Under the pieces are notes generated by a model that was given only the letters and a program-made list of their open reading frames with translations, made no database searches and was not told where the DNA came from. Source: Draconibacterium sp. (GTDB lineage Bacteria > Bacteroidota > Bacteroidia > Bacteroidales > Prolixibacteraceae). Taken from it: a DNA stretch of 64,000 nucleotides. The position numbers and the translations under genes are program-made. Every line of letters starts with the position of its first letter. The stretch's first letter is position 1. Shown here piece after piece: positions 1 through 64,000 of the stretch. The stretch lies in the NCBI GenBank assembly GCA_037444065.1, contig JBBINB010000002.1, positions 48,642 through 112,641 on the forward strand. Reading direction: 5' to 3'.

Positions 1-61
1 TTAACTGTAACGCAACCCCCGGCATTTTAATTTCATCTTTTTTTAAAATCTAAAAACTATT

Positions 62-835
62 ATGAAATACCTGTTTCTTTTTTTTCTGTCGGCGCTTATC
101 ACAATTCCGGCAATATCGCAACCCCGCAAGGGATACGTTTACCTGAAAAACGGCTCCATTCTGAAAGGTAAATTCCGGTATAATGAAGATTTATCGAAAC
201 TTCAAATTGAATCGGCCGGTAACCTTTGGATTTTCAAAGCCGATGAAATAGACCATGTTACAACTAAAAATGAGCCATTAAATGACGAATTTGATTTTAT
301 GGAATTGAATTCGCCATTTGCTTTGCGAACAGAAATCGGGGTGCTGGCGGGCAATTCGGGCAACAGTCAAACAGCCCCTTTTAGTTTTTCAACAGTTTTA
401 AATTATGTAATTCTGCCAAAATTATCGGTTGGGGCAGGTTTTGGGTTGGAATTTTTAAAAGAAACCTATTTGCCAGCGTTTATAAATTTAGAGTACAAGC
501 TCAGAAATTCAGGGTCGACCCCATTTGCTTTTCTAAAATCAGGGTACGAACTGGCACTTGAAGAATCGAACAACATTTACAATTCAGGGATTCAACCATT
601 GTATTATGATTATATATGGCCAAATCCAAATAATGTCAACCAAAAACTGGATACAAAAGGAGGATTTTTAATCAATACAGGAATCGGATATCAACATATG
701 TATTCTCGTGATTTTGGGATGTCTTTTGGTTTTGGATATCAGTTCAACAGGCTCTCCTACAGCGGAGAAAAAGATTACAACCTCCAAATCGATTACAACC
801 GTTTAACCTTGAAAATTGGCTTCGTTTTTAATTAA
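62..835 (+). CDS. Hypothetical secreted protein, probable outer-membrane beta-barrel
   Basis: 257-aa ORF with an N-terminal signal peptide (MKYLFLFFLSALITIPAISQ). The C-terminal two thirds are Gly/aromatic-rich alternating strands ending ...IGFVFN. No family recognised. Confidence 0.45.
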   Translation: MKYLFLFFLSALITIPAISQPRKGYVYLKNGSILKGKFRYNEDLSKLQIESAGNLWIFKADEIDHVTTKNEPLNDEFDFMELNSPFALRTEIGVLAGNSGNSQTAPFSFSTVLNYVILPKLSVGAGFGLEFLKETYLPAFINLEYKLRNSGSTPFAFLKSGYELALEESNNIYNSGIQPLYYDYIWPNPNNVNQKLDTKGGFLINTGIGYQHMYSRDFGMSFGFGYQFNRLSYSGEKDYNLQIDYNRLTLKIGFVFN

Positions 836-846
836 ATCAGTTGAAC

Positions 847-2133
847 ATGAAAACTATCAAAAATATCCTTCCACTATTTTTTTTGTTTGTTTTGGGTAAT
901 TCTTGCTTGGACAAGTACACAGAAGTTTTTACAGCATATTCACCAATTTATATGTCGTACGACGATCTGCGGGCAGCTGTAAAAACAACTTCTGCAAACG
1001 AATTGGAAAATCCGGGCAAGATCTACTTTAAAGACGGGTACATTTTTGTGAACGAGGAAATGAAAGGGATTCACATTATCGATAACCGAAACCCGCGTAA
1101 CCCGCAAAACATTAAATTCATCGAAATCCCGGGAAATGTTGATATGGCAATAAAAAACAACATATTATATGCCGACAGCTATATTGATATGGTAGCCATC
1201 GACATTTCCGACATATCCAATCCTCGAGAAGTGCACCGTGTAAAAGATGTTTTTCCGTACATGACCCCGCCGCCTGCAAACGAAGACTACCGGTTGGCCA
1301 TGGTCGATAAAGAAAAAGGGGTGGTTATCGACTGGGAAATTAAAAAAGTAAAACAGGAAATTGAGTATCAGTACTATCCAACCTATTTCAAATTTCGCTC
1401 AGAAATGACAATGGATGCCAACTATAACTCTGCTTCCGGTTCGGGTTCAGCTAATGCTGGCAATTCATTTGGAGTTGGCGGATCGATGGCCAGGTTTGGT
1501 TTATATAACAATTATTTATACGCTGTCGATAATTCAACCTTATATATGTTCGATGTTAAAACTCCTGAAAAACCAACCGGTATTGGCAAACAAAATATTG
1601 GGTGGAACATAGAAACTATGTTTATTTATAACGGCCACATGTTTTTTGGGACACAAACCGGAATGATAATTTACAGCCTGAAAGTTCCAACAGCTTTAAA
1701 TTATATCGGCAATTTCTGGCATGTAACCAGTTGCGACCCGGTAGTTATCGCCGATGGTTATGCGTATATAACATTACGCGGGGGAAACACTTGTGGAGGA
1801 AACACAAACAGGCTTGATGTTTTGAAACTATCCGATGACTTCAAAAAAAATGAACTTCTGGCGTCATACCCTATGGCAGGGCCTTACGGGTTGGGTATCG
1901 ATGACCAAATCCTATTTATTTGCGATGGTGAGGCAGGTTTGAAAGTATATAATGTGGAAGATAAACTCCATATCGACGATCATCAAATTGCAAGGTTTGC
2001 AAATATCAAAACTTATGATGTGATTCCGTTTAAAGGATATTTATTTATGATTGGCGACGATGGATTTTATCAGTACGACTACTCCAACCTTCAAAATATT
2101 CAGCAAATTAGTTTTATCCCTGTAAAAAAATAA
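847..2133 (+). CDS. LVIVD-repeat beta-propeller lipoprotein
   Basis: Repeated motifs GIHIIDNRNPRNP, MVAIDISDISNP, LYMFDVKTPEKP and LKVYNVEDK match the LVIVD repeat pattern. Signal peptide plus Cys (LGNSC). ATG at 847 preferred over the TTG at 841 used by the ORF track. Confidence 0.6.
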   Translation: MKTIKNILPLFFLFVLGNSCLDKYTEVFTAYSPIYMSYDDLRAAVKTTSANELENPGKIYFKDGYIFVNEEMKGIHIIDNRNPRNPQNIKFIEIPGNVDMAIKNNILYADSYIDMVAIDISDISNPREVHRVKDVFPYMTPPPANEDYRLAMVDKEKGVVIDWEIKKVKQEIEYQYYPTYFKFRSEMTMDANYNSASGSGSANAGNSFGVGGSMARFGLYNNYLYAVDNSTLYMFDVKTPEKPTGIGKQNIGWNIETMFIYNGHMFFGTQTGMIIYSLKVPTALNYIGNFWHVTSCDPVVIADGYAYITLRGGNTCGGNTNRLDVLKLSDDFKKNELLASYPMAGPYGLGIDDQILFICDGEAGLKVYNVEDKLHIDDHQIARFANIKTYDVIPFKGYLFMIGDDGFYQYDYSNLQNIQQISFIPVKK

Positions 2134-2786
2134 TTCTAACCCTTCTAATGGAACTTTATTCGAACGTAATTTCAATAAAATGGTGAATAAACTATTTTAC
2201 TTGCATTCTTGCATCACTGAATGCCATTTCAAACAACATTAACAAAGATAAAATGGCAATTATAAGTACCGTGCTGTTTTAAAAGTTGTACAGAATATTG
2301 CTTTCAAAATATCATAAAATTAAAGGAAAAACTGTTTAAGCAGTTACTTCCTATTCGGCTAACTATCTGTATTACTGCATTTTTAGCTATTTAAAACAGA
2401 AAACATAAAAAATAATAACAATTTTTGATAATGTTCAAAAATTTATTTATGTTTGCCTTTAGCTTTTTGAAATACATTTCTAGGACGCATTTTAATAACT
2501 ATTTGAGTAATTGGAACCTATTTTAGGTAGAATTGTGTTTGTCGTACATTGATTTAATTAATGAAGTTCGGATTATAAAAGATAAAAGTATCATTTCTAA
2601 ACGTGCTGCTTTTCTCTTTGCAAAAATCCTGTAAACAAACTGTCTGAAATATAAGTTCCGCTTTACGTATGATTTGACAATAACAATTTCTTGTTATTGA
2701 GGGCGCTAAGTATCGGTTATTTAGCTAAGATGCGTATGCGAAATTGAAAAAATGGACATAAATAAATTTTTATAATACCATTAATT

Positions 2787-3134
2787 ATGAATTCAAATTT
2801 TGCACACAGCGAATCGGCAATATCGTTAAAACGAATCATTCAGAAGGAACATTCTGACGAAGACAAAATCAGGATTGTTATTGAAGGTATATTTGGCGAT
2901 ATTTCAGTTAAACAAATTTGCGAAAAAGAGGGAATTAATACAGACTTGTTTTACGAATGGAGTAAATATTTTATGGAAACAAATTACATCAGATTTACAA
3001 GCGACGCGAAAAGTAGAGCATCCTTAATTAACGTTGACCAATTAAAAAGTCAAAATATGTTTTTGAGAAGGTTGGTTGCCGACTTGAGCCGCGAAAACAA
3101 TTTACTGAAGAATAAATTGAATAAAGCCTGTTAA
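2787..3134 (+). CDS. Orphan IS3-family OrfA-like HTH protein (Transposase_8-like), no OrfB
   Basis: EDKIRIVIEGIFGDISVKQICEKEGINTDLFYEWSKYF followed by a leucine-zipper-like tail (LKSQNMFLRRLVADLSRENNLLKNKL) resembles IS3/IS911 OrfA. No DDE OrfB, frameshift site or IRs follow. Confidence 0.5.
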   Translation: MNSNFAHSESAISLKRIIQKEHSDEDKIRIVIEGIFGDISVKQICEKEGINTDLFYEWSKYFMETNYIRFTSDAKSRASLINVDQLKSQNMFLRRLVADLSRENNLLKNKLNKAC

Positions 3135-3410
3135 CCAGTTACTAACCAGTTTAGGCTAACGATTTAATTTGTTAACAGTTATTTTGGTTTATTGGGCTAA
3201 TAAACAGATTTACAATTTATTACGGCATATTTTAACAACCTGCTCATTTAATATATCGGAACATAAGAAAAGAGATAGAACTGGGCCTTTTATTTTGATA
3301 AAAAAAGTATGGCGCCTGGTTTAAACTAAAAGCTTTTGGAAGAAAAGGAATTCCGGAAGATTTTTAACAAAATCGAAATGGAAAATATGTATTAACTTAA
3401 TAAAATCCCA

Positions 3411-3890
3411 ATGAAAGCTGGCACAGATAATCAAGTTTTGTATTCTGCATCTAAAACAGAAATTTTTTGTGAAGAACAAAATAAAATAGAGTTGTTAAGT
3501 TGTCCGAATGGTAAAACCACCTGTAAAGAGCTTTTGCTGGTTATTAATAAAAACTTTGTGATAGCCCATCAGGCTTTTATCGATAAGGATTTTAACCGTT
3601 CGATTGATTTGTTAAAAAACACCTATTACAAAACGGCTGAATTAACCGATGCTCAGTGCCAAAAATGTGCAAACCTTTTTCGTTCAACTATTAATGACTC
3701 TTTAAAAGACATTCACATCGATTTGAATAAAATGGCCTCAGGCCTTTTTGGAAAAAAAAGCTATAGGCCCATTTGCAACAAAGCCCTGAATGTTTTAACT
3801 GAATTTGACAAAGCAAAAATAAATGGTTCCCTGCAAAAAGAGAGATTTAATACTACATACATAAAATCGCCTTTAAGAAAAGTGAGCTGA
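3411..3890 (+). CDS. Hypothetical protein (Cys-containing, no recognised family)
   Basis: 159-aa ORF in an AT-rich islet. Only the ORF length and its isolation support it. Confidence 0.3.
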   Translation: MKAGTDNQVLYSASKTEIFCEEQNKIELLSCPNGKTTCKELLLVINKNFVIAHQAFIDKDFNRSIDLLKNTYYKTAELTDAQCQKCANLFRSTINDSLKDIHIDLNKMASGLFGKKSYRPICNKALNVLTEFDKAKINGSLQKERFNTTYIKSPLRKVS

Positions 3891-4190
3891 CTGGCATCAC
3901 CGGACAAATCAAATGAATTAAAAAAGAAATCAATTTCAAGGTATTACAGATAAACCAAAATTAAGTAAATCTGAAGGGCAGTTATTTGGAAACTACTTAA
4001 ATAAAGGAATTAGTTTTGTTTGGAAAGAACAAAATTAAAAGCCTGGCAAACTGCCGGGCTTTTTCTTTGTTATCAAATAGGTAAAAATGTATTTTTGCCA
4101 AAACAAATTAAACTGGTTTTACAGCTTTCAAACCGTATTAATTTGAATAAAAGGGGTAAGCCCCATAATAATTTGAAAAGGAGTAATTAT

Positions 4191-5108
4191 ATGACTGACA
4201 AAAGATGGTGGAAGATAATATTACCGGTTATTGCTATAATAAACGTGGTTTTTTTGATCGTGGTATTAAGTTCATCAAAACCCGGAGATAATCCTGTTCC
4301 GGAAAAAATTGAACCACACTACACTTCGGTTAAAATACCTGAAAAATTCTTATTTGCCGGAGAAGAAATGCCATTAAACCAGTTTGATGTATGGGAAGCA
4401 TTGGACCGCGAACTACTTTCGAATGCCTATTTTCATTCGCAAACCATACGTTATATTAAACTGGCCCCCCGGTATTTTCAACTTATCGAGCCCATTTTAA
4501 AAGAAAATGGCATCCCCAGTGATTTTAAATACCTTGCCGTGGCCGAAAGTGGTTTAAACCCAAGGGCAGTGTCACCGGCAAGCGCGGTTGGAATGTGGCA
4601 GTTTTTAAGCAGTACGGCAAAAGAATATGGCCTTGAAGTAAACGGAGAAGTTGATGAACGCTATCACATCGAAAAATCGACCTATGCATTTTGTTCCTAT
4701 ATCCGGCAGTCATATAATCGTTATGGAAGCTGGACCCTGGCTGCAGCAGCTTACAATGGTGGCATGGAAAGGGTGCGGCAGCAAATAAACCGTCAAAAAA
4801 CAGAAAACTATTACAACCTGCTTTTTGTTGAAGAAACACAACGCTATGTGTTCAGAATTGCTGCCCTTAAACTGATTCTTGAAAATCCCGGACAATATAA
4901 TTTCGACATTAGCGACGAAGAAAAATACCCCGTAATAAAAACCCGCGTAGTAGAAATATCGGGCCCGGTCGCCGATTTTGCCGACTTTGCCAAAGAAAAT
5001 AACACCACATACAAAAGGTTAAAGGATTTTAATCCGTGGCTGCGCGATAGCAAGCTTACAAACAAGTCGGGTAAAAAATATGCAGTAAAAATCCCGGTAG
5101 AAAGTTAA
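4191..5108 (+). CDS. Lytic transglycosylase (SLT domain), membrane-anchored
   Basis: AVAESGLNPRAVSPASAVGMWQF...AAAYNGG is the SLT catalytic-Glu motif. ATG at 4191 (MTDKRWWKIILPVIAIINVVFLIV TM anchor) preferred over the TTG at 4020. Confidence 0.8.
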   Translation: MTDKRWWKIILPVIAIINVVFLIVVLSSSKPGDNPVPEKIEPHYTSVKIPEKFLFAGEEMPLNQFDVWEALDRELLSNAYFHSQTIRYIKLAPRYFQLIEPILKENGIPSDFKYLAVAESGLNPRAVSPASAVGMWQFLSSTAKEYGLEVNGEVDERYHIEKSTYAFCSYIRQSYNRYGSWTLAAAAYNGGMERVRQQINRQKTENYYNLLFVEETQRYVFRIAALKLILENPGQYNFDISDEEKYPVIKTRVVEISGPVADFADFAKENNTTYKRLKDFNPWLRDSKLTNKSGKKYAVKIPVES

Positions 5109-5127
5109 GCAGGAACTACATTTCAGA

Positions 5128-8016
5128 ATGGGAAAAATTTCAGAAACAAATATTCAGCCCACACCCGAAATCGACGAAACCGGCAATCAGGTTATTGTTT
5201 ATGGTGCGCGTGTGCACAACCTCCGAAATATTAATGTAACCATCCCGCGTAACAAGTTAACAGTTATCACCGGGCTAAGCGGCAGTGGAAAATCTTCGCT
5301 TGCCTTCGATACAATTTATGCCGAAGGCCAAAGACGCTATATTGAAACATTTTCGGCTTATGCCCGCTCATTTTTAGGCAATATGGAACGCCCCGATGTC
5401 GATAAAATTACGGGGTTAAGCCCCGTTATATCCATCGAGCAAAAGGTAACAACCCGAAATCCCCGCTCTACCGTTGGCACTGTTACCGAGATTTACGATT
5501 TTCTTCGCTTGCTTTTTGCCCGCGCCGCTGAAGCATTTTCGTACAATACCGGCGAAAAAATGATAAAATATACCGAAGAAAAAATTATCCAGCTAATAAA
5601 AGATGATTTTGCCGGAAAACGCATAAATATTCTGGCGCCCCTGGTTAAAGGGAGGAAAGGCCATTATCGCGAACTTTTTGAACAAATCCTCAGAAAAGGA
5701 TTTCTGTCGGCAAGGATTGATGGGGAAATTACCGAACTAAAACATAATTTTCGGGTCGACAGGTATAAAAACCATTTTATCGAGATTTTAATCGACAAGT
5801 TAAAAGTCGACGATGTAAGTGCCGCCCGTTTAAAAGCCAGCGTTCAAACTGCTATGAAACATGGCCAGGGAATATTAATGATACTCGATCACGACACCCA
5901 ACAGGTAAAATATTACAGCCGCCTTTTGATGTGCCCTACAACCGGGATTTCTTACACCGAGCCGGCCCCGCACAATTTTTCGTTCAATTCGCCACAGGGT
6001 GCCTGTCCAAAATGTAATGGGCTGGGAAGAGTAACAGAAATCGACATGGATAAAATAATCCCCGACAAAAGCAAAAGCATTTCAAAGGGAGCAATTGCCC
6101 CCCTGGGCGCATACAAAAATTCAATGATTTTCTGGCAGATTGAAGCTTTGGGAGAAAAATTTGATTTCACGATTAATTCACCTGTCAGCGAAATTCCTGA
6201 TGAGGGATTACAAGCAATTCTATTTGGGACCAACGAAAGAATCCAGCTAAAAAATACGCCGCTCGGTACGGGCATGAATTACCAGATGAGCTATGATGGG
6301 TTAATAAAATATATCGACAGCCAACGCGACGACAATCCATCCAAAACGGCTCAAAAATGGGCCAACCAGTTTGTTAAAACCACCGAATGTGATGAATGTA
6401 AGGGAATGCGCCTGAAAAAGGAATCGTTACATTTTAAAATCGACGGCAAAAATATTTCCGAACTTGCTCAGCTCGATTTAAACGAACTGGGAGAATGGTT
6501 CGAAGGACTGGAAGAAAGGTTAAGTGAACGTCAACGCATAATCGGGACCGAAGTTATAAAAGAAATCCGCGACCGGCTTGGATTTATGCTTGGTGTCGGC
6601 CTGGAATACCTTTCACTCGACCGCACTGCGCAAAGCCTTTCGGGTGGCGAATCGCAACGGATAAGGCTGGCAACGCAAATCGGCTCGCAACTGGTAAACG
6701 TGCTTTACATTCTCGACGAACCCAGTATTGGCCTGCATCACCGCGATAACCTTAAACTCATAAAAGCGCTTCAGCAATTGCGCGATTCAGGGAATTCGGT
6801 AATAGTTGTAGAACACGATAAAGACACAATGCTTCATGCCGATTATCTAATCGACATGGGACCACTCGCCGGAGCTCATGGCGGCGAAATTGTGGCTGCC
6901 GGCACGCCAACCGACGTTTTGAAAACAAAAACATTAACCGCCGATTATTTAAACCACCGGAGAAAAATAGAGGTGCCCGGAATTCGCAGAAATGGAAATA
7001 CGGACTTACTCGAAGTTAAGGGATGTTCGGGCAATAACCTGAAAATGGTAGATTTAAAAATACCCCTCGGAAAATTTATCTGTGTTACCGGTGTTTCGGG
7101 CAGTGGAAAATCGACATTGATAAATGAAACCCTTCAACCCATACTGAGCCAGCATATTTACAAATCGTTGAAAGATCCGCTGCCCTACCAGTCGGTAAAC
7201 GGATTGGAATATATCGATAAGGTTATCCAGGTCGACCAATCGCCAATTGGCCGCACACCGCGTTCGAACCCGGTTACCTACACAAATATTTTTGGCGATA
7301 TCAGGAACCTTTTTGCCCAACTGCCCGAAGCAAAAATCAGGGGCTACAAACCTGGCCGATTTTCGTTTAACGTAGCGGGCGGACGCTGTGAAGAATGCCA
7401 GGGAGGAGGCTTAAAGCTTATCGAAATGAATTTTTTGCCTGATGTTTATGTGCATTGCGACAAATGCAATGGCAAACGTTACAACCGCGAAACCCTTGAA
7501 GTAAGGTACAAAGGAAAGTCGATTAGCGATGTACTTGAAATGACCATTGAACACGGGGTTGAATTTTTTGAGGCCATCCCGTCGATAGCCGGAAAACTTA
7601 AAACGCTGAAAGATGTCGGTCTTGGTTACATTACGCTCGGGCAGTCGTCAACAACCCTTTCGGGAGGCGAGTCGCAACGTGTTAAACTTGCTGCTGAACT
7701 GGCAAAACGTGAAACCGGAAAAACTGTTTACATTTTCGATGAGCCCACAACAGGTTTGCATTTCGAAGATATCAGGGTACTGCTCGAAGTGCTGAACAAA
7801 CTGGTTGAAAAAGGGAATACCGTAATTATAATCGAACACAACCTCGATGTAATAAAAGTTGCCGATCACATTATCGACATTGGCCCGGAAGGAGGTAAAA
7901 ACGGCGGGGAAATATTATGCACCGGCACACCCGAGGAAATCATCAACAACAAAAAATCTTTTACAGCAAAATTCTTAAAAGATGAATTATGTTGCCACCG
8001 ACCAACAAAGTTTTAA
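5128..8016 (+). CDS. uvrA: Excinuclease ABC subunit A
   Basis: 962 aa. Two ABC ATPase modules ([14 protein letters not shown]; [10 protein letters not shown]; two LSGGE signatures), zinc-finger Cys clusters ([14 protein letters not shown]...CDKCNG), full-length colinearity with UvrA. Confidence 0.97.
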
Positions 8017-8072
8017 ATAATCGGTAAATAAAATTCCTCCCGTAAAACCTTATGCACTTTAATAAAATCCGG

Positions 8073-8104
8073 CCCGGAACAAAAAATAAAGTTCCGGGTT
8101 ATTA
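8073..8104 (+). terminator. Hairpin downstream of uvrA
   Basis: CCCGGAAC-aaaaaataaa-GTTCCGGG 8-bp stem followed by TTATTAT. The T tract is weak. Confidence 0.45.
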
Positions 8105-8144
8105 TAGAAAAGCCATAATCTGAATTTTAAAAAGAATATGAGTT

Positions 8145-9518
8145 ATGAAACGATTTTTTCCCTTTTTTATCATTTTTATTTTCGGCCAGCATTTTTTAAC
8201 TGCTCAAAATAACCTCAGCACAAAAACCATTGCTACCAATCTTGACACTCCCTGGGAAATACTTTGGGGGCCCGATAATTATATCTGGATTACCGAACGA
8301 TATGGTAAAGTAAGCCGGGTAAATCCGTTTAACGGAACAGTTCAGGAAGTTGTTTTGATTGGCGATGTTAGCGAAGTTGGTGAAGGTGGCCTGTTGGGAA
8401 TGGTTTTGGATCCCGATTTTTCCGCAAACCACTTTTTCTATGTTGCTTACAATTATTCAGCCCAGGGAAATGTTTACAAAGAAAAGATTGTCCGTTACAC
8501 TTATAATCCGTCTACGGGTAAAGCAACAAATCCGGCAATTATATTCGATAATATCCCTGCGGCCAATAACCATAACGGTTGCAGAATGGTAATCTCTCCC
8601 GGCAAAAAACTAGTATTTACCACTGGCGATGCACAAGTTACAAGCTATTCGCAAGACATTTCCAGGTTAAACGGTAAAATCCTCAGAATAAATTTAGATG
8701 GGACAATTCCTTCTGACAATCCCCAACAAAATAGCCCGGTTTGGTCGTGGGGGCACCGGAATCCGCAAGGCCTTGTTTATTCGCCCGATGGGAAAAACCT
8801 GTACAGCAGCGAACATGGACCAAGTAACGACGATGAATTAAATATTATTCTGAAAGGTAGAAACTATGGCTGGCCATCCGTCGCGGGTTTTTGCGACAAC
8901 ACTTTTGAAACCGGGTTCTGTTCACAAAACAATGTTGTTGAACCCATTTTTGCCTGGACCCCGACCCTGGCAGTTGCCGGAATCGATTTCTATAACTCTG
9001 ATTTAATTCCCGAGTGGAAAAACAGCATTTTAATAGCCTCCCTGAAAGCCAGCAGGATAACACAGATAAAACTTAGCGAAACCGGAACTTCGGTCCTGAA
9101 AACAACTGATTTTTTTACGGGCCAGTTTGGGCGTTTGCGCGATATTTGCATTTCGCCCGAAGGAAAAGTATATATTGCCGTTAGCAACCGCGACGGGAGG
9201 GGGACCGTAAAAACGGGCGACGATAAAATTATTGAAATTTCACCCCTTTCTACCACAGCTCCAGAAATCAATAAGAGCGGTTTTATTTCTGTTTCGCCAA
9301 ACCCGGGAAGCGATGTTTTTATTGTTACTTTTGCTGAGGAGTTGAAAACCAAAACAAATTATGTATTGTACAATACGTTGGGGCAAATCATAAAATCAGG
9401 ATACCTCGGACCCAAAACAACGAAAATTGATTTGGGTGAAGTCAACGAAGGCATGGTTTTTCTGCAAATTGATTTGAAAAACCGCCCAATTACAAAAAAA
9501 ATACTGATTAAAAGATAG
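8145..9518 (+). CDS. PQQ-dependent sugar (glucose/sorbosone) dehydrogenase with T9SS C-terminal sorting domain
   Basis: GLLGMVLDPDF, HNGCRMV, GKILRINLDGTIPSDNP, WGHRNPQGL and NYGWP match soluble aldose sugar dehydrogenase (YliI/Asd type). The C-terminal ~80 aa (SVSPNPGSDVFIVTF...KILIKR) resembles a Por/T9SS CTD. Confidence 0.8.
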   Translation: MKRFFPFFIIFIFGQHFLTAQNNLSTKTIATNLDTPWEILWGPDNYIWITERYGKVSRVNPFNGTVQEVVLIGDVSEVGEGGLLGMVLDPDFSANHFFYVAYNYSAQGNVYKEKIVRYTYNPSTGKATNPAIIFDNIPAANNHNGCRMVISPGKKLVFTTGDAQVTSYSQDISRLNGKILRINLDGTIPSDNPQQNSPVWSWGHRNPQGLVYSPDGKNLYSSEHGPSNDDELNIILKGRNYGWPSVAGFCDNTFETGFCSQNNVVEPIFAWTPTLAVAGIDFYNSDLIPEWKNSILIASLKASRITQIKLSETGTSVLKTTDFFTGQFGRLRDICISPEGKVYIAVSNRDGRGTVKTGDDKIIEISPLSTTAPEINKSGFISVSPNPGSDVFIVTFAEELKTKTNYVLYNTLGQIIKSGYLGPKTTKIDLGEVNEGMVFLQIDLKNRPITKKILIKR

Positions 9519-9603
9519 TAGCCGGTAATAAGATTAGAATTCTTACAAGCTCAACTTTTCAGATTATATTTTTTAATCAAAAAGAAGGCAGGGAGTAGCT
9601 GAT

Positions 9604-10821
9604 TTATACGTTTAAAGTTTCGCCTTCCGATTTTGCCACAATTACTGCAGCGCAGGTATCTCCCCAAACATTAACCGTGGTGCGCGACATATCCAGTACC
9701 CGGTCGACAGTTAGAATTAACCCAACGCCTTCAAGCGGGAGATTTACCGCTGTTAATACAATGGTCATCATAACAAGCCCCGCCATCGGAATTCCGGCAG
9801 CCCCAATAGATGCAAGCAGGGCGGTAAGCACAACTATTGCCTGCTGGCCGGTTGTAAGGTCGATTCCGTAAGCCTGCGCTATAAAAATAACTGCAATACA
9901 TTCGTACAAAGCAGTTCCGTTCATGTTAATTGTCGCCCCCAGCGGAAGTGTAAAACTTGCAATTTTGCCAGAAACACCATTCTTTTTCTCAACAGCTACC
10001 ATCGAAAGCGGAAGCGCTGCGTTTGACGACGAAGTGGAAAAAGCAGTCAGCAACGGAGTTGCCATATTACGGAAATGTTTATAAGGATTGGCTTTCCCAA
10101 TGAACTTAACCAACAGCGGAAGTAAAACTGCCCCGTGAAAAAGCAGGGCTATAAAAACCGTTATCATGTAAACTCCAAGCCTGCCGGCAATATTTTCGAG
10201 CGAATCGACGTTTTTAGCAACTTCTTTGGCAACAATTGCAAAAACGCCCAGCGGGGTAAACTTAATAATGAAAGTGGTTATTTTCATCATTACTTCGAAC
10301 ACCGAATCGAAAAATACGATAAGTACCCGTTGTTTTTCACCTTTTATCTGGGTAACAAAAAAGCCAAATAATATGGCAAAGAAAATTACCGGAAGTATCT
10401 GGCCACCAGCCATTGCATTGAAAACATTTTCGGGGATTACCCTCATCAGGATTTCGCTTGCCGAATTACCCACATCGGGCAACGAATTTACGGTTTCGGC
10501 ATTTCCAATGTTTGCGCCAACACCGGGTTTAAACAAATTCACAAAAAACAAACCGATTAAAATTGCCGTCAGGCTTGTGGAAATGTAAAAAATAATGGTC
10601 TTTGCCCCTACCCTGCCCAGGTTCGAACCCCCGCCAATACTGGCAACCCCGCTGATTATTGAACTTAATACCAGCGGAATAACCACCATGTTAAGCGCAC
10701 GCAGAAAAATAACCCCCATCCACGAAACATAAGGAATCCAGGTGGGGAAATAATATCCAAAAAACACTGCAACAACTAGGGCGATAAGAATTTGCCAGTG
10801 AAGGTTGATTTTTTTTATCAT
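9604..10821 (-). CDS. Dicarboxylate/amino acid:cation symporter (DAACS family)
   Basis: 405-aa polytopic protein. SSSNAALP, NMNGTALYE and DRxxDMxRT-like (VDRVLDMSRTTVNVWGD) motifs are typical of the GltP/SstT family. Confidence 0.85.
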   Translation of the reverse strand: MIKKINLHWQILIALVVAVFFGYYFPTWIPYVSWMGVIFLRALNMVVIPLVLSSIISGVASIGGGSNLGRVGAKTIIFYISTSLTAILIGLFFVNLFKPGVGANIGNAETVNSLPDVGNSASEILMRVIPENVFNAMAGGQILPVIFFAILFGFFVTQIKGEKQRVLIVFFDSVFEVMMKITTFIIKFTPLGVFAIVAKEVAKNVDSLENIAGRLGVYMITVFIALLFHGAVLLPLLVKFIGKANPYKHFRNMATPLLTAFSTSSSNAALPLSMVAVEKKNGVSGKIASFTLPLGATINMNGTALYECIAVIFIAQAYGIDLTTGQQAIVVLTALLASIGAAGIPMAGLVMMTIVLTAVNLPLEGVGLILTVDRVLDMSRTTVNVWGDTCAAVIVAKSEGETLNV

Positions 10822-10974
10822 AGTAAGGTTTATTCAGGCCGCTAAAATAACGATTCGTTTTGTTTTACAACGCTACATTAAAGCAGTTGTCCAATTTATT
10901 TTTGGCGCAAAAACCATCAGCCCTGCATTACAAGATCATACCTTTCAGCGTCGTTAGGCCTGAACGTATTAACC

Positions 10975-12111
10975 TTAATACCTGATCTTTACCTTAATGG
11001 TCCCTTCAACCTCATTTTCTGCCGGAAAAACAACATATCCTCCGCCGCTTCCGGAAGTAATTGCTCCGGAATATTTTGAGAAATAGTTTGACTGAATTTC
11101 TTCCATAACCCACTCGGGTACCGTATAAGGCAGCATCAGGCTCCAAGCAAGGAACGATTCTTTCATCGATTCGCCAAGTTGTTTTACATCTTTTTTCAAT
11201 ATGGCATCATAACATGCCCTGCCCGATTCGCCCAACCGTTTTACAATTTTTGGATCGAGATTTTTTTTAAGTATAGGATTATAACCTTCGGGGCGTGGCT
11301 GCAGCGGTACAAAATGCAACACTTTCGACAACCATTCACAGGTTTCGGGATCGACTGTGTTTTTGATGTTGGCAGGCCAGTATTTTCCATTGTAATTGAT
11401 CCGGGTAATTCCGGGAACCAGTAACCCGATATGGTCCTGAGTGCCCGAAATATATTCTGATCCAGGAGGATTTTCGGCCCCAAAAAGCAACCGGGCATTG
11501 CGGACAGGGTCCCCGCCTGGATATTTGTCGCCCCAAAGCTCTATGGCGACCCTGCGCGAACTTGTTGCCATACCAGAGCGGTCGTTAAACTCAATTGTTG
11601 GCCTCAGTTGAGCTACCACGACCGAACCTGGATGCACTTCTGAAACCCAGGGCTGATCGATCCATCCACCTGCCAGACAAACCCTGTACGGAAATTTCAG
11701 TTCCCTTTTTGAAGCAGAACTTGATCGTTCGGGCAAACCTTCTTCCGGAATGCGTTCAAGCACAACCAGTTCGACACCGTTTTCTTCACACAGGCGCTTT
11801 TTCCCTTCGGTGTACCCATCTGAATTAACCACAAAAAAATCGGGTTTCAGTTCTTTCATATCCTGTTCAAAATCGAGCATTCCGGAACCTGACGCAATGC
11901 TGGCTTTTTCGACGTAGCGGACAGCGCCAACCATAAATTTGCGCTCTTCCTGCGAAAAATAGGGAGCTTTCCCTTTTAAATTTTTGATGTTTTCATCCTG
12001 CCCAACGTAAACATGCAGCTTACCATATTGGGCGGCGGTTTTAAAGAAAGCGATGTGACCCGCGTGTAGCAAATCGTAGCAACCGCTTACCATTACTTTT
12101 TTTTCATTCAT
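10975..12111 (-). CDS. Bifunctional cytidylyltransferase-like / GHMP-kinase-like sugar-activating enzyme
   Basis: N-terminus SGCYDLLHAGHIAFF is the HxGH nucleotidyltransferase motif. C-terminal ~240 aa has RVCLAGGWIDQP, SGMATSS and ITSGSGGGYVVF, resembling the GHMP kinase motifs of fucokinase/heptose kinase type. Confidence 0.6.
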   Translation of the reverse strand: MNEKKVMVSGCYDLLHAGHIAFFKTAAQYGKLHVYVGQDENIKNLKGKAPYFSQEERKFMVGAVRYVEKASIASGSGMLDFEQDMKELKPDFFVVNSDGYTEGKKRLCEENGVELVVLERIPEEGLPERSSSASKRELKFPYRVCLAGGWIDQPWVSEVHPGSVVVAQLRPTIEFNDRSGMATSSRRVAIELWGDKYPGGDPVRNARLLFGAENPPGSEYISGTQDHIGLLVPGITRINYNGKYWPANIKNTVDPETCEWLSKVLHFVPLQPRPEGYNPILKKNLDPKIVKRLGESGRACYDAILKKDVKQLGESMKESFLAWSLMLPYTVPEWVMEEIQSNYFSKYSGAITSGSGGGYVVFPAENEVEGTIKVKIRY

Positions 12112-12114
12112 TGT

Positions 12115-12205
12115 GATACCGGATTTTGGATTTTGGATGCCGGATACCCGAAACTTGATTTTTGATTCCCAACTCCTGAAACCTGGAACCCCGAACTCTA
12201 AACTT
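12115..12205. repeat. 13-unit heptanucleotide-periodic intercistronic spacer
   Basis: gataccg gattttg gattttg gatgccg gataccc gaaactt gattttt gattccc aactcct gaaacct ggaaccc cgaactc taaactt, all in strict 7-nt register. It fills the whole gap between the upstream stop (12204) and the downstream ATG (12111) on the minus strand. Confidence 0.8.
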
Positions 12206-13184
12206 AAAAACGATTTGTATTGTTAACCATCTGAATTTTAATCCAGTCGTATGTTTTTTTCATTCCATCGCGAAGCGGATACGAAGGGGCCCAGTTCAGG
12301 TATTGCTTAATTAAGGTATTGTCGCTGTTACGGCCGCGGACGCCTTTCGGAGCGCCTAAATCGTAGGTTCTTTTCAGTTTGTATCCGGCAATTTCCTCAA
12401 CATAGTCAACCAACTTGTTTATCGGCACCATCTCGTCGCTTCCCAGGTTTATCGGCTCTTCAATATCACTGTACATAATTTTGAGTATGCCTTCAACACA
12501 CTCGTCGATATACATAAACGAGCGGGTTTGCTCTCCGTCGCCCCAAATTACAATCTCATCCTTTTCGTACAGTTCGCCTTCAATAACTTTGCGGCACATG
12601 GCAGCAGGCGCTTTTTCCCGGCCCCCGTCGTACGTTCCATACGGACCATATACATTGTGGAAACGGGCAACACGGGCCACCAATCCAAAATCTTCATAGA
12701 AGTGACGGCACATCCTTTCAGAAAATAGTTTTTCCCATCCGTAACCATCCTCTGCAAGAGCAGGATAAGCATCCGATTCTTTCAAGCCCGGGTTATTTGG
12801 GTCGGTTTGTTTTTCGCCATTGTACACACAGGCCGAAGAAGCATAAAAAAACCGGGTTACGCCAAGATCGCGCGCCGCCATCAAAAGATGGGTGTTGATT
12901 AAAACACTTAACATACAATCGGCTTTGTTGTTTTCGATAAAACCCATGCCACCCATATCAGCCGCGAGATTGTACACTTCGTTGTACCCTTTTGCCGCCG
13001 TGTAGCAATTGGCTTTTTCAGTCAGGTCTAAAACCAGATTATCGCAATCTTCATGAACCTGGTACCACTGATTTATTGGTTTTTTATCCACTACCCTTAC
13101 CGTGTGTCCCATATCTGCCAGTTTTCTTGCCAGGTGGCCCCCGATAAAACCACCGCCGCCGGCTACTAATACTCTCTTTTTCAT
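12204..13184 (-). CDS. GDP-mannose 3,5-epimerase homologue (extended SDR)
   Basis: Blocks NLAADMGGMGFI, FFYASSAC, LKESDAYPA, RFHNVYGPYGTYDGGREKAPAAMCRK, WGDGEQTRSFMYIDECVEG and GVRGRNSDNTLIKQYLNWAP are near-colinear with plant GME. GGGGFIG is the NAD motif. Start set at MKKRVLVAG (13184). Confidence 0.8.
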   Translation of the reverse strand: MKKRVLVAGGGGFIGGHLARKLADMGHTVRVVDKKPINQWYQVHEDCDNLVLDLTEKANCYTAAKGYNEVYNLAADMGGMGFIENNKADCMLSVLINTHLLMAARDLGVTRFFYASSACVYNGEKQTDPNNPGLKESDAYPALAEDGYGWEKLFSERMCRHFYEDFGLVARVARFHNVYGPYGTYDGGREKAPAAMCRKVIEGELYEKDEIVIWGDGEQTRSFMYIDECVEGILKIMYSDIEEPINLGSDEMVPINKLVDYVEEIAGYKLKRTYDLGAPKGVRGRNSDNTLIKQYLNWAPSYPLRDGMKKTYDWIKIQMVNNTNRF

Positions 13185-13303
13185 TTTTTTTGTTTTATTT
13201 TTTTTATACCCAAAGATTATGAATTTTCTTGTTCCATTCAACTACCTGATAATGTGCTGTTTTATGCAAAGCGTTGCGCAAACCTTTGCATCTGAAAAAA
13301 GTG

Positions 13304-13679
13304 TTATACAACATGCGAATCAGCAATTTTTTTAGTATTAATACACCCGGAAATACCATCGCCGATTTGGGCAATTCCAATTCCATTGTAAAGCGGAACA
13401 AAAAACCTGACTGCAAGAATTGCAGCAATTGGAATTGAAAGGCTGAAATCAAACGCATTCCAGTCGGCCATAAAAGCTTTTCCGGGCAAGGCCGGAAAAC
13501 TGATGCCGCTGACAAACGCGGCAAAAATCTACATCCCCACAATCCATGCCGGCAGCTTACCTCCACCCGAAGTAAACTGGCCGGTGGTTTTGTTTTTATA
13601 GAAAAAACTAGCCCCAAACAGCACATTTCCAAGGGTGATGATTATTAAAAACAATTAGATGGGCTACAGGCATTTTCAT
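13304..13679 (-). pseudogene. Remnant of a sodium:solute symporter (N-terminal ~110 codons only)
   Basis: Minus-strand reading gives ...[86 protein letters not shown], an SSS family N-terminus. It has an in-frame TAG (13529-13531), a frameshift relative to the ATG at 13679, and loses similarity after ~105 aa. Confidence 0.6.
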
Positions 13680-13774
13680 GAATTTAATAAAATTAGAATA
13701 GAATTGCTGTTGATTGTTTGCATGAATCGTGTTTCAAATTAAATTTGATACCTAAACAAACTGAACCGGTTTAA

Positions 13775-14434
13775 ATGAAAGAAGTTAAAGCAGTAATTTT
13801 CGATATGGACGGTGTTTTGGTTGATACTGAACCCTTTCACATTCAAAATGAGAAAGCAATGTTCAAAAAACTGGGGCTCGATATTTCTGATGATGAACAT
13901 GCCGGCTATATGGGCACTGCAACCGATGTAATGTGGAGACAAATCGGCTGCAAAAGAAATCTTGATCTTGATTTCGAAGAAATTACCAGGCTCACCATAA
14001 AAGAAGGGTTACCACTTTTTTCTACACTCGAAAAAATTGAGCCCATGCCCGGGTTGGTAAAACTGCTCGAAAAACTGAAGGAAAAAAAGATACCGATGGC
14101 TGTAGCTTCTTCTTCCGATCCTGAAACCATTAAAGTGATACTTGAAAAATCGGGGCTAAAAAAGTACTTTAAGTATGCGGTAAGCAGCAGCGAAGCAGGC
14201 AAAAGTAAACCCGAACCCGATGTTTTTTTACACGCTGCAAAATTGCTTGAAATTGAACCCGTTGGATGTGTGGTTTTTGAGGATTCAAAAAACGGTATAA
14301 AAGCAGCCAAAGCTGCCGGTATGTATTGCATTGCCTATACCGGTGCGGGCGCTGGCATTCAGGACAGAAGCCTGGCTGATTTTTTCATTGAACATTACGA
14401 TGAACTTGAAAATACAGGTTGGGGATTGATTTAA
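13775..14434 (+). CDS. HAD-IA family hydrolase (beta-phosphoglucomutase-like)
   Basis: AVIFDMDGVLVDTEP (DxDG motif I), VASSS (motif II), KSKPEPDVF and FEDSKNGIKAAKAAGM (motifs III/IV). Confidence 0.8.
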   Translation: MKEVKAVIFDMDGVLVDTEPFHIQNEKAMFKKLGLDISDDEHAGYMGTATDVMWRQIGCKRNLDLDFEEITRLTIKEGLPLFSTLEKIEPMPGLVKLLEKLKEKKIPMAVASSSDPETIKVILEKSGLKKYFKYAVSSSEAGKSKPEPDVFLHAAKLLEIEPVGCVVFEDSKNGIKAAKAAGMYCIAYTGAGAGIQDRSLADFFIEHYDELENTGWGLI

Positions 14435-14540
14435 TTTAACTCATAAAAACTCGACAATTGAGAATAAAATGAAAAATGAATTTTATCATTAATTGGCTTT
14501 AATAATCTGATTTTTCAATAACTAAATAATACTGAATGCA

Positions 14541-15131
14541 ATGATTAACAACGAATTAGAACTCTACGAATGGATAAACAAGCCTAAACATTTTGTTGTT
14601 GAAAAAAACAGGCTCATCATTGAAACCGAGCCTGGAACCGATTTGTGGCAACGCACCTACTGTGGTATTCAGAAAAACAATGCTCCTGCTTTTATGCGCG
14701 AAATAGGGGGCGATTTTACTTTTGTTGTAAAAACTGAATTTGAAGAAAGCAGTTTATTATACGACCAGTGCGGTTTACTGGTGCACATCGACGGCGAAAA
14801 CTGGATAAAAGTTTCTGTTGAATACGAAAATGAAAAATTTTCGCGTTTGGGTTCGGTTGTTACCAATCTTGGTTTTTCCGACTGGGCCTGCGCGGAAATA
14901 TCATCCGAAATTTCGGAAATGCATTTCAGGATTAGCAGGCGCGGTCAGGATTTTTTAATCGAAAATTCTTTCGACGGAAAAACTTACAGCCAAATGCGGA
15001 TTTCTCACATGCATAAAAATACGGAAAAACTGCATGTTGGGGTTTATGCCTGTAGTCCATTAAAATCGAGTTTTAACGCTGTTTTTTCATTATTCGGTCC
15101 AGGCCCGTGTTTATGGGAGGAAACAAAATAA
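14541..15131 (+). CDS. DUF1349-family protein (concanavalin-like fold)
   Basis: 196 aa. The pattern W...P......L.I...PGTDLWQRTY......NAP...........F...V......YDQCGLLV.....NWIK...E resembles DUF1349. Confidence 0.6.
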   Translation: MINNELELYEWINKPKHFVVEKNRLIIETEPGTDLWQRTYCGIQKNNAPAFMREIGGDFTFVVKTEFEESSLLYDQCGLLVHIDGENWIKVSVEYENEKFSRLGSVVTNLGFSDWACAEISSEISEMHFRISRRGQDFLIENSFDGKTYSQMRISHMHKNTEKLHVGVYACSPLKSSFNAVFSLFGPGPCLWEETK

Positions 15132-15164
15132 AATTTTCATAAATCATAAGCAACAAATACCGGT

Positions 15165-15210
15165 ATGAATTACCAAATCACAAAAATCAAAAAACAGATA
15201 AATTCCAAAA
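15165..15210 (+). repeat. AT-rich ~45-nt repeat, copy 1 (ATGAATTACCAAATCACAAAAATCAAAAAACAGATAAATTCCAAA)
   Basis: About 88% identical to the reverse complement of 35356-35400. Reads as mini-ORF MNYQITKIKKQINSK... Confidence 0.7.
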
Positions 15211-15243
15211 CCAATAATTCAAATTTTAATAATTTCAAAATGA

Positions 15244-17163
15244 TTAGGTTGGCGGGTGCAGCCGTTTAATAAACCATTCCCTGAAAGATTGCATGGTTTT
15301 TCTCTGGCCGGGTGGCGCCTGCCGCTTACAGGTTGCCCTTTCCTCGCTGTTTTCAGGGGCGCCCCAGCGTATTTCTACTCCGTCATTCGGATTATATGCC
15401 ATTTCAAACGCTTCCCTCCGGGCAATGATTTCGGCTACAGTAAGTAACTGCAATGATCCATCAGAACGGGTGTAAGTAATGCTAAGTTCATCGACCTTCT
15501 TTTCTAGCACCGACTGCAGGTTTTTCCTGATTTCTTCAGCCGGTTTCGATTTCGAAATCCTGAAATCTTCGGGAAAAGAGGCAACCCGTCCCGGAAATCC
15601 TGCCACTTCATCCATAGCTATTAACAGCCGCAAATCTCGGTTTGGCGTTGCATAATCTTCCCAGGGTCCAAGCGTCTGAAAAATTCCCTTAGCCTTCGAG
15701 GGCATTGAAATTACAGCTCCCGGATGCGATTTAAACCAGGCTTCACCTACTGCCACCGAATTGACGCGTACAAGCAACTGCTCATGAAGCGCCTGGATTA
15801 AGTTTAACAAAGCCGCCTCAGAATCAAGCGGTTCGGGATTGATTACCCTTTCCATAAGGCGGTAAAACGCATCGCGTCCCATGGTTTTTTGTTGAAGGGA
15901 AAAAGGGGCAAAACCTGCCGAAGCAGTCAGGTTTTCAAAAGGCATGAGCGTAAACCTGTTGTTTTCGATAATTATAGGCCGAAAAGCCTTAAAGCCGGGT
16001 TCGCCAATTACTTCGGAGGTGGTGAAAAGAAAATTCCCTTTCCAGAACCGTTTTATGGCGATTGTATTATCGGGCTGGGCATCAACAGCAAGGAGTAATC
16101 CCGGACGGCCATCGTTTTGCGGGACCCAGCTTACAATGGTAAGTGTATGTCCGTACGGATCGGCAAATACAGCACCGGGCCGTAAACCAACCCTGTCGAG
16201 CGAAACCGGGTAGTAATCTGAATTTACATTATCGAGCGAAGTACGGGCGGTGCCTGAATGGACGCCGTCCATTATATTTCTTGCAAAAGAGTTAAAGGCT
16301 AAAACCGGGTTGTTTTTCGATGACGAAGTCTCATTTGTCACCCATCTCCCTGTTTTAGGATTACTTCCAAGGTAACCCCTGTCGCAAATATGATAGCCAA
16401 AAGGCAAACCCAGTTTCCATGCAAAATATGCCCTCAGAAAAAACGGATTGTCGGCACAGTCGGGTTCCATAATTACCCGGGTTTTACTTTCCGGAACATC
16501 CTCATCAAGCGATAGATGGTTATAAAGAAAATTTTGCTCCTTGTTTTGTGTCACAATATGCAATGCCTCCCACGACGACTGTTCGTTGCATCCTTTAAAC
16601 AGCGCGTTTATCCATGCCGAATAAAGCGTTTCCATTTGGATGTCCCAACTCCGGTTTGTCTTCCAGACTTTGCCGCCCGACCGGATTTCTTTCTTCGGGG
16701 CAATTTCAAATTCAAGGCTGGCGAATTCTTTCCTGTCGATAATTAATTCGGCCTTGTATTTTCCTTCTTCACTTCCTTCAAAAGAATCAATTCGCCAAAA
16801 GGGCAATTCATTGCCTGTTTTGAAGTTTTGTGATTTCAGCGCTCCCGATTGGCTTCTGATAACAATCTCAGCATTTCTGATATTACTTCCCCCTGTTGAC
16901 AGTATCCGGAACCCTTCACCGGGAACCGGACTTGCAGGTAGCACTAACAAAGCATTAACCGGTTGGTAAATATCGGCCGGCCCGCTTTCTATCCTTGAGA
17001 CCAGTTTGTCTGTAAATGATTCACCGATTTTATCGCTTTTACGATTGCTGCACGATACCATGAAGTAACACAGCAAAAAGATCAGAAAACCATACTTCGC
17101 CAGGTTACAGTATTTATTGGCTTTAATACAGGTACGCGTTATATAACGAAAATTTACAATCAT
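15244..17163 (-). CDS. Hypothetical lipoprotein (639 aa), possible Cys-His-Asp hydrolase/transglutaminase-like core
   Basis: Signal/lipobox (LLCYFMVSCS). Candidate catalytic arrangement PDCADNPFFLRAYFAWKLG ... DPYGHTLTIV ... AVDAQPD. No family firmly recognised. Confidence 0.4.
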   Translation of the reverse strand: MIVNFRYITRTCIKANKYCNLAKYGFLIFLLCYFMVSCSNRKSDKIGESFTDKLVSRIESGPADIYQPVNALLVLPASPVPGEGFRILSTGGSNIRNAEIVIRSQSGALKSQNFKTGNELPFWRIDSFEGSEEGKYKAELIIDRKEFASLEFEIAPKKEIRSGGKVWKTNRSWDIQMETLYSAWINALFKGCNEQSSWEALHIVTQNKEQNFLYNHLSLDEDVPESKTRVIMEPDCADNPFFLRAYFAWKLGLPFGYHICDRGYLGSNPKTGRWVTNETSSSKNNPVLAFNSFARNIMDGVHSGTARTSLDNVNSDYYPVSLDRVGLRPGAVFADPYGHTLTIVSWVPQNDGRPGLLLAVDAQPDNTIAIKRFWKGNFLFTTSEVIGEPGFKAFRPIIIENNRFTLMPFENLTASAGFAPFSLQQKTMGRDAFYRLMERVINPEPLDSEAALLNLIQALHEQLLVRVNSVAVGEAWFKSHPGAVISMPSKAKGIFQTLGPWEDYATPNRDLRLLIAMDEVAGFPGRVASFPEDFRISKSKPAEEIRKNLQSVLEKKVDELSITYTRSDGSLQLLTVAEIIARREAFEMAYNPNDGVEIRWGAPENSEERATCKRQAPPGQRKTMQSFREWFIKRLHPPT

Positions 17164-17220
17164 TCATTTCAGATTAAAAGGATGGCCGAAAGAAATCCAT
17201 TTGAATTGGGTTGGCAGACC

Positions 17221-18390
17221 CTAATACCACGGGTGATTTTTTACGCTTACAACACCGTCAGTATCCAGTGAATTCAGGATCCTGCGGGCAGCCACAAAGT
17301 TCCGCTCCGGCACGAATTTCGGGTCTGCCGGATCCAGGCTGCTGACATGCACCCTGCCTGATGCATGGATAAAATAACCATTCCCCAGATAAATGCCAAC
17401 ATGCGTAATCCGCTGCGCCGATCGTCCGAAAAATACCAGATCGCCCGGTTGCAGGGTGTTTATATTGCCAATATCGATTGGTTCGCCGTAACGGGCCTGC
17501 TGAGATGCATCGCGGGCAAGAATAATCCCCTGTGAATAGAAAGCCAGTTTTACAAAACCCGAGCAATCGGCGCCTTTGCTTGAAGTCCCTCCCCACAGGT
17601 AGGGAAAACCATTCATTCTTTGTGCTAAATCAAGAACCGGTGCAACCCCTGGGTTCATGTTGCTCCAGTTATTAAATGATAAACAATGCGATTTGCGAAC
17701 AAATCCGGTTCTTCCATCCGGAAAAACAATTTTCAAAAATCTCCCCGTCTTTTTTTCAACGACAAATAAATCGCCAACAACCAGGTCAGAGACAATTTTT
17801 CCTTTTTTGGAAGGTTTATCGTAAACAAATCCTGAAATACAATTAAAAATATATCGCGCTGAATTCTTCCATTGATCCATTTCCAATGCTGTAAAAGTTT
17901 TTAAACAGCCGGAATCCATCCAACCAATATAATTGTCGGGTGTTTGAACCCTGTACCATTTTGCTTTGTTTTCGAGTACTTTCAAAGGAGTCCCCATTGG
18001 CGCCTGCGAAACAAGCTCCGATGCATCATCGGGTTTGGCGCGCAGATTCGATACCGATAATGTTGTTAATGCCCAGGTTTTTTCTCCCACGTCTGAACCT
18101 GGCAATAACCTTAAAGAATCAATATACGAAACATTTTTATCGGTAAGAAACCCGATGATTTGCCTTTTTGCATTCGGAAGATTTGTTTCTCCAGACAAAA
18201 CCTGGGTTTGATGAATTGTATCCCTGAGCTCTATTTCCAGAATTGCCACCCGTTTATCGGGTACAATATGTTTTTGAAGTGACTGTAATTCCTCAGTTAT
18301 ACTTTTAAACGATGGATTTTGGGAGAAAGCAAATGTTCCGGCACACAGGAACAAAAGGAGCAATCCGGATATTGCATATAATTTCTTCAT
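17221..18390 (-). CDS. NlpC/P60 (C40) cell-wall peptidase with N-terminal SH3b-like domains
   Basis: C-terminal GADCSGFVKLAFYSQGI...GDLVFF...ITHVGIYLGNGYFIHASG is the Cys/His core of C40. Upstream repeats resemble SH3b. Signal peptide present. Confidence 0.85.
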   Translation of the reverse strand: MKKLYAISGLLLLFLCAGTFAFSQNPSFKSITEELQSLQKHIVPDKRVAILEIELRDTIHQTQVLSGETNLPNAKRQIIGFLTDKNVSYIDSLRLLPGSDVGEKTWALTTLSVSNLRAKPDDASELVSQAPMGTPLKVLENKAKWYRVQTPDNYIGWMDSGCLKTFTALEMDQWKNSARYIFNCISGFVYDKPSKKGKIVSDLVVGDLFVVEKKTGRFLKIVFPDGRTGFVRKSHCLSFNNWSNMNPGVAPVLDLAQRMNGFPYLWGGTSSKGADCSGFVKLAFYSQGIILARDASQQARYGEPIDIGNINTLQPGDLVFFGRSAQRITHVGIYLGNGYFIHASGRVHVSSLDPADPKFVPERNFVAARRILNSLDTDGVVSVKNHPWY

Positions 18391-18530
18391 TACCAGTTTC
18401 TTTTAATGCCGCAAAAGTACTGAAATTGTTGAAATCAACGGTTGGTGGAATCTGAATTTTAATCCCTACAAACAGAAACATTATCTTAGTTCAACTCTTC
18501 AATTCCTGACTCATTTACATGTACTGCGCT

Positions 18531-18869
18531 TTATTCATCCAGCAGACCAGTTACTTCTACTTTTAATTTTGGCAAATGATTTAATACAATACTCCATATC
18601 AAATCATCCGATATACTGTCATATCCGTGAATTATCCTGTTTCGGGTTCCGACAATTTTCTCAGCATTGTCAAGTTTAAAATTTTTGTCCTTTTTAAGTA
18701 TCCTGTTTACAGCCCCTCCTATAATTTCCAAATTTCGTTCAACTGCTCTTCTGGTTTTAATATCAGAAGTATATTCCCCAAAAATCCTTGGCTTGTTCTC
18801 AAAGTAGCTATCAATTTCGTTTATCGACTGTAAAATATCAAAAAGCCAGGTCTTTATGTCATTATCCAT
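18531..18869 (-). CDS. hepT: HepT-like (DUF86) ribonuclease toxin, type VII TA
   Basis: 112 aa with RNRIIHGY, which matches the Rx4HxY active-site motif. 8-bp overlap with the upstream nucleotidyltransferase gene. Confidence 0.85.
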   Translation of the reverse strand: MDNDIKTWLFDILQSINEIDSYFENKPRIFGEYTSDIKTRRAVERNLEIIGGAVNRILKKDKNFKLDNAEKIVGTRNRIIHGYDSISDDLIWSIVLNHLPKLKVEVTGLLDE

Positions 18870-19161
18870 AAATCAAAAGTTTAGAAGAGTCAATCGATTT
18901 TCTTAAATATGGATTTTTAATCGCCTTATTTTCAAGCAAATCAACTTGTCGCTCCAGCAATTTCTCTAATGAGGTTTTTAAGTCAAAATAATTGTCAGCA
19001 TAGTAGAATAGATCAACTCCGGAGAAGTCAACCAATAAATCGATGTCACTTGACTTATTAAAATCATCTGTCAGGATTGAACCAAACACAAATAGCCTCG
19101 CAACCCGATGTTTATTACATAATGCCCTTATTGTATCAATATTTTTATCAATAATCCTCAT
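18862..19161 (-). CDS. mntA: MntA-like minimal nucleotidyltransferase antitoxin
   Basis: 99 aa with FGSILTDDFNKSSDIDLLV, which matches GSx10DxD. Confidence 0.85.
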   Translation of the reverse strand: MRIIDKNIDTIRALCNKHRVARLFVFGSILTDDFNKSSDIDLLVDFSGVDLFYYADNYFDLKTSLEKLLERQVDLLENKAIKNPYLRKSIDSSKLLIYG

Positions 19162-19233
19162 AATTCAAAATTACAATAATATTAAATCATTTAACAGTTT
19201 CATTGTTCTCGTTGTCTCCCAGTGTTCGCAAAC

Positions 19234-20499
19234 TTAATTTATTTTGTACGCCATCAGGGCATTCCCATGCCTGATATACAACACCCCTTTTGCCACAACC
19301 GGGAGTGCAAAATGTTCCTTGGTCCCTTTGGTAATTTTAAACTGGCCTCCTGGTGCCAGAATTCCTTTTTCATAATTAATAAGAGCCACATCGCCGTTAG
19401 TGCCGTAACAAATAAATTTACTGTCGGCATAAATAAGGCCGCCATAAGGAGCTTTTAGCCTGAACGACTCAGTTCCTTTTGCCGGATCGAGAATGTTTAT
19501 ATTTTTATTCTCAGTTGTTGTTATCAGTTTGCCATTAATCACAATTAATCCGCCCATGCTGTTTCTAACCTTTGGATTTCTCCAGACTTCCTTAACGCTC
19601 TTTCCATCGGGTGCAAGTTCCAGTTTCACTGCGCCACAACTGTTTTCATCGCCTGAAACCCAGTACAGATAAGGCGCTTCGTAAACCGGAGTGTTTAAAT
19701 GGTCGCCATCATACTTATAATCTATGGAGTATTTCCATACCAACTGTCCGTCTTTGCAATCTATTCCAAAAATCCAATGGCGAGAAACGGTTACATAAAT
19801 TTTTCGTGAAGGTAAATAGATAATAATGGGGGAACAAAAGTGCGTGGTGTCACCGATCGCCCCGGAAGTCCAAACCGTTTTCCCGGTAAACCGGTCGAGG
19901 GCAGCAATGTTATTGGTTTTGCCGCCTGGAAAGCAATACAGGTTTTTATCATCGGTAACAAACGATTCGGCATAACCAAATTCGTTCAAATAACCTTTCA
20001 AATCTTTCACCATATCGACAGCCCAAATTTCTTTTCCGCCGGAAACTTCAAAACATGCAATCCGCCCCAGCCCCGATGAAGTGTATACCAGGTTGCCAAC
20101 TACGGTTGGCGAGGGACGTGCCCCCGGAAAATTAGCAGAATAGCCTTCTCCGGTAAATTCTTTACCATTTGGCGATTTCCAAAGCAGCTTTCCTTTTAAA
20201 TCGAAAGCAAAAAGATAACTATCGGCCCCTACCACGCCATTTACAAAAAGTTTGTCGGCAGTTACAACCGGTGCGGCAAATCCGGCCCCCAGCTCCTCGG
20301 TAAACCAAAGCAGTTGGGGCCCTTTTTCGGGCCATTGTTTTAACAAACCGGTTTCGTTGTATTTCCCATCGCGGTTGGGGCCGCGCCACTGGTATACCTC
20401 CTGGGCTGAAGATAAAATATACAAATTACAAAAAAGGATTACTAACGCGGACAGTTTGATTTTATTTGCTTTCATTCGAATTGGATTTTTCAGGTTCAT
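19234..20499 (-). CDS. PQQ-like/BamB-like beta-propeller repeat protein (secreted)
   Basis: Signal peptide. Repeated ...LWK/VWT..(G)...SP.I...(K)(I/L)Y(V/F) blades, 421 aa. Confidence 0.65.
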   Translation of the reverse strand: MNLKNPIRMKANKIKLSALVILFCNLYILSSAQEVYQWRGPNRDGKYNETGLLKQWPEKGPQLLWFTEELGAGFAAPVVTADKLFVNGVVGADSYLFAFDLKGKLLWKSPNGKEFTGEGYSANFPGARPSPTVVGNLVYTSSGLGRIACFEVSGGKEIWAVDMVKDLKGYLNEFGYAESFVTDDKNLYCFPGGKTNNIAALDRFTGKTVWTSGAIGDTTHFCSPIIIYLPSRKIYVTVSRHWIFGIDCKDGQLVWKYSIDYKYDGDHLNTPVYEAPYLYWVSGDENSCGAVKLELAPDGKSVKEVWRNPKVRNSMGGLIVINGKLITTTENKNINILDPAKGTESFRLKAPYGGLIYADSKFICYGTNGDVALINYEKGILAPGGQFKITKGTKEHFALPVVAKGVLYIRHGNALMAYKIN

Positions 20500-20590
20500 A
20501 CTTTACGCTTTAATTTGGTTTTTACAAATTTAAAATATTTTGCAAACCCTGAACACAGCTATTAACTAACACATAATTAATACTATATTT

Positions 20591-20733
20591 GAGCTTACTC
20601 CGAAAAGTTCGAGTACATTGATTTTCAACTCTTTTACCCCTGAACCCTAAAGGGTAACTCGCTGAAAATCAATGAACTCTTCAAAGTCCCCTTTAGGGGA
20701 TTTAGGGGTTTTTGACTTTTTGGAGAGGACTCA
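20591..20733 (+). mobile_element. 143-bp MITE, copy A (flanked by 5-bp TSD TATTT)
   Basis: 138/143 identical to the reverse complement of 50461-50603. Imperfect TIRs GAGCTTACTCCGAAAAGT / ACTTTTTGGAGAGGACTC. TATTT occurs directly on both sides. Internal hairpins present. Confidence 0.8.
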
Positions 20734-20916
20734 TATTTTAAATTTGATTTATAGTAATCCGGTATTTTGGGTAGATCATTGGTATTTTTGCCAATTCTGT
20801 AACACATTCAAAATAAAATACTATGATAGTTTCAATAAAAGAATTTTACAGTCACTTTCTGAATATCTTTTCGTATTAATTGATAAATTTATTGATAGCA
20901 GAAAACTCTTTTAGTC

Positions 20917-22227
20917 ATGAAGGTTTCATTAGCATTACTTTCTGTTTTTGTTTTTATTTTTCTGTTTACGAATTGCAACGGGCAAGCCACAAAACAAGCC
21001 AGGGTGAGGCTTCCTGCTGTATCCGGTTCTTTTTATCCGGCTAATGCACAGGAATTAAAAGCACAAATTGCCTCATTTTTCGATAGGATACTGGACAAAA
21101 AAACCGACCCAGATATTGCAGCTGTTATCGTACCGCATGCAGGCTACATTTTTTCAGGAGAGGTTGCCGCGACAGCGTATGCCAGGCTGGATCCTGACAA
21201 AACCTGGGAACATATATTTCTCATTGGGTCGAGCCATTATGAATCACTAAACGGCGCTTCGATTTATAACCTTGGCGATTTTCAAACACCGTTGGGTGTG
21301 GTTAAAGTCGATACGCACCTGGCTAACAAACTGATTAACGGGCACAAAGTTTTTAAATCAGTACCCTCAAGCCACGAACGCGAACACAGCCTCGAAGTCC
21401 AGCTCCCATTCCTGCAGTACCGGTTAAATAAACCTTTTAAAATTGTACCTGTCATTATTGGAACACAATCGGCCGAAACCTGCAAAAATATTGCCGATGC
21501 GTTAAAGCCGTATTTCAACAGCCAAAATCTTTTTATAATCAGTACCGATTTTTCGCATTACCCGGCTTATGCCGATGCCGTAAAATACGACAGAATTACA
21601 GGTGATGCCATTGCCTCCAATAACCCCGCCCTTTTTGTAAATACCCTTTTGCAAAACGACAAAAAGGGAATTACCGGGCTTGCCACCAGTTGCTGCGGGT
21701 GGAGTTCGGTGCTCACATTCCTGAATATTACATCCAATGTACCAGGCGTAAAAATCGAACATGTAAAATACATGAATTCAGGCGATACTTCTTATGGAGA
21801 TAAAAACAGGGTTGTGGGCTATCATTCGTTTATTATCACTATCGGAAATAAGGAAACAACAGGCTTTAACCTTTCACAACCTGACGGGCAATTGCTGCTA
21901 AGAACCGCTCGCGATGCAATAGAAACACGGTTGAAGAATAAGCCGCTTCCAGTTTATTCCGGGCCGCAATTAACTAAAGACATAAAAATTCCCTGCGGGG
22001 CTTTTGTAACCCTTGCCAAAACCGGGATTTACATTATAAAAGGAACCCAAAGCGGTACTTTTCTGCCAATAGTTGCCCGCGAAACCGGGTGGAATACAGA
22101 AGAACTGCTGGGGCATTGTGCCCGCGACAAAGCCGGCATTGGATGGGACGGTTGGAAACATGCCGACCTGTACACTTTTGAGGCGTTGGAATTCAATGAA
22201 AAGGAAACCATAAATTCGGGAAGATGA
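20917..22227 (+). CDS. AmmeMemoRadiSam protein B (Memo-like) fused to a shortened AMMECR1-like (protein A) domain; lipoprotein signal
   Basis: Memo motifs VPHAGYIFSG, HSLEVQLPFL, STDFSHY and MNSGD. C-terminus LLLRTARDAIE...CGAFVTL...GTFLPIVARETGW...CARDKAG matches the AMMECR1 ends. N-terminus MKVSLALLSVFVFIFLFTNC. Confidence 0.8.
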   Translation: MKVSLALLSVFVFIFLFTNCNGQATKQARVRLPAVSGSFYPANAQELKAQIASFFDRILDKKTDPDIAAVIVPHAGYIFSGEVAATAYARLDPDKTWEHIFLIGSSHYESLNGASIYNLGDFQTPLGVVKVDTHLANKLINGHKVFKSVPSSHEREHSLEVQLPFLQYRLNKPFKIVPVIIGTQSAETCKNIADALKPYFNSQNLFIISTDFSHYPAYADAVKYDRITGDAIASNNPALFVNTLLQNDKKGITGLATSCCGWSSVLTFLNITSNVPGVKIEHVKYMNSGDTSYGDKNRVVGYHSFIITIGNKETTGFNLSQPDGQLLLRTARDAIETRLKNKPLPVYSGPQLTKDIKIPCGAFVTLAKTGIYIIKGTQSGTFLPIVARETGWNTEELLGHCARDKAGIGWDGWKHADLYTFEALEFNEKETINSGR

Positions 22228-24722
22228 ACGCTGCCTATCCGCTGTTTCCTGTTACAATTATAGTTTTTGGAGCTTGGTTTGCTACCTGGCTTTTTTCGAG
22301 CTGGGACATTTTCAAAGAAAAAACACACCTGAAATTCTGGAATTATATACTTCTTGTAGTTTTTCTGATAACAGGATTATTAGGTTTGTTTAGTGTGGTT
22401 AAGGTAAACTACAAACTTGTAATCCCGAATTACGAATTGTATTTGCAATGGCATGTGTCGTTTGGGATAGCAATGGTTTTTGTATCGTTTTTTCATCTTT
22501 CGTACCACCTGAAATATTTTTTTGGATTCAGGAAAAAAAAGCCAAAGAATGAAAGTTCCGGTAATGCCAAATTGCCATCGGATACTCCTCAAAATGCGGC
22601 GCTAATGCTTTTTTTGCTTGGTTTTGCAACCATAATCACGCAGGTTGTATTTATCCGCGAATTTATAACCGTACTTTCTGGAAACGAGCTGGTTACGGGC
22701 CTGGTGTTATCTGGTTGGATGATTCTTACAGGCTGGGGAGCTTTCACAGGGCGAAATGGCGATTTTACTGCTTTGTCTTCCCAGAGAGGAATTTTAATGT
22801 TGTCGGCGCTTACAATAATTGCCACAGTGATGACCGGTACGCTGTACGGCTTAAAATCGCTGCTGTTCCCTCCCGGAACGCTTACCGGTTTGGGAGCCTC
22901 TTCAGTTGCCGTATTTTTACTTTTGTTCCCGGTTTGTTTCCTTTCGGGATGGCTTTTTACCGGCCTTGCTTCGGTATGGTCCAATTCAGAAAATGTGAAC
23001 CTTTCCGGCAGGTCGTATGCAGTCGAAGCGCTGGGAAGCCTCGCCGGAGGTGCAATTTTCAGCCTGGCGCTGGGCAGGTTTTTTACTTCTTTCCAGATAT
23101 TAGCCATCACAGGTTCTCTCATTCTGCTCGCAGGAGCATGGTTTTTAAAACCCGGAAACCGGAAAACAAATTTCTCCTTCTTACTGGCCGCAATTCTTTA
23201 TTCATTTCTCGTTTTTTCGTTCAATCCCGACAAGATTATAAAAAAAATGTTATTCCCTAACCAGGAACTGATCTTGAGCAAAAGTACCCGTTACGGAAAT
23301 CTTGTCGTTACAGAACAGGCCGGCCAACTGAATGTGTATGAAAATAACGACCTCCTTTTTTACACACATAATGTAATGATGAACGAAGAGGCTGTTCATT
23401 TTGCGATGGTTCAGCACGATAATCCAAAAAGTGTTTTACTGGTTTCGGGCGGGATTTCGGGTATGATTAACGAAATTGAAAAATATAAAGTTGAAAAAAT
23501 TACCTATCTCGAAGTAAATCCCGAAATATTTTCATCGCTTGAAAATTATGCCGATTCACTTGATAAATCAGGAAGAGTGAAAACAGTCAGGACAGATATC
23601 CGGTCTTTTATCGGGAAAACGGACGAGAAATTCGATGTGGTTTTGATTAATCTCCCGCCACCTTCAACCCTCGGAATGAACCGCTTTTACACTATCGAGT
23701 TTTTTGAAATGGTTAAAAAGCGTTGTACAAAAAACGCGGTAATTTGTACAGGGCTTCCATCAACAGCCAATTATGCCGAGGAAAACGCCCTTGCAGTAAA
23801 TTCTTCGCTTTGGAAAACACTGGGCGCCTGTTTCAAAAACCAGTTGGTTTTAACCGGAGAGAGAAATTATTTTCTTGCTTCCGACGCCATGCTATTCCCG
23901 GATATAACCGTAAGGATTTTACAAAAAGAAATTGAAACCATTTATGTAAACCGGTTTTATATTGACGATGCGCTGCTGGCAATGCGCAGCGGGTCGCTTA
24001 CAGCGGGTTTTGTAGCCGAAACCCCCCTGAACCGCGATTTCAAACCATTTATGTTTGTGAAACAGATTGGCCACTGGTTAAGTCATTTTGGTGGTAATTT
24101 CAAGTGGTTCGTTTTAATTCCCCTGGTTTTGTTCGTAATGTTCCATTTAAAGCTAAACCGCATTACAATTGGATTATATACCGGCGGGTTCACATCAGCA
24201 TCACTCGAAGTTGTCCTGTTACTGGTTTGGCAGGTTTGGTTTGGAAGCATTTATCTGGCTTCGGCCCTGTTTTTCGCTGTTTTTATGGCCGGGCTTGCTT
24301 ATGGCAGTTCGCAAAAATTCGGGTTAAAGGGCCCGTTAATCAAACGATATTATTTATTGCAATTCGGCCTGGCAGCTTTTGCTTTATTGTTGCCATTTGT
24401 ACTGCGGTATACCGGAGATTGGGCAGCGTGGAAATTCCCGGTTCAAATGCTTCTGTTTGTTCTGGTTTTTGTATTGTCAACAGGTGTAGGGCATGAGTTT
24501 TTACTGGCGACAAAACTTCTGAAAACAAATTTTTCAGAAACGGCTGGCAGCAGTTACAGCATCGACCTTTTAGGCTCGGCATTTGGCGCTTTTATAGCAA
24601 CCATAGTGCTTTTGCCTTTACTTGGATTAAAAAACACCTGCCTGGTTGTTGCCGTATTGAACATGGTTAGTGGTTTGTTCGCCTTCTCTGCCAGGAAAAC
24701 CCTTCTTAATACATTTTCGTAA
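22224..24722 (+). CDS. Polytopic membrane protein with central spermidine-synthase-like (class I MTase fold) domain
   Basis: 832 aa, many hydrophobic helices on both sides. Central VLLVSGGISGMINEI...YLEVNPEI...FDVVLINLPPPSTLGMNRFYTIEFF resembles the SpeE fold ('fused MFS/spermidine synthase' type). ATGA overlap with the upstream gene. Confidence 0.75.
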   Translation: MNAAYPLFPVTIIVFGAWFATWLFSSWDIFKEKTHLKFWNYILLVVFLITGLLGLFSVVKVNYKLVIPNYELYLQWHVSFGIAMVFVSFFHLSYHLKYFFGFRKKKPKNESSGNAKLPSDTPQNAALMLFLLGFATIITQVVFIREFITVLSGNELVTGLVLSGWMILTGWGAFTGRNGDFTALSSQRGILMLSALTIIATVMTGTLYGLKSLLFPPGTLTGLGASSVAVFLLLFPVCFLSGWLFTGLASVWSNSENVNLSGRSYAVEALGSLAGGAIFSLALGRFFTSFQILAITGSLILLAGAWFLKPGNRKTNFSFLLAAILYSFLVFSFNPDKIIKKMLFPNQELILSKSTRYGNLVVTEQAGQLNVYENNDLLFYTHNVMMNEEAVHFAMVQHDNPKSVLLVSGGISGMINEIEKYKVEKITYLEVNPEIFSSLENYADSLDKSGRVKTVRTDIRSFIGKTDEKFDVVLINLPPPSTLGMNRFYTIEFFEMVKKRCTKNAVICTGLPSTANYAEENALAVNSSLWKTLGACFKNQLVLTGERNYFLASDAMLFPDITVRILQKEIETIYVNRFYIDDALLAMRSGSLTAGFVAETPLNRDFKPFMFVKQIGHWLSHFGGNFKWFVLIPLVLFVMFHLKLNRITIGLYTGGFTSASLEVVLLLVWQVWFGSIYLASALFFAVFMAGLAYGSSQKFGLKGPLIKRYYLLQFGLAAFALLLPFVLRYTGDWAAWKFPVQMLLFVLVFVLSTGVGHEFLLATKLLKTNFSETAGSSYSIDLLGSAFGAFIATIVLLPLLGLKNTCLVVAVLNMVSGLFAFSARKTLLNTFS

Positions 24723-24756
24723 CGAATTGTATATTTCGACAGGTAAATTTAAATGC

Positions 24757-25881
24757 ATGGAAAAAAGACAGTTTTTTAAAACAGCTTTTTGGGGAGCGGG
24801 AGGATTTTATTTTTGCAACCCGCTTTCTGCTGCATATACGGCCGGTGTTACTCACGAAGTTGGAAAGAAATGGACAAAAGAAGCGCTTTTTTATACCGAA
24901 ACACCCAAGGGGATCAGGTGCCTGATTTGTCCGAACGAATGCGATATTAAAGAGGGAGAGGCAGGCGACTGTAGAAACCGCGTGAACAAAAACGGGAAAC
25001 TCTGGTCGATAGCTTATGGTAACCCTTGTGCAATCCATGTCGACCCAATTGAAAAAAAACCGTTGAACCATTTTCTTCCCGGAAGTAAAGCTTTTTCAAT
25101 AGCCACTGCAGGCTGTAACCTTGCCTGCCTGAACTGCCAGAACTGGACCATTTCGCAAAAAAGCCCGAACGAAACAAAAAACTTCGACCTGATGCCCGAC
25201 AAAGTGGTTGATAGCTGCATAAAAAACAACTGTGAGTCAATTGCATACACCTATTCCGAACCTATAACATTTTATGAATATACCTACGACACCTCTGTTC
25301 TTGCCCGTCAGGCGGGTATTAAAAATGTGCTTGTTTCGGCAGGTTACATCAACCGCGAACCTCTTTTAAAACTTTGCAAAATAACCGATGCGGCCAATAT
25401 CGACCTGAAATCGTTCAGCGATGAGATTTACCTGAAATTAAACGCCGGAAAACTTCAACCCGTTCTTGATACATTGATAACCATGAAAAAGGAAGGCGTT
25501 TGGCTCGAAATTACAAACCTGGTTGTTCCATCGTGGACAGACAACCTTGAAATGATAAAAAAAATGTGCGGATGGCTGGCCCGGAACGGGTTGGATGAAG
25601 CGCCCCTGCATTTCAGCCGTTTTATGCCCTTTCACAAACTTACCCTGTTGCCGCCAACGCCTGTAAATATTTTGCAGAGCGCTCGTGAAACAGCTCTCAG
25701 TGAAGGTTTGAAATATGTATATATTGGAAATGTGCCGGGTATAGGGACCGAAAATACAACCTGCCCAAAATGCAAGAAAAATGTGGTTGAACGCCGGGGA
25801 TACTCCATCCTTAAAAATAACCTTAACGATGGAAAATGCAACTCCTGCTATGCCAAAATCGCCGGGGTGTGGCATTTGTAA
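24757..25881 (+). CDS. AmmeMemoRadiSam-type radical SAM enzyme (PflA-like) with Tat-like N-terminus
   Basis: CNLACLNCQNW is the CxxxCxxC motif. Upstream CLICPNECDIKEGEAGDC is an auxiliary Cys cluster. Start set at MEKRQFFKTAFWGAGG (24757) rather than 24670, which overlaps the previous gene. Confidence 0.85.
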   Translation: MEKRQFFKTAFWGAGGFYFCNPLSAAYTAGVTHEVGKKWTKEALFYTETPKGIRCLICPNECDIKEGEAGDCRNRVNKNGKLWSIAYGNPCAIHVDPIEKKPLNHFLPGSKAFSIATAGCNLACLNCQNWTISQKSPNETKNFDLMPDKVVDSCIKNNCESIAYTYSEPITFYEYTYDTSVLARQAGIKNVLVSAGYINREPLLKLCKITDAANIDLKSFSDEIYLKLNAGKLQPVLDTLITMKKEGVWLEITNLVVPSWTDNLEMIKKMCGWLARNGLDEAPLHFSRFMPFHKLTLLPPTPVNILQSARETALSEGLKYVYIGNVPGIGTENTTCPKCKKNVVERRGYSILKNNLNDGKCNSCYAKIAGVWHL

Positions 25882-25974
25882 TAATGTTTTCTTAAATATC
25901 GAAGCTATTCAAATTCCTTTGGTTGAAAGAATTCGTTTTATCTTCTAATTTTACAAGGTTTTAAATTATTTATT

Positions 25975-28890
25975 ATGCATCCCGATTTCGATCATTTAAA
26001 GTCGCAGCTCGATGGCGATGTTTTTACCGACAACGTTCAGCGAGTGTTATATTCCACCGATGCGTCACAATACAGAGAATTGCCACTGGCGGTTACGCGC
26101 CCGAAGTCGGGCGAGGACATTAAAAAAATCATTGCTTTTGCCCGGGAAAACGGAACTTCAGTTATTCCGCGCGGAGCCGGAACTTCGCTGGCAGGCCAGG
26201 TTGTCGGGCCCGGAATCGTGGTTGATGTTTCAAAATACATGAACCAAATACTCGAATTCAATTTGGAGGAAAAATTTGTGATTGTTGAACCCGGCGTTAT
26301 ACTGGCTGAGCTAAACCTGTTCCTTGCAAAACACGGGTTGCAGTTTGGCCCCGAAACTTCAACGGCCAACCGCTGTGTAATCGGCGGGATGCTTGGCAAC
26401 AATTCCTGCGGGCTGCATTCGTTGGTTTATGGTAGCGTGCGCGAACATATTCTCGAAGTGGATGCCATTCTTTCCGATGGTTCTGAAACCACTTTCAAAG
26501 CGCTTTCAAAAGATGAGTTTCTGCAAAAATTGAATGGCAATCCCAACCTGTTGGAAAAAGCCATTTACCTGAATATTTACGAAACACTTTCCAACCCTGA
26601 AAACCAAAAGGAAATCCGGGAACAATTCCCCGAGCCCAAACTTACCCGCCGGAACATGGGATATGCCATCGACGAGTTGTTAAATTCTGAAATGTTTACT
26701 GAAGGTGGGCCTGCTTTTAATTTCTGCAAACTGCTGGCCGGTTCAGAAGGGACACTGGCATTTTCGCACCGGATTAAACTGAATGTAATCCCGCTCCCGC
26801 CCAAATTTAAAGGATTGGTTTGTGCCCATTTCGAAACGCTTGAAGAATCGATTCTCGGAAACCTTATCGCGTTGAAACATAAACCCACTGCCATAGAATT
26901 AATGGACGACCCGGTTATGCAGGCAGCCAAACAAAATATAGAACAAAACAAAAACCGGTTTTTTGTAAAAGGTGATCCCGGTGCGCTGCTGATGATTGAG
27001 TTTTCGTTTGAAACCGAAAAAGAGTTAACCGATACAGCGGCAGCCCTCGAAAAAGATTTCAGGAATGCTGGTTTAGGATATCATTTCCCGCTGGTTACAG
27101 GCGCCGACAACATCAAACGTGTTTGGGCGCTCAGAACTGCAGGCCTGGGTTTGCTTGCCAACATCCCCGGCGACAGGAAAGGCGTTCCCGGGATTGAAGA
27201 CACGGCAGTAAATCCCGAATACCTGCCCGATTATGTTGCCGATATCAAAAAAGTACTTGCCAAACTCGGTCTGAACAGCATTTTTTATGCACACATTGCC
27301 ACCGGGGAAATACATTTCAGGCCACTCATCAATTTTAAAGATCCCGAAGACGTAAAGCTTTTCGAAACGTTAATGAATGAAGTTGCGTTGCTGGTAAAAA
27401 AATACCGTGGCTCTATGAGCGGCGAACATGGCGATGGCCGCGTACGCGGAAAGTTTATCCCTTTTATGTTGGGGGAACACAATTTCCAACTACTTAAAGA
27501 ATTGAAAAAAACCTGGGATCCCGATAATATTTTCAATCCCGGTAAAATAATGGACTCGCCCTCAATTACTGAAAGTTTGCGGGTGATCCCGGGAATTCCG
27601 TCCCCTGAATTTAAAACCGAAATGAATTTTTCGCGTTACCGGGGATATTTCAGAAGCATTGAAAAATGCAACGGTTCGGGCGATTGCCTTAAAAGCGAAA
27701 TAATAGGCGGAACCATGTGCCCCACTTTTATGGCCACACGCGACGAAGATAAAAGCACACGCGGACGCGCCAATATTTTGCGCGAATTCCTGAGTTCAGG
27801 GAAAAACGAAAATCCTTTCAGCCGGCAGGAGATTTATGATATTCTCGATTTGTGCATATCATGTAAAGCCTGTAAAGCCGAGTGCCCGTCGAATGTTGAC
27901 ATGGCTAAACTTAAAGCCGAATTCCTTCAGCAATATTACGATGTTCAAGGCACCCCGCTCCGCTCAAAACTGGTTGCCTACCTTCCGCGTTTGAACAGCC
28001 TGGCAGTGTTGGCCAGGCCTCTGTCGAATTTTTTGATGAATACTTCAATACTCAAAAATGCAATCGGTTTTTCAACCAAACGAACCGTTCCAAAACTTTC
28101 GAAACTTACCCTGAACCGTTGGGTAGGCAACGGAATTCCTTTGCCCGAAAAGGAACCAAAAGGGAAGGTTTACCTGTTTAACGATGAGTTTACCAATTAC
28201 AACGAAAGCGAAATTGGAATAAAAGCAATTTTACTGCTTACAAAGCTGGGGTACGAAGTAAAAATACCCATCCACAAGGAAAGTGGCAGAACCTTCCTTT
28301 CGAAGGGCCTGGTGCGGGGCGCAAAAAAAATTGCAACAGAGAATGTCGATCTTTTAAAAGAACTAATTTCGGAACAAACCCCGCTGGTAGGAATCGAACC
28401 CTCGGCAATCCTTGCCTTCCGCGATGAATACCCCGAATTAGTTGACAACGATTTGCAACCTGTTGCAGAAAAGTTGGGAAAAAACGCGCTTCTGTTTGAA
28501 GAGTTCTTTTCGGCGGAAATCGATAAGGGAAATATCACTCCGGAACAATTTACAGCGGAAGAAAAGCAAATCCTGCTGCATGGCCACTGCCAGCAAAAAG
28601 CTGTAGCCAGCACCGTCCCCACAAAGAAAATGCTTTCGCTGCCCGTAAATTATTCGGTTAAAGAAATCCCCTCGGGATGCTGTGGTATGGCCGGCTCGTT
28701 TGGATACGAAAAAGAACATTATGATTTATCGATGAAAATAGGCGAAATGGTTCTATTTCCGGCTATTCGAAGTGCTGAAGAAAAAATAATTATTTCGGCC
28801 CCGGGAACTTCGTGCCGCCACCACATAAAAGACGGAACAGGGAAAAAAGCTAAACACCCGGTGGAAGTGCTGTATGATGCCCTGAAATAA
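25975..28890 (+). CDS. FAD-binding plus (Fe-S)-binding fused oxidoreductase (YdiJ / D-2-hydroxyacid dehydrogenase-like)
   Basis: 971 aa. N-terminal FAD_binding_4 (RGAGTSLAGQ), GEHGDGRVRG, central CxxCxxCxxxCP (CISCKACKAECP) and C-terminal CCG-type Cys-rich domains (CCGMAGSFG). Confidence 0.85.
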   Translation: MHPDFDHLKSQLDGDVFTDNVQRVLYSTDASQYRELPLAVTRPKSGEDIKKIIAFARENGTSVIPRGAGTSLAGQVVGPGIVVDVSKYMNQILEFNLEEKFVIVEPGVILAELNLFLAKHGLQFGPETSTANRCVIGGMLGNNSCGLHSLVYGSVREHILEVDAILSDGSETTFKALSKDEFLQKLNGNPNLLEKAIYLNIYETLSNPENQKEIREQFPEPKLTRRNMGYAIDELLNSEMFTEGGPAFNFCKLLAGSEGTLAFSHRIKLNVIPLPPKFKGLVCAHFETLEESILGNLIALKHKPTAIELMDDPVMQAAKQNIEQNKNRFFVKGDPGALLMIEFSFETEKELTDTAAALEKDFRNAGLGYHFPLVTGADNIKRVWALRTAGLGLLANIPGDRKGVPGIEDTAVNPEYLPDYVADIKKVLAKLGLNSIFYAHIATGEIHFRPLINFKDPEDVKLFETLMNEVALLVKKYRGSMSGEHGDGRVRGKFIPFMLGEHNFQLLKELKKTWDPDNIFNPGKIMDSPSITESLRVIPGIPSPEFKTEMNFSRYRGYFRSIEKCNGSGDCLKSEIIGGTMCPTFMATRDEDKSTRGRANILREFLSSGKNENPFSRQEIYDILDLCISCKACKAECPSNVDMAKLKAEFLQQYYDVQGTPLRSKLVAYLPRLNSLAVLARPLSNFLMNTSILKNAIGFSTKRTVPKLSKLTLNRWVGNGIPLPEKEPKGKVYLFNDEFTNYNESEIGIKAILLLTKLGYEVKIPIHKESGRTFLSKGLVRGAKKIATENVDLLKELISEQTPLVGIEPSAILAFRDEYPELVDNDLQPVAEKLGKNALLFEEFFSAEIDKGNITPEQFTAEEKQILLHGHCQQKAVASTVPTKKMLSLPVNYSVKEIPSGCCGMAGSFGYEKEHYDLSMKIGEMVLFPAIRSAEEKIIISAPGTSCRHHIKDGTGKKAKHPVEVLYDALK

Positions 28891-29431
28891 GAATTTGTAC
28901 TTAGAGAAATCGAATTGAAAAATTCACCACTTTCCTGAATGTTTTTTCAATTTTTCTTTTTAAGCTACACTATTACAGCTTATTAAGTTCAACCAAATTG
29001 AAATCTATCCTATTCAATTAAAATATTTAAATATTTAAAGGTATTTTTATTTGTTTATTAATTTCAGATGTTGTAACTTTTCCTCAATAATTATAAATGA
29101 TTAACGTTTTTCAAAACTTTAAAATTTATAAACATAATTTATCGACTTACAATAAATTAAAACTTATACTAAAAATTTCCCGCAACAAATATTTATGAAT
29201 AATTTCAGGTTTACCTATTTCAACACTTCATAGTTACAATCACTTTAATTTTCTGGGCGGAAATTATATTAACCTGCAAGGCTATTCCTTCCGCTACTTA
29301 ACTTAAACTTATTCAAACAGTTAGCTTTGAGTATAGGAATGCTATGTTTAATAGGAAAATCGTTTATTCCACAGAAAAATCGTTTTACAAACTTTCAAAA
29401 ATTCAATATTAACTTTACAATTTTAAAAATT

Positions 29432-32400
29432 ATGAAAAAAATCTACACTTCAGTTGCCAACTGGCTTATCCATTTTATCCCGTTGGTTTATCAAAAAAAG
29501 AGATATTATCCTCTTTTTGTTGGTATTTTGTTTTGTTCCTTTTTACTTTCTTCAAACCAGGCAGATGCTTCTCATTTTAGGTATGGAAACGTTAACTATC
29601 GGATTGTTTCCAATACGGCTACAACTACTCTTGTTGAATTTACCATTACAATGAGTTATTATTATGGCCCGGGTTCGCAATTTACACAGTTCGGATCAGT
29701 GCCAATTGGAGGAACTATAAATACCGCTGATAATTTTAACTTTGGAAATGGTAGCGTATCAAATTTGTCGTATATAGTTACGTCAAAAAACAATACCGAA
29801 AACTGGCTTGTAGCCTCCAGAACTTTACAGCGTACATATACCTCATTGTCAGACTTTACCGCTATTCTAACAGGAATTGCAAGGGTAGGAAGTTTACAAC
29901 CTCCAAATAGTAGTACAAATTTGCAATACATTATAAGAACAATTGTTGCATTGACAAATCCTAGCAATCAACCGCCTTCTGCCAGTACACCGCCCATATT
30001 TTATGTACCAGTAAACCAGGCAGCTTTTAACATTCAAATTAATGCTTCCGATCCGGAAGGATTTCCTTTGGCCTATGCATGGGCGCCTGGTGGTGCAACA
30101 GGTTCGGGCTTGAATAGTCAGGTTCTTACGATAAATGGACCTGCCACATTAAATGCCTCAACAGGTCAGATAACATTAAATACTCAAGGTACTGCAGTTG
30201 GCAACCAGTATGCGGCACAGGTTTGGATTCGAGACAATTTAGGCGCGCGGGTTGCGGTTGACTTTATTGTTCAAACAGTTACCCAGTCCAATCCGCCGGT
30301 TTTTGATTATGCCAGCGGCTTTACTCCAGCAAATGGCTCTGTTATAAAATTTCAGCCGGGCCAGACAGTTAACTTTAACGTAAAGGCTTCAGATATGGAT
30401 GCAGGTAGCTCTGTTACGCTTTCAGCAATTGGGGTTCCGGTAGGGTCAACATTGTCGCCATCAAACAACGTTGGTAATCCAATCCTGCAAAATTTTAATT
30501 GGGTTACTTCAATGGCAAATCTGGGTTCTCGTACGATCACTTTTTCAGCCGTTGATAATTTCTTTTCGCAAACCACGACAAGTGTAACAATTGTAGTAAC
30601 ACTTGCCCCGGTTTTTGACGTACCACCCACCCCGGCTACGGGAACTCATATTGTTGCCGCACCGGGTACACCCATTTCTTTTATGGTGCAGGCACAAGAT
30701 CCCGATCCAAACGATATTTGCCGGATAATTGAAATTAACGGGAAAGACATGAGCGGGAAAATACCAATTTATGCGGGAGCAACAACTACACCCGGATTAC
30801 CAACAACGGCTGGCAATACTACTTCGCTTCAATTTAACTGGACGCCTGTTGCTTCCCAATGGGGACACCGTCATGTAATTTTTACTGCAGAAGATGGCTA
30901 TAATGATAAAACAGATCATGAAATACCGATCCTTGTTAACACAGTTCCAAACTTTACTTCTACTCCGGTGACAGATGTCTTTACAAATAAATTATATTCA
31001 TATGACATTACTGTTTACGATCCGGATGTACTTCAGGGTGATGTGATACAGATATTAGGCCAGGCGATTCCGGCGTGGCTAACTTTAACAGATAACGGCG
31101 ATGGAACGGCAACCTTGTCAGGTACCCCTGCATTAGGTGATGCAGGATTGGTAAACATCAAACTAATCGCTGAAGACCTTTACCATCACGAAAGTCCGGT
31201 TCCAACACAGGAATTTGCGATTACAGTTATCCCATGCGATTTTAGTATTTCGGGCACATTATCTGATGTTTCCTGTTTCGGTGGCAGTGATGGTTCTATT
31301 GATTTAACTTTAAACGGGGTTTACGGAACACCTTCGTTTACATGGACAGGCCCTGATAATTTCAGCGCATCAACAGAAGACCTTACCGGATTGGCAGCAG
31401 GCACTTACAATGTTTTAGTTACAAGTGATTTAGGTTGCTCAGAAACTACAAGTTTTGAAGTTGGGACAATCCCTGACGTTGCACCGCCCGATATTTTCTG
31501 TCCGGATAATATGAATGTAAATAATGATCCGGGAGATTGCGGAGCAGTGGTGAATTTTAGTGTTTCTGCATCGGATAACTGCCCGGGTGTAACGGTTGTA
31601 AGTTCACCTGCCAGCGGAAGTGTTTTCCAAATTGGAACAACTACCATAACATCAGTTGCAACCGATGCTGCCGGAAATACGGCCACCTGTAGTTTTACTG
31701 TTACAGTTAAGGATACCGAGGCGCCAACAATTGCATGCCCTGCGAATATTTTGGTTAACAACGACCCGGGAAATTGCGGAGCAGTGGTCAATTTTAGTGT
31801 TTCTGCATCGGATAACTGCCCGGGTGTAACGGTTGTAAGTTCACCGGCCAGCGGAAGTGTTTTCCAAATTGGAACAACTAACGTAACATCAGTTGCAACC
31901 GATGCTGCCGGAAATACGGCCACCTGTAGTTTTACTGTTACAGTAAATAACACTCTTCCGGTTATTAACAGTGTAACCGGCCCGGTTACCCCAACTGCAC
32001 TCGGTAATTCAATTACCATAGAAGTGCAACATAACAACGATAATAACTTAACAAAAGCTACTATTGACTGGGACGATCAAACTGCGGTTCAGAATATTTC
32101 CAATCCTGCATCAGGTTCATTCAATGTAACACATACTTATGCCACTCCTGGTGTATATACGGTAAGCGTAACCTTGACCGACGCATGTGGCGCAGTTTCT
32201 GAAACGTTTAATTATCAGTATATTGTTATTTATGATCCGAGCGGTGGTTTTGTAACCGGAGGTGGATGGTTCTGGTCTGAAGCATGCGCAATAAAGGATG
32301 GAAGTGGAGCTACCGGAAAAGCCAACTTTGGTTTTGTTGCCAAGTATAAAAAGGGGTCCACGGTTCCCGATGGAAATACTGAATTCCAGTTCAAGGCCGG

Positions 32401-33004
32401 AGCAATCAATTTCCACAGCACAGCATACGAGGATATGCGCCTGGTAATTTCAGGAGCAAGGGCAAACTATAAAGGTGTTGGAAGTATTCAGGGTTCAAAC
32501 CATGTTTTTGGATTTTTGGTATCGGCAATTGATGGCCAGGTAAGCGGAGGAGGCGGTATTGATAAATTCCGTATAAAAATTTGGGATAAGGATGATGGAA
32601 ACCGCGTTATTTACGACAACAATTGCACCGAAACCGATGAAAATGCCGACCCTGCCACTGCTATTGGAGGAGGATCAATTGTGATTCACTCAACCAAAAC
32701 CAAATCTGCCGAAATTGAAACAGCAATTGAGCCTGAACCTGTATTCTCCGGATTAAAAGCATATCCAAATCCTTTCCACGAAAAGCTGTATTTTGAATTT
32801 AGCAAGGAGAAAGATTCAAAGGCAACACTTATTCTGTTTGATGGGACTGGCAGGGAAATTGAAGTTTTGTTCAACCAACAGATTAAGGCAAATCAAAACT
32901 ACAGGATTGAATATGTTCCTAATAATGTGGCTACTAATATGGTTTTTTACCGTATGACCTATGATAATGAAGTGATTAACGGAAAATTAATTTACAGAAA
33001 ATAA
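29432..33004 (+). CDS. Large T9SS-secreted adhesin-like protein (Ig-like/cadherin-like, SprB repeat, 2x HYR, PKD, T9SS CTD)
   Basis: He_PIG-like Ig domain (PNFTSTPVTD...LSGTP); SprB-type repeat (VSCFGGSDGSIDLT...GTYNVLVTSDLGC); two HYR domains (CP.N..VNNDPG.CGAVVNF...TATCSFTVTV); PKD (HTYATPGVYTVSVTLTD); C-terminal LKAYPNPFHEKLYFEF... Start at MKKIYT (29432). Confidence 0.8.
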   Translation: MKKIYTSVANWLIHFIPLVYQKKRYYPLFVGILFCSFLLSSNQADASHFRYGNVNYRIVSNTATTTLVEFTITMSYYYGPGSQFTQFGSVPIGGTINTADNFNFGNGSVSNLSYIVTSKNNTENWLVASRTLQRTYTSLSDFTAILTGIARVGSLQPPNSSTNLQYIIRTIVALTNPSNQPPSASTPPIFYVPVNQAAFNIQINASDPEGFPLAYAWAPGGATGSGLNSQVLTINGPATLNASTGQITLNTQGTAVGNQYAAQVWIRDNLGARVAVDFIVQTVTQSNPPVFDYASGFTPANGSVIKFQPGQTVNFNVKASDMDAGSSVTLSAIGVPVGSTLSPSNNVGNPILQNFNWVTSMANLGSRTITFSAVDNFFSQTTTSVTIVVTLAPVFDVPPTPATGTHIVAAPGTPISFMVQAQDPDPNDICRIIEINGKDMSGKIPIYAGATTTPGLPTTAGNTTSLQFNWTPVASQWGHRHVIFTAEDGYNDKTDHEIPILVNTVPNFTSTPVTDVFTNKLYSYDITVYDPDVLQGDVIQILGQAIPAWLTLTDNGDGTATLSGTPALGDAGLVNIKLIAEDLYHHESPVPTQEFAITVIPCDFSISGTLSDVSCFGGSDGSIDLTLNGVYGTPSFTWTGPDNFSASTEDLTGLAAGTYNVLVTSDLGCSETTSFEVGTIPDVAPPDIFCPDNMNVNNDPGDCGAVVNFSVSASDNCPGVTVVSSPASGSVFQIGTTTITSVATDAAGNTATCSFTVTVKDTEAPTIACPANILVNNDPGNCGAVVNFSVSASDNCPGVTVVSSPASGSVFQIGTTNVTSVATDAAGNTATCSFTVTVNNTLPVINSVTGPVTPTALGNSITIEVQHNNDNNLTKATIDWDDQTAVQNISNPASGSFNVTHTYATPGVYTVSVTLTDACGAVSETFNYQYIVIYDPSGGFVTGGGWFWSEACAIKDGSGATGKANFGFVAKYKKGSTVPDGNTEFQFKAGAINFHSTAYEDMRLVISGARANYKGVGSIQGSNHVFGFLVSAIDGQVSGGGGIDKFRIKIWDKDDGNRVIYDNNCTETDENADPATAIGGGSIVIHSTKTKSAEIETAIEPEPVFSGLKAYPNPFHEKLYFEFSKEKDSKATLILFDGTGREIEVLFNQQIKANQNYRIEYVPNNVATNMVFYRMTYDNEVINGKLIYRK
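31536..31944 (+). repeat. Intragenic tandem duplication of an HYR-domain segment (172 bp x2, 237-bp period)
   Basis: 31536-31707 vs 31773-31944 differ at 4 of 172 positions. The offset of 237 bp equals 79 codons, so the frame is kept. Confidence 0.9.
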
Positions 33005-33052
33005 GCTAAAACTAATGAACATTTATTGAATTACATTCTATTAATAAACAGG

Positions 33053-33086
33053 AAAGGCGCACCAAAGTGCGCCTTTTTTTGTTTTT
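33053..33086 (+). terminator. Rho-independent terminator after the adhesin gene
   Basis: AAAGGCGCAC-caaa-GTGCGCCTTT followed by TTTTTGTTTTT. Confidence 0.75.
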
Positions 33087-33106
33087 AAAACAGAATTTAA
33101 TTTAAC

Positions 33107-33136
33107 CTTTTCCAAAGTTCTCAACTTTGGAAAAGC
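33107..33136. repeat. Perfect 13-bp inverted repeat hairpin
   Basis: CTTTTCCAAAGTT-ctca-AACTTTGGAAAAG, 11 nt downstream of the GH5 stop (minus strand). No T tract. Confidence 0.6.
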
Positions 33137-33147
33137 TATTAATAAAA

Positions 33148-34293
33148 CTAATATTTCTGTAATAATGCGAGCATTTTTCTGTCGAGTTTGTGGCCGTGCC
33201 AGTCTTCATAATTCACATCCTTTCTCCCCGAGTCGATGAGGCCAAAATCGCCCCTGAAATTCCATAATGCATACCCGATTTGGTGTCCGGTAAGCACCGA
33301 AATAACATCTTCAAACCACGAAAGAAAAACTTCATGTGGCGTTTCCCTCCAACATCCGCACTCCCCGCAATGTACCCCAACTCCTTTTTTAACCGCATCA
33401 ATCCAAGGTTTATAAAATTTTTCGAGGCTTGCCCTGTTAAATTCTCTCCCATCAATTGTTCCCGGCCAGACAGGTTTTGGCGCATCATCAGGATTTTTAA
33501 ATACCCAGGGCGCCCGATAATGCGAAATATAGTGAGGAAAATAGCCACGACAACTTTGTGCAATATCTAAATCAAACATTTCCGGAATGACATCGCTCCC
33601 AACATTGTTTCCGTTGGCAACTACCAGGTGATTTGGATTAAACTGACGGATTTTTTCTGCGCTTTTTTTGGCTACCCCGCGGTACAACAGCCCCGGGACC
33701 GGACCACGTTCAGAAAACTGGTCGTTCATGTCGGCGCGTGTACAAGGTTCGTTTACCAAATCGAAGCTGATTTGTTTTTGAGTTTTCGAGGCAAATCGTT
33801 TTGCCCACATCGCCCAATGAAAATAAAAAGCTTCCTGCGCTTCTTTGTCTTCCCACAGATTATAAGGTTCGTTAAAACCGGCATTTACACAAAATCCGGG
33901 CGCACGGTGCAAATCGAGGCTGACATGCAAACCATAATTGTTAGCCCGCTCTACCAGTTTCTCTATTTTTTCAACAACAGCCTCATCGATGTTATAAATA
34001 TCGGCCGGCGTTATATTTTTTGAACGGTCGAATTTTACATATCTCGGATAAGCCATTGGAATTCTGACAAAATCGAAACCCCAGTCCGACATCCACTGAA
34101 AATCTTCTTCAGTTGTGCCATTATTGTCCCTGGCTGGCGGGTTTGGCGAAAAGTAATCGAGCAGGTTAAACCCCTTCCAGCGGGGTAATTTGTTTTTTAC
34201 TGCCACCGACGCGTTCGAATATGCCAGGTTCCCGGCAATTCCAACTCCCGCGGCAGCAAGCCCTGTGGTTTTTATAAAATTTCTACGTTCCAT
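33148..34293 (-). CDS. Glycoside hydrolase family 5 (probable beta-mannanase/glucanase), Tat-exported
   Basis: MERRNFIKTTGLAAAGVGIAG is a twin-arginine signal. FVRIPM, FDLVNEP (acid/base Glu) and HCGECG (nucleophile Glu) follow the GH5 pattern. Confidence 0.75.
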   Translation of the reverse strand: MERRNFIKTTGLAAAGVGIAGNLAYSNASVAVKNKLPRWKGFNLLDYFSPNPPARDNNGTTEEDFQWMSDWGFDFVRIPMAYPRYVKFDRSKNITPADIYNIDEAVVEKIEKLVERANNYGLHVSLDLHRAPGFCVNAGFNEPYNLWEDKEAQEAFYFHWAMWAKRFASKTQKQISFDLVNEPCTRADMNDQFSERGPVPGLLYRGVAKKSAEKIRQFNPNHLVVANGNNVGSDVIPEMFDLDIAQSCRGYFPHYISHYRAPWVFKNPDDAPKPVWPGTIDGREFNRASLEKFYKPWIDAVKKGVGVHCGECGCWRETPHEVFLSWFEDVISVLTGHQIGYALWNFRGDFGLIDSGRKDVNYEDWHGHKLDRKMLALLQKY

Positions 34294-34305
34294 TTTTTTG
34301 GTTTA

Positions 34306-34623
34306 TTGGTTTATCGTAAAGATATAATTTGGCTTCAAAAGAACAACCGGTTTAATTGCATGATTTTATTAACATCAAGCTTTGGAAACAATAAAGCCGA
34401 TAAACAGGTATTTTTCAAAATTGCAGAAAAGATAAACCCGGATTTGGATAAATTTAAAACCGATTATGACTCTGAAATTTGCAGGTTAAAGATTAAAGAA
34501 GATATAAATGAAGCAACAAAGCTTAATATTGAAGGTACGCCATCAGTTTTCTTAAACGGCCATTTGGGAAGGAACCTGCAACCCGATAACCTGGATTTCC
34601 TAATCAGGTACCTTTCTAAATAA
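34306..34623 (+). pseudogene. C-terminal fragment of a DsbA-like thioredoxin-fold protein (no CxxC half)
   Basis: ...DLDKFKTDYDSEICRLKIKEDINEATKLNIEGTPSVFLNGH... matches the C-terminal half of DsbA-family proteins. The ORF begins at a TTG and lacks the CxxC-containing N-terminal half. Confidence 0.45.
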
Positions 34624-34680
34624 GAAATTAAAAACCAGTCTTGTGTTTCACGGTTTCAAACCAATTGTAAACTGTAATTC

Positions 34681-35220
34681 TTACTTCTCTGCTTGCTGCA
34701 CCCAAATCAGTTTTGAGGTATCGTAACCCCGTTTTTCGGCCTTCTTTAAAATCAGGTTATGAACGTTTTCATCAAGTTTTGGCGAACGGCTTAATATCCA
34801 TAAATATTTATCTGATTTGCTGCCAATTAAAGCCCATTGGTAATTGGCATCAAGTTCGAGAAAATAATAATCGGCATAGAAAATCCAAAAGAACGATACC
34901 TTCAGTTTCCCTGGTTCATTGGTTAGTTTTGCCTTTCCTTCTGCAGTACTTAGTTCACCGTCAAGTGTGCCTTTATAACCCTGGTTTAATACTCTTATTT
35001 TTCCATCATCGCGCATTGAATAGGTTGCGGTTACCCCAACCAACCCCCGTTCGAAACTGTGATCGAAACGGGCAATTTCGTACCAGGCGCCTAAATAACG
35101 TTGCAGATTTAGCTCCTTAACCGTCGATGTCTCCATTTTTCCTTCTTTTTGGGTTTGGCAGCCACCCGAAAAAACTGACAATAAGAAAGCGAAAACAAAA
35201 GTCAATTTCATTGTTTTCAT
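34681..35220 (-). CDS. blc: Bacterial lipocalin (Blc-like outer-membrane lipoprotein)
   Basis: YLGAWYEIARFDHSFERG is the lipocalin SCR1. Lipoprotein signal (LLSVFSGGC). 179 aa. Confidence 0.85.
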   Translation of the reverse strand: MKTMKLTFVFAFLLSVFSGGCQTQKEGKMETSTVKELNLQRYLGAWYEIARFDHSFERGLVGVTATYSMRDDGKIRVLNQGYKGTLDGELSTAEGKAKLTNEPGKLKVSFFWIFYADYYFLELDANYQWALIGSKSDKYLWILSRSPKLDENVHNLILKKAEKRGYDTSKLIWVQQAEK

Positions 35221-35355
35221 GATTCAATTTGTAATTAAGAGTTGGTTTCAAAAATTTCAAAACCCAATTCACAAATATCAAATAAATCCCAATTTTTCAA
35301 TTTTTCAAAATCCAAAAATTTCAACTTCAATTATTTAAATAATTGGTTTTTGAAG

Positions 35356-35400
35356 TTTGGTATTTATTTGTTTTTTGGTTTTTGTTATTTGGTAATTCAT
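35356..35400 (-). repeat. AT-rich ~45-nt repeat, copy 2
   Basis: The minus strand reads ATGAATTACCAAATAACAAAAACCAAAAAACAAATAAATACCAAA. Reads as mini-ORF MNYQITKTKKQINTK... (35400 to 35335). Confidence 0.7.
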
Positions 35401-35458
35401 TCATAAATATACAATTATAAAAGAAATTTACCGTCTTGACAGCAACCTCCTCATAGTT

Positions 35459-36652
35459 CTATTTATTAACCATATCAATCCTCCGGATCATTTCCATGCA
35501 CATCCTTCCGTTGTGGTAAGGCCCTTTCCATGGACCAACCTTATCGCCGCGCAAAGGTTTCAGGTCGGCGCCAACACCCCAAAACCATTCGCCTTTATTT
35601 TTATCGATGATGTAATCCTGAATAAACTTCCAGCTTTTTTGCGCCTGAACCAGGTATTTTTCGTTTCCGCTTACCTGGTAAGTATTAAAAAAGCCAACCA
35701 CTGCCTCGGCCTGGGGCCACCAGTCGAACTGAACCTGCAAATGGCCTTCGGCTTTTTCGTAATACATGCCACCATGTGCCGCAAGGCCTTCCTTTATCGC
35801 AATATCGCTCATTTTAACCGCAACATGTCCCACTTCCTCCAAAAGTTCCTTTTTCCCTAAGACTTCTGCAGCTTCGTGCATTAACCAGGTTGCTTCAATG
35901 TCGTGACCATAAGAATCGATTTCGGAACGGACAGTCCAGTCCCTGTCGAAAAATAAAATTAAATGGCCGGTTTTATTGTCGAGAATTTTATCAAGAAAAA
36001 TGCGAAGTAAATGTTCAATTTTCTTTTCAACTTCACCGGTTTTATACACCCTGTAAAGATTGGTATATGCCTCAAGAATGTGCAAATGCGTGTTCATCGA
36101 CTTTTTTACATCCTTGTCCTTTGGGCTAAGGCGCTGGTCGTCGGTTTCTTTCCAATCGGCTGTTTTGGCTTCTATGTAGCCGCCAAATTCGGGGTCAAAG
36201 GCGTATTTTTCCATGAGCATAAACATCGAAACTGCCAGTTGCCGGGCTTTTTCATCCTTAAAAGCAAGGAAGTATTCCGACATGGCATATATAAAAAATG
36301 CTTCGGCGTAAAATTGTTTTTTGGTATCCTCGGGGCTTCCGTCGGGAAAAACACTCCAATAAATTCCACCATTTTCATTATCCCAAAATGTTTCAACCAG
36401 GATACGAAAAGCTTCATCGGCCATTTTTTTATAAATAGCCGTTGGGTAAAAACGGTAAGCTGCCGAGAATGTCCACAAAATACGTGTTGTAAACACTGCC
36501 GACAATGGCGCTTCAGGATATTTTTTCCCTTCGTTGGTAATCTTCCCGAAAAAGGTTTTACGATTGGTGTCATAAACTTCTTTCACCCAATAATTCAGGA
36601 TATTATCGGTAAGTTCGTTTTCGAATTGTTTTTTGAAATTGTTCCAGTCCAT
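35459..36652 (-). CDS. AGE-family epimerase (cellobiose/mannobiose 2-epimerase-like)
   Basis: 397 aa alpha/alpha-barrel pattern (NTHLHILEAY, GHDIEATWL, WWPQAEA, HNGRMC) typical of N-acylglucosamine 2-epimerase / cellobiose 2-epimerase. Context with GH130 and a symporter. Confidence 0.75.
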   Translation of the reverse strand: MDWNNFKKQFENELTDNILNYWVKEVYDTNRKTFFGKITNEGKKYPEAPLSAVFTTRILWTFSAAYRFYPTAIYKKMADEAFRILVETFWDNENGGIYWSVFPDGSPEDTKKQFYAEAFFIYAMSEYFLAFKDEKARQLAVSMFMLMEKYAFDPEFGGYIEAKTADWKETDDQRLSPKDKDVKKSMNTHLHILEAYTNLYRVYKTGEVEKKIEHLLRIFLDKILDNKTGHLILFFDRDWTVRSEIDSYGHDIEATWLMHEAAEVLGKKELLEEVGHVAVKMSDIAIKEGLAAHGGMYYEKAEGHLQVQFDWWPQAEAVVGFFNTYQVSGNEKYLVQAQKSWKFIQDYIIDKNKGEWFWGVGADLKPLRGDKVGPWKGPYHNGRMCMEMIRRIDMVNK

Positions 36653-36681
36653 AGAGTTTAAATTGGTTTTAATTTCGAATA

Positions 36682-37683
36682 TTAAAAGAACAGGTTTTTG
36701 TCGTGGCCGGGATAAAATATTCCAGCATCGATACGAATCCTGTCCAGGGTTTCCATCAAATCGAGGCTAGTTTGCCAGGTCATAATTCCGCTTTCGGTTT
36801 TGCCTTCATCGAGGCATTGCATCACATGGGCCGCTTCGTACTGATACCCTGTGCCTTCATTGTGTTCCGAATTGAAATGCCGAGGTTCCTGACCATGTTT
36901 CACTACGGTAATTTTTGTTGGCATATACCAGCGGGGATTAAGTATCATGTATCCTTTCTCGCACCAATACTCGGTTTGTGTTGGCGAGTAAGAAGCAAAA
37001 CCAGATGTCAGGTTTGCCATCTCCCCACCCTTGTATTTAAAAATGATGCTGATGCTTTCCTCGGCACCAGTAGGGCTAAAATGGGCAAAAGTTTTCACTG
37101 TCGCGGGTTTCCCAAGCGAAGTTAAAGCCGCAAAAACCGGGTAAAGGCCAATATCGAGGAGAGAACCGCCTCCCAGCGCCACATTGTACAATCTCCTTTC
37201 CTCGATATAAGGGGCATTAAACGCGAAGTCGGAGCGTACTATCTGGAGCTTACCTAATTCTCCAGACCTAAGAATTTCCATTGCTTTGATAAAACTGGGC
37301 TGAAACATGGTCCAGAATGCTTCCATCAGGAAAGTATTGTTTTTGCGGGCACAATCGATCATTTCGAGGGCTTCGTTTTTATTGATGGCAAATGCTTTCT
37401 CGCACAATACCGCCTTTTTGTGATTGAGGCAAAGTAAGGAGTGCTCTCGGTGAAGAGCGTGAGGCGTGGCTATATAAACCACATCTACCTTTGGATCGGC
37501 TACCATTTCGGTATAACTGCCGTACGCCACTTCGAAACCAAATTCGTTTTTAAAATCGTTTGCTTTGTTAAATTCTCTCGCTGATGCCGCGTACAAATTT
37601 GCATTTGGCAAGAGTTTTAAGTCGTTTGCAAATTTCTTCGCTATATGTCCGCAACCAAGAATTGCCCAGTTGTATTTTTTCAT
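36682..37683 (-). CDS. Gfo/Idh/MocA family oxidoreductase
   Basis: N-terminal Rossmann WAILGCGHIAKKF and EKAF motif (VLCEKAFA). 333 aa. Confidence 0.85.
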   Translation of the reverse strand: MKKYNWAILGCGHIAKKFANDLKLLPNANLYAASAREFNKANDFKNEFGFEVAYGSYTEMVADPKVDVVYIATPHALHREHSLLCLNHKKAVLCEKAFAINKNEALEMIDCARKNNTFLMEAFWTMFQPSFIKAMEILRSGELGKLQIVRSDFAFNAPYIEERRLYNVALGGGSLLDIGLYPVFAALTSLGKPATVKTFAHFSPTGAEESISIIFKYKGGEMANLTSGFASYSPTQTEYWCEKGYMILNPRWYMPTKITVVKHGQEPRHFNSEHNEGTGYQYEAAHVMQCLDEGKTESGIMTWQTSLDLMETLDRIRIDAGIFYPGHDKNLFF

Positions 37684-37746
37684 TTTGCCCCCCTAATGTG
37701 GCTGTCTAAAAAAATTGAAAAGATACCTTCATTTGAAATTTAATGA

Positions 37747-37812
37747 ACCCCACCTGACCTCCCCAAAGGGGAGGAAAAGTCCCCCTTTGGGGGGATTTAG
37801 GGGGTCAGCACT
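37747..37812. repeat. Composite C/G-tract hairpin element related to the MITE interior
   Basis: CTGACC[CCTCCCCAAAGGGGAGG]aaaagt[CCCCCTTTGGGGGG]atttaggGGGTCAG: two hairpins enclosed by an outer CTGACC/GGTCAG stem. AAGTCCCCxTTTxGGGGxATTTAGGGG is shared with 20685-20710. Confidence 0.55.
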
Positions 37813-37884
37813 TGTAATAAGATACAAATTGTAAGCTCTTCATTTCTTAAATATACTTTTTAAACAACCTCTTTTTTTATCAAT

Positions 37885-38457
37885 TTAGTTATGTATTTTT
37901 TCGTTCCGCAACAGCATTTCAACCAACTGGCTGAGTTTCTTCTCCCTTATTTCGGGTGTCCGGGCAATTTGCAGCCTGTAAATAATTGCATACCGGTTAA
38001 CACTATTCAGGGTTTTAAAAAACCGCGCTGCTTCGGGATACTTTTTAAATTCAGCTTTAAGATCTTCTGGTACTTCTGCATTTTTCAGCGAATCGTAAGC
38101 CGTGTCCCATGTTCCCTTTTTTTTGGCAATTTCAATCGCAGCCATTCCCGATGGCCTCATTTTCCCCGCTGAAATCAGTTTCAACGCCTTCTCCTTGTTT
38201 ATTTTCGACCATTTGCTGTTTGGTTTACGGGCGGTAAAACGTTGTATCCAGGTTTTACTGTCGAATGCTTTTTTCAGACCGTCGATCCAGCCAAAACACA
38301 AGGCTACTTCAACCGCCTGTTCATAGGAAATGGATGTTATTCCGCTTGCTTTTTTTGCAATCTGTACCCAGAGGCCGGGTTCATCCCCGTTATTTTCCAG
38401 CCACGAGGCCCATTCTCCTTCGGTTTCAAAAAGTATTACAGGCAATCCGTCAATCAT
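37885..38457 (-). CDS. YdeI/OmpD-associated (DUF1801-like) family protein
   Basis: 190 aa. W..WL......GLW........G..S....EA.E.ALCFGWIDG and C-terminal ...R..Y...I..AK..ETR..R pattern. Confidence 0.65.
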   Translation of the reverse strand: MIDGLPVILFETEGEWASWLENNGDEPGLWVQIAKKASGITSISYEQAVEVALCFGWIDGLKKAFDSKTWIQRFTARKPNSKWSKINKEKALKLISAGKMRPSGMAAIEIAKKKGTWDTAYDSLKNAEVPEDLKAEFKKYPEAARFFKTLNSVNRYAIIYRLQIARTPEIREKKLSQLVEMLLRNEKIHN

Positions 38458-38492
38458 AATAAAGCCCCCTCTGACTCCCCCAAAGGGGAGAA
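38458..38492 (-). repeat. C-rich hairpin element abutting the ydeI-like start codon
   Basis: The mRNA sense reads UUCUCCCCUUUGGGGGAGUCAGAGGGGGCUUUAUU-AUG. CTCCCC-caaa-GGGGAG hairpin at 38475-38490. Confidence 0.6.
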
Positions 38493-38550
38493 TAAAAAAT
38501 ATTTAAATAAATCTTTGTAAAGTATTCAGAATACATAAAACAAATCGTGA

Positions 38551-39735
38551 TTATAACCCCTTGTTTTTATCAATCAATTGATTGATTGTTTTTACACTTT
38601 CAGCCGTTCTGAACTTATCTTCGGGTGTGTTTTTACAATAATCAATCAACCGTTCGACAGTGGTGGTTGCCACGTGCATTCGGGTATCCGACGAACCGTA
38701 GTATATAAAGACCTCATCGTTCTCGTTTTTAATCCAGCCGTTTGTAAATACCACATTCGAGACATCGCCGCTACGTTCTTCGCCTTCGGGGGCCAGGAAA
38801 TAGCCACCGGGGCGCGCGATGAGTTTTGAAGGATCCTTCAAATCGGTCATAAACATAAACAAAACGTACCGCAACCCGGCAGCGCAACCCCTAACGCCAT
38901 GAGCAAGGTGCAACCAGCCTTCGGGTGTTTTAATTGGCGCCGCACCCTGTCCGTTTTTCAGTTCTTTAATGGTGTGGTAAATCTTCTCATCAATAATTTT
39001 TTCTTCGGGAGCCTCGGCTTTTGTAATGTCGCTCACCAGCGCCCAGCCAATTCCGCCCCCGCCCCCAACCTCGATAAAACCATCCTGCGGCCGGGTGTAA
39101 AAAGCATATTTGCCATGGACAAACTCGGGGTGTAGCACCAGGTTCCGCTGCTGGCCGTGGTGCGAAATAAAATCGGGTAGCCGCTCCCATTTCACCAGGT
39201 CTTTGGTGCGGGCAATACCACCACTTGCCGTGGCCATCGAGGTGTCGCCCGATGGCGCTGATTTATCTTTTCGTTCGGAACAGAAAATACCATAAATCCA
39301 TCCATCCTGATGTTTTACCAGGCGCATATCATAGACATTCGCATCGGGCTCACTGGTTTCCGGCATTGTAACAGGGCGATCCCAAAACCTCCAGTTATCA
39401 ATACCATTTGGACTTTCGGCTACAGCAAAAAACGATTTCCTGTCCCAGCCCTCAACCCGGACCATTAACAAATAACTGCCATCCAAATAAATAGCCCCGC
39501 TGTTGAAGGTTGCATTTATGCCTATCCGTTGCATTAAAAACGGGTTGGTTTCGTAATTCAGGTCATATCTCCAGTTTAACGGGACATGATCAGCCGTTAT
39601 TATTGGCCTTTTGTAACGTTTGTAAATTCCGTTGTAACCGTTTTCAACAGGCTTATTTTTTTTGCAGATTAGCTTTTCGTGTTCCTTTTTGAGTTTCGCC
39701 AACCGTTTTTTAAATTGTTTTTCCGATGGTATCAT
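38551..39735 (-). CDS. GH130 beta-mannoside phosphorylase (4-O-beta-D-mannosyl-D-glucose phosphorylase-like)
   Basis: 394 aa. [58 protein letters not shown] and GYFLAP...VVFTNGW are colinear with characterised GH130_1 enzymes. Confidence 0.85.
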
Positions 39736-39738
39736 ATA

Positions 39739-39969
<231 letters not shown>

Positions 39970-39992
39970 CATTAGGAACTTTGAATCAAAAG

Positions 39993-41822
39993 CTACTCTT
40001 CCGGCAGTTTGTCCCACCATGTTTTTTTCAGGATGTAACCGCAAATTATGGTAATTATTATTGTTATCCAAATTGGCATTGCCTCTTTTAAAACGATATA
40101 AATGGGCAGTGCTACCAAAGCGGTTTGGGCAATTGTTCCGATAACCACATTAAACATATCTCTCTTAAAGTTTTTATTGGGCTGAAAACCAGGATTTTCG
40201 GCTATTACTTTTCGTTTTACCGGGCCCCAGAATCCCCATGGATTAACTGAGCGGTAAAATTCTTTTAAAATTGCTTCATCAGTTGGTTTAGTTAGTAATG
40301 TCCCAATAACCGCACCTGCTATTGAAATCAACAACAACCATGGGAAGTAGTAAAGATCGAGGGTTTCAGAAAAAACGTAAGGAAAAATCAAAGCTGGAAT
40401 TAATCCGGCCACCATTCCCCAGAAATAACCATAACCGTTAAAACGCCACCAATACCATTTCAATACATTGGAAACCACATAACTTCCGTACAAAGCTGAA
40501 ACAATCCATTGTAACATGCTGTTTACATCCTGCGCAAACACCCCGAAAATAATGCTCACAATAACCACCACCACCCCTACTATGTAGTTCATGTTTTTCA
40601 TCTGGTTGTTGCTGGCGCCGGGTTTTAGGTAACGCAGGTAAATATCGTTAACAATGTAAGCCTGGGCCGCATTTAATGTGCCTGCGAAAGTCGAATTAAA
40701 AGCCGCAAGCAAGCCTGCAAGCAACAATCCCATAAAGCCAACCGGCACAAACTCGGCAATTGCAGAAGGAAGTATCTGCTCGAAATCGATTTTACCTGCC
40801 ACCAGCAGGTTAAGCTTGTCGTAATACAGCAATGCAAGTATTGCAAAACCGGCAATCATAAAATAGCGGATGGGCATTAAAACCACCGAAACAAAACCGC
40901 TCATTTTTGCTGCTTCCTTTGGCGATTTTGTTGACAGGATTTTTTGCATATCGTAGGTTGGCGCAGGGCCGGCAAGCGAAACCAGCAGGCCTTTAAAAAG
41001 CATCATCATAAAAAATATGGAAAATAACGAATAGCCATCGCTTGCAATTTTATCATTCACTTCGTCGATTATTCCGCGCCAGTCGAGATCGCCGAGGTTC
41101 CACCCGAAAAACGGCGTGTGCCAGCCTTCGGGCACATTCAGTGTTTCAACAGCCATTGCTTTCATTGCCAGTACGCCAATTAAAATGGCAGAAACGGTCA
41201 TTATTGCATATTGCAACACATCGGCCCAAACTATACTGGCCATTCCGCCAATAACAGCGTAAAACACCGCAAACATGGTAAACGTGATTCCGTATATATG
41301 GGGTACATACTCTATTGGCACATTAAAGGGAATATAAGGCTGAATAATTTCCCATGGAATAAAAATCATAACAAATTTCCCCAGTCCGATAAATCCGTAA
41401 GCCAGGTAACCCAAACAGAGGATAAGAGCAAAAAATACCACCACCCCGTGCGACAACTTGCTGTCGATTGATTGCCCGAAACGGGTGTTTATCCATTCGG
41501 CACCCGTTGTAACTTTCGACCGGCGTAGCCAGATGCTGAGGAAAACCATTAAAAAAACCTGGTTAAAAACCGGCCATAACCAGGGGATCCAGATACTTTT
41601 CAATCCGTAAACAAACAGCAGGGTAACAAGCCACATGGTTCCTGAAATATCAAACATCCCCGACGCATTCGAAAGCCCGAGCATATACCACGGAAGTTTG
41701 TTGCCCCCCAGCATGTAATTTGATTTACTTTTCTGGGCTACTTTTTTTAATACAAGCCCAATTATTACTGTAGAAAAGAGGTAAACAAAGATTACGATAA
41801 TGTCGATTGCTGTTAATTTCAT
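39993..41822 (-). CDS. Sodium:solute symporter family transporter
   Basis: 609-aa polytopic protein. The N-terminus ([27 protein letters not shown]) is typical of the SSS family. Directly upstream of GH130. Confidence 0.9.
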
Positions 41823-42089
41823 AGAATGGTTTATTTTGCTTATTTCGATTTCAAATTGATTTATAGTTTTACTGCTTGTAAACTTTAACTACAGGTTGTT
41901 GTAAAAAACACAATTTTACAATAATTATTTGGGTTCGTTATGATTTCAAACCTTAAAACTGAACTTGTTTTTTCTGATTAAAATATACTATCTGTAAAAA
42001 TCCTATATGAAATGCAAAATATAAACTGTTCATGGAAAGATTCTCCATTTTTAGGTTATATAGATTATAATTGTAAAAATGATTTTAAA

Positions 42090-42293
42090 ATGATTATCGA
42101 AAGAACAAAAAAAGAAGTGATTATCAGGCTATCACCGTCAGTTGACACTGATGAACTTCAGGAATTAGCGAATTTTTTCAGATACAAAGAGATTACATCA
42201 AAATATTCAACCCAACAAGGCGTTGTGGATGATCTTTCATCAGATATTAATAAAAACTGGTACAGAGCAAACCGTGATCGACTCTTAAAATGA
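42090..42293 (+). CDS. Putative orphan antitoxin-like small protein
   Basis: 67 aa (MIIERTKKEVIIRLSPSVDTDELQELANFFRYKEITSK...NKNWYRANRDRLLK). Resembles small proteins found upstream of PIN toxins in Bacteroidota. Its stop overlaps an ATGA start. Confidence 0.35.
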   Translation: MIIERTKKEVIIRLSPSVDTDELQELANFFRYKEITSKYSTQQGVVDDLSSDINKNWYRANRDRLLK

Positions 42294-42399
42294 AGGTTGT
42301 AAATTATGGACAGGAGATAAGATCCTAATTAATGGCTTGGAACATAAAGGATTTATGAGATTTATTACAACCCAGGAACTAAAAGAAATACTCAAATAA
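42290..42399 (+). pseudogene. Possible internally deleted PIN-toxin remnant
   Basis: An ATGA-coupled ORF starts MKVV... and stops after 12 codons. A downstream frame reads ...GFMRFITTQELKEILK*, like a PIN_3 C-terminus. Total 110 bp against ~400 bp expected. Confidence 0.25.
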
Positions 42400-42401
42400 T
42401 T

Positions 42402-43958
42402 TCACTCCGGGTACCCAGTTATTTCCCTGATTTCGTGATAAAAAGGCTCCAGCTTTTTGTACATTTTTTTATACACTTTTTTGTATAGCTGGTCATACAA
42501 CTGTACATGTTTCTTATCAGGATAAAATTCGTGCTCATGGGTAACCATGGTACTGACAGCCTCTTCCATTGATTTGTAAAATCCTGTTCCAAAAGCCGTA
42601 ACAATGGCTGCTCCGAGCCCAGAAGTTTCGGTTGTCTTCCCCTTGAAAACCGGGAGGTTAAAAACATCGGCGGTAATCTGGCAAATTTCATCGCTTTTTG
42701 AAGCCCCGCCCGAAACAGCAAGCCGCTGGATTTTGGTTTTCGATACCTTTTCAATTCGTTCCTTCCCTTCGCGAAGGGCATAAACCAGTCCCTCAATTAC
42801 AGCCCTATAAATGTGCGGCTTTTTGTGAACATCGCCAAAACCAATCATAGCCCCTTTGGCCGAAGGTTTCGAAAGCCCGGGGCTCCAGTAGGGCTGTACC
42901 ATCAGCCCCATTGCCCCCGGTGGCGATTGGTGCAGCAACTCGTTTAATACCTCTTCGGCCGGTATCCCCCTTTCTGCGGCTACCTGGATTTCGTGATGTG
43001 CAAACTCGTTTTTAAACCAGCTTACCATCCAGAACCCGCGGAAAATTTCAACCTCGGGATTAAACAACCCCGGGAACACCGCTGGATACGAAGGCATATA
43101 AGGAACCGGTTCGAGATATTTTTTACTGGTAGTCTGTATGGTTGCCGTTGTCCCAAAACTCAGGCTGGCAGTATCGGTTGTCAAAACCCCCATCCCAAGC
43201 GTTTCGCAGCCTTTGTCGGAACCGCAGGCTATTACCGGCAGGTTTTCACGAAGGCCTGTCTCGATCGAAGCTTTTTTGTTTATTCGGCCCAATACTTCTC
43301 CCGGACTAACAATTTTGGGCAATTTCCCTATTTCAATAGGGTAAAGTTTTGCGCTGAAAGTGAGCAGGTTTGCGGGATTTCCCCATTTTTGCCTTTTATA
43401 ATCGAACGGGACATGCCCTATCTGTGAAGCAACCGAATCGTTGAACAGTCCGGTTAACCTGTAATTCAGGAAACCCGAAACCTGCACTACCTTGTGGGTT
43501 TTTGCCCATATTTCGGGTTGGTTTTGCTTTATCCAGTTGCATTTCCCGTCGCGCTGCGCTTTTTTAATCGTATCGCCAATTCCAATAAACCAAATCAAAA
43601 GTTTCATTGCCAGTCCGGGTTTAAAAACTGTCTTTGCTTTGCGTTGGTCGAGCCATACCATCACCGGCCGAAGCGCATTTCCAGCGGAATCAACATTTAC
43701 CAGCGAATCGCGCATGGTAGTAATCCCTAACCCTGCAATCAGGTTGAAATACTCCGGGTTCGACTTTTGCAATGCACAACACGACGATTTTAAGGCCTCC
43801 CAGTAAATTTCAGGATCTTGCTCCGCCCAACCCGGGTTCACGCTTATATATGGCTCGTACGTAACCCTTTCTATTGCCAACAGTTCGCCTTTTAATGAAA
43901 ACAACATGGCCCTCAGGCTTTGTGTGCCGCAATCGATGGAAAGAATGGTTTTTTCCAC
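42402..43958 (-). CDS. FGGY-family carbohydrate kinase
   Basis: 518 aa. N-terminal LSIDCGTQSLRAM and C-terminal LAVSGGASKSD...QITADVF..PV match FGGY N/C domains. Confidence 0.85.
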   Translation of the reverse strand: MEKTILSIDCGTQSLRAMLFSLKGELLAIERVTYEPYISVNPGWAEQDPEIYWEALKSSCCALQKSNPEYFNLIAGLGITTMRDSLVNVDSAGNALRPVMVWLDQRKAKTVFKPGLAMKLLIWFIGIGDTIKKAQRDGKCNWIKQNQPEIWAKTHKVVQVSGFLNYRLTGLFNDSVASQIGHVPFDYKRQKWGNPANLLTFSAKLYPIEIGKLPKIVSPGEVLGRINKKASIETGLRENLPVIACGSDKGCETLGMGVLTTDTASLSFGTTATIQTTSKKYLEPVPYMPSYPAVFPGLFNPEVEIFRGFWMVSWFKNEFAHHEIQVAAERGIPAEEVLNELLHQSPPGAMGLMVQPYWSPGLSKPSAKGAMIGFGDVHKKPHIYRAVIEGLVYALREGKERIEKVSKTKIQRLAVSGGASKSDEICQITADVFNLPVFKGKTTETSGLGAAIVTAFGTGFYKSMEEAVSTMVTHEHEFYPDKKHVQLYDQLYKKVYKKMYKKLEPFYHEIREITGYPE

Positions 43959-44076
43959 AATTTTTTTTTCAAAAATAAACAGAAAATCGAATTACAGCTA
44001 AAAAACTCATTTTTGACTGTTTTTTCAATTTGAATAAAAAATAAAAACACCCATTTTTACAACACATTATTGTGAA

Positions 44077-44310
44077 ATGAAGAACCTGATCCTAATAGCT
44101 TTTATCCGATTTTTGCCTCTTGCGCAGGTAAGCCATCACGACAGGAAAATGCTGTTCAAAAAACCTCTGAAGAAAATTCAATTACCAACATAGAAAATAC
44201 CACGAAGAAAGTTGAAGCCGAAATGATATACTTTGAAGGCGGGACTTTTATTATGGGCCCAAACAAGGGTTGCCACAGGAAAGTACTTGGGCACAAGGTA
44301 ACCCTTCAAC
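44077..44310 (+). pseudogene. N-terminal remnant of an FGE/SUMF1-family (formylglycine-generating-enzyme-like) gene
   Basis: A signal-like MKNLILIAF... is followed, in another frame, by ...EMIYFEGGTFIMGPNKG....GHKVTLQ, typical of the family N-terminus. It is truncated where the convergent UbiD gene ends. Confidence 0.35.
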
Positions 44311-44356
44311 TGCATGATGCTTGCAGTTTTTTTGCCTGCTGCCTGCCAAAAACTGC

Positions 44357-46255
44357 CTACTTTCTGACAGCCCCTTCGCCTTTTACAAGGGGTTTGAACC
44401 TCAGCGAGGGACTAGGAATAAATTCATCCAACCCAAGTTCTGCCAATTTTTTATCGACTTTTGCAATGGTTTTTTCGTCCATTGTAACCACATTTGGCCA
44501 ATCGCGTTTAAAATTATCGTGACCAGCGGTTTTAAAAGTGGCATCGACAAAAACCACCGAATGCCCATCGCTTGTTTGCAGTACCGATATATCGCGGGCA
44601 GGCTCCAGGTTTCCACCCAACAACCAGAACAGGGTAAACAGGTCGTTTAAATCTGCCCCATCATCGAAAAACAAAACCACCTTAAAACTTTGTATTCCTT
44701 CGTTTTTTAAAACCTGTTCTATCAGGTATTTTTTAGCATAACCTGCTTCCTTTCGAACATTCAGTAATAGAACCGGAAGCGACAAACTTTCGCGAAGATC
44801 GCTGAGGCCTGTAATGCCGTTGATTGATGTAAAATTCTGTTTGCTTATTTGTCCCGTTGCCAAATTTGTATTCACCTCCTCAATGGTTTCTTCCGGAAGT
44901 GGATGTGTGAGGTCGATTCCCAGTTTTGAACCAAAAGCAAATTTATCCGACGAGTGATCCAGTATATCCAAAGGGCCTTTCGAAAAATGCAAACTGTATT
45001 CCGGGTTAAAATTCTGAAAAAACGCCTTAACAAGTTCACCGGGTTTGTGAATATTAATTTCCGAATCAGTAACAATCAATACCTTGTTAAACATCATTTG
45101 CCCGGCACCCCAAAGCGAATTCATTACTTTAATAGCTTGTCCCGGGTAACTTTTTTCGATTTTTACCACAGTAAAATTATGGGCCACGCCGGCAACCGGT
45201 AAGGTCATATCTTTTAACTCCGGTATCATTGATAACCTTATTGGAGTTAAAAAAATACGTTCTGTGGCCAGGCCGATATACGCATCTTCCATTGGAGGAA
45301 TCCCGACAATGGTTGCGGGATACACTGCGTCTTTCCGGTGTGTTATACAGGTAACGTGGAACCTGGGATACCAGTCGGCCAGCGAATAAAAACCGGTGTG
45401 GTCGCCAAAAGGGCCTTCCCAAATGAATTCCTCGGCCGGATCAACATATCCTTCTATAACAAAATCAGCATCTTCCGGTACATACAAATCGTTTGTAATA
45501 CATTTTGCAAGTTTTACGGGTTTTTTCCGGAGAAAACCAGCGAGTAAATATTCGTCCATATTTTCGGGCATGGGTGCTGTTGCGGCGTATGTGTAGGTCA
45601 TATCGCCACCGAGCGTAACAGACACAGGCATTTTGCGACCCAGTTTTTTGTATTTTTCGAAATGGCTTGCCCCGGTTTTGTGCTTGTGCCAGTGCATTGC
45701 TGTCATATTTTTTTCGATTACCTGCATACGGTACATACCAACATTTGGCGAGCCGGTATCGGGATCGACGGTATGCACGCAGGGTAAAGTAATAAATGGC
45801 CCCCCATCGGCCGGCCAGCATTTAAGCGCTGGCAGCAGGCATAAATCGGGAATTTTCATTTTAACTTCCTGGCATTTACCTTTTCCATTTATTTTGCGCG
45901 GCATCCATTGGCTTACTTCTTTGAGCTTTGGCAACAATTTTAACTTATCCCATAAATTGTCTTTTGGCTGCATTAGCGCTTTAAATAAGCTTTCAATTTC
46001 ATTTTCAATATCAAAAACCGAATTTCTTCCAAAAGCAATAGCAATACGTTTTTCAGAACCTAAAGCATTAACCAGAAGCGGGAAATTTGTCCCGTTGTTT
46101 TCAAACAGCAGCGCTTTACCCCCACCCGGTTGTTTCGAAATGCGATCGGTTATTTCGGTAATTTCCAGATCGGGGTTTACAAAGGATTTAATCCGCATTA
46201 ATTCGTTCTGTTTTTCAAGGGTTGCAATAAATGAGTTCAAACTTGTATCGGGCAT
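44357..46255 (-). CDS. UbiD-family (prenylated-FMN) decarboxylase with C-terminal extension
   Basis: 632 aa. CWPADGGPFITLP, MYRMQV, HWHKHKTGA and GPFGDHTGFY are UbiD core motifs. About 130 extra C-terminal residues. Confidence 0.85.
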   Translation of the reverse strand: MPDTSLNSFIATLEKQNELMRIKSFVNPDLEITEITDRISKQPGGGKALLFENNGTNFPLLVNALGSEKRIAIAFGRNSVFDIENEIESLFKALMQPKDNLWDKLKLLPKLKEVSQWMPRKINGKGKCQEVKMKIPDLCLLPALKCWPADGGPFITLPCVHTVDPDTGSPNVGMYRMQVIEKNMTAMHWHKHKTGASHFEKYKKLGRKMPVSVTLGGDMTYTYAATAPMPENMDEYLLAGFLRKKPVKLAKCITNDLYVPEDADFVIEGYVDPAEEFIWEGPFGDHTGFYSLADWYPRFHVTCITHRKDAVYPATIVGIPPMEDAYIGLATERIFLTPIRLSMIPELKDMTLPVAGVAHNFTVVKIEKSYPGQAIKVMNSLWGAGQMMFNKVLIVTDSEINIHKPGELVKAFFQNFNPEYSLHFSKGPLDILDHSSDKFAFGSKLGIDLTHPLPEETIEEVNTNLATGQISKQNFTSINGITGLSDLRESLSLPVLLLNVRKEAGYAKKYLIEQVLKNEGIQSFKVVLFFDDGADLNDLFTLFWLLGGNLEPARDISVLQTSDGHSVVFVDATFKTAGHDNFKRDWPNVVTMDEKTIAKVDKKLAELGLDEFIPSPSLRFKPLVKGEGAVRK

Positions 46256-46344
46256 AATTTTTATTTTGCATAAAAGTAGTAAACTCCCTTATTTTGACGA
46301 AATCTAAATTTGAGGTTTCATCTTGAATTTCAAATTGTAAAATC

Positions 46345-46352
46345 TATCTTTG
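46345..46352 (+). promoter_or_regulatory. Candidate Bacteroidota -7 box (TATCTTTG)
   Basis: Exact TAnnTTTG match 37 nt upstream of the ATG at 46389. Confidence 0.3.
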
Positions 46353-46388
46353 GTGCTTTTTCAATTTGAAACTTTAAACGACAGTAGA

Positions 46389-47852
46389 ATGACAAATCAA
46401 AACAGTACTACCGTTAAATTTTACAACGGAGAACAAATACCGGTTGAATTACACAAAGTAAGAGTTGTTCAAAAACTTCACCTGAAACCGATTGAAGAGC
46501 GTGCAAAGGCAATGGAAGTTGCAGGGTATAATACTTTTCTGCTCGATACAAGCAATGTATTCCTTGATATGTTAACCGATTCAGGAACAAATGCAATGAG
46601 CGACAACCAGATTGCTTCGATGCTTCAAGCAGATGATGCCTATGCAGGATCGCAAAGTTTTTACAGGATGGAAGCCGCTGCCCGTGAGGTTTTTGGGAAA
46701 CATTATGTTTTGCCCGTACACCAGGGCCGCGCAGCCGAGAATATAATTTCCCAGGTTTTTATTAAAAAGGGCGATGTTATACCCATGAATTATCATTTTA
46801 CCACAACCAAGGAACATATGATGATAAATGGTGGGACCGTTCTTGAAATTTACACTGACAAAGCGCTTAAAATTAAGAGCAATGAATTGTTTAAAGGTAA
46901 CATCGACATTGAAAAATTAAAGGATGTTTATCGGGAATACGGAAAAGAACGAGTTGCTTTTGTTCGGATGGAAGCTTCGACCAACCTGATTGGCGGGCAA
47001 CCATTTTCGATGCAAAATATGCGCGATGTTAAAAAGATTTGTCAGGAAAACGGTACAATGATGGTTCTGGATGCCAGTTTGATAGGCGAAAATGCCTATA
47101 TGATAAAGCAACGTGAACCCGAATTTGCAAATGCTTCGATAAAAGACATATTACTGGAAATGTGCAGTTATGCCGATATTATTTATTTTTCGAGTCGCAA
47201 AGTGAGTTCCACTCGTGGCGGAGGTATACTTACAAGCAGCGAAGATTTGTACCTGAAAATGCGCGATCTGCTTGTTTTATTCGAAGGTTTTCTTACCTAT
47301 GGCGGAATGTCAACCCGCGAAATTGAAGCTATGGCAGTTGGTTTACGCGAAACCTGCGACGATACAATGATCAGCCAATCTCCCTCATTTATAGAATATA
47401 CTGTAAATTCGCTGGATGAAATGGGAATTCCGGTGATTACGCCCGCCGGTGCACTTGGTTGCCATATCGATTCAATGGGTTTCCTTCCGCATGTTCCGCA
47501 ACAACAATATCCGGCCGGCGCACTTGCTGCTGCACTGTTTATTATTTCAGGTATCCGTGGAATGGAGCGTGGAACCATATCGAGCATCCGCGATGAGAAT
47601 GGAAATGATGTACTTGCCGATGTTGAATTGCTCCGACTGGCCTTCCCTCGAAGGGTATTTACGCTTTCGCAAACCAAGTTTGTTATCGACAGGGTAAAAT
47701 GGTTATACGATAACCGTGAATTAGTTGGCGGATTGGAATGGATTCAGGAACCACCACTTTTACGTTTCTTCCTTGGAACATTAAAACCGGTAAGCGACTG
47801 GCCCCAGAAACTTGTGGCGAAATTTAAAACCGATTTCGGGGAGTCGTTGTAA
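46389..47852 (+). CDS. Beta-eliminating lyase (tryptophanase / tyrosine phenol-lyase family)
   Basis: FLDMLTDSGTNAMSDNQ, DAYAGSQSFY, HQGRAAE and SSRKVSSTRGGG (PLP-Lys region) are colinear with TnaA/TPL. Start at MTNQNS (46389). Confidence 0.85.
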   Translation: MTNQNSTTVKFYNGEQIPVELHKVRVVQKLHLKPIEERAKAMEVAGYNTFLLDTSNVFLDMLTDSGTNAMSDNQIASMLQADDAYAGSQSFYRMEAAAREVFGKHYVLPVHQGRAAENIISQVFIKKGDVIPMNYHFTTTKEHMMINGGTVLEIYTDKALKIKSNELFKGNIDIEKLKDVYREYGKERVAFVRMEASTNLIGGQPFSMQNMRDVKKICQENGTMMVLDASLIGENAYMIKQREPEFANASIKDILLEMCSYADIIYFSSRKVSSTRGGGILTSSEDLYLKMRDLLVLFEGFLTYGGMSTREIEAMAVGLRETCDDTMISQSPSFIEYTVNSLDEMGIPVITPAGALGCHIDSMGFLPHVPQQQYPAGALAAALFIISGIRGMERGTISSIRDENGNDVLADVELLRLAFPRRVFTLSQTKFVIDRVKWLYDNRELVGGLEWIQEPPLLRFFLGTLKPVSDWPQKLVAKFKTDFGESL

Positions 47853-47907
47853 ACAAAAAAACTCAAAATATTGATTGATAATATTTTGAATTACAAAAAT
47901 ATCATAA

Positions 47908-47935
47908 GGGAATCAATAATGGTTCCCTTTTTTTT
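47908..47935 (+). terminator. Rho-independent terminator after the lyase gene
   Basis: GGGAATC-aataat-GGTTCCC followed by TTTTTTTT. Confidence 0.7.
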
Positions 47936-48061
47936 GTCTGGTCAATGTACTCTGACAAGCCTGTTGTATTAACCTGACAACGTCCGCCTGACTGGTCAGC
48001 GTTAAACATAACTGACTTTTATTGATTAATTATTTTAGCTACACTGAATTTTTATTTTTCA

Positions 48062-48096
48062 CTTTAAACTTTCATCTTTAAACTTTCATCTTTAAC
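48062..48096 (+). repeat. 5-unit heptad (14-bp doublet) repeat just upstream of a start codon
   Basis: ctttaaa ctttcat ctttaaa ctttcat ctttaac. Ends 8 nt before the ATG at 48105. Confidence 0.8.
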
Positions 48097-48104
48097 TCAA
48101 TATT

Positions 48105-49217
48105 ATGGTCGATTGGAGTAAAGTGCGCGAAGAATTTCCAGTATGCAGAAAGTACGTTTATTTGAATCCTGCCGGGGGTTCGCCAGTTTCACTTAGCGCG
48201 GCAAACGAAGGGAAACGATTTTACGACGAAATGCTTGAATTTGGAGATACCTGCTGGGAAACGTGGCTCGAACGCACGGAAAAAGTCCGTTCTGCACTGG
48301 CTGGTTTTATTGGGGCCGAACGGGAAGAAATTGGTTTTACAACAAACACTTCCCACGGAATGAACCTCGTTGCCCAAATGTTAAAAGATAAAGGAACAGT
48401 GCTTACCATGCGCGATGAGTTTCCTTCAACCACTTTTCCCTGGTTAAACCAGCATGCAAAAATAAAATTTGTTGAACCTGTTAATTACGGATATTCAATC
48501 GAGGATATTCAGAAAGTGTTAACACCCGATATTAAAATTTTGGTTACCAGTTATGTACAATACTGTACAGGGTTTCGGCAGGATTTGGAGGAACTGGGAA
48601 ATTTTTGCAGGAAGAATAACCTGATTTTTGTTGTAAACGCAACCCAGGCGCTTGGAATTTTTCCGGTTGACGTGAAGAAATGCAGCATCGATTTTCTGAT
48701 GTTTACCGGGTTGAAATGGGCCACAGCCGGTTATGGAATAGGGGGATTGTTTATTGATAAAAAATGGCTAAGCACAGAAAATTTTCCTTTTGCAGGTTGG
48801 CGCAGTGTTCAGACACCCGGGAAAATGGATAACCTTGATTTGGATCTTAAAAATGAAGCATCTGTTATCGAGTCTGGCTGTCCGCACTTCCCCAATATTT
48901 TTGCTTTGGGGGGAGCGTTGAAAATGTTTTCTGAAATTGGCGCTGAAAATGTAGCGAACAGGGTATTGTATTTAAACCGGTTGATTGAGGAAAAACTCCG
49001 GTCGTTGGGAATTGAAAATATTGCACAAAATGAAGATAAACATCGGTCGGGAATCCTTATTGCAAAAATTCCGAATCCGAAATATGTTGTCGGGGAGCTT
49101 TTAAAAAAGAACGTCATAGTTTCGGCAAGAGGTGAGGGGATGCGTGTTTCGGCCAGTATTTTCAATAACGAAGAAGATGTTGAGAAATTAGTCAAGGAAC
49201 TCCGGATTATTATGTAA
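48105..49217 (+). CDS. Class V aminotransferase-fold PLP enzyme (cysteine desulfurase/selenocysteine-lyase-like)
   Basis: 370 aa. VYLNPAGGSP, TTNTSHGMN and DFLMFTGLKWATAGYGIGGLFI (PLP-Lys region) follow the class V pattern. Confidence 0.75.
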   Translation: MVDWSKVREEFPVCRKYVYLNPAGGSPVSLSAANEGKRFYDEMLEFGDTCWETWLERTEKVRSALAGFIGAEREEIGFTTNTSHGMNLVAQMLKDKGTVLTMRDEFPSTTFPWLNQHAKIKFVEPVNYGYSIEDIQKVLTPDIKILVTSYVQYCTGFRQDLEELGNFCRKNNLIFVVNATQALGIFPVDVKKCSIDFLMFTGLKWATAGYGIGGLFIDKKWLSTENFPFAGWRSVQTPGKMDNLDLDLKNEASVIESGCPHFPNIFALGGALKMFSEIGAENVANRVLYLNRLIEEKLRSLGIENIAQNEDKHRSGILIAKIPNPKYVVGELLKKNVIVSARGEGMRVSASIFNNEEDVEKLVKELRIIM

Positions 49218-49327
49218 CCCATTCAAAAAAATCAATTTATTTGGTTAAAATAATCCCAGTGTTGGTTACGTTTAAATCATAATCGGCAGGATAATCCAAC
49301 TGCATCTTTAATTTTAAAAATAAAGCC

Positions 49328-49855
49328 ATGAAGAGTGTGATTTATCTGTTTGTGTTGGTTTTCCCGACATTTAGCGCTATTATCGGCAAAGCACAGTTTA
49401 ATCCATTTACAAACGAAAGGAAATTGTTTACGGCGGGAATAGGGATTTCAGACTGGGGAATGCCTTTGTTTGCAACGTACGAACACCCGGTAGCCGACAA
49501 CGTTACAGTGGGTGGCCGTCTGTCGTTTCAGTCGAAATTGGAAACTCACATTTACAAATGGAAACATAATATTGTAGGGGTGAATGCCAGGGGAAGTTAT
49601 CATTTTAATGAACTATTAAATGCCCCTGCCGAATGGGACTTTTATGCAGGCGCTTCAATGGGGTATTACTTATGGAACACGAAATACACAGGGCAGGGCT
49701 TGTTTGTTTACAGCGGCCAGGGAAAGAGTGGGTTTAATATTGATGCACATGTTGGCGCGAGGTATTTTATACAGGATAATTTTGGTCTGTCAGTCGAATT
49801 GGGTGGCGGTTCTGTTTTAGCCGGAGGTACTGTTGGCCTCACATTTTTGTTCTGA
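49328..49855 (+). CDS. Small outer-membrane beta-barrel protein
   Basis: 175 aa with a signal peptide, alternating Gly/aromatic strands and a terminal ...GLTFLF. Confidence 0.55.
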   Translation: MKSVIYLFVLVFPTFSAIIGKAQFNPFTNERKLFTAGIGISDWGMPLFATYEHPVADNVTVGGRLSFQSKLETHIYKWKHNIVGVNARGSYHFNELLNAPAEWDFYAGASMGYYLWNTKYTGQGLFVYSGQGKSGFNIDAHVGARYFIQDNFGLSVELGGGSVLAGGTVGLTFLF

Positions 49856-49979
49856 AAAGTTTTTTGTACTTTTTTTGTGCTTGTGCAACCTGAAAATTAG
49901 TCGGTATTTTGGTACTTTTTTTGGTAGAGCAAATACAGGACCAGGATTTTCTGTTCGACTTATCTTAAAATAAGCTCCA

Positions 49980-50429
49980 ATGAAAGCAAAATATATAATG
50001 CTGTTATTGATTGTAGTAGTTACTGTTTCTTGTAGTTCACAAAGAAAGGTACAAACGTCAAGATCAAATCTCAAAAAAATTGAAAATGAAATTACCGGTA
50101 AAAACTGGAATTTAGTTGAAATGAATGGCAGTGCGGTTAAACCTGATGGCAGTGAACCTTATATCAGGTTTAACCGGGTTGATAACAGTGTCAGCGGAAA
50201 CACAGGGTGTAACTCGTTTTTCGGAAATTTTGTATTATCGGAGGAGAACAAAATAAAATTTTCGCCATTGGCATCGACAAAAATAGCATGTATGGGAAAA
50301 AATCCTGAAGAGGAGTATTTGAATGCCCTTTCCAAAACTGAAAGTTACTCTATAGGTGCTAACGAATTAATTTTTAAGGATATATCTGGTAATTTTGTAC
50401 TGAAATTTCAAGCAGTCTTTTCTAAATAG
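49980..50429 (+). CDS. META-domain (HslJ-like) lipoprotein
   Basis: Lipobox VTVSCSS. W.L.E.NG......... YI.F......SG..GCN.F.G.......I.F....T..AC follows the META domain pattern. Confidence 0.8.
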   Translation: MKAKYIMLLLIVVVTVSCSSQRKVQTSRSNLKKIENEITGKNWNLVEMNGSAVKPDGSEPYIRFNRVDNSVSGNTGCNSFFGNFVLSEENKIKFSPLASTKIACMGKNPEEEYLNALSKTESYSIGANELIFKDISGNFVLKFQAVFSK

Positions 50430-50460
50430 CCGGAACTAGTTCAGCTTAATTTTAAAGGTT

Positions 50461-50603
50461 GAGTCCACTCCAAAAAGTCAAAAACCCCTAAATCCCCTAA
50501 AGGGGACTTTGAAGAGTTCATTGATTTTCAGCGAGTTCCCCTTTAGGGGTCAGGGGTAAAAGAGTTGAAAATCAATGAACTCGGACTTTTCGGAGTAAGC
50601 TCA
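50461..50603 (-). mobile_element. 143-bp MITE, copy B (flanked by 5-bp TSD AAGGT), inserted at the stop codon of the SGNH hydrolase gene
   Basis: Reverse complement is 138/143 identical to 20591-20733. AAGGT at 50456-50460 and 50604-50608. Removing the element plus one TSD restores ...AAC CTT TAA. Confidence 0.85.
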
Positions 50604-51793
50604 AGGTTAATATAAAAATACCTCAAAATACATTTATTCCCGGTACTTTCGGGGTTTTTCTGATTCGTAGTCCTGATTTGAAGAATATGTTTTCCGTTTT
50701 TCAGCCCCGAACCCAGGGTGTAAAACCAGGGCAGGTATAAATTTTTACTCCAACGGGTAAATAAATCAAGCCTCTTCCAATCAGAATTGTCGATGCTGAA
50801 CTCGATTATCCCGGCATCGGGACCTGCTGCAACCGCAATACCAACAGCATTTCCTTCGAATTTGAATTTAATTATTTTCCCGGGGTAGTCGCCAACCAAC
50901 ATTGGAACATTGACATAGTTAAAACGTGTAGCTTTTCCGTCAGATGGATTCCAGTCCTTCACCAATTTCCAGCCTTTTATTGGCTTTGGTGGATTCGGTT
51001 CAATCAGAATACCTTTCGCGAAAGAAAACTTATCGATTGGTTCGGGTAACAATCTCTGGGTATAATCGCCTGTATGGGTTGATACAAAAGCGTTTGAAAG
51101 AAAATTTTTAATCGACTGATAATAGATATTCTGACCAAAAGGCGACGGATGTAAATCTTTAAAATCGTTTTCCCAGGTAAACTCCCCGGCTATAATCCGG
51201 TGGGTCACCTCACCGGCCAGGTTTATTGTTGAAATGTTGTAGTGTTTGGCAACTTCTTCATGAATCTGGATCACTCCGGGCACCCTGCCGTTTTTATAAT
51301 CTGCTATCTTCCCCGGGTCGACAAAATGCATAATTACAATATCGCATAATGGATTTGCAGATTTTGCATGGCGCACAATTCCTTCCATGGACCGGGTAAT
51401 TTCAATTGGATCGGAGCCATTTGTATCGTCGTTTACTGCTGCCTCAAGAAAAAGTAAATCGACAGGGCCATTTTTTAACACGTCTTTTTCAAAACGAAAA
51501 GCGCCCGGAATTGAGCCCATCGATGGAATACCGGCATTTATAAAATCAAATCTGGTTTCCGGAAACCTTAGCTGAATGAATTGGCAAACCGAATCGCGCC
51601 AGCCCGGGTTATAAGTTATTGAACCTCCAAGGAAAACAATTCTGCCAGCCCTTTCTTTTATAAACTTCAAGGATGAATTTGTTAAATGCCCCCGAAGTAC
51701 ATGGTATTCCTTCGAATCAATTTTCTGTGCTCCGGAAACAACTGATATTAAGATAAATATACTCGATAAAAAATAAGTGATAAAATTTTTCAT
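50543..51793 (-). CDS. SGNH/GDSL-family hydrolase with C-terminal beta-sandwich-like domain; 3' end extended by MITE
   Basis: RIVFLGGSIT (block I Ser), GIPSMG, AAVND and a DxxH-like region. The last 20 codons (ELTPKSPSSLIFNSFTPDP) are encoded by the MITE. Confidence 0.75.
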   Translation of the reverse strand: MKNFITYFLSSIFILISVVSGAQKIDSKEYHVLRGHLTNSSLKFIKERAGRIVFLGGSITYNPGWRDSVCQFIQLRFPETRFDFINAGIPSMGSIPGAFRFEKDVLKNGPVDLLFLEAAVNDDTNGSDPIEITRSMEGIVRHAKSANPLCDIVIMHFVDPGKIADYKNGRVPGVIQIHEEVAKHYNISTINLAGEVTHRIIAGEFTWENDFKDLHPSPFGQNIYYQSIKNFLSNAFVSTHTGDYTQRLLPEPIDKFSFAKGILIEPNPPKPIKGWKLVKDWNPSDGKATRFNYVNVPMLVGDYPGKIIKFKFEGNAVGIAVAAGPDAGIIEFSIDNSDWKRLDLFTRWSKNLYLPWFYTLGSGLKNGKHILQIRTTNQKNPESTGNKCILRYFYINLELTPKSPSSLIFNSFTPDP

Positions 51794-51834
51794 CCGGTGC
51801 TAATTTTACAATAAATTATTTCCATTAAACCGGA

Positions 51835-52407
51835 TTAAGCTTTCCATTCGACCTTCGATTCAATTTCCCCGCGGCCAGGCGAAGGATAAGCAAGCGCAAT
51901 ATGGCCTACATAGAAAAAGCCCAGGAGTTTTTGACCGGGTTTTATTTCAATAACTTCGTTTAACAAATGTAAAAAGCCGGGCGTGGACCAGAATGCGCCC
52001 AATCCAAGGCTGCTGGCGGTTAACCACATGTTTTGCACAGCCATCGAAACAGCGGCAATTTCTTCCCATTCGGGTATTCTTTCGCCTGCATCGCGTTCAA
52101 AAATAATTGCAATTACAACGGGTACATTTTCAATTGCATATTTCAGTTTTTCGACTATTTGCGGGTTCAGTTGCTCGCCCGATTGAATTTTGTTATCCAA
52201 AATTGAAAAAATATCGCGGGCAAGTTTTAGTTTAGGTTCCCCGGTGTAGACTTTAAAACGCCATGGTTCGGTGTTTTTATGAGTTGGCGCCCAGTTTGCA
52301 TTAATTAAAAGTTGCTCTATAATAGCTTTCGAAATTTCCTTTTCGGACATGAACCGTGGGGGGATGGCCCTGCGGTTTTTTATAATGTCGTTTATATTGC
52401 TTTCCAT
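51835..52407 (-). CDS. Nitroreductase family protein
   Basis: IIKNRRAIPP, NWAPTHKNTEPWRF and LGLGAFWSTP are typical of the NfnB/nitroreductase fold. Start at MESNIN (52407). Confidence 0.8.
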   Translation of the reverse strand: MESNINDIIKNRRAIPPRFMSEKEISKAIIEQLLINANWAPTHKNTEPWRFKVYTGEPKLKLARDIFSILDNKIQSGEQLNPQIVEKLKYAIENVPVVIAIIFERDAGERIPEWEEIAAVSMAVQNMWLTASSLGLGAFWSTPGFLHLLNEVIEIKPGQKLLGFFYVGHIALAYPSPGRGEIESKVEWKA

Positions 52408-52522
52408 AATTCTGAAAATAAATAATTGGTAAATATAACAATGAACCAATTTTAGGTGTTGATTCGCAGATTAAAGATATAAAACTTTGAAGGGAATAAT
52501 ACATTTCGCGGGAAAAAGAGGA

Positions 52523-52613
52523 AAGGGGCTTACCAAAAAGTCAAATATAGAAATGAGATACTTACAAATTGAAAGTTTCATTTTTAATTTTTTTACTTTT
52601 TAGTCAGCCCCTT
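52523..52613. mobile_element. Short (91-bp) MITE-like element with TIRs related to the 143-bp family
   Basis: AAGGGGCTTACCAAAAAGT ... ACTTTTTAGTCAGCCCCTT (16/19 complementary). The TIR core GCTTAC(T)CCRAAAAGT is shared with 20591-20608. No clear TSD. Confidence 0.45.
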
Positions 52614-52621
52614 TGTGGTTT

Positions 52622-54028
52622 TCATTTCTCGTACCCTAATATTTTAAACATATCCTGTGCCGACTGTTCATTTCTGTACACATAATCGACAATGTTACCC
52701 TTGTCATCGCGGTCAATAATTACATGTTTTGGCGAAGGGATCAGGCAGTGTTTAATACCGCCGTATCCGCTAATGGCATCCTGGTAGGCCCCTGTATGAA
52801 AAAAACCGAGGTACAACGGTTCTTCATCGTCTTCGGGGTATGATGGCAACAAAACTTCCTGGTTTAAATCTTCAGAGTTGTAATAATCAGAGTGGTCGCA
52901 GCTGATTCCCCCAATGTTTACACGTTTATATTCGTTGTTCCACTTATTAATTGGCAATAAAATAAATTTTTCAAAAATCGACCACGCATCCGGAATTGTA
53001 TTCATCAGGCTGTTATTTACAATGTACCAGCTTTCGGTGTCGTTTTGCTGTTTTTGTTCAAGCACTTCAAAAACAATAGCGCCGCTTTCTCCTACGGTAT
53101 ATTTCCCAAATTCGGTATAAATATCGGGTTCTTTTACTTTCTCAACTGCACAACTATCTTTAATAGCTGCAACAATTTCGTTAATCATGTATTCGTAATT
53201 GTATTCAAAACCAAGGTGGTTCCTTATCGGAAATCCTCCGCCCAGGTTAAAAGAATCGAGGGTATTGCATTTTTTCTTTAAATCGACATACAGTTTCATC
53301 GCTTTTTGAAACTCGCCCCAATAGTACAAACTGTCTTTGATCCCCGAATCGACAAAAAAATGGAGCATTTTTAATTCAATGTGCTCTTTGTCCTTTATGT
53401 TATCCAGGTAAAACTTTAAAATATCGGTGTGCCTGATCCCCAACCGGGATGTATAATATGAGGATTGTGATTCCTCATTTATTGCCATCCGGATTCCAAT
53501 TTTAACTTTTACCCCGTTCGCTAATTTTTCAATTCTGCTCAGTTCGTTTATGCTGTCGAGAACAATAATGTTATTTCTGAAACCGATTTCCTGGAGATTA
53601 AGTATTTTGGCCAGGTACTCGTCGGTTTTGTATCCGTTATGAACGATAATCCTGTTTTTATCTATTTTTTTTTCGCGGAATAAACTCAGAATCAGGTCGA
53701 TGTCGTAAGCCGATGATGTTTCCAGATTTACGTTCTGCTTAAGTGCTTCGTTAATCACATGCGAGAAGTGGTTGCATTTTGTGCAGTAACAATAATAATA
53801 GTGGCCTTTATAGTTGTTCTTTTTAATGGCCTTATTAAACAAATTACGCGCCTTTTTTATTTGATCGCCTATTTTGGGTAGGTAAATAAACCTGAAAGGT
53901 GTTCCGTACTTTTTTATCAGGTACTTTAACGAAATCCCATGAAATGTAAGACTGTTATCCCTTAAATCAAAGCCTTCCTGTGGGAAGTAGTAGCTTTGCT
54001 CGATCAAATCAAAATAGGTATTTTTCAT
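52622..54028 (-). CDS. Alanine-racemase-fold basic amino acid decarboxylase, probably arginine decarboxylase
   Basis: 468 aa. YGTPFRFIYLPKI, CYCTKCNHF (PLP-Lys region), NLGGGFP, GISCDHSD and FHTGAYQ. Divergent from the carboxy(nor)spermidine genes. Confidence 0.7.
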   Translation of the reverse strand: MKNTYFDLIEQSYYFPQEGFDLRDNSLTFHGISLKYLIKKYGTPFRFIYLPKIGDQIKKARNLFNKAIKKNNYKGHYYYCYCTKCNHFSHVINEALKQNVNLETSSAYDIDLILSLFREKKIDKNRIIVHNGYKTDEYLAKILNLQEIGFRNNIIVLDSINELSRIEKLANGVKVKIGIRMAINEESQSSYYTSRLGIRHTDILKFYLDNIKDKEHIELKMLHFFVDSGIKDSLYYWGEFQKAMKLYVDLKKKCNTLDSFNLGGGFPIRNHLGFEYNYEYMINEIVAAIKDSCAVEKVKEPDIYTEFGKYTVGESGAIVFEVLEQKQQNDTESWYIVNNSLMNTIPDAWSIFEKFILLPINKWNNEYKRVNIGGISCDHSDYYNSEDLNQEVLLPSYPEDDEEPLYLGFFHTGAYQDAISGYGGIKHCLIPSPKHVIIDRDDKGNIVDYVYRNEQSAQDMFKILGYEK

Positions 54029-54345
54029 TACGCATTCATAAAAAAATTATTGGTATTTAAATTTGCGACAAAATAAACTATTTTTTCCGAAAAAAGGGGA
54101 AAGAATTTTTAAAAGGACCCGCTAAAGACCAATAATTTCCGATACATAACTTATAATTTTAAATGAAAAAAACGGTTGTGGCTTTTTTATTTGCAGCCTG
54201 TCGTTGCGGATCCCGTTTAATATTTCACGATGGGCATTTCATAAAAAAATGCTTATTTTGCTTCTTTATTGTATCTTTTAGTTTTGATTATATTTTAAGT
54301 TTTCAATAAAAAGTACTTAACAAACAATTTCAAGATTTTATTAAA

Positions 54346-55539
54346 ATGAGTAAAGTATTAATTATAGGAGCAGGTGGGGTAGGCCGCGTAGTTGCAAGCA
54401 AATGTGCCGATAATCCGGAAGTATTTTCTGAAATTTTACTGGCAAGCCGAACCCTTTCGAAATGCGATGTCATTGCCCGCGAAGTTGGAAGGGGAAGGAT
54501 TTCAACAGCACAGGTAAATGCTGATAATGTGCCCGAAGTGGTGGCCTTAATTAACAAATTTAAACCTGAGCTTGTAATTAACGTCGCACTTCCGTACCAG
54601 GATTTACCAATTATGGATGCCTGTCTTGAAACAGGCGTGAACTACCTTGATACAGCGAATTACGAGCCAAAAGACGTGGCAAAATTTGAATACAGCTGGC
54701 AATGGGCTTATCATGACCGTTTTAAGGAAAAGGGTATCATGGCAGTTCTGGGTTGCGGTTTCGACCCAGGTGTAACAAGCATTTACACAGCATATGCAGC
54801 CAAACATCATTTCGACGAAATTGAGTATCTCGACATTGTAGATTGTAACGGCGGCGACCATGGTAAAGCTTTTGCAACTAATTTTAATCCCGAAATCAAT
54901 ATCCGCGAGATTACCCAGAATGGCAAATACTGGGAAAATGGCAAATGGGTTGAAACCAAACCTTTTGAGATAAAAAAAGCGCTTACTTATCCCAATATTG
55001 GCCCGCGTAATTCGTATGTTTTGTATCACGAAGAACTCGAATCGCTGGTTAAAAACTTCCCTTCTATTAAAAGGGCGCGGTTTTGGATGACTTTTGGCGA
55101 TGAATATTTGACCCACCTTAGGGTTATCCAGAATATTGGAATGGCCCGCATTGATACGGTAAAATATAAAGGTGTTGATATTGTACCGCTCGAATTTCTG
55201 AAAGCTGTTTTACCGGATCCTGGCGATTTAGGCGAAAATTACACCGGCGAAACGTCGATAGGCTGCCGCATAAAAGGCATTAAAAATGGAAAAGAACAAA
55301 CCTATTATGTCTGGAATAACTGTAGCCATCAGGTAGCTTTTGAGGAAACCGGGACACAGGGAGTTTCATATACAACCGGAGTGCCTGCAATGTTAGGTGC
55401 AATGCTTGTTCTAACGGGAAAATGGAAAGGGAAAGGTGTGTTTAATGTCGAAGAATTTGATCCCGATCCGTTTATGGAAAAAATTGGCCAGTATGGGTTG
55501 CCATGGAACGAAGTGTTTAATGTCGATTTGGAAGTATAA
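54346..55539 (+). CDS. Carboxy(nor)spermidine dehydrogenase/synthase (saccharopine dehydrogenase family)
   Basis: MSKVLIIGAGGVGRVVA is the Rossmann motif. 397 aa, colinear with CANSDH. Immediately precedes nspC. Confidence 0.85.
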   Translation: MSKVLIIGAGGVGRVVASKCADNPEVFSEILLASRTLSKCDVIAREVGRGRISTAQVNADNVPEVVALINKFKPELVINVALPYQDLPIMDACLETGVNYLDTANYEPKDVAKFEYSWQWAYHDRFKEKGIMAVLGCGFDPGVTSIYTAYAAKHHFDEIEYLDIVDCNGGDHGKAFATNFNPEINIREITQNGKYWENGKWVETKPFEIKKALTYPNIGPRNSYVLYHEELESLVKNFPSIKRARFWMTFGDEYLTHLRVIQNIGMARIDTVKYKGVDIVPLEFLKAVLPDPGDLGENYTGETSIGCRIKGIKNGKEQTYYVWNNCSHQVAFEETGTQGVSYTTGVPAMLGAMLVLTGKWKGKGVFNVEEFDPDPFMEKIGQYGLPWNEVFNVDLEV

Positions 55540-55550
55540 ATTAAAATTCA

Positions 55551-56687
55551 TTGGACTATTCAAAAATACCTTCTCCGGCGTATGTTTTAGATGAAAAACT
55601 ATTGCGCCAAAACCTTGAATTGATTAATAAGGTTCAGAAAGAAGCCGGCATAGAAATAATATTGGCTTTTAAAGGATTTGCCATGTGGAGCGCTTTCCCG
55701 CTTGTCAGGAAATATTTAAGCGGTGCAACGGCAAGTTCATTGTTCGAAGCCCGGTTATGTTTCGAAGAAATGAAAACCCGCGCCCATGTTTATTCACCGG
55801 TTTATTTTGAAAACGAATTGGAAGAATTGATGGGGTACAGCAGCCACATTGTTTTTAATTCCGTCAACCAGTTTCTTAAATTCTATCCTGAAACCCGGAA
55901 AGCAGAACATCCAATTTCGTGCGGGATACGGGTAAATCCCGGGTTTTCGGATGTAAAAACCGAACTTTACAATCCAAGCGCTGCAGGTTCGCGGCTTGGA
56001 GTGGGAATAGAGGATTTTCCGGATGAACTGCCGGAAGGAATTGAAGGAATCCATTTTCATGTTTTATGCGAATCTGATTCGTTCAGTCTTGAAAAAGTTC
56101 TTGAAAATCTTGAATCCAAATTCGGGAAATACCTGCACCAGGTAAAATGGGTAAACATGGGAGGAGGTCATTTAATGACACGTGCTGGTTACAATCTCGA
56201 ACATTTAATAAATCTGCTGATAAAATTCAGAAAAAAATATAATGTTAAGGTAATTTTGGAACCAGGCAGCGCTATTGCCTGGGAGACGGGTGTTTTGGTC
56301 TCTGCCGTTAAAGACATTGTTTCTCATAAAGGCGTTAAAACAGCTATTCTCGATGTGTCGTTTACGGCCCATATGCCCGATACGCTTGAAATGCCTTACC
56401 GTCCGAAAATTATAGGGGCAACCGATCCCGGCAAAAACAGCAGCCATTTATACCGGCTGGGGGGGGTGAGCTGTCTGGCCGGCGATTTTATGGAAGCCTA
56501 CGATTTTAAACACGAACTGCAAATCGATGAGAAAATTATTTTTCTGGACATGATTCATTACACAATGGTAAAAACCACCATGTTTAACGGGGTAAACCAC
56601 CCGGCAATTGCAATCTGGAAAGAGGACGGCCCGTTGGAAATTATCCGGCAATTTGTTTATGAAGATTTTAAAAGCAGATTATCCTGA
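55551..56687 (+). CDS. nspC: Carboxy(nor)spermidine decarboxylase
   Basis: 378 aa. PSPAYVLDEKLLRQN, AFKGFAMW (PLP-Lys region), NMGGGH, EPGSAI and GGVSCLAGD match NspC. TTG start as in the ORF track. Confidence 0.85.
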   Translation: MDYSKIPSPAYVLDEKLLRQNLELINKVQKEAGIEIILAFKGFAMWSAFPLVRKYLSGATASSLFEARLCFEEMKTRAHVYSPVYFENELEELMGYSSHIVFNSVNQFLKFYPETRKAEHPISCGIRVNPGFSDVKTELYNPSAAGSRLGVGIEDFPDELPEGIEGIHFHVLCESDSFSLEKVLENLESKFGKYLHQVKWVNMGGGHLMTRAGYNLEHLINLLIKFRKKYNVKVILEPGSAIAWETGVLVSAVKDIVSHKGVKTAILDVSFTAHMPDTLEMPYRPKIIGATDPGKNSSHLYRLGGVSCLAGDFMEAYDFKHELQIDEKIIFLDMIHYTMVKTTMFNGVNHPAIAIWKEDGPLEIIRQFVYEDFKSRLS

Positions 56688-56764
56688 GCCATTTTGAATA
56701 TTGCGTTTTTTAATCCGATTCGCACTCATTTCTTCTTGATATTAATCGTTAAAGCCATCTAACC

Positions 56765-58555
56765 ATGAAAAAATATTTTGTTCTTTTACTCCCTGTGTTC
56801 TTAAATTTGTATGTTTTTGGTCAGAATCAGACCAATGAGCGTGCCAAATGGTTTACCGATTCGCGCTTTGGAATGTTTATTCACTGGGGAATTTACAGTG
56901 GCGCAGAAGGATACTGGAAAGGCGAAAAGCTAAGAAACGACAATGATTATGCTGAATGGATCTATTACCGGAACCGCATAGAAAAAAATGAATACCTTTC
57001 CTTGCTTGACCGTTTCGATTGGGAGGATATTAATCCGGAAGAATGGGTAATTCTGGCTAAAAAATCGGGAATGAAATATGTAACGTTCACGGCAAAACAC
57101 CATGATGGATTTGGCTTATGGGACAGCAAGGTAAGTAATTACGATTTGGGAGATTATACAAATCCGAAAAGAGATATCGTTAAGGAACTTGCCGAAGCCT
57201 GCACGAAACACGGCCTTAAACTTGGTTTGTACTATTCGCATTGGGTCGACTGGGAACACGAATACGGATGGGATCACACCAAAGAGTTAACGGGAATTGC
57301 ATCTGAAAAATACGACAAATACTGGCAGGAAAAAGTTATGCTTCAAATGCGTGAGTTGCTCACCAGTTACGGGGAAATCTCAATTTTCTGGTTCGATATG
57401 TGGGTTCACCATTCAAATACCGTGGTTACAAAGAGTCAGCTGCTCCAGTTAAAAGGATTAATCAGGGAATTACAACCCAATTGCCTTGTTAATTCGCGCC
57501 TGGGGCTTTCAATTGAAGAAGATCCCGACATCGATTTTAAAACACTTGGCGACAATTCATTGGGAAACCGAAAAGAAGAATTTCCCTGGCAATCTCCGGC
57601 AACAGTTGCCCATTCATGGGGTTTTCACGCAACCGACACCCAGTGGAAATCGACATCGTCATTATTGAAAGCATTGATAAACAATGTAAGTATGAATGGT
57701 AATTTAATGCTGAATATTGGTCCGCGTGCTAATGGCCAAGTCCCGTTCGAGATTGCTCAACGTATGCAGGAAATGGGTAAATGGCTTGAAATAAACGGAG
57801 AATCTGTATATGGTTCAGGGGCCGTGAACCTTCCAAAAGATCAACATGACTGGGGTAAAATTACCTCAAAGCAAACGGATAATGGGACCAGATTGTACCT
57901 GCATGTTTTTAGCTGGCCTTTAAATAGGGAATTGTATTTAACCGGCATCGGAACTAAACCCGAAAAAGTATATATTCTGGCCGACAAGCAAAAGACGCCA
58001 ATGGATTTTACACATTCAGAGGCGGTGACAAAAATCCAGCTTCCCGCTATGCAGCACGATAACTACGTTTCTGTAATAGCAATCGAATACAAAGACGACC
58101 CGGAAATAATAGAAGGCCTAGCTGCCAGAACTACCGATGGTGGTTATTCACTGCTGCCTGGCAATCAAAATCAGTTCGACCAGCTTTCGATCAATAAAAA
58201 AGAACGTGGCGGAACAGTGCCTGAATATGTTGCTATGGGCGATAAAAAAATGTTCAGTTGGAAAATTTATGTCGATGAGCCGGGTGAAAAGTCAATTGAT
58301 GTTTCCTACAGTTTTCAACATCATTCCAAAACAGGTAAAATGGTTTTTGCAACCGCTGGCAACAGATTGGAACATCAGGTTTCAAATACAGGGAAAACCG
58401 TTGGCGAGCCTAACCAAAATTGGATAATCGATAATTTCAAATCGAACCGGTTAGGGAAAATAGTCTTTCCTGAAAAAGGTTATTATAATGTTGCCTTTGA
58501 AATTATACCCGATGCGGAGGAGGAGGTAAAATTTCAGTGGATTTGGATAAGATAA
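56765..58555 (+). CDS. Alpha-L-fucosidase (GH29) with C-terminal accessory domain
   Basis: WFTDSRFGMFIHWGIYS, KHHDGFGLWDS and FWFDMW. Signal peptide. 596 aa. Confidence 0.9.
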   Translation: MKKYFVLLLPVFLNLYVFGQNQTNERAKWFTDSRFGMFIHWGIYSGAEGYWKGEKLRNDNDYAEWIYYRNRIEKNEYLSLLDRFDWEDINPEEWVILAKKSGMKYVTFTAKHHDGFGLWDSKVSNYDLGDYTNPKRDIVKELAEACTKHGLKLGLYYSHWVDWEHEYGWDHTKELTGIASEKYDKYWQEKVMLQMRELLTSYGEISIFWFDMWVHHSNTVVTKSQLLQLKGLIRELQPNCLVNSRLGLSIEEDPDIDFKTLGDNSLGNRKEEFPWQSPATVAHSWGFHATDTQWKSTSSLLKALINNVSMNGNLMLNIGPRANGQVPFEIAQRMQEMGKWLEINGESVYGSGAVNLPKDQHDWGKITSKQTDNGTRLYLHVFSWPLNRELYLTGIGTKPEKVYILADKQKTPMDFTHSEAVTKIQLPAMQHDNYVSVIAIEYKDDPEIIEGLAARTTDGGYSLLPGNQNQFDQLSINKKERGGTVPEYVAMGDKKMFSWKIYVDEPGEKSIDVSYSFQHHSKTGKMVFATAGNRLEHQVSNTGKTVGEPNQNWIIDNFKSNRLGKIVFPEKGYYNVAFEIIPDAEEEVKFQWIWIR

Positions 58556-58694
58556 TTTTTTGCTAATTTTTAATTATCATTCTGTAAAACAGTAATTTAT
58601 ACCGTATTATTTTATTAACAATTGTTAATAACCCCGGTTCACATAATGTGCAAATAAACCATACTAAAACTCGATATTTTTTTGGGGTTTTAAT

Positions 58695-58702
58695 TATATT
58701 TG
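58695..58702 (+). promoter_or_regulatory. Candidate -7 box (TATATTTG) for the downstream candidate RNA
   Basis: Exact TAnnTTTG match at the transition from AT-rich spacer to the structured region. Confidence 0.3.
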
Positions 58703-58704
58703 TT

Positions 58705-59231
58705 CTATCAGGTGAGCGATAAAAGGCAGCTTTGAAAACGTGGAAATGACAAAAGTTACTTAGTTGAAACCAAAAGCATTTCAATCCAACCTTCGGGATG
58801 GCGCGTCGGAGAAGCCGGAGTTTGAACAAGACTAACTGGAAAGTCAAAGTTCAGGCAATTATCGGAGAACAAATCCAGACGTTCTTTAAAGATTGAGTTA
58901 TCAGGCAGAAGTGATAAGAATTTCGGTTTGAGTCGCAGGCTGCACAGTTTCGGAGGGATAAAACCTGAAAAGACTGGTAATTGGAAGCGTGTGCCGAAAG
59001 GGACAGGTAGAAAATGCTGAATAACACTTCGTCCACAAAGACATCCGGAAAGTTGAGTGGACGGCTTGAGGATTACGCCTTAGAAAGTGTAATCCAGGAG
59101 TTGGGGGCAGAAAACAATTCGAAAGAGTTGGGTTAAGCCGGCCGAAATAACAGTAACCTGGCGCTTTAGCGACTTCGGTTGCAAAAAGTGAATGGGAACT
59201 AATCGTAAAGATTGGTTCCCATTTGTTTTTT
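58705..59231 (+). ncRNA. Candidate large structured RNA of unrecognised class
   Basis: No credible ORF in six frames. Higher G+C than other spacers. Several helices are capped by GAAA/UUCG tetraloops on the + strand only. Multi-helix junction at 59063-59139. Ends in a strong intrinsic terminator. Confidence 0.5.
59192..59231 (+). terminator. Strong Rho-independent terminator
   Basis: ATGGGAACTAATC-gtaaa-GATTGGTTCCCAT (13-bp stem) followed by TTGTTTTTT. Confidence 0.8.
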
Positions 59232-59292
59232 ATTACCCGCGATTAATTTAAAATACATTTCAGTCAAAAATTGCCTTATCGATTTTACTTTT

Positions 59293-59300
59293 TACTTTTG
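59293..59300 (+). promoter_or_regulatory. Candidate -7 box (TACTTTTG) for kdsA
   Basis: Exact TAnnTTTG match ending 18 nt upstream of the kdsA ATG. Confidence 0.35.
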
Positions 59301-59318
59301 TTGAAATACCTATAAAAA

Positions 59319-60137
59319 ATGATTCCACAAATTGACAAATTAAAATTCACCGAATCGGGCAATTTTTTTCTGATGGCCGGACCCTGTGCTATTGAAGGAG
59401 AACAGATGGCCCTGGATATTGCAGGGAAAATACTCGAAATTTCGTATAAGCTCAGAATTCCATACATTTTTAAGGGTTCTTACCGAAAAGCTAACCGTTC
59501 GCGGATTGATTCATTCTCAGGTATTGGCGATGAAAAAGCCCTTAATATCCTTCAAAAAGTTAGTGAAACATATAATATTCCTACAGTCACCGATATTCAC
59601 TCTGCCGGTGAGGCTGCAATGGCAGCCGAATTTGTTGATGTGTTGCAGATACCCGCTTTTTTATGCCGCCAAACCGATATTCTGGTTGCTGCAGCAAAAA
59701 CAGGAAAAGCTGTAAACATAAAAAAAGGCCAGTTTCTTTCGGCTGACGCCATGAAATTTGCTGTTGACAAGGTACTTGAAAGTGGAAACAGGAAAATCAT
59801 TTTAACTGAGCGGGGAACAACATTCGGTTACCAGGATTTAATAATCGATTATCGGGGAATTCCTGAAATGCAAAAATTCAATGTCCCCGTAGTACTCGAT
59901 ATTACCCACTCGCTTCAACAGCCAAACCAGGCAAGCGGAGTCACAGGTGGAAAACCTCAGTTAATTGAAACAGTGGCCCGTGCGGGTATTGCTGCTGGTG
60001 TCGATGGAATTTTCATAGAAACACATCCAAATCCTTCAATTGCAAAATCGGACGGCGCAAATATGCTTCAACTTGATTTACTGCAAAACTTGCTTGAAAA
60101 ACTTGTGCTGCTGAAACAGGCAGTGAACCGTTTTTAA
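59319..60137 (+). CDS. kdsA: 3-deoxy-8-phosphooctulonate (KDO8P) synthase
   Basis: 272 aa. AGPCAIE, FKGSYRKANRS, LQIPAFLCRQTD, NIKKGQF and DITHSLQQP are colinear with KdsA. Confidence 0.95.
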   Translation: MIPQIDKLKFTESGNFFLMAGPCAIEGEQMALDIAGKILEISYKLRIPYIFKGSYRKANRSRIDSFSGIGDEKALNILQKVSETYNIPTVTDIHSAGEAAMAAEFVDVLQIPAFLCRQTDILVAAAKTGKAVNIKKGQFLSADAMKFAVDKVLESGNRKIILTERGTTFGYQDLIIDYRGIPEMQKFNVPVVLDITHSLQQPNQASGVTGGKPQLIETVARAGIAAGVDGIFIETHPNPSIAKSDGANMLQLDLLQNLLEKLVLLKQAVNRF

Positions 60138-60164
60138 AATCGTGTTTGGAATCAGTGATGCAGT

Positions 60165-60494
60165 TTGTCTAAAAATTCTGAAATAATGGATGATATACAT
60201 TCTCTGGCTGGGGAAATTACGGTGCCCGTTAATAAATGGGGGAATGAATTATTGAAATTAACTGAAAAAGTAATTACGGAGCGGTGCAATGTACACATCT
60301 GGCCTGTCAAACAGTTTCTGGGTCATTTAATCGACCCGGCACGGACAATACTCACCGTGTTATTCACTTACAGTACCGCGAAATCCCGCTTAACTTCCCG
60401 AATTATGCAACTTTCGGGAACAACGGCCGTTGGATAGCCATTCAGAATTACATTGCATTTGAAGGAGATTGAAGAATTGATTGAAAAAAACTAA
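60165..60494 (+). pseudogene. Frameshifted and truncated DinB-family gene
   Basis: Frame 1 reads ...HIWPVKQFLGHLIDP. The family consensus continues in another frame as ...GTDNTHRVIHLQYREIPLNFPNY..., with a shift near 60335-60340. It is then stopped again (EGD*, next frame KEIEELIEKN*), and about half of a typical DinB protein is missing. Confidence 0.5.
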
Positions 60495-60708
60495 ACTCGG
60501 TTTTAGGTACAACAAAGCGTACGTTTTTGCTGGAATGAATAGATGTCCATTAAAAAAGAATTTATTAAGTAGAAAAACGCTGAGGGTTTGTAAAAATTGA
60601 TGTGGATAAACTTAAAAACGGCCAGTTATGAATAAATTCATGTACTTTTATATCTTCAACATGAAAGAGTAAGCGCTAATTTATTAAAACTGTAAAAATT
60701 GAGAACCT

Positions 60709-61131
60709 ATGAATAAAAGAAGAACGTTTTTAAAAAAAGCATTAGCCGGGATAACTGTAGCCGGACTGATCCCAATATCGAAAAATACAATGGCAGGCGA
60801 AATAAAACTGACTGGAGCTTTGGTTCACCATGTTTTTTTCTGGTTGAAAGAACCCAAAAATGAGGCACATAAAAAACAGCTAATTAAAGCATTAAACGAA
60901 TTATTAAAGGTAGAAACCATCAGGTTAAGCCATATTGGAGTTCCGGCCGGCACCGAAAGCCGCGATGTTGTCGATCATTCCTATTCGGTTTCGTATATGG
61001 TATTGTTTGATGACCAGGCAGGGCAGGACGCCTACCAGGTTCATCCTCTACACATAAAATTTGTAGAAGAGAATTCACATTTATGGTCTAAAGTAGTGGT
61101 TTACGATTCTGTCGACGATTCTGCCGGCTAA
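60709..61131 (+). CDS. Dabb (stress-responsive A/B barrel) family protein with twin-arginine signal
   Basis: MNKRRTFLKKALAGITVAG is a Tat motif. LVHHVFFWLKEP...HPLHIKFVE...VVVYD is a Dabb domain. Confidence 0.75.
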   Translation: MNKRRTFLKKALAGITVAGLIPISKNTMAGEIKLTGALVHHVFFWLKEPKNEAHKKQLIKALNELLKVETIRLSHIGVPAGTESRDVVDHSYSVSYMVLFDDQAGQDAYQVHPLHIKFVEENSHLWSKVVVYDSVDDSAG

Positions 61132-61204
61132 AATTGGGTACGGATAACTATTTATAAGCTGGTTTCTTAATACTCCTGCAATTCTCTGGTACGGTCAAAA
61201 TATT

Positions 61205-62437
61205 TTAATGGAAAAAAAGGTATGCTATTAAAATGGCGGCCACAATCCCGACAACATCAGCAATTAAGCCGCAAACAACTGCGTAACGTGTATTTTTTAT
61301 GCCTACCGAACCAAAGTATACAGCCAAAATATAAAAAGTGGTATCAGTTGCTCCCTGCACCGTACTAACCAGGCGGCCAACAAAAGAATCGGCCCCGTAA
61401 ACCGTCATGGCATCCACCATCATTCCGCGGGCGCCGCTTCCACTTAGCGGTTTCATCAAAGCAGTAGGCAACGCAGGGGTAAAATCGGTGTTGAGCCCCA
61501 TCTGCCCAAATGCCCACGAGAAACCGGAAACCAACCAATCCAATGCTCCCGATTCGCGAAAAACACCAATGGCGACTAAAATAGCAATCAGGTATGGAAT
61601 GATTTTGACTGCTGTAAGAAAGCCGTCTTTTGCACCATCAATAAATGCTTCGTAAACGTTTACCTTACGCAAGACGCCCATAAAAATAAAACTGATGATT
61701 ACTGAAAACAGGATTAAATTACCCGCGATATTGGATATTTGAGTTACTTTTTCTTTTTCGAGAGTTGAAAAATACAATATCAAACCGATAATAAAAACAG
61801 TTAGTCCACCTAAATATGCAAGTATTACTTTGTCGAACAAGTTGATTTTTTGATAGATAGATACCGAAATCAATCCGGCAAGAGTTGAAAAGAAAGTTGC
61901 AAGCAAAATAGGAATAAAAATATCTGACGGATTTGCTGCTCCCAATTGTGCCCGATAAACCATTATGCTTACCGGTATTATGGTCAGTCCCGAAGTATTC
62001 AAAACCAGGAACATTATCTGGGCATTTGAAGCTTTGTTTTTATCGGGGTTGGTTTCCTGCATCTCTTTCATAGCCTGCAGCCCTGTGGGTGTGGCAGCAT
62101 TGTCGAGGTTAAGCATGTTTGCCGCAATATTCATCATAATTGGGCCATAAGCCGGATGATCCTTGCCCAGTCCGGGAAAAAGCTTATTAAAAAATGGCCC
62201 GATTGCTTTAGAGAAAACTGCTACCACGCCGCCTTTTTCCCCTATTTTCATTATACCCATCCAAAGGGTTAAAACTCCTGTCAGCCCTAAGGAAATTTCA
62301 AATCCACTTTTTGCCATGTCGAATGTGGAGTTCATCATAGCCGGAAAAACTTCGACATCGCCAAAAAAAATCAATCGTACCAGTGCAATTATAAATGCCG
62401 AAAGAAAGAAGAATATCCAGATGTAATTAAGCGCCAT
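61205..62437 (-). CDS. Nucleoside-recognition-domain membrane protein (fused SpmA/SpmB-like)
   Basis: 410-aa polytopic protein. NIAANMLNLDNAATPTGLQAM and ...GATDTTFYILAVYFG are typical of the Gate/SpmA-SpmB family. Confidence 0.7.
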   Translation of the reverse strand: MALNYIWIFFFLSAFIIALVRLIFFGDVEVFPAMMNSTFDMAKSGFEISLGLTGVLTLWMGIMKIGEKGGVVAVFSKAIGPFFNKLFPGLGKDHPAYGPIMMNIAANMLNLDNAATPTGLQAMKEMQETNPDKNKASNAQIMFLVLNTSGLTIIPVSIMVYRAQLGAANPSDIFIPILLATFFSTLAGLISVSIYQKINLFDKVILAYLGGLTVFIIGLILYFSTLEKEKVTQISNIAGNLILFSVIISFIFMGVLRKVNVYEAFIDGAKDGFLTAVKIIPYLIAILVAIGVFRESGALDWLVSGFSWAFGQMGLNTDFTPALPTALMKPLSGSGARGMMVDAMTVYGADSFVGRLVSTVQGATDTTFYILAVYFGSVGIKNTRYAVVCGLIADVVGIVAAILIAYLFFH

Positions 62438-62472
62438 TGAGAAGCCCCTCCTGTCCTCCCCAAAAGGGGGGT
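62438..62472 (-). repeat. C-rich hairpin element abutting the spmAB-like start codon
   Basis: The mRNA sense reads ACCCCCCUUUUGGGGAGGACAGGAGGGGCUUCUCA-AUG. Homologous to 38458-38492. Confidence 0.6.
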
Positions 62473-62495
62473 ATGGAAAAAAGTAACCTATTTAC

Positions 62496-63530
62496 CTATA
62501 TTTTATTTTCGAAATCTTTTGACATTTTTTCTATTTCCTCCAGCGAAGGTTCGCCCGAAAATATTGCCAACCGGTAACGGAAAGTAGCCGACTCTCCATT
62601 TTCAATGACAAAATTCATCTCTTCCTTCCCGTTTGAAAAAACTTTTTGCCCAAGCGTATTTGCTGAAAACAAACCATAACCACGTGCATGCCAGTATGTC
62701 GGATAGCCCGGATTGCCCGGGTGGTCGAAAATTACAACAGCCACTTTTTCGCCATTTACAATCCCCGAAAGTTTCATCCATTTGCCCCGGGTAGCCCAAA
62801 CTGCATCACCTGTAATTCCTTCGCTGCTAAGATAATTTCCTTTGGCAACGTTATCCGCCGATGCTTCAACTTCGGTTTCTACACCATGAGAATCTATCAG
62901 TTTTACTTTCCCTTTCGACGGCAATTCCAACTCGCGTGTGACCCTTATGGCAAACATTCCTTCCTTGTTGTCGGTAATTTTAACTTTGCCATTTTCGGCC
63001 TTTAGCAGGGTTGTACGGTCTATAATCCGAGTTTTACCCTGAACTAAAAAAGTATGTTCGGTTACTTCTTTCAGAAGTTTATTTCGGTTAACATCTTGCC
63101 ACGATTCGGTTGTTATAAGAGTTGCTTTTCCTTTGCCACTTTGCACACTCTCAATAGTTTCGTGTACAATTGTACCGTATTTTGGGGCATTTTCTTTTGA
63201 AATTGCTTCCGAGTTGTTCCAGAAATCAAGTCCGTTGACATCGCCATAATTTAACCAGATGCCTAAATGGTGCGGATGATCGGTGCGTTCACCGGCTTTG
63301 ATTTTTAAAGGATATTGCCGTGTTATTTCATTTCCTTCAGATGTAATTACAGGCCACAATACGGGTTTTTTAATTTGTTCATGATAGATATATGATGTAA
63401 AAAGTTTACCATCAATTAAAACATCAACCTTTTTATCGGCAGGTTTGGAAACCAAATCTACTTTTGATTGGGCTGTTAACACAGTTGTTCCGATTGTCAG
63501 AATAATGAATATTGAAAAAAGTTTTTTCAT
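62496..63530 (-). CDS. PmoA-family (DUF6807) secreted protein
   Basis: TDHPHHLGIWLNYGDVNGLDFWNN and HPGNPGYPTYWHARGYGLF. Signal peptide from MKKLFSIFIIL (start 63530). Confidence 0.7.
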   Translation of the reverse strand: MKKLFSIFIILTIGTTVLTAQSKVDLVSKPADKKVDVLIDGKLFTSYIYHEQIKKPVLWPVITSEGNEITRQYPLKIKAGERTDHPHHLGIWLNYGDVNGLDFWNNSEAISKENAPKYGTIVHETIESVQSGKGKATLITTESWQDVNRNKLLKEVTEHTFLVQGKTRIIDRTTLLKAENGKVKITDNKEGMFAIRVTRELELPSKGKVKLIDSHGVETEVEASADNVAKGNYLSSEGITGDAVWATRGKWMKLSGIVNGEKVAVVIFDHPGNPGYPTYWHARGYGLFSANTLGQKVFSNGKEEMNFVIENGESATFRYRLAIFSGEPSLEEIEKMSKDFENKI

Positions 63531-63782
63531 AATGTAAATAATTAACGTATGTGCCCCCAAAATAATAAAAAAAGGAAGACTTTACGGTGAATTAGCTGTA
63601 TAATGTTAAAATGAAAGGATTTGATACTATATTCTTAATGCATTTTTAGAATTATTGTATAAAACAAAATCCTTTCTGGTTGAATAATGTTTTAAGTTTG
63701 GATAAAATATTTAATTACAGATAATTTTTATCCGTATTTTATAAAAACCACTTATCATTGTATTAATCAAAAAAAGTTGAAT

Positions 63783-64000
63783 ATGAAAGTTGCTTTTTAT
63801 TGGATATTGGCAGTGTTAGTTACATTTGCAGCAATAATTTACCAGCGCAAAACCGGTCCTACCTACGATAAAAAAGTAGATGTAAGTATTGATAACCAGG
63901 AATATAAGTTTAAATTGGTTAGAAGTCATGGAGGAACTACCGATTGTAAAATCGAACTTCCTGTTCATGACGAAGCGGTGAATGGTGTTTTAATGTTTAA
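63783..64000 (+). CDS. Hypothetical membrane protein, 5' part (runs off the window)
   Basis: The ATG at 63783 opens a frame (MKVAFYWILAVLVTFAAIIYQRKTGPTYDKK...) that stays open to the window end. Confidence 0.4.
   Translation, partial: MKVAFYWILAVLVTFAAIIYQRKTGPTYDKKVDVSIDNQEYKFKLVRSHGGTTDCKIELPVHDEAVNGVLMF

Follow-up and report, generated by a model that had tools for sequence, protein, structure and literature searches.

Why does a gene for a large membrane protein with a SpeE-like domain lie between two genes of an AmmeMemoRadiSam system in Draconibacterium sp.? The locus was analysed within a 64,000-nucleotide stretch of the genome, referred to as the window. The initial annotation of this DNA had described three packed co-directional genes, and all three ORFs were found as stated, including the ATGA at 22224–22227 in which the ATG of gene 2 overlaps the stop of gene 1 (Table 1). 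A start of the radical SAM gene at GTG 24670 was not upheld: homologues aligned from the Met encoded at 24757, most likely the start codon, which leaves a 34-nt gap after the membrane protein gene instead of an overlap. A scan for terminators detected none in the intergenic space between the three genes. The number of sigma-70-like promoter sites was that expected by chance (11 vs 11.5), the consensus used being ill-suited to Bacteroidota as a matter of general knowledge. TAnnTTTG motifs were observed 134–333 nt upstream of the Memo-AMMECR1 gene. The downstream FAD-oxidase/Fe-S gene (25975–28890) was rejected as a member of the system, since it was found in 0/80 related loci.

Table 1. Features of the locus, in window coordinates, with the evidence for each.
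Feature	Position	Strand	Evidence
Memo-AMMECR1 fusion gene, 436 aa, predicted exported, AMMECR1 part internally deleted	20917..22227	+	PF01875, TIGR04336
Predicted signal/lipoprotein-type peptide of Memo-AMMECR1, MKVSLALLSVFVFIFLFTNC...	20917..20982	+	h-region, lipobox-like Cys in homologues
Memo (LigB-like) domain, residues 33-305	21013..21831	+	PF01875
AMMECR1 remnant, deletion junction between 22014 and 22015 (GAFVTL/AKTGIY)	21868..22224	+	alignment vs 11 relatives
Polytopic membrane protein 'SpeTM', 832 aa, central SpeE-fold domain	22224..24722	+	AF2, PF01564
N-terminal 3-TM module, one helix with near-invariant His H77 and H91	22224..22523	+	AF2, conservation
First 7-TM bundle (TM7A), invariant Q140, R145-E146, N154-E155, E268	22584..23222	+	AF2, 106 homologues
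SpeE-fold domain, predicted SAM-binding, predicted extracytoplasmic	23232..24089	+	PF01564, 1uir, Foldseek, K+R counts
SGGISG	23445-23462	+	
E430	23511-23513	+	
D458	23595-23597	+	
NLPPP	23649-23663	+	
N486-R487	23679-23684	+	
Second 7-TM bundle (TM7B), invariant Q670, Y778, D781	24099..24689	+	AF2, conservation
AmmeMemoRadiSam radical SAM enzyme, start at ATG 24757, 374 aa	24757..25881	+	TIGR04337
Predicted Tat-type leader of radical SAM enzyme, MEKRQFFKTAFWGAGGFYFCNPLSAAYTAG...	24757..24870	+	leader motif in homologues

The identification of the soluble partners as an AmmeMemoRadiSam triad held. As in that system, the three families are clustered (spacing −4 nt and +34 nt in the window), and the Memo and radical SAM components exceeded their curated cutoffs (TIGR04336: 249.7 bits, cutoff 26; TIGR04337: 351.6 bits, cutoff 220). 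The Memo domain matched PF01875 over model positions 2–268 of 269 (E 2e-61). The radical SAM enzyme had been called PflA-like. The CNLACLNC motif is present (CxxxCxxC at 25114–25137, with an N-terminal CLICPNEC at 24919–24942) and the enzyme is related to glycyl-radical enzyme activases (PflA), but the PflA model TIGR02493 gave 53.1 bits against a cutoff of 231.75, and the family membership is TIGR04337. Fusions of Memo and AMMECR1 have been noted previously (PMC2034487), and the AmmeMemoRadiSam system (TIGR04335, TIGR04336 and TIGR04337) goes by the name 'Memo-Ammecr1 systems' in Burroughs et al. 2019 (cited in PMC7159879).

Homologues of the 832-aa membrane protein, here called SpeTM, numbered 480 at E ≤ 1e-5 among the scored candidates. 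A near set comprised 80 genomic loci with such a homologue, 69 of which could be assessed on both sides. The order Memo-AMMECR1, membrane protein, radical SAM enzyme was found in 58 of the 69, and the modal upstream spacing of the SpeTM gene in related loci was the same 4-nt overlap. The initial annotation had made the association hinge on recurrence beyond this genome, and on these counts it recurs decisively. Its description of the triad as 'interrupted' was misleading, as the membrane protein gene is a conserved member of a variant of the cluster. In the distant set (80 metagenomic loci, retrieved by means of distant radical SAM enzymes of the RR type), a TM7-SpeE-TM7 gene was present in 34 loci, with varying gene orders and orientations. 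The three genes recur together in Bacteroidota and Ignavibacteriota and also in far more distant lineages, despite changes of order and strand.

The length of SpeTM and its SpeE-like domain were as first annotated, but the helices, estimated at about 15, number 17 in the AF2 model (pLDDT 88.5, pTM 0.89), arranged as 3 + 7 TM helices, the SpeE-fold domain and 7 TM helices. The N-terminal module (helices 7–26, 32–63 and 70–99) is missing from most distant homologues, and H77 and H91 are kept in all near-set homologues that have it (67–68 of 78 sequences). Pfam gave faint cytochrome b561/DUF4405 hints alone on this module (E 0.2–0.7), so a heme-related role stays speculative. No Pfam family matched TM7A or TM7B. 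The best match in a fold search with the membrane region had an E-value of 0.05, with none at E ≤ 1e-3; MFS matches were at E 0.5–2 with a TM-score of about 0.3, so a resemblance to MFS is not established. An internal duplication of TM7A and TM7B is not claimed (hhalign E 4e-4, probability 34%, last three helices).

The central domain has the SpeE/class I methyltransferase fold proposed for it. It scored 62.8 bits with PF01564 (Spermine_synth, cutoff 22.9) and matched 1uir both in a PDB sequence search (E 5e-18) and with Foldseek (E 7e-11, TM-score 0.66–0.70 normalised to the target); the strings VLLVSGGISG and DVVLINLPPP, quoted at the time, were found in the protein. With SpeE (PF01564, TIGR00417; Thermus 1uir, T. 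maritima 1inl/1jq3) it shares the whole-domain fold and the adenosyl-binding residues, namely a Gly-rich loop, E430 as the acidic residue after beta-2, and D458 as the Asp that binds adenine. Residues G409, G413, E430, D458, D471, P478, P480, N486 and R487 were essentially invariant among 106 homologues, and position 411 (I411) was hydrophobic in 106/106. N476 was Asn in 73/78 near and 16/28 distant homologues. In contrast to SpeE, the GGG(D/E)G motif is SGG(I/L/V)SG in the family (SGGISG for GGGDG in the window), DxxDP is replaced by NLPPP with Asn for the catalytic Asp, and the Tyr of YHE is lost. The second Asp is Pro, Glu or Gly in the near clade, whereas many distant members retain Asp/Glu there. 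The family also has an invariant Asn-Arg pair of its own, and its domain, with 14 TM helices around it, is predicted to face outward. From SpeE structures, we take the acid of GGG(D/E)G to bind the amino group of dcSAM and the Asp of DxxDP to be catalytic. Judged by these alignments, the predicted adenosyl-binding residues are intact; the acid that binds dcSAM is lost, as are the catalytic Asp and Tyr.

Since the aminopropyltransferase-specific residues are replaced, SpeTM is not expected to be a spermidine synthase. A membrane-bound polyamine aminopropyltransferase (PRK03612-type) that adjoins the other genes without a common function is therefore very improbable and largely refuted. The best NCBIfam matches are indeed to 'polyamine aminopropyltransferase' models and some sources name the homologues 'spermidine synthase', but the scores fall far below the curated cutoffs (NF002956: 126 vs 472 bits; NF002010: 72.5 vs 260; TIGR00417: 68.5 vs 249.55), the catalytic residues are replaced family-wide, and the linkage is kept across phyla and through rearrangements. 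The architecture also differs. Models NF002956/PRK03612 and NF037959 ('fused MFS/spermidine synthase'; 32.3 bits, cutoff 40) likewise have an N-terminal multi-TM bundle followed by a SpeE-like domain, aligning to residues 129–518 and 157–539, respectively. The NF002956 architecture is shared for residues 129–518 only; SpeTM then adds a second 7-TM bundle and, in Bacteroidota, also has the 3-TM His-bearing module, and a specific linkage to AmmeMemoRadiSam genes sets it apart. Finally, the window encodes a full alternative route to spermidine. The carboxy(nor)spermidine genes annotated at 52622–56687 were borne out in substance, with nspC at 510 bits (cutoff 409), a carboxynorspermidine synthase homologue at 403 bits (under the equivalog cutoff of 800) and an arginine-decarboxylase-like protein; the route is dcSAM-independent. 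Family-wide replacement of the dcSAM-binding acid and the catalytic Asp lends further weight to the earlier view that the SpeE-like protein was unlikely to be the housekeeping spermidine synthase.

Positive-inside analysis of SpeTM (K+R counts: 25.3 against 8.9; in distant homologues, 20.2 against 3.1) predicted the N-terminus out and the C-terminus in. This orientation would place the 290-residue SpeE-like domain at the outer surface, flanked by two 7-TM bundles with invariant polar and charged residues. The soluble partners carry predicted export signals. An h-region was present upstream of the Memo core in 47/48 near and 23/23 distant Memo-AMMECR1 homologues, with a lipobox-like Cys in 26/48, and the N-terminus reads as a Sec/lipoprotein-type signal. 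The radical SAM enzyme of the window starts with E-K-R-Q-F-F-K and an h-region, in which KR is atypical for Tat. The pattern xR-x-F-[LI]-K with an h-region was found in 65/65 near homologues (KR in 60, TR in 3, QR in 1, RR in 1), and distant relatives have canonical RR leaders (S/T-R-R-x-F-L-K). We predict that this N-terminus is a Tat-type leader with a conserved KRxFLK. Both signals and the extracytoplasmic orientation of the SpeE-like domain had been overlooked in the initial annotation. Tat-exported Fe-S redox enzymes would resemble this case in having an S/T-R-R-x-F-L-K-type leader before a cofactor-containing protein; here, in contrast, the cargo would be a radical SAM enzyme and the clade has KR.

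Manual reading of the radical SAM leaders at the 34 distant loci with the membrane protein gene classed about 27 as Tat-type and 3 as Sec-like, with 4 others leaderless or uncertain. A SpeE-like gene lay beside an apparently leaderless radical SAM gene at 2–4 loci (L127, L148; L083 and L089 uncertain). Among six sampled loci with leaderless radical SAM genes, 0/6 had the SpeE-like membrane protein gene. A strict coupling of the membrane gene to Tat leaders was only partly true, as 8 well-flanked Tat-type loci had no SpeE-like gene nearby.

The export signals on both soluble partners and the outward SpeE-like domain together predict that the whole system is located in the envelope. We hold with moderate confidence that the locus is an envelope-located variant of AmmeMemoRadiSam in which the 832-aa protein is a dedicated membrane subunit, neither an intruder nor a spermidine synthase. 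It would differ from AmmeMemoRadiSam in the predicted export signals of both soluble components and in a fourth conserved component, the 7TM-SpeE-7TM protein, which the leaderless members sampled do not have. A Tat-exported [4Fe-4S] radical SAM enzyme would require SAM outside the cytoplasm, for which we know of no established precedent. Of the conserved cluster members, the membrane protein alone has a SAM-type binding site, and this need therefore points to a role in external SAM chemistry. Most likely, SpeTM would support SAM-dependent chemistry outside the cytoplasm, by a mechanism that we infer from sequence and model. The TM bundles would let cytoplasmic SAM reach the outer face, and the SpeE-like domain would bind SAM, not dcSAM. 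The protein would then either pass it on to the radical SAM enzyme or itself place a SAM-derived group on an envelope substrate, the same one on which Memo-AMMECR1 and the radical SAM enzyme would act.

The strongly conserved site (N476, P478, P480, N486-R487) would suit a catalytic transferase no less than a carrier. The initial annotation had favoured the former, and SpeTM may be the key transferase, placing a SAM-derived group on the amine or hydroxyl of a lipid or envelope molecule held by the TM bundles, with Memo-AMMECR1 and the radical SAM enzyme then processing the product. The group would be methyl, or 3-amino-3-carboxypropyl since the carboxylate-excluding acid is lost. We regard this as possible but doubtful. 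It is consistent with the conservation of the remodelled site (N476-[LV]-P-x-P at motif IV/DxxDP, N486-R487 and the invariant N603/D605/P608/W618), with a weak HemK2/MTQ2 match (E 0.003) and with the invariant intramembrane polar residues, which could bind a head group. NLPPP loosely resembles the (D/N)PP(Y/F) motif of N-methyltransferases, but it is one residue longer than NPPY and position 479 is variable. Aminopropyltransferases have a catalytic base and a Tyr that are missing here, and no acceptor is identifiable. If the topology prediction holds, a transferase overlaps with the envelope-located variant that we favour, because it would also need SAM on the outer face.

In other lineages, this radical SAM family is combined with different membrane modules, a point missed at first. 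Fusions were found with DsbD_2, with FMN_bind/Fer4_5, with CBM_11, with a PorZ-like propeller, or with a signal peptide, Memo and AMMECR1; at L165, DsbD_2 is encoded by a separate gene. Tat-signal DUF362 proteins adjoin the radical SAM enzyme in many distant loci. We rejected DUF362 as a substitute for the SpeE-like membrane gene, as Tat-DUF362 lies beside the radical SAM gene both with and without it.

Some radical SAM N-termini are hydrophobic in a Sec-like or anchor-like manner (L112, L123, L128, L100, L138; P0384, P0294). Sec export is hard to square with an exported Fe-S enzyme, and such N-termini could instead anchor the protein in the membrane. Were the N-termini anchors in general, the enzyme would be cytoplasmic, only Memo-AMMECR1 would lie outside, and the membrane protein would move an intermediate modified in the cytoplasm (lipid-linked) across. 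Leaderless 324-aa radical SAM enzymes paired with signal-bearing Memo-AMMECR1 (L110, L127, L132, L141) and the atypical KR motif agree with this arrangement. So do the NosR-like fusions of FMN_bind, Fer4_5 and radical SAM, in which the radical SAM part would probably lie in the cytoplasm if it follows the topology of NosR. However, textbook Tat leaders, with S/T-R-R-x-F-L-K, an h-region rich in Gly/Ala and an AxA-like end, occur in many members, the neighbouring DUF362 proteins also have Tat leaders, and the CBM_11 and PorZ-like propeller fusions with signal peptides indicate the extracellular side. We consider cytoplasmic anchoring improbable.

The envelope-located variant could go as far as a complete extracytoplasmic radical SAM pathway, which we think unlikely. 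The Tat-exported radical SAM enzyme would act in the periplasm alongside the exported Memo-AMMECR1, with SAM supplied via a 14-TM (possibly MFS-like) conduit and captured by the outward SpeE-fold domain. Electrons would come from membrane modules: the His-bearing 3-TM module here, and DsbD_2, NosR-like FMN_bind/Fer4_5 or Tat-DUF362 elsewhere. Such a pathway would include the first device for SAM export or presentation and would bring radical SAM chemistry to the cell envelope. The AT3/TmAT transmembrane acyltransferases, polytopic proteins that, according to PMC12423673, use a cytoplasmic acyl-CoA donor on an extracytoplasmic acceptor, are a conceptual analogue alone, with SAM in place of acyl-CoA; we detected no sequence or fold relationship to them.

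The window differs from its relatives in AMMECR1. The fusion of Memo to an AMMECR1-like tail had been recognised, but the tail is a full domain minus 70 residues and not a short natural variant: the deletion is internal and in frame relative to 11/11 aligned relatives, which are about 500–510 aa long. Full PF01871 domains are present in P0125 and P0130, whereas the profile match in the window covers model positions 109–166 of 168 only. Because of the deletion, the window AMMECR1 scored 43.4 bits with TIGR04335, below the cutoff of 99. The motifs lost are LRGC(I/V)G and D(T/Y)RF. RGChG and DxR-aromatic are the predicted active-site motifs of AMMECR1 (PMC2034487), and both are present in 11/11 aligned relatives. 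The deletion, whose consequence had gone unremarked, takes out the predicted active site, which may impair or alter the pathway in this genome.

A non-functional or decaying system in this genome is a tentative reading, compatible with any of the family-wide ones. In addition to the lost motifs, LPQV is conserved in relatives and is LPIV in the window alone. The exact deleted protein occurs on 3 contigs in NCBI and Logan assemblies, although these identical records may share the same reads. Against decay, the frame is intact, the remaining AMMECR1 segments are 66–77% identical to relatives, and all family-invariant residues are kept in the Memo domain, the membrane protein and the radical SAM enzyme. 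In six related loci, the membrane protein and radical SAM genes are present with no adjoining Memo-AMMECR1 gene, so these two may not need it close by.

Memo and AMMECR1, which have links to human disease, are conserved from archaea to humans. The variant offers three handles on their biochemical role and on that of their radical SAM partner: a predicted envelope location, a dedicated membrane partner with a SAM-type site, and alternative membrane redox partners elsewhere. If the export predictions hold, they would call into question the view that radical SAM and other SAM-dependent chemistry takes place in the cytoplasm only, and an unrecognised route of SAM across the membrane would be implied. 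The study of Burroughs et al. 2019 reportedly extended Memo contexts toward isoprenoid modification and may mention a SpeE-like membrane partner. That study aside, our literature search found nothing on exported AMMECR1, Memo or radical SAM proteins or on a SpeE-like partner, and no paper describing exported radical SAM enzymes. Cultivable relatives, Mangrovibacterium marinum DSM 28823 (L023), M. lignilyticum (L022) and Gaoshiqia sediminis (L019), carry the intact cluster, which makes genetics and biochemistry feasible.

The cluster comprised three co-directional ORFs, encoding a Memo-AMMECR1 fusion, a membrane protein with a SpeE-like domain and a radical SAM enzyme (rSAM). Matches to Pfam and NCBIfam models bore out the triad identity proposed in the initial annotation (Memo part: PF01875, E 2e-61; TIGR04336, 249.7 bits, cutoff 26). 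The ATGA overlap described there at 22224-22227 is present in the sequence, and every peptide string it quoted was found in the translated ORFs. As judged from sequence, the most likely start codon of the rSAM gene is ATG 24757, since homologue alignments begin at that methionine; the product is then a 374-aa protein and the intergenic gap is 34 nt.

Features of the gene cluster, of the remaining window and of the related locus L165
Feature	Position	Strand	Evidence or remark
Memo + AMMECR1 match gene	20917-22227	+	Pfam, NCBIfam
AMMECR1 region of the Memo fusion	21868-22224	+	deletion junction 22014/22015
Spermine_synth-domain gene, 832 aa	22224-24722	+	PF01564, 62.8 bits (cutoff 22.9)
AmmeMemoRadiSam radical SAM gene	24670/24757-25881	+	TIGR04337, 351.6 bits (cutoff 220)
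FAD-linked oxidase + 4Fe-4S dicluster + GlpC-like fusion, 971 aa	25975-28890	+	directly downstream of the rSAM gene
Arginine-decarboxylase-like PLP enzyme	within 52622-56687	-	
Carboxynorspermidine synthase homologue	within 52622-56687		403 bits, below equivalog cutoff 800
nspC	within 52622-56687		510 bits, above cutoff 409
rSAM > Memo-AMMECR1 > stand-alone DsbD_2 membrane protein	8001-11230 (in L165)		

The membrane protein had hundreds of full-length homologues, those with names being from Bacteroidota. An alignment of these homologues, used to scan genomes, yielded 80 loci from Prolixibacteraceae, other Bacteroidales, Ignavibacteriota and Chitinophaga-labelled MAGs, in which neighbouring genes were identified by tblastn and phmmer. 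The Memo-AMMECR1 gene lay upstream of the membrane gene in 68 of 74 assessable loci, most frequently with a 4-nt overlap as in the window, and the rSAM gene lay downstream in 68 of 73. Where both flanks were assessable (n = 69), 58 loci carried both partners, six lacked Memo-AMMECR1 and five lacked the rSAM; the association noticed in this one genome thus recurs in its relatives. The YdiJ-like product of the next gene downstream (D-2-hydroxyglutarate dehydrogenase model, 602 bits, below the cutoff of 1350) was encoded beside the system in none of 80 related loci.

An independent second survey took distant rSAM homologues as its starting point. They shared 43-55% identity with a protein whose own identity to the window rSAM is 48%, and 80 metagenomic loci were fetched for them and searched with HMMs built from our alignments. 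A gene of 700-850 aa, with the SpeE-like domain between two seven-helix transmembrane (TM) bundles, was present in 34 of these loci, where it occurred in several arrangements, and on the same or the opposite strand, with respect to the rSAM and Memo-AMMECR1 genes. It was not found at any of six leaderless rSAM loci sampled as controls. Since the linkage survives rearrangement over such distances, it argues for a shared function of the three genes, and a merely coincidental adjacency of membrane gene and triad is scarcely credible.

In an AlphaFold2 model of the membrane protein (61-sequence alignment; pLDDT 88.5, pTM 0.89), the chain runs from three N-terminal helices through a seven-helix segment to a domain of mixed alpha/beta structure (residues about 337-622) and ends in a further seven helices. 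A separate model of residues 1-345 concurred (pLDDT 90.2). The soluble domain has the SpeE fold assigned to it from the sequence: besides its Pfam match, it aligned over its full length with solved aminopropyltransferases in a profile search (Thermus 1uir, E 5e-18), and the top 50 Foldseek matches (1uir, E 7e-11) were all SpeE-type, with target-normalised TM-scores of 0.60-0.70.

Aminopropyl transfer in SpeE structures is defined by the acid of the GGG(D/E)G motif, a catalytic Asp and the YHE tyrosine. In the membrane-protein family, the first position was always hydrophobic (I411 in the window), the second was Asn476 in 73 of 78 near homologues and 16 of 28 distant ones, and the tyrosine was lost. 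The adenosyl-binding positions (G409, G413, E430, D458 and D471), as placed by the alignment with 1uir, were essentially invariant across 106 family members, and P478, P480, N486, R487, N603 and P608 were new invariant residues. Adenosyl-binding residues were thus selectively retained and aminopropyltransferase residues lost. The domain is a SpeE-fold protein under maintaining selection and, going by these residues, probably binds SAM. The membrane protein is not a spermidine synthase, in keeping with the initial annotation's view that it is unlikely to be the housekeeping one: the transfer residues are replaced, and all "polyamine aminopropyltransferase" equivalog models in NCBIfam scored far under their cutoffs. 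The carboxy(nor)spermidine genes of the window fit this conclusion.

The TM parts had no match to a Pfam family and no significant match among solved structures. Their weak structural matches were mostly to MFS transporters, from which we do not claim an MFS fold; a sub-threshold NCBIfam match to "fused MFS/spermidine synthase" agrees with them. Near-invariant polar residues lay within the membrane (Q140, R145, E146, N154, E155, E268, Q670 and D781). Helix 3 of the N-terminal module carried two near-invariant histidines 14 residues apart, a pair that suggests a putative heme-type electron conduit; the Pfam match supporting a heme role was below significance.

The localisation of the system is a point that the initial annotation overlooked. 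The N-termini of both soluble partners are of the export type. The window Memo-AMMECR1 begins with MKVSLALLSVFVFIFLFTNC. Ahead of the Memo core, 47 of 48 near homologues and all 23 distant ones had a hydrophobic signal region, frequently with a lipobox-like Cys. The window rSAM begins with MEKRQFFKTAFWGAGGF..., and all 65 near homologues had x-R-x-F-[LI]-K and, after it, a hydrophobic stretch rich in Gly and Ala, the leader dipeptide being KR in 60, TR in three, QR in one and RR in one. An exhaustive family-wide search over 1.84 billion representatives gave 7155 rSAM members, the best 150 of which included 62 leaderless proteins, 44 with a leader and 43 fusions. Many leaders in the family, and likewise in the metagenomic loci, were textbook twin-arginine signals (e.g., SRRDFIKK, DRRLFLKY, SRREFLKA). 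From these leaders we predict Tat export of the rSAM; that it remains cytoplasmic as a membrane-anchored enzyme is improbable. Manual reading of the leaders at the 34 distant loci with the membrane gene gave about 27 Tat-type, three Sec-like and four leaderless or uncertain cases. Eight well-flanked Tat-type loci had no membrane gene nearby, and the coupling is not absolute.

Over its AlphaFold2-defined loops, the membrane protein carried more Lys and Arg on the face away from the SpeE-like domain (25.3) than on the face of the domain itself (8.9); in distant homologues the counts were 20.2 versus 3.1. Because of this excess and the positive-inside rule, the SpeE-like domain is predicted to face outward; the N-terminus of the protein would lie outside and its C-terminus inside. 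Leaderless rSAMs of 324-330 aa, beginning right at the first Cys motif, occurred at surveyed loci (L110, L127, L132 and L141, and L146 and L148), and the Memo-AMMECR1 proteins paired with them had a signal peptide or anchor. Unless one of them hitchhikes, the membrane would separate the two partners.

An exported rSAM would need SAM, and electrons, outside the cytoplasm. Because of this need, and because no conserved member of the cluster other than the membrane protein has a SAM-type site, we propose that this protein would enable SAM-dependent chemistry on the outer face, a general model to which we give an even chance. Its TM bundles might admit SAM, which it would present to the rSAM, or it might itself transfer a SAM-derived group to a shared envelope substrate. 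A primarily transferase role, the kind of reading given in the initial annotation, overlaps with this model and is a tentative, rather unlikely alternative. As described in PMC12423673, transmembrane acyltransferases let acyl-CoA reach an extracytoplasmic acceptor; to that extent they offer a conceptual analogue of the proposed outer-face use of SAM.

A radical SAM system predicted to reside in the periplasm, with its SAM-binding domain turned outward, would surprise specialists. Membrane-bound SpeE-like proteins are, to our knowledge, catalogued and uncharacterised. Our literature search found no paper on the export signals of these proteins, on exported radical SAM enzymes or on a SpeE-like membrane partner of AmmeMemoRadiSam, part of which Burroughs et al. 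2019 might cover. The triad, Memo-AMMECR1 fusions and the PflA-like rSAM partner are already known, with function unknown, in TIGRFAMs names, PMC2034487 and PMC7159879 (citing Burroughs et al. 2019). With the present results, this old question becomes one for specific experiments in relatives that can be cultivated (Gaoshiqia sediminis, Mangrovibacterium lignilyticum and M. marinum DSM 28823).

Other partners occurred in other lineages. At distant loci a DUF362 gene (PF04015, in a Pfam clan with the LarA N-terminal domain) often lay directly upstream of the rSAM gene (L082, L087-L092, L094-L097, L102-L104, L109, L115, L116, L120 and others). Most DUF362 proteins beside Tat-type rSAM genes bore their own twin-arginine leader, both with and without the SpeE-like membrane gene. 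DUF362, absent from the window, would seem to be an additional component of the exported variant. The rSAM domain was also fused to DsbD_2 TM domains, FMN_bind + Fer4_5 (NosR/NapH-type), CBM_11, a PorZ-like beta-propeller, or signal peptide + Memo + AMMECR1 (representatives P0123, P0129, P0139, P0144, P0145, P0126, P0128 and P0130). Proteins of 900-1150 aa with an N-terminal radical SAM domain formed a separate class. The DsbD_2 gene after Memo-AMMECR1 in L165, where the rSAM N-terminus is hydrophobic and Sec-like, suggests that different lineages employ different membrane partners.

The window Memo-AMMECR1 had 436 aa versus about 500-510 aa in relatives. Alignment showed one gap, in frame and 70 residues long, with GAFVTL before it and AKTGIY after it. 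The motifs lost, LRGC(I/V)G and D(T/Y)RF, are exactly the AMMECR1 active site predicted by Balaji and Aravind (RGChG + DxR-aromatic; PMC2034487). In relatives, K-x-G stands at either side of the missing segment, and the gap is consistent with a putative short-repeat-mediated deletion. The conserved LPQV is LPIV in this genome only. The deletion is not unique to this copy, since the identical protein was found on three contigs in NCBI and Logan assemblies, which may share reads. Every family-invariant residue is retained in the products of the membrane and rSAM genes. Either this genome may have an impaired system, or its AMMECR1 may not be needed or may have a gene at another place.

Elsewhere in the window, 2001-4000 had a G+C of 0.30, markedly below the rest (about 0.38-0.46). 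Of two small overlapping ORFs at 18531-19161 (-), the translation of one resembled an MNT-like nucleotidyltransferase (...FGSILTDDFNKSSDIDLLVDF...) and that of the other a HEPN/DUF86-like protein (...RNRIIHGY...); together they would make a HepT/MntA-type toxin-antitoxin pair. A 1225-aa protein at 29327-33004 (+) with repeated near-identical segments (…NNDPG(D/N)CGAVVNFSVSASDNCPGVTVVSSPASGSVFQIGTT…) resembles large, secreted proteins of the adhesin type.

Follow-up and report, generated by a model that had tools for sequence, protein, structure and literature searches.

A probable stand-alone gene for a large structured RNA of undescribed class in Prolixibacteraceae

Within the 64-kb window (the whole stretch of DNA analysed here), the GH29 (fucosidase) gene stops at position 58555 and kdsA starts at 59319, leaving 763 bp between them. 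As the sequence-only reading had noted, this gap holds no credible open reading frame (ORF): the only two of any size are both antisense and encode 94 aa (58563-58847) and 61 aa (58851-59036). On the plus strand, the gap contains the element described here, together with its putative control signals (Table 1). The core of the element (58707-59190) has a G+C content of 44.6% and a purine content of 61.6%, whereas the other spacers across the window mostly have 21-33% G+C, so that the more balanced composition remarked on earlier is a real feature of the locus. The nhmmer profile match in the window spans positions 58707-59237, and a search with nhmmer --max found no second copy in the 64 kb.

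The plus strand is predicted to fold with a minimum free energy (MFE) of -162.4 kcal/mol, compared with -132.6±5.9 kcal/mol for dinucleotide shuffles (z = -5.05), and none of the 100 shuffles was as stable. For the minus strand, the corresponding z-score is -1.10.

Table 1. Coordinates of the RNA gene, its predicted structural elements and its putative control signals in the window
Feature	Position	Strand	Description
ncRNA gene	58707-59231	+	~525 nt; ends deduced from the -7 box and the U-run of the terminator
Perfect 20-bp palindrome TTATTAACAATTGTTAATAA, core AACAATTGTT	58612-58631	.	~76-95 bp 5' of the inferred start
Second upstream block GGTTCACATAATGTGCAAATAAAC	58636-58659	.	Conserved; consensus GGTTrA....GTGaATaTAAAC
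Putative -7 promoter box TATATTTG	58695-58702	+	TAnnTTTG; T, A, T, T, T and G invariant in 26/26
P1 5' strand UCAGGU	58708-58713	+	Pairs with ACCUGG (59156-59161) and closes the whole core; 100% of cells paired
Junction strand GAGCGAUAAAA	58714-58724	+	Near-invariant, unpaired in the consensus; faces AAAUAACAGUA (59145-59155)
5' domain	58725-58815	+	H2 5' strand (58725-58727), then H3-H7 (58729-58815)
Central domain	58816-59031	+	Near-invariant closing helix CGrAGU/ACUUCG (H8); helices H8-H18
Hairpin arm H19-H20 (UCCA...UGGA)	59032-59061	+	Compensatory changes at 5/7 pairs
Hairpin arm H21-H23	59064-59101	+	Contains GGAUUAC/GUAAUCC; its loop, of GUAGAAAG type, is conserved
H24 (GGC/GCC) around GAAA-capped H25	59106-59139	+	H24 100% paired; H25 compensatory at 4/4 pairs
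H2 3' strand (GCC), junction AAAUAACAGUA, P1 3' strand ACCUGG	59141-59161	+	AAUAAC.GUA invariant
3' hairpin H26-H28, UUCG loop	59162-59190	+	H27 compensatory at 3/4 pairs
Putative intrinsic terminator (helix 29)	59191-59231	+	14-bp stem (59191-59204 / 59210-59223), 5-nt loop, then UUGUUUUUU

The kdsA and GH29 homologues place the window in Prolixibacteraceae, close to Draconibacterium, Maribellus and strain Z1-6. Synteny look-ups and a scan with one strict DNA pattern yielded 26 distinct full-length homologues of the RNA. All are from Prolixibacteraceae (Draconibacterium, Maribellus, strain Z1-6 and MAGs), with pairwise identities of 58-100% (median 69%) and 19 clusters at 90% identity. Anchoring the search of GTDB genomes on kdsA yielded the RNA at one of 80 kdsA loci, that of Maribellus sediminis (L007; nhmmer E = 4e-64), which is also the only one of the kdsA loci with a GH29 gene 5' of kdsA (tblastn). 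Since the RNA accompanies kdsA so rarely, this gene was the wrong search anchor; the remaining fetched loci contained no distant copy detectable with nhmmer --max, and no G+C-rich gap lay beside kdsA in the other kdsA loci. Anchoring on GH29 placed the RNA directly 3' of every GH29 orthologue whose contig has enough downstream sequence. A metagenome scan with a pattern built from two invariant 5' blocks added 24 further loci, all 24 of which proved to be genuine homologues in a profile search. The search for nspC homologues did not extend to other genera, as its best 120 matches were all 82-87% identical. No match was obtained with the RNA pattern in viral contigs, with the RNA by blastn in phage records, or in plasmids at the sensitivity used. 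The RNA is thus known so far from one Prolixibacteraceae clade; because the homologues come from synteny look-ups and a single strict pattern, its true breadth and its absence elsewhere remain untested.

The consensus fold obtained with RNAalifold from the 26 homologues comprises 116 pairs in 29 helices. Standard pairs occupy 96.6% of the cells in this consensus, compared with 89.3±0.3% after shuffling and 26-46% in slid controls. Compensatory changes, in which both sides of a pair differ, are seen at 57 pairs (31.2±3.1 in shuffled controls, none of the 500 reaching 57; 15-27 in slid controls), and the covariation score is 0.342, against 0.196 for shuffled and 0.04-0.09 for slid controls. The homologues being related, the shuffle controls exaggerate significance; this inflation by kinship is answered by the slid controls and by an argument from stacking. 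A strict double-change scan identified 26 covarying pairs inside the model helices and 137 outside them, and not one of the 137 has a covarying stacked neighbour. Such isolation makes the outside pairs consistent with phylogenetic noise, and double-change covariation supplied no extra helices or pseudoknots, isolated pairs only. The sequence-only reading had proposed looking for conservation and covariation in relatives, and both are strong across the 26 homologues.

The same alignment indicates the strand. Cells in the consensus pairs contain G·U 264 times and A·C 28 times, and if the consensus were read on the minus strand, pairing would fall to 88.8%; the plus strand therefore corresponds to the RNA. 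Together with the z-scores of the two strands, this bears out the earlier preference for a plus-strand transcript, on sequence grounds and without transcript data. Stop codons interrupt all six frames in 26 of 26 homologues, no ORF is conserved among them, and substitutions keep base pairs rather than codons. A protein gene at the syntenic position, which would have marked the element as a pseudogene, was likewise not found. Tetraloops exchange UUCG and GNRA in some lineages (e.g., L098 and L105), a pattern typical of structural caps. The generic criterion for a stand-alone structured non-coding RNA (ncRNA), namely a covarying structure on one strand without a conserved ORF, is met.

In the consensus model, P1 and a second long-range helix, H2, are predicted to enclose a multi-way junction from which the 5' domain, the central domain and three hairpin arms would emanate; many arms would be capped by UUCG or GNRA tetraloops, and two further hairpins would lie beyond P1. 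P1 shows a G-C to A-U replacement at one pair in three sequences (L087, L091 and L093), and U-A and U-G are split 13:13 at another. H2 is a GGC/GCC helix spanning both domains and the three arms. The 5' domain includes the invariant hairpin GUUACUUAGUUGAAAC as well as a CC-UUCG-GG hairpin in which UUCG is replaced by GAAA in L098 and L105, and compensatory changes support three of the four pairs of H3 and all five of H4. Two hairpins of the central domain are H9-10, with the loop CUGGAA, and H11-12, with the loop UCCAGA; its sub-domain, which holds H13-H18, is closed by GUU.UCAG/CUGA..AAC, a helix found on realignment and 90% paired. Compensatory changes abound in H15, H16 and H17 and also affect all three pairs of H21 (A-U 13, G-C 7; U-A 12, C-G 11). 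Owing to their invariance, H8 and most of P1 are backed by conservation and energy, not by covariation.

Seven helices had been proposed in the sequence-only reading, and all of them are complementary where they were placed. Numbers 1, 2, 3, 4 and 6 belong to the conserved model, number 1 corresponding to H25, number 2 to the UUCG-capped 3' hairpin H26-H28 and number 4 to H19-H20, with number 3 lying inside H21-H23; numbers 5 and 7 do not. The fifth, GGCTTGA/TTAAGCC, pairs in just 42% of homologue cells, and its place is taken by H21 with H24 (99.4%); the seventh, TCAGG/CCTGA, pairs in 66%, and is superseded by UCAG/CUGA (90.3%). A loop-loop contact may exist between CUGG (58836-58839) and CCAG (58875-58878), which could pair with each other and which are both kept in 25 of the 26 sequences, L087 being able to form 3 bp only. 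Since the variant in L099 is not compensatory, this contact stays a conjecture that rests on conservation alone.

The control region is conserved together with the RNA. A promoter box had been suggested at 58695-58702, and the match to TAnnTTTG found there recurs in 26 of 26 homologues. A -33 element resembling cTTGAC lies about 20 bp 5' of the box in most homologues and is weaker (CTCGAT) in the window. A TAnnTTTG -7 box with a TTG-type -33 element some 19-21 bp upstream is what we take to be the promoter consensus of the Bacteroidota housekeeping sigma factor, and a criterion based on these two elements is met. TAnnTTTG is also the Bacteroidota promoter consensus that Bayley et al. reportedly described in 2000. 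Farther upstream, the palindrome core is present in 26 of 26 homologues, including the GH29-less L099, with at most one or two changes; the palindrome occurs once in the window and, in 117 loci, solely 5' of the RNA. Its few substitutions are not compensatory, which marks it as a site in the DNA rather than a helix of the RNA. The region around it is more conserved than most of the RNA, and the spacer from the second upstream block to the -7 box is poorly conserved except for the -33 element. We infer, in the absence of binding data, that a dimeric transcription factor probably uses the palindrome as its operator or activator site.

At the other end, the sequence-only reading had correctly recognised a terminator but described it as a 13-bp stem at 59192-59231; the stem has 14 bp and begins at 59191. 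It is 99.5% paired across the homologues, forms in the MFE fold and is followed by a U-run in all of them, although a simple terminator consensus scan did not return it. Taken at face value, these signals would mean that the RNA is transcribed from its own Bacteroidota-type promoter, that a dimeric factor binds the strictly conserved palindrome in front of it and that transcription stops at the 14-bp stem. From such signals we infer that a discrete RNA of about 525 nt is made; no expression data are available, and the existence and abundance of the transcript, as well as where it begins and ends, are deduced from sequence alone.

The genes surrounding the RNA are not constant. Depending on the locus, the gene on its 3' side is kdsA, argS (minus strand), a gene for a DUF4256 protein, one for a MORN protein (minus strand) or a phosphatase-like gene, and it frequently lies on the opposite strand, in convergent orientation. 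On its 5' side, every locus with sufficient sequence has GH29, apart from that of the most divergent copy (L099), where GH29 is missing and the RNA directly follows nspC (carboxynorspermidine decarboxylase). The earlier placement "upstream of kdsA" is therefore true of the window but incidental, because the RNA follows its upstream side, be it GH29 or nspC. With a downstream gene that varies and is often convergent, and an upstream gene that can be either of two, the RNA is not a cis-regulator of a neighbouring gene. The RNA and its upstream control region are conserved as one unit while flanking genes change on either side, and linkage to a partner gene is not seen. The window has a single copy; the RNA stays at a constant locus without flanking repeats and is, as far as these comparisons reach, not mobile. 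Comparative analysis thus shows that the plus-strand element is conserved, structured and non-coding, has promoter and terminator signals, and does not depend on the identity of its neighbours.

The constant position of the element on the 5' side leaves room for an alternative in which it is a 3' untranslated region (UTR) of the GH29 or nspC mRNA, or a processed 3' fragment of it, that stabilises or regulates the message or is released as a small RNA. The RNA always lies on the same strand as, and just 3' of, one of these two genes. Moreover, no terminator hairpin is visible from the GH29 stop to the RNA promoter, so that read-through or processing from the GH29 mRNA is not excluded. However, in 26 of 26 homologues a conserved -7 box and a conserved upstream dyad separate the RNA from the preceding gene, and the polyamine genes can be missing (L087-L090). 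Since GH29 and nspC can each precede it and the polyamine genes are not always there, the RNA is retained whichever gene comes before it. A core of 29 helices also far exceeds what a UTR stabiliser needs, and we regard this alternative as improbable.

Comparison with known RNA families gave no match. With cmscan and the 4227 models of Rfam 15, nothing was found at gathering thresholds in the whole 64-kb window. At E<=10 with permissive filters, positions 58500-59350 returned chance matches only (E>=2), mostly of miRNA models to the terminator hairpin, and at E<=1, six more divergent homologue loci had nothing at the RNA. The sequence-only reading had recommended a comparison with Rfam, and its own failure to match the element to RNase P, tmRNA, SRP RNA, 6S RNA or a group II intron is confirmed by these results and, for tmRNA, by ARAGORN, which found neither a tmRNA nor a tRNA in the 64 kb. 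Full-text searches of the literature gave no description of such an RNA.

Individual families were considered in turn. The covariance models of RNase P RNA (RNaseP_bact_a and RNaseP_bact_b) remained unmatched at all thresholds used, and neither the P4 pseudoknot strands GGAAAGUCCGG ... ACAGAAnCCGGCUUA nor the CR-I/CR-V strands are in the sequence. For tmRNA, whose two ends join in a tRNA-like domain and which carries a tag-peptide ORF, both ARAGORN and Rfam were negative, and two hairpins, including the terminator, follow P1. A multi-branched 29-helix fold of about 525 nt without an Rfam match does not fit 6S RNA, which is rod-like, only about 180 nt long and opened by a central bubble, and the Rfam models of SRP RNA, with its domain IV motif, went unmatched at every threshold used. 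GOLLD, ROOL, OLE, HEARO and raiA had no match at E<=10 (58500-59350) or E<=1 (the six homologue loci). The context of GOLLD and ROOL is missing as well, with no tRNA in 64 kb, no occurrence of the pattern in viral contigs and no blastn match in phages. No IscB, IsrB or TnpB nuclease of the kind expected for HEARO or omega RNA adjoins the element, whose neighbours are GH29, nspC, kdsA, argS, DUF4256 and MORN. Group I and group II introns are disfavoured by the absence of an Rfam match, the intergenic position and the lack of a reverse transcriptase-like ORF, and a riboswitch or cis leader by the variable, often convergent downstream gene and the single occurrence among 80 kdsA loci.

It could still be argued that the RNA belongs, as a highly divergent representative, to a known large family (RNase P, tmRNA, 6S, ROOL, GOLLD, OLE or HEARO), as its general look, with a P1-closed multi-domain fold, tetraloops and conserved junctions, would fit, and covariance models sometimes miss very divergent lineages. 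Yet none of the 4227 models responded even at the relaxed thresholds in the window and the six divergent loci, ARAGORN was negative, no tRNA, phage or IscB context exists, and the P4 and CR-I/CR-V strands of RNase P are lacking. We consider such membership very improbable.

Two further explanations are effectively refuted. A cis-acting kdsA leader, acting as a riboswitch or attenuator, would be compatible with three cases (the window, L007 and L118) in which the RNA precedes kdsA in the same orientation, but the RNA occurs at just one of 80 kdsA loci, the downstream gene elsewhere is mostly different or convergent, a strong conserved terminator without any conserved alternative pairing closes the element, and a 149-aa ORF intervenes between the RNA and kdsA in L007. 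A decayed protein gene or mobile-element remnant with fortuitous hairpins might be suspected from the ORFs that public gene callers place inside the RNA (77 aa in L118, 51 aa in L082 and 50 aa on the minus strand in L091), but these disagree in frame, strand and position, every frame is interrupted in all homologues while base pairs are preserved, and the element is single-copy and syntenic, with no flanking repeats and no phage or plasmid match.

Every membership test run for known families having failed, we file the element as a new class of RNA, of which neither Rfam nor the searchable literature has a description. The proposal of the sequence-only reading, a plus-strand structured RNA of about 520 nt and of unrecognised class, has held up against the fold statistics (z = -5.05), the 26 relatives and Rfam, and we are confident that positions 58707-59231 on the plus strand are a genuine, structured, stand-alone ncRNA gene of an undescribed class.

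What this RNA does is less certain. In the model, peripheral helices vary freely yet keep their pairing, and hardly any change is seen in the junction strands and in some of the loops. This division suggests that the invariant junction strands and loops may form the functional surface and that the variable, tetraloop-capped helices may serve as a scaffold. The invariant unpaired segments might bind a partner, whether a protein or further copies of this RNA, or might form an active site; by inference, the junction strand at 58714-58724 is a candidate protein-binding or tertiary site. On balance, we lean towards a stable folded RNA that acts in trans, either as the scaffold of a ribonucleoprotein or in an RNA-only assembly, a role that is inferred and has not been shown. 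A ribozyme, as an addition to this trans-acting reading, is unlikely, and regulation through base pairing is doubtful but not excluded. A bolder proposal, which we regard as rather unlikely, is that the RNA has a biochemical activity of its own, as a ribozyme or in an RNA-only or RNA-protein assembly like those recently observed for ROOL, GOLLD and OLE, that it would be the first of its kind native to Bacteroidota chromosomes, and that a dedicated factor binding the palindrome switches it on.

Several known RNAs offer parallels to the trans-acting RNA favoured here. OLE RNA (ornate, large, extremophilic) comes from Bacillota, where it is transcribed together with oapA, which encodes its partner protein. 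It too is a bacterial ncRNA, some 500-600 nt long, rich in covarying helices and with highly conserved junction nucleotides, found in one lineage and without a cis target. OLE is reported to work within a ribonucleoprotein. The present RNA differs in that it is found in Bacteroidota, has a putative promoter of its own, lacks a linked partner gene and matches OLE neither in sequence nor by model. ROOL and GOLLD, which typically occur near tRNAs or in prophages, are comparable in being large and ornate, with many tetraloop-capped arms and an unresolved function, but the Prolixibacteraceae RNA has no tRNA in 64 kb, has no phage matches and resides at a fixed chromosomal locus. In a cryo-EM study released as a preprint, ROOL, GOLLD and OLE build RNA-only assemblies (10.1101/2024.12.08.627333). 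Self-assembly of the Prolixibacteraceae RNA is therefore a live option.

Type A RNase P RNA shares with the Prolixibacteraceae RNA its size range, a P1-closed multi-domain core in which invariant junctions alternate with variable peripheral helices, and a gene that stands alone between a promoter and a terminator of its own (both putative here). The differences lie in the missing P4 strands, the missing Rfam match and a known range of one family, as opposed to a universal one. The raiA-motif RNA, of about 200 nt and from Bacillota and Actinomycetota, is another stand-alone structured ncRNA, and the biochemical function is unresolved in both cases; its model does not match the Prolixibacteraceae RNA. 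Like other orphans, it emerged from comparative genomics as a stand-alone structured ncRNA without a resolved biochemical function (PMC10861870).

Bacterial RNAs of such size and structural complexity are rare. The large RNAs of known function (rRNA, RNase P, tmRNA, and group I and II introns) perform central biochemistry, and the orphans OLE, ROOL, GOLLD, raiA and HEARO each opened unexpected biology. The importance of the Prolixibacteraceae RNA is limited mainly by its known occurrence in one bacterial family so far. It offers a well-supported model of 29 helices, a clean transcription unit and an apparent dedicated regulatory site, and it is directly testable because cultured hosts, namely Maribellus comscasis, M. 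sediminis and strain Z1-6, possess it. In genome annotations, an ncRNA feature should replace the spurious small ORFs that gene callers have placed on the RNA.

On the 5' side of the promoter of the structured RNA gene, window 58612-58659 contains two sequence blocks, the first of them a perfect 20-bp palindrome. Both are better conserved than most of the RNA itself and, in all sequences examined, are confined to the RNA locus. These elements probably constitute a site for a transcription factor, which remains unidentified.

Further upstream, we found a conserved order of four genes (window about 53000-58555), shared with the homologous loci of relatives L081-L086, L091-L093, and L118 (see table below), and in several genomes argS lies convergently on the 3' side of the RNA. 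An arginine and polyamine theme stands out among the surrounding genes; this arrangement may reflect synteny alone. In Maribellus sediminis, a 149-aa ORF (L007 3457-3906) that is missing from the window separates the RNA terminator from kdsA.

Genes preceding the RNA in conserved order, and public ORF calls that overlap it
Feature	Location	Strand	Position or length
Arginine/ornithine decarboxylase		-	first in upstream order
Carboxynorspermidine dehydrogenase			second, after arginine/ornithine decarboxylase
Carboxynorspermidine decarboxylase (nspC)	window 55551-56687		third
GH29 fucosidase			fourth, between nspC and RNA
Hypothetical ORF over RNA	L118 7163-7396		77 aa
Hypothetical ORF over RNA	L082 4976-5131		51 aa
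Hypothetical ORF over RNA	L091 5457-5609		50 aa

The most divergent copy of the RNA (L099 8103-8640, minus strand; 58% identity to the window) is also the only one that directly follows nspC, with no GH29 gene between. Its CUGGAA loop hairpin, part of the central domain, carries an insertion, and both loops conjectured to form a kissing contact are altered.

Small hypothetical ORFs have been called over the RNA in three relatives, in differing frames and strands, and these calls are almost certainly spurious.

Across the entire 64 kb (window 1-64000), we detected no tRNA genes and no matches to Rfam families at gathering thresholds. Two low-G+C stretches, window 2134-3395 (1262 bp, 29%) and 18403-19233 (831 bp, 33%), contain no ORF of at least 150 aa. 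A further 533 bp without a long ORF (13242-13774) has a near-coding G+C content of 39%. This segment is overlapped by a 142-aa ORF on the minus strand (13204-13632), and it is probably a small protein gene rather than an RNA, because its fold z-scores are similar on both strands (-3.5 and -3.2).
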